Below are positions 1-32,000 of a DNA stretch of 32,000 bases, piece by piece. The notes beneath the pieces were generated by a model. That model searched no databases. It saw only the letters and a list, made by a program, of their open reading frames with translations, and was not told where the DNA came from. How positions within the stretch are numbered: the stretch's first letter is position 1; each line of letters begins with the position of its first letter. Origin of the DNA: Candidatus Harpocratesius repetitus (GTDB lineage: Archaea; Asgardarchaeota; Lokiarchaeia; Sigyniarchaeales; Promethearchaeaceae); assembly GCA_021498095.1 (NCBI GenBank), contig JAIZWK010000001.1, forward strand, positions 60,001 to 92,000, in the 5' to 3' direction. The translations under genes and the position numbers were made by a program.

Positions 1-1
1 T

Positions 2-658
2 ATAGGAAGCCCGAAAAAAGCAAAGAGTGCTTCAATGTCTCTAGGTTCATTTCTGACGAATTCTCTTCATGATTATGGGTTTGAAATTGAGATAAAATTC
101 CTTTATACTTCAATTGATAAAACAGATCAAATGGAAGCTCTTTTTTCAAAATTGGATCATGCAGATTTAGTCATTCTTTCCAGTCCCCTTTACGTTGACT
201 GTCTTCCAGCTGTAGTCATTAGATTTATGGAAAAATACCAAGAACATCGAGAAATAATTTCTACTCAGGATAATAGTTATAAATCAAAATTTGTTTCTAT
301 ATTAAACTGTGGATTTCCTGAAAGTGAACATAATCATATTGCTCTCTCCATTTGTAAACAGTTTTCATCTCGGATTCAATGGAAATGGTTAGGAGGATTA
401 GCAATTGGTATGGGGGGTTTTATTAGTGGCCGAAATATTAACCATTTAGGAGCACCTGTAAAAAAACTAACTCAATCATTGAAAATTGCTGCAGAATATA
501 TAAATAAAGGAGAGGAAATTCCTGAAAATATCTTGAGGGCAGTATCCTTACCTTTAATGCCAAAAAAAATGTATACTTCTATAGGTAATTTGGGTTGGAA
601 AAAAATGGCAAAGAATTTCAAAATGAAAAAACATCTGAAAGATAGACCTTATTCGTAA
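2..658 (+). CDS. Flavodoxin-fold NAD(P)H-dependent FMN reductase-like protein, 5'-partial (frame open to the window edge)
   Basis: The frame is open from nt 2 (IGSPKKAKSASMSLG, the GSP phosphate-binding loop), so the ATG at 35 is internal. Also has SSPLYVDCLP and ILNCGFPE motifs typical of flavodoxin-like FMN reductase families. Confidence 0.75.
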   Translation: MGSPKKAKSASMSLGSFLTNSLHDYGFEIEIKFLYTSIDKTDQMEALFSKLDHADLVILSSPLYVDCLPAVVIRFMEKYQEHREIISTQDNSYKSKFVSILNCGFPESEHNHIALSICKQFSSRIQWKWLGGLAIGMGGFISGRNINHLGAPVKKLTQSLKIAAEYINKGEEIPENILRAVSLPLMPKKMYTSIGNLGWKKMAKNFKMKKHLKDRPYS

Positions 659-971
659 TTCCATGATTTTTTAATTCCAAAATGATTTTAGATTTTTTAA
701 AATAGATCTTAATATTAGCAGAGTGATCTGTTTCCTTAAAATCACCTTCATGTTTTAGCATCATTTTTTTAATCATTGATAAGAGAAATCTTCCAGACTT
801 TCGTGAAGTTGCTATGTTCTTATGAATTTTTTTTAATTAAGTAGATTCTAACTAAGAAACTAATTTTATTCAACTTTGCGTAAAAATTATTTAAGTTGTC
901 CCCCTTACATGAAAGAAAACCGAAGTGCACTCTATAATTGAGCAGTATTTCCATTAATTAATTTTTTTATA

Positions 972-1343
972 TTGTCAAGCCTTTTTATCGTGGGCAAATA
1001 TTCTTGGTGCTTTGTCGTTTTAACACTGATAATTCAAATAATTGTTGTGATTAGCAATTTTAAAGCAATGTATGATGCTAAAGTCACACTTGATTTACTT
1101 TCTCCAGATTATCTGTCTTATAATATATTTAAAACCAAATATAAGCGAGGAATTGCACTCGCAAGATTTGCGATTATTTGGGCCTTTGTTTCAGCTGTGG
1201 TTATGGCAGGACTTGATACCTCTCTCGAAAGAAATATCCATTTATTTTTTATCATTTTTTATAGTTATTTACGAGGATGTTTTATCTTTTTTAATTTAAA
1301 CGCTTTTTTGAATAACATTCATATATCTCCGACTTATATCTGA
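972..1343 (+). CDS. Hypothetical membrane protein whose 3' end is replaced by a MITE insertion
   Basis: Three hydrophobic segments. Codons from 1272 onward come from the MITE. Removing the element and one TA gives an in-frame ending ...FYSYLRNSEIL* (stop at 1605-1607). The TTG start is uncertain. Confidence 0.4.
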   Translation: MSSLFIVGKYSWCFVVLTLIIQIIVVISNFKAMYDAKVTLDLLSPDYLSYNIFKTKYKRGIALARFAIIWAFVSAVVMAGLDTSLERNIHLFFIIFYSYLRGCFIFFNLNAFLNNIHISPTYI

Positions 1344-1584
1344 AATATCGCAATCTTCTTTTGTCGAACTCGTTTTTTTCAAAGAATTTGTTAAAAATAT
1401 ACCGTCTTGTTTATAAATTCTTCAATCTGAAGTCGATTTTATTATAATTTTTGATTTACATATCTTGAATTTGGCACCTTGGTAAAATCGACAAAAAATA
1501 AAGAAGACTATTTTGGATTTGAGTCTGAAGAATTAAGATGATGAAATGAAAAACTTCGAATCTTTGAAATTTAAAATACCCTCA
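1272..1584. mobile_element. MITE-like non-autonomous element, copy 1 (313 bp)
   Basis: About 90% identical to 12063-12376 by manual alignment (~30 differences). Imperfect 13-bp terminal inverted repeats (CGAGGATGTTTTA ... TAAAATACCCTCA), TA on both flanks, no shared ORF. Confidence 0.75.
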
Positions 1585-1632
1585 TAAGAAATAGCGAAAT
1601 TTTGTAAAATCATAGTATTAAAGAATTGTCAC

Positions 1633-2391
1633 TTATATAATCGAATAGGGAGAATTAGGCAGCTTTTTCTTGAATTTCTGCAAAATATCTTGAATCAAAG
1701 GATCGCTGGAAGGTAAATTCTCCTGGAGAAGCGTCAAAATTGAAGGTGAAGCCAGCATCAGCAGTAGTTTCCGATGTCGAGCCGTAAATCCGTGAGGGAA
1801 TGAATAGGGATCCAGGGAGACCGCTTTTTTTGAGCTGTGGATTTTGATGTATACAAACGCCATATCGGGAATGGTGGGCGGATTGAACGGAATCTCGAGT
1901 TTAGGAAATTTGCCGACTATTTCGGAATAGGTATATGTTTTAATATCCTTATTTGGCATTTTAATATAACTTAAAATAAAATCTATTTTGCGTGATTGAG
2001 AATCAAAATCCACCTTTTAATAAAAAAGGTCAAGTATTGCCTTTCGCTCCTCTGGATGAGGATGATTTATTTCATAAAAACAATCTTCAAAAACAGGATA
2101 GCCGTTTTTATCATAAGCCGGAATCGTAAAATTGGGACGAACTTGCCGTACGAAATACCATGCCAACCAGAAATTTGACTTGGGTAAGCCGTCTCGGGCT
2201 CGGGGCACTATTTCGGAAGAAGGAAACGGCATGATATACCATTCAAAACTGTAATCGCACGGATACTGCCGTAGATCGACATCGCATAAAATATAAAAAT
2301 CCTGCTCAAAATCGAGCACTTTCTCATACTGCCATGAAAATACAGGTATTTTTATCTCTGTATTTGCAGATTCATGCAGCAGAAACAGCAT
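1633..2391 (-). pseudogene. Paralog of the 7533-8510 hypothetical gene, split by an in-frame TAA
   Basis: ORFs 2017-2391 and 1633-2013 share a frame. TAA at 2017-2019 aligns with AAA (Lys) in the intact copy (TTT TAT TAA AAG GTG vs TAC TAT AAA AAG GTG). High nucleotide similarity from LRQYPC to the stop codon. Confidence 0.75.
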
Positions 2392-2439
2392 AATCCGAAG
2401 GGGGTCGTTATTAAAATGATCGAAAATCCTTGGAAACTG

Positions 2440-3003
2440 CTACTCAATTGCAGCTCGAATTTCAGGAACATTTAAATAAACTATACCCAACAATAAATTT
2501 AAATAATCGTTCCGTTCAAGCAGCGGGGTATATTTACCAATGATTTCGGCATTTTCTTGATACCATTTTATATATTGTCGGTCGGCAGAATAAATAATAG
2601 GTAGGTGCAGTGTGTTTAGGATGAAATTTGCATGGTCATCTTTATTCTTTCCGTAAGGGATTTTAATTATAGTATCAGTTTTTTTATCTATATGAATTAT
2701 ATATTCACCTGCGTCTAATGTTTCGGTTACAAATGCAAAAAACTTATTTAATATGAATATCGTATCCGTATAGCCTGCGCTTTTATAATCCTTTTTACTC
2801 ATTATTCTTCTTATCTGAATAGGATCTTTAAGATATGTCAAAAAGGTTTCATATAGCGAAGGATCAACTTTTCCGTATATCCTTTCCAAAATTTTCATTT
2901 TCTCCAGTATAAAGATAATTTCGATTTCGGAGTCGGCTTGAAATCTAAAAATATATTTATTGTCAAGATTTTCTGCGGTAGGCCAATCAAATTCTATTTT
3001 CAT
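2440..3003 (-). CDS. Hypothetical protein (~187 aa)
   Basis: Long ORF. The ATG at 3003 (MKIEFDWPTAE) is preferred over the 3108 start, which would overlap the opposite-strand gene. No motif recognised. Confidence 0.6.
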   Translation of the reverse strand: MKIEFDWPTAENLDNKYIFRFQADSEIEIIFILEKMKILERIYGKVDPSLYETFLTYLKDPIQIRRIMSKKDYKSAGYTDTIFILNKFFAFVTETLDAGEYIIHIDKKTDTIIKIPYGKNKDDHANFILNTLHLPIIYSADRQYIKWYQENAEIIGKYTPLLERNDYLNLLLGIVYLNVPEIRAAIE

Positions 3004-3079
3004 AATGCCTTTCTTTAAAAAAACTAGAGTTAAACAATTTGCGCGAAATAAAGGAGATTCCAATTCACCATACTTATAC

Positions 3080-3559
3080 ATGCTTAACAATAAACCTGAA
3101 ATTGCCATATTCGTATTTTTGGCAGTTATAATGGTGTTTCTTGCCTTAACTATTGTTATTGTTGTTTTAGTTAACTATAAAAAGGGTAAATTAAAGGAAA
3201 CACCAAATCTCATGCAGTTTAGTGAACGAGATTATCGTCCGGGAGAAGGATTTATTGATCAACATCCATAGAAAATTGGAAAAACCCGCACTTTGAAGGG
3301 GTTTTATGCCAGCGGTCATATTTCTTGGGAAAACTTTTTTGCCCCTTCAGAAAAAACGCCTGAAATACAAAAAAAACGTAATATAGCCGCTTGGATCATT
3401 TTTGGTTCGTTAGTAACTATATTTTCCATGTTTTTGGTGTTTGCTATGCTTGATATGATCTGGGCAATGATGTTTATGCTGGTGCTGATGATCTATTTAA
3501 TTTCTCTGATCACTGTAAATTTTCTAAGGATCAAAGTTTTTCGCAGGAGAAGGGCATGA
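3080..3559 (+). pseudogene. Small membrane protein gene interrupted by an in-frame TAG (or two tiny membrane genes)
   Basis: ORF 3080-3271 (one TM) and ORF 3293-3559 (two TM) are in the same frame, separated only by TAG at 3269-3271 (QHP*KIGKTRTLKGFY). Confidence 0.5.
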
Positions 3560-3606
3560 AACTCGAAATTTGAGCATTTCTCCTCTTTTTTAATTGCTCT
3601 TTATGA

Positions 3607-3707
3607 TTATTTGAAAGTTTTAGAAAATGCCCATATTGGATCGGTCAAGGAATGAATATAATTGATTATTTTTCCCTTTTCCATTGAATTCATATCCTCA
3701 CTGGAAT
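3607..3707 (-). repeat. Displaced copy of the 3' end of the PUA gene (att-like direct repeat, copy A)
   Basis: 101 nt with 8 mismatches to 6881-6981. Encodes SSEDMNSMEKGKIINYIHSLTDPIWAFSKTFK* and ends exactly at the stop codon. Confidence 0.9.
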
Positions 3708-3737
3708 TTAAAAAAAGAGAATAAAGCCAGTTATCTA

Positions 3738-4400
3738 TTAGTTTGTTGTATGTTTTGTATTTTTTCCCAAGTCCTGCAGCTTTTCCTTAGCTTTTTTTAT
3801 CACTATTTTCTTTGCTTCTTCAATAGCGATGTCTTTTGCTTGGTTTAATACAATTTTTGTGACTTCATTTTCGGCAATTTCCTTAACTTTTTCTTTAGCT
3901 ATTTCAAGTTTAGGTTTTGATGCTTCAGCAGTTTCTTTTGCTTTCTCTCCCAGCTCACGGGCTTTTTTTTTCGTTACTTCCATTGTTTTTTCTCCTAATT
4001 CACGAGCTTTTTCTTTAGCTATTTCAAGTTTAGGTTTTGATGCTTCAGCAGTTTCTTTTGCTTTCTCTCCCAGCTCACGGGCTTTTTTTTTCGTTACTTC
4101 CATTGTTTTTTCTCCTAATTCACGAGCTTTTTCTTTAGCTATTTCAAGTTTAGGTTTTGATGCTTCAGCAGTTTCTTTTGCTTTCTCTCCCAGCTCACGG
4201 GCTTTTTTTTTGGTTACTTCCATTGTTTTTTCTCCTAATTCACGAGCTTTTTCTTTAGCTACTTCAAGATTAGGTTTTGACGCTTCAGCAGTTTCTTTTG
4301 CTTTCTCTCCCAGTTCATGGGCTTTTTTTTTGGTTACTTCCATTGTTTTTTCTCCTAATTCACGAGCTTTTTTTTTAGCTATTTCTAATTTATCAAACAT
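3738..4400 (-). CDS. Lys/Glu/Ala-rich amphipathic helical repeat protein (LEA/apolipoprotein-like composition)
   Basis: About 4 tandem 40-aa units (KLEIAKEKARELGEKTMEVTKKKARELGEKAKETAEASKP). GGAGG lies 8 nt upstream of ATG 4400; an alternative ATG is at 4415. Confidence 0.8.
   Translation of the reverse strand: MFDKLEIAKKKARELGEKTMEVTKKKAHELGEKAKETAEASKPNLEVAKEKARELGEKTMEVTKKKARELGEKAKETAEASKPKLEIAKEKARELGEKTMEVTKKKARELGEKAKETAEASKPKLEIAKEKARELGEKTMEVTKKKARELGEKAKETAEASKPKLEIAKEKVKEIAENEVTKIVLNQAKDIAIEEAKKIVIKKAKEKLQDLGKNTKHTTN
3887..4388. repeat. 120-bp coding tandem repeat, ~4.2 copies
   Basis: Successive 120-nt blocks starting at 3887, 4007, 4127 and 4247 are near identical; partial fifth unit. 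Confidence 0.95.
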
Positions 4401-4459
4401 TGAAATGTCCTCCATTTTCTTTTAGATTATAAAAAAAAATTCTCCTATTTTTAGTTTTT

Positions 4460-5872
4460 TTAGGATTCTTCAATCAATTCTTCTGTTCCATCCCAATTTT
4501 CGTCCCAAAATCGAGGTGGTTTTTTATTCACATGAACCGAGAGTTTATCCGATTCACGACGAATTTTTTCAGCTACCGGTGCCCAATCTTTTGAAATTTG
4601 TTGACATTTATCTGTTAGATCATCCACTGATTCTTTATCAAGCATTTGAGTGGATTTTGCATTTGATGTATGCACCATCTCTTTTAATTTGTCGGGGTTA
4701 TCAAGCAAGGGACATGGCCGCAGATAATTTTTATTAAATGGCTGATTTTGATTATATTGCTTAAATAGTGGAGATTTTAGAGATTCTAATAAACTTACAT
4801 CTTTGATGTTCACATTTGAATAATGGATAAAAGCACAAGGTTCCACATCTCCATGTGCATTTATATGTAGATAGCTTCTTCCTCCTGCAATACAACCTCT
4901 TGAATAATCTCCATCATTCCAAAAATCAATCATTAAAATTGGTTTAGTTTCTCGAAACTTCCGAACTTGATCAAACATAAATTTTCTTTGTTCTGGACTA
5001 CATAACAAATCCATCTCAGCATCTTTTCCTAATGGGATATAAGTAAATAGCCAAGCGTAACTTGCACCCATTTTAATCATATAATCAATATATTCCTCAG
5101 ATCCAATAACTTTTGTATTTTTACTATGGTAACATGAGGAAATACCAAACATCACTCCGTGTTTTTTAAGAAGTCTCATAGCATTCATTATTTTCTGATA
5201 GGTTCCCTTTCCTCGACGAAAATCTGTTTCTTCTTCAAAACCTTCTACACTAATAGCTAGAGTAAAATTTCCTACTTCAGCTAAAGCCTTAGCAAACTCG
5301 TCATCAACTAAAGTTGCATTTGTAAATGCCAAAAAGAAGCAATCTTGATGTTTCTTTGCTAATTTAAGTAAATCATTTCTTCTGATTGTTGGTTCTCCAC
5401 CGGAATACAAATACCAATAAATTCCTAAATCTTTTCCTTCTTTGATAATTCTGTCCATTAAATCAAAACTAAGATTATCTGTTTTCTTATATTCAGCAGC
5501 CCAACATCCTTTACACTTTAAATTACATGAAGATGTCGGATCCATAAGAACAGCAATTGGAATATTACAATGGTGCTTTCTCATTAATTTTTGACTCTTT
5601 TTTACACCAACCATTGCCGTATTTACGCCAAAATTCCTCACAAAACTTTTTACTGTTTTTGAATTTGTATTTTCCATTAAATTTACAAGAAATTGATACA
5701 TCGGATTTTTCTCATCATAAAATGCTTGTAAATATCCTTTTTGAATGGAATTCGAAGCAAATCTTTCAACTCCCTTAACTAGCTTAGGAAGTCTTTTCTT
5801 GGGATTTTTTAACACATAACTAGCTGCTAAATTTAATCCCAAACTATTAATAAAATACTTTGGATTTAACAT
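4460..5872 (-). CDS. Radical SAM protein with C-terminal SPASM/Twitch-type region
   Basis: CxxxCxxC (DPTSSCNLKCKGCWAAEY), GGEP motif, FTNAT. C-terminal GCIAGG...GDVEPC...RPCP cysteines. AGGTG RBS upstream. Confidence 0.92.
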   Translation of the reverse strand: MLNPKYFINSLGLNLAASYVLKNPKKRLPKLVKGVERFASNSIQKGYLQAFYDEKNPMYQFLVNLMENTNSKTVKSFVRNFGVNTAMVGVKKSQKLMRKHHCNIPIAVLMDPTSSCNLKCKGCWAAEYKKTDNLSFDLMDRIIKEGKDLGIYWYLYSGGEPTIRRNDLLKLAKKHQDCFFLAFTNATLVDDEFAKALAEVGNFTLAISVEGFEEETDFRRGKGTYQKIMNAMRLLKKHGVMFGISSCYHSKNTKVIGSEEYIDYMIKMGASYAWLFTYIPLGKDAEMDLLCSPEQRKFMFDQVRKFRETKPILMIDFWNDGDYSRGCIAGGRSYLHINAHGDVEPCAFIHYSNVNIKDVSLLESLKSPLFKQYNQNQPFNKNYLRPCPLLDNPDKLKEMVHTSNAKSTQMLDKESVDDLTDKCQQISKDWAPVAEKIRRESDKLSVHVNKKPPRFWDENWDGTEELIEES

Positions 5873-5906
5873 TTAATACACCTTTAGTATTATAAACAAT
5901 TAATTA

Positions 5907-5931
5907 AAACAATCATTTAAAACTATTGTTT
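5907..5931. promoter_or_regulatory. Candidate TetR operator (25-bp imperfect palindrome)
   Basis: AAACAATCATTTAAAACTATTGTTT lies between the divergent radical SAM and TetR genes, with perfect 7-bp outer arms. The operator role is inference. Confidence 0.45.
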
Positions 5932-6013
5932 GACTTTATTTAATAAGAAAAATCGTTTTTAAATAAATGCAAAAACAAATATTTATTATTAATATACTAG
6001 AGTTGATTAAGTA

Positions 6014-6592
6014 TTGAAGGAAAAACTTTCAAAGAAAGATAAAATTATAAACGCTGCCCTCAAAATCATAACTGAAAGAGGAAACATGAATTTTACTATA
6101 CGTGAAGTCGTATTGGATGCAGATGTTAATATTGCTTCTGTAAATTATTATTTTGGAACCAAAAGGAAATTAATTCAAGAAATTGAAAAAAAATTCATTC
6201 GAAGACTTTTAGATTTTCAGAGTATTTTGGCAAATCCTCAATCATCACCACAAGAACAGCTATTTGAATGGGCTTGTACATTAATTGAAGAATTAATAAA
6301 AAATCCAGGAATAGTTTTAATTTTAAGCAACAAATTAATTTTAACTGAACAATTTGATGAGGACATTGAATTATTTATTAAAGAGAATAATCAATATCTG
6401 AATTCAATTATTAAAAAAATTACAGGAATTGAAGATGATGAAATAATCCAATTAAAAACTACCCGAATTAATGCAGATCTATTTTTCCCTATGCTTTTTA
6501 TTAAAAATTCTGAAAAAATCTTCGGTTTTTCTATCCAAGATGCTGAAATCCGAAAAAAATATGTAAAATCAGTCATTGATTCAATTTTATAA
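6014..6592 (+). CDS. TetR/AcrR family transcriptional regulator
   Basis: N-terminal KDKIINAALKII...FTIREVVLDADVNIASVNYYFGTKRKL is the TetR HTH signature. Divergent from the radical SAM gene. Confidence 0.9.
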   Translation: MKEKLSKKDKIINAALKIITERGNMNFTIREVVLDADVNIASVNYYFGTKRKLIQEIEKKFIRRLLDFQSILANPQSSPQEQLFEWACTLIEELIKNPGIVLILSNKLILTEQFDEDIELFIKENNQYLNSIIKKITGIEDDEIIQLKTTRINADLFFPMLFIKNSEKIFGFSIQDAEIRKKYVKSVIDSIL

Positions 6593-6880
6593 ATCAAATA
6601 GGATATAGATTAGAAGAAAAAAGATGGAAACTGTAGTTGATTTGGGAGATTTTGTTGTAATTCAGCCTTAGTAAAATTATCGAATGAACACCAATTTTCC
6701 CAGTGCAAGGGAGAACCACAACTTTCGATTCATACCAAAATGATAACCCATATCGTTCTTCTAATGAAATTTTAGAATCTTTGAGGGATAGCGTTCTAAA
6801 TTCATTTTAATTTGATTGGTTATATGATAATTTTCAAGGCGATGAAAGAATTTTTACCCAATTGAGAAGCATTCTCACTA

Positions 6881-6981
6881 TTATTTGAAGGATTTTGAAA
6901 ACGCCCATATTGGATCGGTTAAGGAATGAATACATTTGATTATTTTTCCCTTTTCCATTGAATCCATATCCTCACTGGAAT
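6881..6981 (-). repeat. 3' end of the PUA gene (att-like direct repeat, copy B)
   Basis: 93/101 identical to 3607-3707. Confidence 0.9.
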
Positions 6982-7407
6982 ATAAAACTTCTCCCACGGA
7001 CAAAATGCGCCCGTGAGAAGGATCTTCAACCAATACTACATCTCCTGGTAATATTCCCTTATCAATCTCGGTGACCCCGGGTCTCATTACATCTGCTCCC
7101 TTAGACATAAACTTCACCGCCCCCAAATCGACTTTTACCCGAGGATAAGGCAACTTATGATTCATTAAATAACTTAGTAATGGGATAGATTTTCCCTCTT
7201 TAACCCAAAAAGTTAGGACTCCATTAATGGCGTAAATTTCTTGGTTTCCGTCCAATTTCATCCATTCCACCCAATCTTTGGTGGAAACAATTTGTTTAAG
7301 TTCTTCTTGGGAAAGACTCAATTGTTCTGCAAATTTTGCCCAAATTTTTTTATATCTTTAGATTTTAGCATATGACGTTGATGAATTTTTAAGGGTTCTG
7401 GTGCCAT
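6881..7407 (-). CDS. Archaeal PUA-domain RNA-binding protein (MCT-1/Tma20-like), apparent 1-nt frameshift near the 5' end
   Basis: VKVDLGAVKFMSKGADVMRPGV...GKIIKCIHSLTDPIW is a typical PUA C-terminus. ATG 7407 (MAPEPLKIHQRHMLKSKDIKK) joins the main ORF if the A7 run (T7 at 7345-7351) is A8. Confidence 0.85.
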
Positions 7408-7532
7408 TCGGTTTTCTCACGAAATTAACTTCAATTGAATGATCAAAATAAAAGAAAAAAAATACACCGTCGAATCAGGATCCAGCGGATCTGGCCGTAA
7501 AAGTGAACTTCAGCCCCGTCGGGCAGAAAAAC

Positions 7533-8510
7533 TCATATAATCGAATAGGGAGAATTGGGCAGCTTTTTCTTGAATTTCTGCAAAATATCTTGAATCAAAG
7601 GATCGCTGGAAGGCAGATTTTCCTGTAGAAGCGCAAGAATTGAAGGTGTAGCCAACATCAGCAGAAGTTTCCGATGTCGAGCCGTAAATCCATGAGGGAA
7701 GGAATTAGGATCGAGAGAAACACTTTTTTTTGAGCCGTTGATTTTGATGTATGCAAATGCCATATCAGGAATGGTGGGCGGATTGAACGGAATCTCGAGC
7801 TTGGGAAATTTACCGACTATTTCAGAATAGGTATACGTTTTAATATCCATATCTGAGTATCTAATATAATTTAAAATAAAATTTATTTTGCTAGATTGTG
7901 ATTTAAAATCCACCTTTTTATAGTAAAAGTCAAGTATTGCCCTTCGCTCCTCTGGATAAGGATGATTTATTTCATAAAAACAATCTTCAAAAACCGGATA
8001 GCCGTTTTTATCATAAGCCGGAATCGGAAAATTGGGACGAACTTGCCGTACGAAATACCATGCCAACCAGAAATTTGATTCGGGTAAGCCATCTCGGGCT
8101 CGCGGCACGATTTCGGAAGAAGGAAACGGCATGACAAACTTACTAAAACTGTAATTGCACGGATACTGCCGTAGATTGACTCCCATCACCCAGAAATAGT
8201 GCATGACCTTAAAATGATATTTAGTTTCGTAAGGAATAGGTTCGGGAAATGGAAAATAGATCCTTGAAGGAATAAAGCAGGGAGAAAGCGATTTCGGGTC
8301 GAGTAGGCACTCATAGTGGTAAAAACGCCAATACGGATGAAGGGAAACGCCGAAGTCATCAGTTGGAATATTAATCGGAAGTGGAAGCCCGTATTGAAAC
8401 CCGAAAGGATATTCATCCTCCGGAGCGAGTGGAAACCGCTCGAAATCATCGTCATCATATTCATTTGTATAATTATCATCATTATAGATATTGTTAAAAT
8501 ATTTTATCAT
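7533..8510 (-). CDS. Hypothetical Pro/aromatic-rich protein with acidic N-terminus (intact paralog)
   Basis: 325-aa ORF, visibly more GC-rich than its flanks. Many differences from the 1633-2391 copy are at third codon positions, supporting coding status. No family recognised. Confidence 0.8.
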   Translation of the reverse strand: MIKYFNNIYNDDNYTNEYDDDDFERFPLAPEDEYPFGFQYGLPLPINIPTDDFGVSLHPYWRFYHYECLLDPKSLSPCFIPSRIYFPFPEPIPYETKYHFKVMHYFWVMGVNLRQYPCNYSFSKFVMPFPSSEIVPRARDGLPESNFWLAWYFVRQVRPNFPIPAYDKNGYPVFEDCFYEINHPYPEERRAILDFYYKKVDFKSQSSKINFILNYIRYSDMDIKTYTYSEIVGKFPKLEIPFNPPTIPDMAFAYIKINGSKKSVSLDPNSFPHGFTARHRKLLLMLATPSILALLQENLPSSDPLIQDILQKFKKKLPNSPYSII

Positions 8511-8806
8511 CCATTCGCTGCGGTTCTTTATTTTTATGCCATCTTCTCTTATTCAATTATTCTTTCGTTCATTATTATTTCTCTTGTATTTTATTGGCAA
8601 TGATCAAAATATTATAGATCATTTTCTTTATAAAATTTGAGCTTCGACATAATTCTATGGTTTCCCCCTTTTTATCTTATGATTTCCTTCAATATTAACC
8701 TATTTCTCCCATCAAAGATTTAATTCTTTAAGCGTTCTTGAGGTGACGAATAGAAGATTCACTATTTTTCAATAGACTTAAATTTATGCACTTTCTAAGA
8801 TTATAT

Positions 8807-10439
8807 ATGGACAAACCGCAAAAATCGAATGTACGAACAGAAATCAGAGAAATCTCCGATGCGGATTGCCCCCCAAACATTGCCCCAAATGTAGTGGCTC
8901 TAATTTTATCCGCAAAAGTTATTATATTCCTGAATTACAGGATTTGGAAGATCCGAGTGTAATTAGACGAGTTCGTTATGAATCGGTCATATGGCTATGT
9001 AAAGATTGTAGGACTACATTTACCATCAAAAATGACACGATTCCTTATCGTTCAACTTATATGCCCAGTGTCATCAATTATACAACAACTCGAATTCTTA
9101 AGAAAGGGGATTCAGCACGCCGAGTGACCAATGATTTGCATGAATTACATCATGTTAATGTTTCCTTAGCAAATGTTCTTTCATGGGTTAATGATGCAGG
9201 TCATCGGGAAAATATACCGCTTGAATTTGAAAATAAAATAGATCCTTCTAAATATTCAGGAGTTTTAGGGGTGGACGGTACATTTAAGGCAGTGAAAGCA
9301 AAAAAAAACGATCTGCGAGGGGACGAGAACAAGCAGTTCTTATTGCATCTGACCCATCTACAGGACGGGCGCTTGGTTGCTTATTAGCAAATGGAGAAAA
9401 TGAAAAAGAAGTCACTTCATTCCTCCAAAAATTAAAACCTACTCTTCCTTTTCTTCCTTATTTTGTAATTATTGATTTTGCAGACACATTGATTGCCGGT
9501 GTTAAATCTGTATTTCCAGAAGCACAAATTGGTCATGATTACTTTCATACCTCACAATTATTAAATCGTGGATTATTAAAAGAATTAATACAGCTTCAAA
9601 AGAAGATTTTTAATACTCCAATTCATGAATTTCGTAAAATCAGAAAGAATAGTATTGAAGCCGAAAAAACAGATATACTTCCTATTTATCACCCTAAATT
9701 GCCCATTCATATATGTGCTTGGGATGTATATAAAAAGATTTTTCAAATGGGAAACAATCAGACCTGTAGTGCATTTTTATTTGAATGGAATAAATTGAAA
9801 TCAGATAAAAATATACTAAAATGGTCAAGAACCAAAACTTGGATCGAATCATTTGAAAACTCATTACCTCGTTGCGGTTTAACCGCTAAAAATTATCAAA
9901 AATTCTGGAAAAAATTGTGTCAAGGATGGAGACGAATGATTCGAGAAGACAGAATCACATTTGAAGATCAAAAAAAAGAATTTACAAAAGCCAAATATGT
10001 TATTTTAAAGAATCCCAATAATATGAATAAATTCGATAGAAAAGAGTTGCGAAAATACTTAAAAATATTTCCAAATCTTAGAGAAATTCGTGAAGCTGTG
10101 AGAAAATTTCATTATCAATTTAAAGCACAATCCCAATATCGGCCAAACCTAAATTTTTTGCAAGAACTGGTTAAGAAAGACTCACACCAGAAATTAAAGG
10201 CAGCAATTCATACATTGATAAACCAGCAAGAATATATCTTTGCCTGTCGCTCTATTCTGGCTCAACATCCAAGCCTAAAAAAAGGAAAGAGTATCCGCTC
10301 GAATAGAGAAGAACTCAATCATTTGGTCAATAATGTCGTACGAACACAATTTGGATTTCGTTCTATCCCAAGTGCTCGTGTTAGAATAGAAGGTATCCTT
10401 AACTGTCCAGTTCTTATTTCAAAAAAATTGTTGAGCTAA
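8807..10439 (+). mobile_element. ISL3-family-like DDE transposase split by frameshift(s)
   Basis: N-terminal CPKC/CKDC zinc ribbon, HTH-like segment, VDGTF (first Asp), IIDF...VFPEAQIGHDYFH, and C-terminal RTQFGFRS...RVRI typical of ISL3. The ORF2 frame is open from 9288, so the shift is likely at A9 (9300-9308). ATG 8807 joins if C6 (8869-8874) is C7. Element ends not identified. Confidence 0.82.
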
Positions 10440-10561
10440 AAAATCAGAAATCTATAAATCAATATTCATTGCCTTCTTTTTTTGAATAAAATAATAATAG
10501 ATTTTCACGTAGAATACTCAATTTTAAGTCAAAAAAACAAAAAAATTAGAAATATGATATT

Positions 10562-11971
10562 CTATTTCAACATTTTTTTTAATATTTCATTTAAATCTTT
10601 GATGTCATAACATCTTACTTTTCTAATTTCCTTTTTTAGATTAGTGAATTTGGTTATTTTTCTTGTAAATGACTTAGCAAAAATGAAATATGAATACTTT
10701 TTATTAATTATCTTTTTTTGATATTTAATGTGAGGTTCTACCTCGATTAACGATTTCATGATTGATTTTGGATTAATATTTTCACTCCACTTACACTCAC
10801 CAATTATTGCATCATCATCTTCATTAAATGCTAAGATATCAATCTCTCTTTCTACTCCATTTATTTTTCCCCACCATCTCCCTACATGATACGACTTAAA
10901 TAATTCAATCACTATTTGTCGAATTGCTTTCTCAAAGATAAAACCTAAATATTGATTATAACTCTGCTTAATAACTTCTATTGATAGGGTTTTGTTACAA
11001 AATTCATTATAATGAGCATAAATAAATCGGAACCAAAAAATCATGAAATTATCTTTCAAATAATACCTACCATTTTTTAGAACTGCACGATGGGTGGTTC
11101 TTGAAGATCTAACAACATCATTAATAGGATATTCTTGATAAACTAAATCCGCATATAATAGTTTTCTCATATATCCTGATAGATCAGAAACTTTCATTTG
11201 AATAAAATTAGCAATTTCACTATATGTTGATTTTCCAACAGCAATTGCATCTAATATATCAAAATATTTTGCGGGTTCTCTAAACTCCATGCTTAAAATA
11301 ACATTTATTTCATCACCCAATAAATATTGATAATATAATTCATTATCTAACCATTTCCAGAAGGGGCTTTCAACAGATTCTAAATATCGTGGAATACCAT
11401 CTGTTATACTATAAATTTCAAGTAATTCACTAAATGAACAATCAGGGTAGAAGTATTGAAGTTCCCAAAATTTCATTGGTTCTAGTTTGATTGTTGCTGT
11501 TTTTCTACCAAATAATGGACTCACTTGACCCATTAAGTTCTTCATCATTGAAATTGAAGAACCTAAAAGAATTATATTCATTTTTGTCTGTTTGTATTCA
11601 TGATCAATAAAATATTGAAGAAGAGAACTTAATAAGTCATCCTTCTTTATCATATAAGGAAATTCATCTAATATAAGAACATCTACTGCCCCCTTTAATG
11701 CTTTTAATATTAGTTTATAATCTTCTTTTAAATCTGCGATTATAGGAACTACTTTTGCACAATTATTCTGAAACATTTTTAAATTTGCAGTAAATGAAGA
11801 GTTTACACCCATACTGTATATAAATTTAAAATTCTTGCAAAGTTCTTTAACATAGCGAGTTTTACCAATTCTTCTCCTGCCATATATTATGATTAAATCG
11901 AATTTATCATTTGTTAGAAGATTTTTTCCTTTTTCTATTTCATATTTCCTATTAAAGAAAGGGGAATCCAT
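10562..11971 (-). CDS. Archaeal ATPase (COG1672 type) with DUF234 / PD-(D/E)XK-like C-terminal region
   Basis: Walker A YGRRRIGKT, Walker B LILDEFPY, GSSISMM, FWFRFI, GRWW...EIDILA...IIGECKWS. Confidence 0.9.
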   Translation of the reverse strand: MDSPFFNRKYEIEKGKNLLTNDKFDLIIIYGRRRIGKTRYVKELCKNFKFIYSMGVNSSFTANLKMFQNNCAKVVPIIADLKEDYKLILKALKGAVDVLILDEFPYMIKKDDLLSSLLQYFIDHEYKQTKMNIILLGSSISMMKNLMGQVSPLFGRKTATIKLEPMKFWELQYFYPDCSFSELLEIYSITDGIPRYLESVESPFWKWLDNELYYQYLLGDEINVILSMEFREPAKYFDILDAIAVGKSTYSEIANFIQMKVSDLSGYMRKLLYADLVYQEYPINDVVRSSRTTHRAVLKNGRYYLKDNFMIFWFRFIYAHYNEFCNKTLSIEVIKQSYNQYLGFIFEKAIRQIVIELFKSYHVGRWWGKINGVEREIDILAFNEDDDAIIGECKWSENINPKSIMKSLIEVEPHIKYQKKIINKKYSYFIFAKSFTRKITKFTNLKKEIRKVRCYDIKDLNEILKKMLK

Positions 11972-12062
11972 ATTATTATAATGGCCGTTCCCCTAATAAA
12001 TTTATTCGACTTTGTCTTTGAATTCTGAGCAAAATAATTACCAAAAAACAAAATGAAAAAAT

Positions 12063-12376
12063 TGAGGATCTTTTATCTATTCTAATTTAAACGCTTTTTT
12101 GAATATCATTTATATATATCCGACTTAAATCTGAAATATCGCAATTCTTTTTTTGTCGAACTCGATTTTTTCAAAGAATTTGTTAAAAATTTACCATCCT
12201 GCTTATAAATTCTTCAATCTGAAGTCGATTTTATTATAATTCTTGATTTACCTATCTTGAATTTGGCCCCTTGGTTAAATCGACAAAAAATATGGAGGGA
12301 TATTTTGGATTTGAGTCGGAAGAATCAAGTTGAAGGAATGAAAAACTTCGAATCTTTGAAATTTAAAATACCCTCA
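12063..12376. mobile_element. MITE-like non-autonomous element, copy 2 (314 bp)
   Basis: About 90% identical to 1272-1584. Ends TGAGGATCTTTTA ... TAAAATACCCTCA (11/13 inverted match), AT on both flanks. Confidence 0.75.
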
Positions 12377-12631
12377 ATAAAAAAAAATATAAACCCCTTT
12401 CATGATTATATAATTTGCTCTGAAGAAATTGGATTAATATCATGCCATATCATAACATACCGTGAAGATACGATTCAAATTGTTAAAAGAAGTTTTTTTT
12501 GATAATACAAAATAGTTATTCGTAATCATTTTATTCTTTCAATCTTCAGCGGGAATAAATTTATAAAAAACACAAATAAGAACTGAAAAAAATTGCCTTA
12601 GATTCTAAATTTCACAAAGGAGTAATTTTGA

Positions 12632-12853
12632 ATGAATAAGATCGAGAAAAGTAATAAAGAGAAGAAGGTTAACTCATATATTCTTCTAATTCTTTTTTTC
12701 CTTGTATTAACAGTAATACTTTTGGTGCTAAGATTAGTAAAAATAATTGAATACAGCTGGTTTTGGGTGTTTTTTCCATCGATCATTGCTGTTATTCTTT
12801 TTCTTTTACCGATTCTTTGTGCTATGTTATTATTAAAAATTTTTCATGATTGA
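12632..12853 (+). CDS. Small two-TM hypothetical membrane protein
   Basis: 73 aa: charged N-terminus, two hydrophobic helices with SWFWVFFP, GGAG upstream. Confidence 0.5.
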   Translation: MNKIEKSNKEKKVNSYILLILFFLVLTVILLVLRLVKIIEYSWFWVFFPSIIAVILFLLPILCAMLLLKIFHD

Positions 12854-13234
12854 TTGACTGTTAAAAATGAAATTAAAATAATATTTAATTAATTGAAAAA
12901 AGATACAGTAAAAAGGCATTGAAATTAATGAAAAGTGCCCTAATCACTCTTTAGAAAAGACATAGATAAAGGCCTGACCATTCAATTTACATATGGAAAA
13001 GCCGAAATAATTCAAGTAAAAACTTAAAATTTCTGTATGATTTAAAATCCCCCTTGAAAAGCGATTAAATGAGAATTTTTTAGAGAAAATTTGCCATCTT
13101 GTGGGATAATTCATTTTGATTATTCAATATTCCAGGTTTCGTTGAAAAATATGAATAAAATTCGCATTTCGAACTTTATCGTTAACGATAGCATCTATAG
13201 TAAATACAATTTTTGATATATTCCTCTGAACTGC

Positions 13235-13987
13235 TTATATAAATGTTTGGAAAATTAAAATAGCCGAAACTAAAAGTAGCACACCTCCGAATACAGGCTT
13301 AATTTTTCTAGAATTTAATTTAACTGCCATTACTCTGGATCCCAATTGACTTCCAATCAATACACCTAAACTGCATAAAATCCATAAGAGCCAGTCGGGT
13401 TTAGCCGCAATAAAAACATGAGATATAAAACTGGATAATCCTGAACATGAAACAACAAATGCAGAAGTAGCCGCTGCAATTTTTGGAGCCAATCCAGCCA
13501 TATACAGCAAAGGAACTACAAAACTCCCTCCACCACGACCCAATAATCCTGCAAAAAGACCTAAAAAGAAGCCTCCAACAATACCTAAAAGGATTTTTTG
13601 TTTAGTGTTGTAATCTCCACTCTTTGGTTTCCAGCCGCTCAACATTAGTATTGCAGCAATTATAGTAAATATGGCAAATAATAAAATTAGTAGTTTTTCA
13701 GGTAATTTTACATTTAATAAGGCGCCTATAGGTGCAAAGATAACCATCATTACCCCGAAAGGCAGAGCCACTTTCCAATCGATCATTTTTTTCCGAGCAT
13801 AAGTTACTGCTGCCGATGTACTATTTACTAAATTCAACAACATTCCTAATGGAATTGCTTCTGATTTAAAATCCAAACCAAACCAAAAAAGAATAGGAAT
13901 ATAGATTTGCGAACCACCCATTCCCAACATCGAAAATACAAAAGCAATTAATAAAAATACTAGTGGTGTAAAATAGAGCCAATTCAT
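13235..13987 (-). CDS. Sulfite exporter TauE/SafE family (TSUP) membrane protein
   Basis: 250 aa, about 8 TM, duplicated glycine motifs MLGMGGSQIYIP and LLGRGGGSFVVP, AAATSAF. Confidence 0.92.
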   Translation of the reverse strand: MNWLYFTPLVFLLIAFVFSMLGMGGSQIYIPILFWFGLDFKSEAIPLGMLLNLVNSTSAAVTYARKKMIDWKVALPFGVMMVIFAPIGALLNVKLPEKLLILLFAIFTIIAAILMLSGWKPKSGDYNTKQKILLGIVGGFFLGLFAGLLGRGGGSFVVPLLYMAGLAPKIAAATSAFVVSCSGLSSFISHVFIAAKPDWLLWILCSLGVLIGSQLGSRVMAVKLNSRKIKPVFGGVLLLVSAILIFQTFI

Positions 13988-14463
13988 CTAAAAATCATCG
14001 CGAGTAATTTAAAGGGATTTCTTATTATAAATCATAGATTGCATATAAATCAAAGTAAAAAGAAATAAATAAAGAACAAGTTATATCACCGAGATTCGCT
14101 GTTTTCCATAAAGAAAGAGTTAAAGACTTTTTTTTATCAAAATACCGAAAATTTCAGCTTCTTCATTCCTATAAATACGCAATTCCCTAAGCCGGTTGAT
14201 ATAAATTTTGAATAGATTTGATTAATATCTGAAAATGAATGATGAAAATGGTAATTCAGTCAAAAATAAGGAAGTTGCTAAATTTAGTTGATTTGTTAAT
14301 AGGAAATTTGCACTCTGGTAGATATTTACAGAAGTAATTGTGATATTTAATTTTTCTCGGAAATCCCATGGTATTTAAGAGGCAAGATGATTGAAGAAGG
14401 ATTTACTATATTAACACATGATAAAACGAAACTTTTTGAATATCTTCATCTTTTGATAATAAT

Positions 14464-15081
14464 ATGTTCAAACCAATTACTTTGAAACAACAGGTAGCAA
14501 TTGATATCAGAATAAAAGCTGTCAAAGAAATTCAAAAATTAGAACCAGTTTTTTTTAGAAAAACATTTTTAGAAAATGCACTAGATGATGACAAGAAAAC
14601 ATCAGGTATTCTCATTACAGATTTAGATATTCAAATTTTAATAATGGATTATTATCAGAAGAAATATAATTTTTTCTTAAGATTTCAGGGAATTATCGAA
14701 ATCTTAAAAGAGATGCCCATTAAACAATTTATTATAACAAACCAGTACAGTAAAGCTCGACAATATCTAATAAAGAAAATGCAAAATAAGGGATATCTTT
14801 TACCACATTATTCATCTATCTTTGGTTTACACTCTTTACATCTTATCGATGGTGTTTGTTGCGATGTTGTTCCGCCAACCCCTGAAAATATTCGCCCTGA
14901 AATACCTAATAGACATTATAAATTTGTAGCTTTTACTGGAAATATTATTACAGAAGATATTTTCTATATTTTTGATGGAAAATTTGTCGATCCAACAAAA
15001 TTAATAGCAGAATTTTCAATAGAAGAATATCCAATTCTTATAGAAGAATTTTCGAATAAGAGTGAAGATAAGAATTACTAA
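14464..15081 (+). CDS. Hypothetical protein (205 aa; may start at 14387 with a 1-nt frameshift)
   Basis: Long ORF convergent with the TIR-STAND gene (21-bp gap). No motif recognised. Confidence 0.65.
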   Translation: MFKPITLKQQVAIDIRIKAVKEIQKLEPVFFRKTFLENALDDDKKTSGILITDLDIQILIMDYYQKKYNFFLRFQGIIEILKEMPIKQFIITNQYSKARQYLIKKMQNKGYLLPHYSSIFGLHSLHLIDGVCCDVVPPTPENIRPEIPNRHYKFVAFTGNIITEDIFYIFDGKFVDPTKLIAEFSIEEYPILIEEFSNKSEDKNY

Positions 15082-15102
15082 AAAAAAAAACTAATTTACT
15101 CT

Positions 15103-18100
15103 TTAAGTTATATAATTAAGGAGTATTTTTTGTATCTCAATTTGATTGTAATTATTAGAATGATAAAGACTTTCAATTTCTTCAATATCTTTCATTCTAT
15201 TTGAAACATTTAAGACTTTAACAGAATTCTGAAAATTCTTAATATTATCCCCAATAATATTCATATTTTTTTCAATAAGACCAATAATCGCTCTTAATTC
15301 TGACACTTTTAACTCCAAAATAGGATAATTAACCTTCTTTATTAGTTGCAAGGCTTTTGTTATTAAAGAATCTGATTCTGAAAATTGTTTTAATAACGCA
15401 AAAAGCTTTGCTTTAAGTAAAAGTGGTCGAATAAAATAACGGGTCTCCTTAATTGTGGGATTAACTTTTTCTACTTGCTCTAGTTTTTCAATATTTTTTA
15501 AAATGAGATTTGTAAAATCTTTGGTTTCAGAAGAATTAATCTTCACTGATTCAATTAAGGCTTCATCAAACAATATCCAAGAAATCTTCTGAGGATCTTT
15601 AAGTTTATCAGCAATTATTTTTGCTTTTTCAAGGAATATCTTTGCATTATCATAATCACGAAGGAAAATATAAGTTTCACCAATATTGTAATTCATAACC
15701 ATATTCCAATAGACATTACCAATTTTTTCTGAAATATCTAAAGCAGATAGAAAATGTTTTAATCCACTAACATAGTCTCCTCTATGAAAATCAATCCATC
15801 CATAACTATTCTCAATATATGAATGGATGTTATTTATTTCACTAATTTCTTGAGCGAGTTCATTAGTTCTTTTTAATATTTCTTCTGCTTTTTTAAATTT
15901 ACATTGTAAAATAAACGTCATGACATAATTGATATGCAATTCAATAAGTAACGGTTTATGTTTAGAAAGATCTACAGGACTATCTGTTCCTTTTGATTTT
16001 TCTTCCAAAATTTCTATTCCCTTAAGATATTCCTCTCCAGCACCTTCAAGATCATCTTGTGATTTCTTTAAAATTCCATATTTCAAGTAAGTTTTAGCTA
16101 ATCTATATCTATTTTTTGTTGTTTTGAAAATTGTTAATGCAGGATTAAAGAATTTCGCAGATAATTCAGGCATATTTCTTACTTTAAAAAAATGTATTAG
16201 TTCAATAAACAATATTCCGATATAATTTGGATGAATTAGCAATTTTGAATCTGAATCTGAATTTTGAAGCCGTTGAGGAATACTTAAAAGATAGTTCTCT
16301 AAACTAGATTGAATTCGCATAGGAATATTTGATTCAACAGCAAAAATCTGTTCAAAATCATCGACAACATTATAAATATACCCTCTCTTATATTTTTCTG
16401 CTAAAAATTTTTCATTTTTTAGTAGTTTTAGCAATTTACTAAAAGACTCTAATTCACCTGAATTGATAAGATGTTGAGGCAAGTACAATATCAGATAATC
16501 AGATAATCCTTCATATTCATCTGAGGGTGTTTGAATAAAAATATTCCATAAATAATTTGCAAATACTTTATGACCATGGTTTGTATCAATATAATATTCT
16601 AATGCAATTTCTGAATCTGTTAGAAATTCTCCAAGAGTACTGTGAAAGGGAAAAAAATACCCATTTCTTTCTTTAATAAAAGAGTTTAAAGAGATTATTG
16701 TATCCATTTTTTCTTTTGTTTTCCATTTCAAGATTTTGTCAATTAGATAAGAAGAGATCGTTGATTTTGCAGCATAAATTAATTCTAGAAAAGGACGCTG
16801 CAATTTATCGTAGATCATTAAATCTGGAAATCGTTCCTCGAAATATTTATAATATATTGTATCCAAACCAAAGGGAACAGATTCTAATTGTTGAATATCA
16901 AATCCTTCTTTTTGAAGATTATCCATTAAAATTTTTATATATAAAAACATACCTTCACTTTTTGAAATTACTTCTTTTATTACATTTTCATTTGGTTTAA
17001 TTCCTTGTTCAGCCATGTTTTCTATTATATACTGCTCTAAATCGTTAATATTATGAAGAGTATTTTTATAATCATTTAAATCAATAATCTGAGGTTTGAT
17101 TTTTTTCAATTTTAAGATTAAATCCTTCTCAGGACGGCTTGTAACCATAAGTTTTATCCATTTTGGCAGTTTTTTCCATTCAAATGCAATTATATCTGCA
17201 ATTTCATTCTTATTCCCTTTTTTTGCCTCATCTAAACCATCAATTATAACAATTTTAGGCTCATCTGGAATAGGAGTAGTTATAATATTAAGTGGACGAA
17301 TTAAGATGTTATCAAATAACGTTTTTGGATTACTTAAACAGGATTCTTCTAAGTTGATTTCTTGTAAAGCTTCATAATAAGTAGGAATATGTTGAGATAA
17401 TTGATAAGCTATTGATAGAATTGCACGCCGTGCATCACTCTTGTCCTCATGATTTCTTATACAAATGTGGTATGCATATATATTTGGATTGTAATGACAT
17501 AGATAAGAAGAGAATGCAGATTTTCCTAAGCCGGGCCCTCCTTTTATCCATAATATTTGAGAAGTATTAACATTTTTTTGCCATTTTTCGAAAATTTCCA
17601 ATAACCATTTTCTTCCTGTGAATTTAGAAATATGTTGAGAAATTTCAGATTCAAATGCTAATGGTTTAAGTAATTTTTTTAATCGCATTTGACCTCCTTC
17701 AAAATCTAATTTATCTTCTTCTATTGCTTGAATTAATCTTTTAAATCTTTCCTTATACTTGTATTTAAATTCAGCAATAGGTACACTATCTCGTAAATCT
17801 AAATATTGAATACGACAAATAGATGTTGGAGGTCCATCAACAAGGGTTACTAGTAAAATAGGAATGATTATTTTATTTTTTTCTAAAGCTTTTGCAATTT
17901 CATTTAAGCAATATCCATAAGTTGAATTTGGGTTTTCAATTGAAGGTCGACGCATTGAATGTGGCGTCATTAATAAAACAACTTTATCGCATTCTTTCAA
18001 ACCATTTTCAATATATATCTCCCAATCTTTTCCAATCCGTAATTGTTCATCATCAAACCATACTTTGTGACCTCTTCGTTCTAGATCTTCTTTAATTATT

Positions 18101-18303
18101 CTTGCATCATCACTATATTCATCTCGACCATAACTAAGAAAGATTTTAAAGATAGGATGCTCCTTTTCTTTATTAAGGCTCATTTCTGGTTGAGATTGCC
18201 ATTCATTTTCACAATCCAAGCAAATATAAGTGGATTTTCTTTTAAAAAAATGAATGTTTACAGAATGACATTGCGGACATTGAATAGAATTATTTTTTTT
18301 CAT
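15103..18303 (-). CDS. NLR-like STAND protein: Zn-ribbon + TIR + NACHT-like NTPase + TPR repeats
   Basis: CPQC..CLDC ribbon. TIR motifs IFLSYGR, VWFDD, YCLNE, IIPILL. Walker A GGPGLGKS, Walker B IVIIDGLDE, MVTSRP. C-terminal TPR-like helices (GLKHFLSALDISEKIGN...NIGETY...AKIFLEKAKII). Confidence 0.9.
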   Translation of the reverse strand: MKKNNSIQCPQCHSVNIHFFKRKSTYICLDCENEWQSQPEMSLNKEKEHPIFKIFLSYGRDEYSDDARIIKEDLERRGHKVWFDDEQLRIGKDWEIYIENGLKECDKVVLLMTPHSMRRPSIENPNSTYGYCLNEIAKALEKNKIIIPILLVTLVDGPPTSICRIQYLDLRDSVPIAEFKYKYKERFKRLIQAIEEDKLDFEGGQMRLKKLLKPLAFESEISQHISKFTGRKWLLEIFEKWQKNVNTSQILWIKGGPGLGKSAFSSYLCHYNPNIYAYHICIRNHEDKSDARRAILSIAYQLSQHIPTYYEALQEINLEESCLSNPKTLFDNILIRPLNIITTPIPDEPKIVIIDGLDEAKKGNKNEIADIIAFEWKKLPKWIKLMVTSRPEKDLILKLKKIKPQIIDLNDYKNTLHNINDLEQYIIENMAEQGIKPNENVIKEVISKSEGMFLYIKILMDNLQKEGFDIQQLESVPFGLDTIYYKYFEERFPDLMIYDKLQRPFLELIYAAKSTISSYLIDKILKWKTKEKMDTIISLNSFIKERNGYFFPFHSTLGEFLTDSEIALEYYIDTNHGHKVFANYLWNIFIQTPSDEYEGLSDYLILYLPQHLINSGELESFSKLLKLLKNEKFLAEKYKRGYIYNVVDDFEQIFAVESNIPMRIQSSLENYLLSIPQRLQNSDSDSKLLIHPNYIGILFIELIHFFKVRNMPELSAKFFNPALTIFKTTKNRYRLAKTYLKYGILKKSQDDLEGAGEEYLKGIEILEEKSKGTDSPVDLSKHKPLLIELHINYVMTFILQCKFKKAEEILKRTNELAQEISEINNIHSYIENSYGWIDFHRGDYVSGLKHFLSALDISEKIGNVYWNMVMNYNIGETYIFLRDYDNAKIFLEKAKIIADKLKDPQKISWILFDEALIESVKINSSETKDFTNLILKNIEKLEQVEKVNPTIKETRYFIRPLLLKAKLFALLKQFSESDSLITKALQLIKKVNYPILELKVSELRAIIGLIEKNMNIIGDNIKNFQNSVKVLNVSNRMKDIEEIESLYHSNNYNQIEIQKILLNYIT

Positions 18304-18559
18304 TGATCTCCTTATTAAAAATTTGATTTATAATTAAAAAGCTTTTTTTCCTAAATATTAAATAAATGAATTTAATGATGAAATGACAATTAACTGAAAT
18401 ATCAATTAAAAAAAAACACTAACAAAAATAAATAGACGGGTAAATGTATCATTCTAAAAGGTTCTTTTGTTTATTACCTTAATCTGACTATTTATTTGAC
18501 AATTACATTTTATTTAGAGTAAATCCAAGAAAATTCTCTCGTTAAAAACTTTTCACATC

Positions 18560-19537
18560 TTAATCAACCTTTAGATCTTGTTCATTGTTATAAATCCAAC
18601 TTTTAATTATAAAGAATAGAGCACATATACCAAATGAAAATGCTTGAATTATATAATATATTCTTCCTGAAAGTGAATTCCACGGTTTAGGAGGCACAAT
18701 TGAGAAGAGAAGCATTTTTATGATCGTAAAGAAAACTTTCGGATAAATATCAAGATGTGATCTTGTATAATGTGGAAAATACTTCCCATGCCAGCATTTT
18801 CGTTTAATTATTCGATATAAATTAAAATTATAAAGATGATAAATAATAGGTTCTGGAAGAAAAGCAATTTTTTCCCCAGATTCTAAAATTCGAGCTGCAA
18901 TGTCCCTATCTTCACCTGTTTGAAGAAATTTATTAAATCCATTAATTTTCTCTAACAAATCAGATTTTAGCAACATTGCAAAACCTTGAAGAATATTTAG
19001 TTGGTTTATATCATTTTTCATTGTTGAGTGTCGAATTTTATCTTTAAAAAAAGAAGCATACCAAGGATAAATAGATCGATATTTTAACTTTGCATAATAA
19101 ATATTTTTGTCAAGCATAAATTCAAATGTTCCCCATTTAGATTCATGAATCGGTAAAAAATCCAATCCTGCAGCACGAATACTCTGTTTTTCAAGTATTT
19201 CTATTTTAGAAATCAGTTTTCTTTTAAAATTTGATTTGATTATTATATCACAATCCGTAAATAATATCCAACTTAACCCATAATCAGATATTTTCAAACG
19301 TAAAAATTCTCTCGCTTCTCCACAACCAAGTTTTCTCTGAAAATGAAATAAATGGAAATTGGGTCTATTTACTTGAGATAAAACTAACGGCAAAGGCCCT
19401 CCACTATAAATAAAAAATATCGGGTCATTAAGAGAAAATTCTTTAAATAAAGAATTTAGATGATTATTAAGAAAATAATTGTATTCTGGTGTAGCTAAAG
19501 TACAAATTACTAGTTTTGATTTATTTTTTTTTTCCAT
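18560..19537 (-). CDS. Glycosyltransferase family 2-like protein
   Basis: GCGEARE, DxD motif (LFTDCD), GFAMLL..D.LEKINGF, GEDRDIAARI, C-terminal hydrophobic helices. Confidence 0.8.
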   Translation of the reverse strand: MEKKNKSKLVICTLATPEYNYFLNNHLNSLFKEFSLNDPIFFIYSGGPLPLVLSQVNRPNFHLFHFQRKLGCGEAREFLRLKISDYGLSWILFTDCDIIIKSNFKRKLISKIEILEKQSIRAAGLDFLPIHESKWGTFEFMLDKNIYYAKLKYRSIYPWYASFFKDKIRHSTMKNDINQLNILQGFAMLLKSDLLEKINGFNKFLQTGEDRDIAARILESGEKIAFLPEPIIYHLYNFNLYRIIKRKCWHGKYFPHYTRSHLDIYPKVFFTIIKMLLFSIVPPKPWNSLSGRIYYIIQAFSFGICALFFIIKSWIYNNEQDLKVD

Positions 19538-20038
19538 TAAAATAATAGTAGAAGGAATTTATTTTAAATATTTGAAGATTTCTTTCCAATCGATATACCA
19601 GTAAAAAATATCTTATAGTACTCTTATAGCACTTCTATTTAATCCTGTAAAGAATAATTAATTTTAATTTGCTTCTTAATTTGCTTATTTATCTATTTCC
19701 TTATAATCCTTACGACATTTTCAAGTTTCTTGTAACTTCTTAAAAATCGAATAAAAATCTATTTATTTTTTTGTAATACTATCATTCACAATTATCTTTC
19801 TTTAGTCTTTCTAATGCTTTTGACTTTTTAGCAGAAATATCTGAATTATTATAAAGACCAAATCTCATTTGACAAAAATTAAAATGTAAATTGAAATATA
19901 AATAACTTTTCTCTAGCTTTTAATGTGATTGAAAAAATATAAAAAGGTCTTTCGCAGAAAATATTTGTTATTTTTTTTACAATATAGATTCTATCATTAA
20001 GACATTTACCACCTGGAGAAGCCCCACGTATCCAAATA

Positions 20039-20458
20039 ATGCTGAGAAATAATGGGACTAATTCAGTGGGTTCAAAAGTTTATATGGGTATAGATACAAA
20101 CAATGTAAAGGAATGTGTATATACAAAGCCAGAAAAGATCGATCCAGGATATGTATGGTGGGGAATCTACAACGTTCCAACAAAAAAGCGAAAACATCAG
20201 AAAATTGGTGTTCATAAAGTTGGTGCTTTTGTTGAACTTCATAATGCTAAACATTATGCAGGAAAAGCCGCCAGAATTGCCTTGGGTGCATTAACTGGTT
20301 TTTCTCCTGGTGCAAAAATTCATGGTATGAGTTTGGGTTTTAAAGTTACTAATGGAATTTCTTGTCCAAATTGCAAAGTCCCGTTAAATTTCCGTAGAGA
20401 TGCTGATGGAATCCCCTTTTGGAATTGCCCTCAGTGCCAAAAACAATTTTACGAATAA
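20039..20458 (+). CDS. Hypothetical protein with C-terminal zinc ribbon
   Basis: CPNC-x17-CPQC at the C-terminus. The frame is open from 19988, so the start is uncertain. Confidence 0.6.
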   Translation: MLRNNGTNSVGSKVYMGIDTNNVKECVYTKPEKIDPGYVWWGIYNVPTKKRKHQKIGVHKVGAFVELHNAKHYAGKAARIALGALTGFSPGAKIHGMSLGFKVTNGISCPNCKVPLNFRRDADGIPFWNCPQCQKQFYE

Positions 20459-20586
20459 AATTTTCGCTCTCTTTTTTATTTCCTTTTTAAAATTCATTGT
20501 AGAAATTGAAAATTTCAGAAATAAATATAATATCTACGATTATTTCATTTTTTCTTAAAAAAAGAGATATTTTTATTAACGAAAGA

Positions 20587-21444
20587 TCAATTCACTGACA
20601 CCTTGGTTTGAATCTTTTTCCCAAAATTTTCGTTTAATTGAAATAATTTTTTAATTCTTGAATTATTCCATTCACTAAAGAGAATTTTTGGACTAAATTT
20701 ATACGAAACAAATGTAATTTCTAAGATTTCTGGGTTATTTTTGGTAATAATAAATTCCCGAAGTCGCTGTTCTAAACCCTCAAGTGTTTCAGTGCCCGTC
20801 AATTGTACGCGAGTTTCAATCACACTATTTATATTCTCCGCGAGATTATCCAATTGAGACTTTTTCCAAAATAAGTCTTGTGTTTCCCTAATAGCAGCTG
20901 CAACTGCAGGAAGCACACCTTTCGCCAATCTTAGAATTTTACGAGAAGGACCAATTTTCGCATATCCCCGTTTTCATCTGTCAAAAACTGTAAAGAGTCC
21001 TTTCCCTCCCCGCATTATTTTTGCTTTCTGGTTTTTTCTTTGTTTTCCTCGCCCGTTCTTCACACCTTTTGGTCTGTCCCACCTTTTTGGTATTGGCAAA
21101 CTCAAATCATCTTCATTCACTAAGTAAAAGTATTCTTTTATCATCTCGCCTAGCATGCTGTCAAGCACTTCTCTGACACCTCCAGATGTAGTCAAGGCAA
21201 ATTGTCGGGCAGTATTGTGCGTTTTATTGAATAAGCATGCAGGTTTTTTACACTGATAATATTGAACCCTCCTCCCTTTCCGTTTATGAGTGCCATATAC
21301 TCAGACGACAGCAGAGCGGCATTCTGGGCACAAAACAGGTATTATTTATAGAATTTCTTCCCTTCCATCTTCAAAATTAATGTATAATGGCTCGAATAAT
21401 GGAGAGTATTCCTTTTTAGGGTGTCCTATCATAGGATAACACAT
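20587..21444 (-). pseudogene. Decayed transposase-like gene with N-terminal zinc ribbon
   Basis: One frame from ATG 21444 reads ...LCPECRSAVV*VYGTHKRKGRRVQYYQCKKPAC..., an IS-type Zn ribbon. In-frame stops at 21346, 21301 and 20974 link the two listed ORFs. Family not assigned; the downstream frame is uncertain. Confidence 0.55.
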
Positions 21445-21753
21445 GATCGACACGATTTATACATTTCTAAAATATCGGTTTACAACTTGACTTGAAATAG
21501 ATGCTTAAGAAGGTCTACGTTTTGCTCCTAAATTTCAAAGAGATTGCCAAAAATAATTCTTTGAAAGATAATTTAGGAATAATTTAAAAAGTAGGGATTC
21601 TCTTAATTGATCCTTTATCATTAAAAATAGTAGAACTTTTTAATTAATTTTTCATATTTAATAACTAAATAGGCTTAATACTTTCTGAATACTATTTTTT
21701 ACAATATAAAGAGAATTAGCTTTTTTTTTACAATAAACAAAAAGGGATATAAG

Positions 21754-24700
21754 ATGACAAAATCAAAGAGAATCTCTTATTTTGGATTATTATGCATAGT
21801 TGGGCTATTTTTAACACTACCAATTATCATCCAATCTAACAGCACTCAAGAAAGATTAGAAACCTTTATTGATAATGGATTAAAAAAAGATAGTCAAATT
21901 TTTAGCATTAAAGATCAAGATACTGGAGAAAATTTATTCATCCAGAATGATGAAATCGTGGATATAACAGACCAAACCTATATGAATATTTACATTTTTG
22001 ATTCTGCTCAGGTCACTCTTACGAATGTCATTGTGACAGGCGATATTGAAGTATCAGGGAATGCGACCCTGCTCATGCATGATGGAGGAAGCGCCAATCG
22101 GCTAATACTTTCCAACAATGCGACTGCAACCCTCGATAACATCACGTGTATCTATGAAAAAATTATTGGAAGCGAAAATAGTACTCTCATCTACACAAAC
22201 ACAAAGAATTCTGAATATTTTGAAGCAGCTTTTAACGATTTTGCTCGCATACAAATATCCAATGCAATTTGGAATGCATATACCAACTTTTATGATTATA
22301 GTTGGTTAACCGCGGCTAATACAGAACTTAGTGATAATCTGTATTTTTATGAACAATCTACGGGTAATTTTGTCAATTCGGAGATTTCAAGTTATGTGGT
22401 AAGAGGATACAGTGCTTCAACATTCAATTTCTGGAACACATCAGTTCAACGCCTTGAACTGGAAGGAAACCGCTACGAATATGAAGAAGGTTGGCTTTCA
22501 CTCAATGCGAACAATTTATCAGTAATCAATGAATTTCGAGTGAGAAACAATGTAGTTTTAAATGTATCGGATTCTAATATTGAAGCGGGAATTCAATGTT
22601 TTAGGGATTCTTACTCTGTTTTTAGCCCTAATGTTTCATTATCCAACATAAATGCCACCTTAACAAAAGATTCAATGGGATCTTCGGATACTTTCAATGA
22701 AATTGAAACACTATATGTCAGTAATTCCACAATTATTGTGATGTTTTTGGATGTATCTAAATTATATGGTACCGATCACTCTCAGATCTCCTATCTAATG
22801 TCTTCTTTTGGAACATATTATGATCTCGATGGAACGAATACTTTCGAACAAGGCGTGACGGGAATTTATAATGGAAATTATTTCATTCTGGAAGAAGAAT
22901 TACTTACACTCTCTGAAGAAGCATATAATAATATATATTTATGCGATAATGTGAATGTTACCCTGCACAACGTAATTGTTTCTGGTGATATCGAAGTATC
23001 AGGGAATGCGACCCTGCTCATGCATGATGGAGGAAGCGCCAATCGGCTAATACTTTCCAACAATGCGACTGCAACCCTCGATAACATCACGTGTATCTAT
23101 GAAAAAATTATTGGAAGCGAAAATAGTACTCTCATCTACACAAACACAAAGAATTCTGAATATTTTAAAGCGACTTTTAACGATTTTGCTCGCTTACAAA
23201 TATCTAATGCAATTTGGAATGCATATACCAACTTTTATGATTATAGTTGGTTAACCGCGGCTAATACAGAACTTAGTGATATTCTGTATTTTTATGAACA
23301 ATCTACGGGTAATTTTGTCAATTCGAAGATTTCAGGTTATCAGGTATGCGTATACAGAGCTGCAACATTAAATTTCTGGAACACATCAGTTCAACGCCTT
23401 GAACTGGAAGGAAACCGCTACGAATATGAAGAAGGTTGGCTTTCACTCAATGCCAACAATTTATCAGTAATCAATGAATTTCGAGTGAAAAACAATGTGG
23501 TTTTAAATGTATCAGATTCCAATATTGAAGCGGGAATTCAATGTTTTAGGGATTCTTACTCTGTTTTTAGCCCTAATATTTCATTAACCAACATAAATGC
23601 CACCTTAACAAAAGATTCAACGGAATCTTCGGATACAATCAATGAAATTGAAACACTACATGTCAGTAATTCCACAATTATTGTGATGTTTTTGGATGTA
23701 TCTAAATTATATGGTACCGATCACTCTCAGATCTCCTATCTAATGTCTTCTTTTGGAACATATTATGATCTCGATGGAACGAATACTTTCGAACAAGGCG
23801 TGACGGGGGTTTATAATGGAAATTATTTCATTCTGGAAGAAAAATTACTTACACTCTCTGAAGAAACATATAATAATATATATTTATGCGATAATGTGAA
23901 TGTTACCCTACACAACGTAATTGTTTCTGGCGATATCGAAGTATCAGGGAATGCGACCCTGCTCATGCATGATGGAGGAAGCGCCAATCGGCTAATACTT
24001 TCCAACAATGCGACTGCAACCCTCGATAACATCACGTGTATCTATGAAAAAATTATTGGAAGCGAAAATAGTACTCTCATCTACACAAACACAAAGAATT
24101 CTGAATATTTTAAAGCGACTTTTAACGATTTTGCTCGCTTACAAATATCTAATGCAATTTGGAATGCATATACCAACTTTTATGATTATAGTTGGTTAAC
24201 CGCGGCTAATACAGAACTTAGTGATATTCTGTATTTTTATGAACAATCTACGGGTAATTTTGTCAATTCGGAGATTTCAAGTTATGTGGTAAGAGGATAC
24301 AGTGCTTCAACATTCAATTTCTGGAACACATCAGTTCAACGCCTTGAACTGGAAGGAAACCGCTACGAATATGAAGAAGGTTGGCTTTCACTCAATGCGA
24401 ACAATTTATCAGTAATCAATGAATTTCGAGTGAAAAACAATGTGGTTTTAAATGTATCAGATTCCAATATTGAAGCGGGAATTCAATGTTTTAGGGATTC
24501 TTACTCTGTTTTTAGCCCTAATATTTCATTAACCAACATAAATGCCACCTTAACAAAAGATTCAACGGGATCTTCGGATACAATCAATGAAATTGAAACA
24601 CTACGTGTCAGTAATTCCATAATTTCTGTAATGTTTTTAGAGATCCATATCCTTAACGCCACAAACAATTCTCGTATCTGTGATCAAAACGTCATTTTTG

Positions 24701-26874
24701 GACAGATCTTTTTGGATAAAACGTCGATGATTGTTGGAGATGATTTAGATCAAGATGGTTTGAGTGATTCAACCGAAACACAAGTGTATCTCACCGATCC
24801 CAATAACCCCGATTCCGATGGCGATGGTTACGGTGATGGTGAAGAAATCCATTTTGGATCTGATCCGCTTAATGCCATGGATATCCCCGAAGACAACGAA
24901 TACGCTACAATTATTTCGACTGGAGTGCAAGAAGGCAACACTTATCATCATGATGTACTTATTCATGTTTCCACTTGGGATAATCGGGGAATAAAAAATG
25001 TACGTCTCTATCTAAATAGCACACTCCTTTATGAAGAAAATATCTCTGCACAATACTATTGGCTCAACGGAACCATTGAATTTGATTATACTTTGCACAC
25101 ATATGATTTTGCTGATGGTGAATACTTATTAGCAGTACAGGTAATCGATATTCACGATAATCCCAATGAAAATTTATATTTCATTTCATTCGATAACACT
25201 CCGATTTCAATTACCCTAACTGGAGAAAACATTCTTCATAATAATTCAAGAACGGCGAGTGGGATTATCCCATCGATAAAATTTTCTGAACCACCCCAAA
25301 TTGTTTTCTATTCATGGGACGGGGCACCAAATACGACAATCTTGCAAGCGATCCCTGTTGGAGATGGATGGCACTTTTTACGGGTTAATGTATGGGATGC
25401 TGTCGGGAATCACAATGCCACTACATTTGCCTTTGAAGTCGATGATAGTGTTATTTATGCCTATTTAGGAGGCGGGCTTGAAAATAACGATTTCATCACA
25501 AGTGATACGCTGATTGAAGTGACTTTTAGCAAACCACCAAAGGAAGTATATTATGCTTGGGATGGAGGTCCAGAAAATATTACTTTACCACCCATACCTG
25601 CAACGCAAGGAATACATGAATTGACAATCCGTACAATTTCTGATACAAACATTGAACATGTTACGACCTATACATTTACGGTGGATGATTTTCCCCCGGT
25701 TATAGAATTATTGACCCTCGTGGAAAATGAAAGTTATCTCAGTGGAACCGTCGTGGAATTCAATATTTCAGAACCTCTTTCCATATTAGAATTTGCATGG
25801 GATAACGGCGCAAATTTCACCACGACTCCCATGATCCCAGTTGGAGATGGTAATCATACGCTTACAGTTTGGGCGGCCGATTTTGTTCCCCATTGGACTA
25901 TTCGTGAATTTACCTTTGTCACCGATGATCCTCTCACTTTGATCTTTTTAGATGTAAGTAATGGAAGTATTTTGGAAAGTGGAGTTCCCATCATTATGGA
26001 CATTCGGGGACATACGGGAGATTACCTGTATTGGTGGGATAATAATTCGGCAGAACTTTCCAATACCTTCGAACCGAATCAATGGCCGATCACCCCACTC
26101 TTGGATGGAGAACATACTCTTTCAGTGTTAATTAGTGATAATTTTGGTAATTCCCTTCTTGGCACCTTAAATGTGATAGTAGCCAATCCGCTGATCAGCA
26201 TTATAGTCGATTACCCAATGAATAATACAATCATTTCGGAGACTCAAGAAATTCATGTTTCTTTTTCCGAACCTCCGCAAGCCACTCATTATTGCTGGGA
26301 TTTCGGCAACATCACAACGGAATTACAACCGATTCCATTGATTGAAGGTCCGCATGTGTTAGAAATTTGGGCATTAAATGAACACAATAGCTGGAGCTAC
26401 GCCCGATACGAGTGGAATTTAAACATTAATGATGCCCCAACTCTTGAATTAATCTATCCTACAGGAGGCGAAATACTACAAGGAGTGATTACTATTTCTT
26501 GGGATGGAAATGATGCTGACAATGATCCGTTAATTTATTCTATCTATCTCAGTCTAAATAATCAGGATTGGATTTTGGTAGTCTCTGGGCTCAATCGGGA
26601 AGTCTATGAAATTAACACCAATGATTATGAAGAAGGTGTATATTATTTGAAAATTGTCGCATCAGATGGGATATTAGAAACAGAAGCCTATTTAGATGGA
26701 AAGATAACGCTGAAACACACTTCCGATAATGAACCTGCCGATACTGAGCAGCCCCTTGATGAAAACCCATTTGACGATTGGGAAAGTATCCCAGGATATT
26801 CGATGACAATATTAACGGGACTACTCGCAGTTTCGATAATGACGCTCACATTCGCCCACAAAAAGCGAAGATGA
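21754..26874 (+). CDS. Large cell-surface protein: N-terminal signal/TM, beta-helix-like 315-aa repeats, TSP3-like Asp repeats, Ig-like repeats, Loki-CTERM-type sorting signal
   Basis: Hydrophobic N-terminus; three Asn/Ser/Thr-rich repeats; DLDQDGLSDSTE...DPNNPDSDGDGYGDGEE; repeated WDG..IP.GDG.H.L modules; C-terminal SIPGY + TM + KKRR. Confidence 0.9.
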   Translation: MTKSKRISYFGLLCIVGLFLTLPIIIQSNSTQERLETFIDNGLKKDSQIFSIKDQDTGENLFIQNDEIVDITDQTYMNIYIFDSAQVTLTNVIVTGDIEVSGNATLLMHDGGSANRLILSNNATATLDNITCIYEKIIGSENSTLIYTNTKNSEYFEAAFNDFARIQISNAIWNAYTNFYDYSWLTAANTELSDNLYFYEQSTGNFVNSEISSYVVRGYSASTFNFWNTSVQRLELEGNRYEYEEGWLSLNANNLSVINEFRVRNNVVLNVSDSNIEAGIQCFRDSYSVFSPNVSLSNINATLTKDSMGSSDTFNEIETLYVSNSTIIVMFLDVSKLYGTDHSQISYLMSSFGTYYDLDGTNTFEQGVTGIYNGNYFILEEELLTLSEEAYNNIYLCDNVNVTLHNVIVSGDIEVSGNATLLMHDGGSANRLILSNNATATLDNITCIYEKIIGSENSTLIYTNTKNSEYFKATFNDFARLQISNAIWNAYTNFYDYSWLTAANTELSDILYFYEQSTGNFVNSKISGYQVCVYRAATLNFWNTSVQRLELEGNRYEYEEGWLSLNANNLSVINEFRVKNNVVLNVSDSNIEAGIQCFRDSYSVFSPNISLTNINATLTKDSTESSDTINEIETLHVSNSTIIVMFLDVSKLYGTDHSQISYLMSSFGTYYDLDGTNTFEQGVTGVYNGNYFILEEKLLTLSEETYNNIYLCDNVNVTLHNVIVSGDIEVSGNATLLMHDGGSANRLILSNNATATLDNITCIYEKIIGSENSTLIYTNTKNSEYFKATFNDFARLQISNAIWNAYTNFYDYSWLTAANTELSDILYFYEQSTGNFVNSEISSYVVRGYSASTFNFWNTSVQRLELEGNRYEYEEGWLSLNANNLSVINEFRVKNNVVLNVSDSNIEAGIQCFRDSYSVFSPNISLTNINATLTKDSTGSSDTINEIETLRVSNSIISVMFLEIHILNATNNSRICDQNVIFGQIFLDKTSMIVGDDLDQDGLSDSTETQVYLTDPNNPDSDGDGYGDGEEIHFGSDPLNAMDIPEDNEYATIISTGVQEGNTYHHDVLIHVSTWDNRGIKNVRLYLNSTLLYEENISAQYYWLNGTIEFDYTLHTYDFADGEYLLAVQVIDIHDNPNENLYFISFDNTPISITLTGENILHNNSRTASGIIPSIKFSEPPQIVFYSWDGAPNTTILQAIPVGDGWHFLRVNVWDAVGNHNATTFAFEVDDSVIYAYLGGGLENNDFITSDTLIEVTFSKPPKEVYYAWDGGPENITLPPIPATQGIHELTIRTISDTNIEHVTTYTFTVDDFPPVIELLTLVENESYLSGTVVEFNISEPLSILEFAWDNGANFTTTPMIPVGDGNHTLTVWAADFVPHWTIREFTFVTDDPLTLIFLDVSNGSILESGVPIIMDIRGHTGDYLYWWDNNSAELSNTFEPNQWPITPLLDGEHTLSVLISDNFGNSLLGTLNVIVANPLISIIVDYPMNNTIISETQEIHVSFSEPPQATHYCWDFGNITTELQPIPLIEGPHVLEIWALNEHNSWSYARYEWNLNINDAPTLELIYPTGGEILQGVITISWDGNDADNDPLIYSIYLSLNNQDWILVVSGLNREVYEINTNDYEEGVYYLKIVASDGILETEAYLDGKITLKHTSDNEPADTEQPLDENPFDDWESIPGYSMTILTGLLAVSIMTLTFAHKKRR
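22039..24620 (+). repeat. 945-bp (315-aa) intragenic tandem repeat, ~2.7 copies
   Basis: GG(C/T)GATAT(T/C)GAAGTATCAGGG starts at 22039, 22984 and 23929. Near-identical shadow ORFs at 22118, 23063 and 24008 confirm the 945-nt period. Confidence 0.95.
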
Positions 26875-27452
26875 GGCGTGAGAACATAAAAATGAGAATT
26901 AATTGGAATAAAATGATTATTTCGTGTTCATTGACCTTTTTTACCTTTTTCACCTTTTTTATTTTTACATTCTTCAAGAGTTTCTCTTTTTTCGGTTATT
27001 TGTTCTTTTTATTCAATAGAACCTAAATTTCTCTAATATTGAGATAACTAAAGATATTATAGAATTAGAAGCCCTTTTTCTTGAAATCTTAAACTTCATT
27101 GAAAGAAAATTATTAAATAGACCTTTGTTCAAAGTACTATTCGAAAATCAAAAGGTTCAGGCAATGCCAAGTAAAATTTCAAAAATTCTTTCAGGATATA
27201 AAACTTCTTTAGAACATGCGAAAAAATTATATTATCTACCATATAAATTCGAATTGTATATACGACATAAACTTTGTGGAAAATATCCAAAAGAAGATTC
27301 TTATCTAAAGTGACAACTTTTTCTTCGCTTTAACAGATGACATTCTTCAAATACAAAAATTAGATGAAAATTAAAAAGATAGAATAAAAAAAAGGAGTAT
27401 CCAAATTGAACCTTGAATTTTATAATTCATCTTGACTTGCTTTTTTTTTCAA

Positions 27453-27881
27453 TTATTTTTTAATTTTTTCCAAAATTGGTTTCGATCTTCGACGGAGTAT
27501 TTCCCTTTCTTTGGAAGACTGAAACATATTTTCAAAAATCCGATGCTTACAATCATCCCAGCGCTTGCGGAAACCGTAAAAATATTCGGAAATTTCTAAA
27601 GGGTCCCCAAATACCACCTTGTAATTCTTTATCACACTTATTTGAATTTGGATGGGTAAAGTTTCAAAAATATGGATTTCATAAGGCTTAAAATTGTAAG
27701 GAAGAAATTTTTGAAAGATTGGACTAGTTTCTTGTTCATTTTCGGAATAGATCAATATTGCGATATCATAATCAGAATTCGGCCGATTGCCGCCTTCTAC
27801 CTGAGAACCGAAAAGAACCATATCAAAATTTGATAGATCTTTTAAATCATTTCGAATCTGACTGATTATTTCTGATTTCAT
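27453..27881 (-). CDS. Minimal nucleotidyltransferase (MNT) antitoxin
   Basis: LFGSQVEGGNRPNSDYDIAI is the GSx10DxD Pol-beta-type motif. Overlaps the HEPN gene by 35 nt. Confidence 0.9.
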   Translation of the reverse strand: MKSEIISQIRNDLKDLSNFDMVLFGSQVEGGNRPNSDYDIAILIYSENEQETSPIFQKFLPYNFKPYEIHIFETLPIQIQISVIKNYKVVFGDPLEISEYFYGFRKRWDDCKHRIFENMFQSSKEREILRRRSKPILEKIKK

Positions 27882-28281
27882 TAATAAGATACTCCAATTT
27901 ATCTATCCATACTAACAAGTATTTTTTAATTATTTCAATTTCCTGAAAGATTCGGGCTTCTTCAATCCCATTATACCTATGAACAAGAAGATTTCTCAAT
28001 CCATTTGCCTTTTCAAAAAAAATACCTAATTCTGGATTGATAATGTCTTTTTCGACTAAAAAACGAATGTTTTCTTTATCCGATTTTACGTCGTATCCCA
28101 AATCCTTAATAATCATGGCAATAGTGTCGATACTAGCTTCAATTGAAGTCTGAACACAATAAAGTATACCATTCTTTTCCAGATCATTTGAAGCATTTGG
28201 GATAAAATACTGAAGTTTATCTTGAATATAGGCAATTTTATCGAAATATCTTTTAAATCTAATATCATCCATGAAATCCAC
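27847..28281 (-). CDS. HEPN (DUF86/HepT-like) ribonuclease toxin
   Basis: GLRNLLVHRY carries the Rx4H motif; 144 aa helical; adjacent to MNT. Confidence 0.9.
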   Translation of the reverse strand: MDFMDDIRFKRYFDKIAYIQDKLQYFIPNASNDLEKNGILYCVQTSIEASIDTIAMIIKDLGYDVKSDKENIRFLVEKDIINPELGIFFEKANGLRNLLVHRYNGIEEARIFQEIEIIKKYLLVWIDKLEYLINEIRNNQSDSK

Positions 28282-28300
28282 ATCTATTGAACAAAAATAA

Positions 28301-28327
28301 TATCAAAATGATTATCAAAATGATTAT
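28301..28327. promoter_or_regulatory. Tandem palindromic boxes upstream of HEPN-MNT (candidate operator)
   Basis: TATCAAAATGAT twice plus TAT. Each unit contains ATCA-N3-TGAT, 20-45 nt upstream of the start codon. Confidence 0.4.
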
Positions 28328-28835
28328 TATAATATACTAATATAATACTTCTGATAAATCGTGTTGTATGATTTACTATCATTTTCTATTCGATATTTTT
28401 TATTTGATAATCTGGACAATTCTGGAAAGATCCTATCAATCGGATGTAATAGAATCGAACCAATTCTCTTTTATTTTTTTGTATTATTTTTTTTTTTCCT
28501 GGTCTATTATTATTAGTTTTGAGATGCTAATTTTCTTTCCTTCGCTTAAATGAGCAAAATTCAAATAATTTTTATCTACAAGAAAAATAAGCGGGGTTAA
28601 AGACATACTTTTCTCGAAATGGTGCAAAGGAACCCATTCTTAATCAACTTTATGATATTATTACTGTATGATATGGCTCTAATGAAAAAAAATTTAATTG
28701 CTTTCGAAAAGGAGGCACTACCCCCATTAGCTACATTTCTTTCACTTTTTAAGAGGTTTTAGGCAAATATCATTTTTAAGATTTTTTGATATTTTCTGCT
28801 TATCTTTTGCCCCTTTGTTTGTGTCTATCTCGTTT

Positions 28836-29920
28836 CTATTTTTGTCGAATGTTTTGGGTCGTTTCATGTACTAACAGTTTATATCCTTGTAAATATAATG
28901 TCATTCGGAGCATCTGTGCTTTATATCCGCTTCGTATTTGAGAAAATGCTGTGGAATGTTGAAATAAATCCTTACGATCTAATTTATGGCACGCAATTGT
29001 TTTTAGCAAATCTAAACAAAGAATCATATAACGATGCTTAGCGACCTCAGCAATTCTACGGATATTTACCCGACTGGCATTATAAAACAGAGTATTATGG
29101 GAGAATTGCCGTTCGTTGCATGTTCTTAGTCCATAAAGTTCATGTAATTCATCATTAGACCTTGAAGAAGAAATAAAATCACGATTAATTAATATACTAC
29201 TACTTAATTTTACTAAATTGTGCTTTTTAATATTTTTAGTAGCTCTAATCATCCCAACTGCTCCATGTTGATCTAATAACTGCAAGTTCTTTAATGAATA
29301 AGCACCTCCATCGTCTAAAACTAGTTTTATGGTTGCTTTGCCCATTTAAAAAAATATTTCATAGTTTCATAAAAATTTTTTTATCATAAAAATTTGCAGA
29401 AAATTGTAAATAGAATACAGGAGCAATAATAATACCACAATATGCATAAAGAGTTGATACCATATAACCTAAACCCAAAAATTTATTATTATATCGACCT
29501 AACCCTGCGTCCTTATAAGAATTATACTGTGATTTTGAAGATTTATAATCAGATGGATTGGAATAAACAGAATATCAACCCCAAATAAGAATTCGGAAGA
29601 CAATCATTCTCCGATTGAGTAGCGGCTCTACAAATGAAAAGAAATATTCTTTGAAAACATCTAAGAGTGTGTTATGATAAAAATCACAGAAACCTTGCAT
29701 AATAGGTACAAAATTGAGAGAGTTTAAATGGGAAAATATGCTGTTGGGTTAAGATTTGATAAAATTCGCCAAAATTGAGAATGATGCTCAATTCCTGAAT
29801 GAATGCGTAAACATTCATTTATGAACATATTATGCAAACATGGAATATTTCGTAAAATTCCTATTATTTCCAAAATGACCACCTATTTGTCCCAATGCGA
29901 AAGATCTTGCGTAAAAAATA
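28836..29920 (-). pseudogene. IS4/IS5-like DDE transposase remnant
   Basis: Joined frames read ILIWG*...KDAGLGRYNNKFLGLGYMVS...SANFYDKKIF / VLDDGGAYS / LYGLRTCNERQFS (Y-x2-R-x3-E signature). Stops and frameshifts present. The 5' boundary is approximate. Confidence 0.7.
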
Positions 29921-29980
29921 GGTTATTATAAAATCCTTTAAAATTTTGCACTTCCCAATATAGTACGGCATCGATTTGAT

Positions 29981-30301
29981 CTAAATATTTTTTTCCTGGA
30001 GATAAAAATTAGTGATTAATGTGTGACGAAGATTGTATAATCTGCCGTATGTCTTAATAACTTGAGAAACTGCATCTTTTTCAACTTCAGGATTATTTTT
30101 CTTTTCTTTTTTATATGAGCCTCGTAAAATTTCATTTTTAGCACATAATCTTTTCATTCTGCAATAGGTTTCCGACAGTGTTTTATGAGCCCACTGAAAT
30201 AATCTTGATTCCGTTCTATTCGATCCAAGTAATTTTTGGGTGTATTTCCATAGCAATTTTACATCTTTTACGTTCTGCAAAAAAAAGTTTGTCCGTTTCA
30301 A
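29981..30301 (-). CDS. Hypothetical basic protein (106 aa)
   Basis: ORF only, TTG start, no motif recognised. Confidence 0.4.
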   Translation of the reverse strand: MKRTNFFLQNVKDVKLLWKYTQKLLGSNRTESRLFQWAHKTLSETYCRMKRLCAKNEILRGSYKKEKKNNPEVEKDAVSQVIKTYGRLYNLRHTLITNFYLQEKNI

Positions 30302-30458
30302 GTACCATTTAATCTCTATGATAGAAGCTTTTTTTGACTGCGAAATAAGAACAGTAAACAGACCTCATATAATAAAATTAATAATTCAACAAGACAATAA
30401 TGTTTAAATTTGGTAATAAAAAACTATAATTCATCCATAAGGATAAAAAAACAATTAA

Positions 30459-31304
30459 GTGTTTAAAATGAAAAATAAAAAGAGTGCTATTTTATTTAGT
30501 ATAGTGTTTTTAATGTCTTTCTTTACACCAGTTTTGGCTATTATTGATGATGGTGGTGGTGGAGGCTCTACTCCACCTAATCTTTATGATTACGATGTTG
30601 GTGTTATAATAACGTATTATGAGAAAAATCCAAATCCGTTTAAACCATCTATAGTTATGGCAGAATATTATCTAAAAATAAATTCTCTTTTATTTATAGA
30701 ACCCGGAGATGAATACTTTTACTCATATACTACTAGCCGATATGGAACTATAAAAGCAGATTATTCAAATTTATTTGATTTCTTGACTATAAAAGAAAAT
30801 TTCCAATTAGCTTTTGATTTAGTAAAAAAAAAAAAGGAAAAAGACTATTTTTCAAAAATTATGGAAAAAATTGACTTAAAAGACAGAGAAACTTATTATC
30901 CTAATGAATTTAGTGCTGGACAAATTCAAAAAATTGCTTTTCTTCTGGCTATAGAAAAAGGCTCACAAATTATTCTTGCTGATGAACCAACAGGAAATTT
31001 AGATGCTAATTCTCGTGATAATTTTATGGAAATGATTAAAGATTTCAAAAAAAACATCAAAGATTCAATGATTATTATTGTTTCTCATGATCCGGCACTA
31101 ATGAAGATTGCTGATCGCCTTTTTCTTTTAGAAAATGGAAAATGTATCTCTTCTAATATAATTTCAGCTTCTATCCATGAGAACTCAAAATATCCATTCG
31201 AAATTACAAAATATAAAAAACCTTTTAATCAGAAAATTCAAAAAACTGTAAGTAAATTGAAATCACTAATTGAAGAATTAGAATTATTATCATCAGGAGA
31301 ATAG
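30459..31304 (+). CDS. Chimeric ORF: secreted-protein N-terminus fused to the C-terminal half of a LolD/MacB-type ABC ATPase
   Basis: Signal peptide MKNKKSAILFSIVFLMSFFTPVLA + GGGGGS, then NLFDFLTIKEN, FSAGQIQK, ILADEPTGNLD and IVSHD. No Walker A motif. Confidence 0.7.
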   Translation: MFKMKNKKSAILFSIVFLMSFFTPVLAIIDDGGGGGSTPPNLYDYDVGVIITYYEKNPNPFKPSIVMAEYYLKINSLLFIEPGDEYFYSYTTSRYGTIKADYSNLFDFLTIKENFQLAFDLVKKKKEKDYFSKIMEKIDLKDRETYYPNEFSAGQIQKIAFLLAIEKGSQIILADEPTGNLDANSRDNFMEMIKDFKKNIKDSMIIIVSHDPALMKIADRLFLLENGKCISSNIISASIHENSKYPFEITKYKKPFNQKIQKTVSKLKSLIEELELLSSGE

Positions 31305-31309
31305 TAACA

Positions 31310-32000
31310 TTGAAAAACGATTCGAAAAAACAAAAATATGGGAAAATTGTAGCTTTAGGTTTGATATTGCTAATCCCTTTAACAATCATGCAACAAAATC
31401 ACCTTTTTAAATCGGATTTAAGTTTAAACTCAACTAATAATATAATCGCTGCAGATATTTCCCAAAATTATTCATTTGCATATCCATTTTACTGCAAAAC
31501 CAATTTTACTTTATCAAATAGTTCAACGCTCCAATTATTGGGCACGATTCAGTATGACATTAGTGGTTTTTTTCACTTTGAGCCTGGAGATGAATTTATT
31601 ATCAATTCCACAGCTAAATATCAGCGAACACTGACTTTTTCTGGAGAAAAGCTCATTCAATGGGATAATTTTACGCTATATAATTCCACTTCTTATGATA
31701 GCAGTTATCGCATCTATCAACTTGATTTCATTGGTAATATTTTATTTCATCTGACTTCTCCTTTAGTGAATCTTAGTATAGAGTGGATATTGCAAATTTT
31801 TGACAATCAGCTTCCAGATTTTAGTACATCTATAATAGGAGTCGATTTTAATCAATATAAACTTGAAATAAAAACCACATTTAAACAAAATTGTGATCAA
31901 TACTTTACTTCATTTTCAGATGATAATGACACGTCATCACTTAGAAATCAATCTATGTACATTATTTATGCGACAATTGGAATATGCGGGCTCTTAGGCA
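31310..32000 (+). CDS. Putative exported/membrane protein, 3'-partial (not in the ORF track)
   Basis: TTG at 31310 with AGGAGA upstream. The frame is open to the window end (MKNDSKKQKYGKIVALGLILLIPLTIM...). N-terminal TM, Asn/Ser/Thr-rich, with a hydrophobic stretch starting at the edge. Confidence 0.7.
   Translation, partial: MKNDSKKQKYGKIVALGLILLIPLTIMQQNHLFKSDLSLNSTNNIIAADISQNYSFAYPFYCKTNFTLSNSSTLQLLGTIQYDISGFFHFEPGDEFIINSTAKYQRTLTFSGEKLIQWDNFTLYNSTSYDSSYRIYQLDFIGNILFHLTSPLVNLSIEWILQIFDNQLPDFSTSIIGVDFNQYKLEIKTTFKQNCDQYFTSFSDDNDTSSLRNQSMYIIYATIGICGLLG

Follow-up and report, generated by a model that had tools for sequence, protein, structure and literature searches.

A candidate insertion with long target duplication at the 3' end of a spare PUA gene copy in an Asgard archaeon

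How did the tail of one gene come to stand on both sides of a 3.2-kb stretch that codes for quite different proteins? This question is raised by a locus of Candidatus Harpocratesius repetitus (genome G000), in a stretch of 32,000 nucleotides (contig JAIZWK010000001.1, positions 60,001 to 92,000), here called the window, to which all coordinates refer unless genome positions are given. The original prediction had seen an att-like island in it, left by an element that integrated into the 3' end of a PUA/MCT-1-like gene and supplied a replacement tail.

The direct repeat, its target gene and the inserted module

Sequence comparison confirmed that the last 101 nt of the gene, designated here PUA', recur 3274 bp away with eight mismatches, again ending at TAA. 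The complete direct repeat comprises 108 nt (3606-3713 and 6880-6987), well above the 30 bp that a long target duplication has to exceed, and its copies, which start 3274 nt apart, are identical at 99 of 108 positions (nine mismatches) with 28 nt as the longest exact run. A genome-wide blastn search returned the repeat pair with an E-value of 9e-36 and, as third match, the native PUA paralog only (77% identity); the repeat is not a multi-copy element. Both copies are read on the minus strand. The gene-attached copy (6880-6987) contains the last 101 nt of PUA' with its TAA stop (6883-6881) plus a few flanking bases, and the orphan copy (3606-3713) consists of 34 codons closed by the same TAA (3609-3607). 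The orphan is joined to the downstream flank, where two small membrane-type ORFs on the plus strand (3006-3271 and 3293-3559, together 3006-3559) converge with it. This is the predicted geometry of an insertion into a gene 3' end, in which the gene retains one tail and an orphan is left on the downstream flank. However, a tail supplied by the element is not supported, because gene tail and orphan are mutual nearest relatives (91.4% identity, versus 82-87% to L064, the contig with the closest PUA relative) and six to seven of the nine differences are derived in the orphan.

Since the source was an enrichment or metagenome sample and a repeat identity of 92% lies within the range of strain divergence, two strain haplotypes might have been joined during assembly, with an uncollapsed overlap mimicking a direct repeat. 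However, Logan contigs from the source sample, which represent an independent assembly, cover both junctions (2959-3916 and 4343-7357) with zero differences to the window and at an equal depth of about 24-26x, which makes an assembly artefact extremely improbable. No contig joining the two repeats, as expected for an excision joint, was present among these assembled contigs, which drop rare forms.

The target gene PUA' (6881-7407, minus strand, ATG at 7407) is a second, xenologous Pre-PUA/DUF1947/PUA copy. Its product scores above the Pfam thresholds for both PUA (PF01472, 5e-19) and Pre-PUA, would have a full length of about 174 aa and is 84% identical to the 175-aa protein P0005, but a 1-nt deletion near 7328 (CAAGAACAA to CAGAACAA) disrupts the reading frame at about codon 28, and the ORF starting from TTG at 7321 encodes 146 aa. 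A -1 slippage at the A7 run (7345-7351) had been considered for this frame break and was ruled out, as the alignment with fragment A, L064 and G002 places the deletion near 7328. The native ortholog of the PUA gene is located at 3.77 Mb of the genome, and PUA' is a redundant, frameshifted, foreign-type extra copy and not the organism's native translation-factor-like gene.

PUA' also lies in a mosaic of segmental repeats. Gene X (7533-8510, minus strand), which encodes a 325-aa protein of no family and is genus-specific and multi-copy, recurs together with the first ~30 codons of PUA' at genome positions 47928-49235 (92% identity), the PUA' head fragment (codons 1 to about 30) occupying 47964-48063. 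A decayed Y-X copy on the minus strand (1631-3021; X fragment at 1631-2279, Y fragment at 2283-3021) is about 90-92% identical to genome positions 48171-50327, so that the Y-X(-PUA') segment is present within 20 kb as three incomplete copies, all in direct orientation and 90-92% identical. Fragments of IS elements and MITEs also occur around the locus. That the target is a redundant, frameshifted xenolog in such a mosaic speaks against the original view of a translation gene that serves as dedicated attachment site.

The inserted DNA (3714-6879; 3166 nt) is present in a single copy in the genome and contains three ORFs. These encode a 225-aa charged helical protein with 40-aa (120-nt) tandem repeats (3738-4415, minus strand), for which a search found no homologs, a 470-aa radical SAM/SPASM enzyme of a very large family (4460-5872, minus strand) and, divergently from the latter, a 192-aa TetR-family regulator (6014-6592, plus strand). 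The radical SAM/SPASM protein is about 60% identical to clostridial proteins and its nearest solved relatives are enzymes of the SkfB, PqqE and CteB type. Among the genomes of relatives the closest homolog was found in G009 (55%); it was rejected as a counterpart of the module, being surrounded by housekeeping genes and accompanied neither by a TetR regulator nor by the repeat protein. Scanned against Pfam and NCBIfam, the three ORFs gave TetR_N, Radical_SAM/SPASM and a weak phasin-like match in the repeat protein, and no mobility gene, which bears out the original description of an exchangeable TetR, radical SAM and helical-repeat cargo that lacks an integrase. The remaining 240 nt between module and PUA' stop (6640-6879) showed no relic of a third PUA tail, scores being equal to those of shuffled sequences. 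As to an integrase that might act in trans, the genome has a sole tyrosine recombinase gene (PF00589, at 2.287 Mb) and genes matching the serine-recombinase domain PF00239; all of the latter are far from the locus, and no tyrosine or serine recombinase was found within 3714-6879 or in the neighbouring genes.

The module and the PUA loci in other genomes

In the relative L265, a sequence matching window positions 6639-4323 at 90.4% nucleotide identity comes after a gene for a 359-aa radical SAM protein, a gene different from PUA, and the junction has no PUA sequence; elsewhere the module is thus not bound to PUA. The 240-nt spacer is absent from this version of the module, and the pairing of TetR and radical SAM genes is kept in L265 as well as in L277. 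The surroundings of the module in L265 form a block collinear with genome positions 1.0688-1.0783 Mb of G000, with a nucleotide identity of only 66-78% (about 72%). An identity of 90% for the module against about 72% for the backbone, together with the other context, indicates that the module moved or was exchanged relative to the backbone. In three other metagenomes, contigs about 90-96% identical in the pieces listed match the window from 3705 to about 6572 and diverge exactly at 3705, at the junction of module and orphan and 8 nt inside the latter; beyond this position no orphan tail was detected in them at an identity of at least 85%. The TetR/radical SAM/repeat-protein insert is a foreign, horizontally exchanged accessory module without an encoded recombinase.

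The Logan contig L064 of ERR15087787 carries the closest relative of the PUA gene (84% amino acid identity) in native synteny. There, too, an orphan PUA tail occurs, its start no more than about 10 nt from the corresponding position, behind a different cargo of 1.06 kb; this cargo has a direct repeat of its own on either side, 17 nt long if exact and 38 nt if imperfect matches are counted, which abuts the orphan. Among the genus members G001, G002, L064 and G000/L065/L067 the sequence immediately 3' of the native PUA gene is variable, and the native PUA loci of G000, L065 and L067, which are paralogous or orthologous to PUA' and lie in another context, have a single tail each. Orphan tails were encountered at only two of the PUA loci examined, PUA' and L064, and a scan of about 110 loci (29 relatives, 80 metagenome loci and others) gave no further one; a candidate in L188 was weak and not above shuffled controls. 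When genome contigs were scanned for exact occurrences of the 17-nt tail core, nearly all matches were bacterial and due to chance. The search for empty sites and other cargo that had been proposed as a check thus yielded different cargo behind the L064 orphan, but an empty PUA' site was not found in any genome or contig searched.

The same geometry at other loci of the genome

When G000 was compared with itself, gene tails gave ten pairs with the orphan downstream versus one with the orphan upstream, and gene heads gave four orphan heads upstream versus one downstream. Such an asymmetry between tails and heads is the pattern expected for insertion with target duplication. The tail-plus-orphan geometry recurs at ten or more other, unrelated genes, with repeat identities from 99.6% down to 76%, and comprises a 118-nt repeat (98%) at an SNF2 helicase locus and a 249-nt repeat (99.6%) at an actin locus. 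For both of these loci empty sites exist: the SNF2 gene adjoins its downstream neighbour in G001, G002, G010 and G011 (gaps of about 20-75 nt), and the actin gene does so in G001, G002 and G011 (gaps of about 460-710 nt), the sole match to the actin neighbour in G010 being weak and located elsewhere. G000 carries 2.6 kb (SNF2) and 4.2 kb (actin) inserted before those neighbours, and on this comparison of sequences the two loci are proven insertions. The repeat edges of nine G000 loci yielded no motif in common, and no gene was common to the cargos apart from MITE or IS pieces; with ten or more unrelated genes sharing the geometry in this way, a process specific for PUA is not supported. At the actin locus, a multi-copy element of about 4 kb has copies with one end in common and the other cut off at varying points. 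A LINE-like nature of this element was considered and rejected, since no more than 2-3 of the 14 copies are bordered by repeats and neither a reverse transcriptase nor another domain was detectable.

Origin of the locus and comparison with known systems

We favour, with a probability of roughly 55%, an integrase-free insertion at the tail of a spare gene copy, of the type known as insertion with long target duplication. According to this reading, 3166 nt (3714-6879) would have entered the 3' end of PUA' and about 108 nt of the target would have been duplicated; the tail copy on the gene side would keep the reading frame complete, and the copy on the old downstream flank would have turned into the orphan and decayed. 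The molecular step may have been a homology-dependent (Campbell-like) or break-repair insertion by host functions without a dedicated integrase, which is a guess. By analogy, the PUA' locus probably has the same origin as the other G000 loci. Since no empty PUA' site turned up, the insertion at PUA' is inferred and not seen, and "long target duplication" names an outcome and gives no mechanism. Two observations sit less easily with our reading: the 240 nt beside the gene-side repeat are missing from the L265 module, which counts against it, and the L064 orphan at the same position suits a structure that is site-specific or inherited more than a random one.

As the mosaic around PUA' shows a similar divergence (90-92%), the orphan could be what is left of a second PUA' copy that lost its 5' part by deletion or overwriting, the module having arrived separately and the geometry being coincidental. 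The three partial Y-X(-PUA') copies indeed resemble the tail repeat with its 91.7%, a PUA' head fragment does exist at another place of the genome, and the IS fragments and MITEs around the locus would suit such a history. We nevertheless consider it unlikely, because the module edge (3705) and the 5' edge of the orphan (3713) coincide within 8 nt, because orphan tails are found downstream at 10:1 genome-wide where symmetric decay of duplicates predicts otherwise, and because validated insertions of the same geometry exist in G000 (SNF2 and actin). In addition, the orphan lies upstream of the Y fragment, which would require an extra tandem unit without other remains.

A PUA tail that serves a trans-acting recombinase repeatedly as att site, with the 3.2-kb module as a non-autonomous integrative cassette between attL and attR, appears quite improbable. 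It would accommodate the L064 orphan, which begins about 10 nt or less from the same codon, with its other cargo and 17/38-nt repeat, the variable 3' flank of the native PUA gene, and the serine-recombinase-domain ORFs and one Xer-like gene elsewhere in the genome. Yet a recombinase is absent in or near the PUA' and L064 cargos, the module of L265 lies behind a different gene, the three metagenomes lack an orphan tail beyond 3705 at the identity searched, nine other G000 loci combine the geometry with unrelated target genes and edges that lack a common motif, nothing in the two tails points to separate origins, and an orphan was met at just two of the examined PUA loci, with no further one in the scan of about 110. 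No evidence was found for the PUA tail as a dedicated att site, and this part of the original prediction is not supported. A broader proposal, which we hold to be very doubtful, makes the PUA-tail repeat a landing pad in Harpocratesius-like Asgard archaea, recombinase-independent or served in trans, where cassettes would swap between the gene tail and the retained orphan tail, and unites the at least ten insertions of G000, including actin, under one undescribed archaeal mechanism. It would explain same-junction orphans with unrelated cargo in two lineages, the nested 17/38-nt repeat of L064 exactly at the junction, and a TetR/radical SAM module whose similarity between strains far exceeds that of their chromosomes.

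Insertion with long target duplication was reportedly treated by Nobusato et al. 2000 (Gene 259:99). In bacteria, such insertions have repeats of 46-423 bp, often overlap gene 3' ends and were described for restriction-modification genes; no archaeal case passed the screen of that study (PMC2853133; Furuta, Abe & Kobayashi 2010). The PUA' locus resembles them in its few kb without mobility genes, in a repeat (108 bp) that by far exceeds the target duplications of transposons, is unique in the genome and overlaps a gene 3' end, and in a mechanism that is unexplained in both. In contrast to the published cases, the locus belongs to an Asgard archaeon, carries a TetR/radical SAM/repeat-protein module in place of bacterial restriction-modification genes, comes without an empty site and has repeats that have diverged by 8%. 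Integrase-mediated islands and elements target 3' ends of tRNA or protein genes, as archaeal SSV- or pNOB8-type elements do and family-1 casposons at the aEF-2 gene. The bracketing of an insert by a 3'-end repeat, with a complete gene and a downstream orphan, is common to them and PUA', whereas the PUA' insert has neither integrase nor Cas1, shares no core with other G000 insertions, shows no sign of an element-derived tail and has its module at a non-PUA site in a relative. A Campbell-type single crossover of a circle carrying a fragment of the target would give the same product, with homologous fragments on both sides and host recombination sufficing, but it is a laboratory-style mechanism, natural circles with a 108-nt PUA tail are hypothetical, and the junction of such a circle was not seen.

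By long target duplication, genes can be acquired without a mobility enzyme; the mode is documented for bacterial restriction-modification genes and mechanistically unexplained, and the PUA' locus is best read as a case in an archaeon with cargo other than restriction-modification genes. For annotation, PUA' should be read as a broken extra copy and not as the organism's translation factor. With at least ten events of this kind, this closed Asgard genome is a compact data set from which the mechanism might be worked out, and these events bear on the entry of accessory, bacterial-looking genes into Asgard archaeal chromosomes.

The repeated tail and the module it encloses

Repeat search and pairwise alignment revealed a direct repeat at window positions 3606-3713 and 6880-6987, in which 99 of 108 positions agree; the copies start 3274 nt apart, and the longest stretch free of mismatches is 28 nt. 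These are its sole occurrences in the 4.36-Mb single-contig genome of Candidatus Harpocratesius repetitus (G000, of which the window is positions 60001-92000), apart from a 77%-identical match at 3.768 Mb. The copy at 6880-6987 (minus strand) finishes on the stop codon (TAA) of a PUA and Pre-PUA domain ORF (PUA', 6881-7321 from a TTG, minus strand), and the copy at 3606-3713, also on the minus strand, is an orphan tail consisting of 34 codons and a TAA. Logan contigs, an independent assembly of the source sample, span 2959-3916 and 4343-7357 with zero differences at a depth of about 24-26x; both junctions are therefore real, and the original prediction of a directly repeated PUA gene 3' end is borne out. 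An element-supplied replacement tail had also been proposed, of which there is no sign: the nearest relative of each tail is the other tail (91.4%, versus 86.7% and 81.9% to Logan metagenome contig L064), and when the nine differences were polarised with L064 and the same-genus genome G002, six to seven were derived in the orphan and one in the gene copy. This is consistent with one sequence that would have been duplicated, the orphan then decaying.

Between the repeats lie three genes. Two are on the minus strand and encode a 225-aa protein built from 40-aa repeats (3738-4415) and a radical SAM/SPASM enzyme of 470 aa (4460-5872); the third, divergent and on the plus strand, encodes a TetR regulator of 192 aa (6014-6592). 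No integrase, transposase or tRNA gene was found between the repeats; the cargo, three genes without mobility functions, is as had been anticipated. [quoted passage not shown] The family of the radical SAM protein is very large (7946 matches at E<=1e-60); clostridial proteins are about 58-60% identical to it, and it was not found in the same-genus genomes G001 and G002. On ENA contig L265, the TetR gene, the radical SAM gene and the beginning of the repeat-protein gene match window 6639-4323 with 90.4% nucleotide identity, and 9.2 kb on the other side of the module align collinearly to G000 1.0688-1.0783 Mb, with a nucleotide identity of just 66-78%; there the module starts 5 nt past the stop codon of another radical SAM gene (359 aa), and PUA sequence is absent. 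The module is therefore far more alike in the two organisms than their chromosomes are, and is placed at different sites. Judged by such comparisons, the cargo is an exchangeable, mobile module. In three other metagenomes, from two studies, contigs match it at about 90-96% identity in the listed pieces, and all three cease matching at exactly 3705, 8 nt inside the 5' edge of the orphan, and continue for 29-70 nt; because they diverge there, the orphan lies outside the module and the module end coincides with the repeat edge. Contigs L266 and L267 (87%) have only the radical SAM gene in common with the module, and on L277 (78% at the amino acid level) the TetR pairing is retained amid the lipid-metabolism genes patatin, GDPD and PAP2. 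Relatives of the enzyme with solved structures are SkfB, PqqE and CteB-type SPASM enzymes. Our guess for the function of the module would be a TetR-controlled radical SAM modification, possibly lipid- or envelope-related.

The PUA' gene and its surroundings

Each of the 40 relatives searched has a single ortholog of the target gene and G000 has two copies. The native gene (3767839-3768363; intact, 174 aa) follows a UDP-glucose dehydrogenase gene and is part of a block collinear over 10 kb with G001, G002 and contigs L064, L065 and L067, and the upstream neighbour of PUA' is the unrelated, genus-specific, multi-copy gene X. Because the PUA' protein is 70% identical to the native copy, compared to 78% for the G002 ortholog and 84% for P0005 from L064, PUA' is a xenolog or at minimum an extra copy of foreign type. 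A dN/dS of 0.09 against L064 indicates selection through most of its history. A 1-nt deletion near 7328 (about codon 28) has since disrupted the frame of PUA': CAAGAACAA, as read in L064 and fragment A, a copy of the PUA' head near genome 48 kb, has become CAGAACAA here, and the source-sample contigs carry the identical sequence; a -1 slip in an A7 run, considered as the cause, proved wrong. The expected translation-gene target thus gives way to a redundant, now broken PUA copy.

The head fragment 19 kb away (genome 47964-48063; compare window 7270-7407, minus strand) has an intact frame; its PUA homology stops at the PUA' deletion point, where a low-copy repeat starts (also at 512832, 1590142 and 2996313). 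In self-comparisons, X and the first approximately 30 codons of PUA' are repeated with 92% identity at genome 47928-49235, window 1631-3021 holds a decayed copy of Y-X (90-92%) and an additional X copy lies at 2.449 Mb; MITEs of about 320 nt and IS240-, ISL3- and IS66-like transposase fragments are found near the locus. Gene X (325-332 aa, aromatic- and proline-rich, no family) belongs to a genus-specific expanded family with copies at window 7533-8510 and genome 48176-49150, 2448325-2449293 and 61636-62325, and diverged ones at 906589, 784477, 1347230 and 1330513; three copies are about 88% identical, with a dN/dS of 0.54 for two of them. In region A it is preceded by the 631-aa gene Y, likewise of no family. 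The 320-nt MITE-like repeat has more than 60 copies genome-wide, 88-100% identical (e.g., window 1272-1584 and 12060-12378), and a second such family of about 550 nt more than 30 (e.g., at window 20552-20994 and within the inserts of the SNF2 and ABC loci). The window also encodes a defence-like 1066-aa TIR-NACHT/STAND-TPR protein (15103-18303, minus strand) and a 1706-aa ORF (21754-26874) with 945-nt tandem repeats, 96% identical (genome 82024-84641).

Contig L064 combines the native context with the closest PUA relative (gene at 2885-3412), and 3' of it a 158-aa ORF without known family is followed by an orphan tail (about 4459-4565), 76-80% identical to the tail of its own gene, with a 1-nt indel. 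The orphans of L064 and G000 start within about 10 nt of each other. A direct repeat (3440-3477 and 4437-4474; 17 nt exact, 38 nt imperfect) flanks the L064 cargo, its right copy abutting the orphan and forming its 5' junction. Among about 110 PUA loci, no further orphan tails were found besides these two, which represent either a structure that was inherited and then underwent turnover of its cargo and conversion in G000, or a hot-spot site. Several genomes of f3, a different Lokiarchaeial family (e.g., G024:C9, G040:C41, G027:C51, G034:C61 and G031:C84), have a radical SAM gene about 2 kb away from PUA; its similarity to the cargo enzyme is distant (28-31% identity), and it is probably a conserved neighbour with no link to the cargo. 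Immediately 3' of its native PUA gene, G002 has a 613-aa gene (L041, 10568-12409) whose protein is 97.8% identical to that of G000 3715882-3717666, 50 kb from G000's own PUA gene; since 70-80% is typical for G000/G002 orthologs, this looks like a recent exchange. In G001 that position holds another ORF (404 aa).

Local direct repeats across the genome and the reading of the locus

From a whole-genome self-blastn of G000, 35 pairs were retained as direct repeats of 45-600 nt that are local and low in copy number. In ten, a gene stop lies within one copy, and the other copy, located between genes and downstream with respect to transcription, is an orphan. An upstream orphan is seen in one pair only; for orphan gene heads, four lie upstream versus one downstream. 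Such an asymmetry matches the prediction of insertion with target duplication, whereas symmetric decay of duplicated genes predicts none. Duplicated tails include those of a ferredoxin-domain gene, a beta-galactosidase, an SNF2 helicase, an actin and an ABC transporter, where one gene's tail plus the next gene's head is duplicated. Nine further tail/orphan loci (342390/344019, 378603/381272, 510694/513331, 2054696/2061695, 2260749/2265222, 2460829/2467437, 3491644/3499666, 115816/138738 and 785266/795486) hold 1.6-23 kb of inserted DNA between gene and orphan. At the SNF2 locus (repeat 118 nt, 98%; insert 2.6 kb), gene and downstream neighbour adjoin in four of four relatives (G001, G002, G010 and G011; gaps about 20-75 nt), and the repeat stops 10 nt short of the present stop; as the original last codons sit after the orphan, the insert provides the new stop. 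At the actin locus (249 nt, 99.6%; 4.2 kb) they adjoin in G001, G002 and G011 (gaps about 460-710 nt), and in G010 the neighbour's sole match is weak and elsewhere. Judged by gene order, the SNF2 and actin loci are proven insertions. No common motif was found at the repeat edges and no common gene among the cargos except MITE or IS pieces; the recombinases of G000 comprise one tyrosine recombinase, Xer-like in size, and, at a distance, a dozen ORFs with a serine-recombinase domain. Two proteins without known family (951 aa and 337 aa) are encoded by a multi-copy element of about 4 kb, present at 2260991-2265221 and in 13 further places (e.g., 2913524-2917512 and 4144890-4148775); one end is common to all copies, the other is truncated to varying lengths, and just two to three copies have flanking direct repeats.

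The notion of insertion with long target duplication is reportedly due to Nobusato and colleagues in 2000. In this mode, described for bacterial restriction-modification genes, inserts without mobility genes are bounded by direct repeats, unique and 46-423 bp long, which frequently overlap gene 3' ends; zero archaeal cases passed that screen (Furuta et al., 2010, PMC2853133). The G000 pattern matches this mode, and the PUA' locus displays three of the four defining features: flanking direct repeats longer than 30 bp, an insert free of mobility genes and a repeat that is not a multi-copy element. The fourth is an empty site in a related genome, and no PUA' locus lacking the insert turned up in the genomes and contigs searched. 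For integrase elements the first defining feature, a recombinase in or beside the element, is not seen there.

We favor insertion with long target duplication at PUA', with a probability of roughly 0.55. The orphan could instead be the remnant of a lost duplicate PUA' left by segmental duplication, a reading kept alive mainly by the mosaic of X, Y and PUA' fragments around the locus; we consider it unlikely, as symmetric decay fails to predict the 10:1 excess of downstream orphans. Somewhat more doubtful still is a dedicated attachment site or landing pad in the PUA tail, given that the L265 module follows another gene, away from any PUA sequence, and that the insert lacks an integrase. Of the original interpretation, the insertion-type, att-like structure with mobile cargo stands, and the dedicated attachment site in a translation gene does not. 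Most likely, the locus is one more case of a general recombinase-free mode of insertion in the genome of Candidatus Harpocratesius repetitus.
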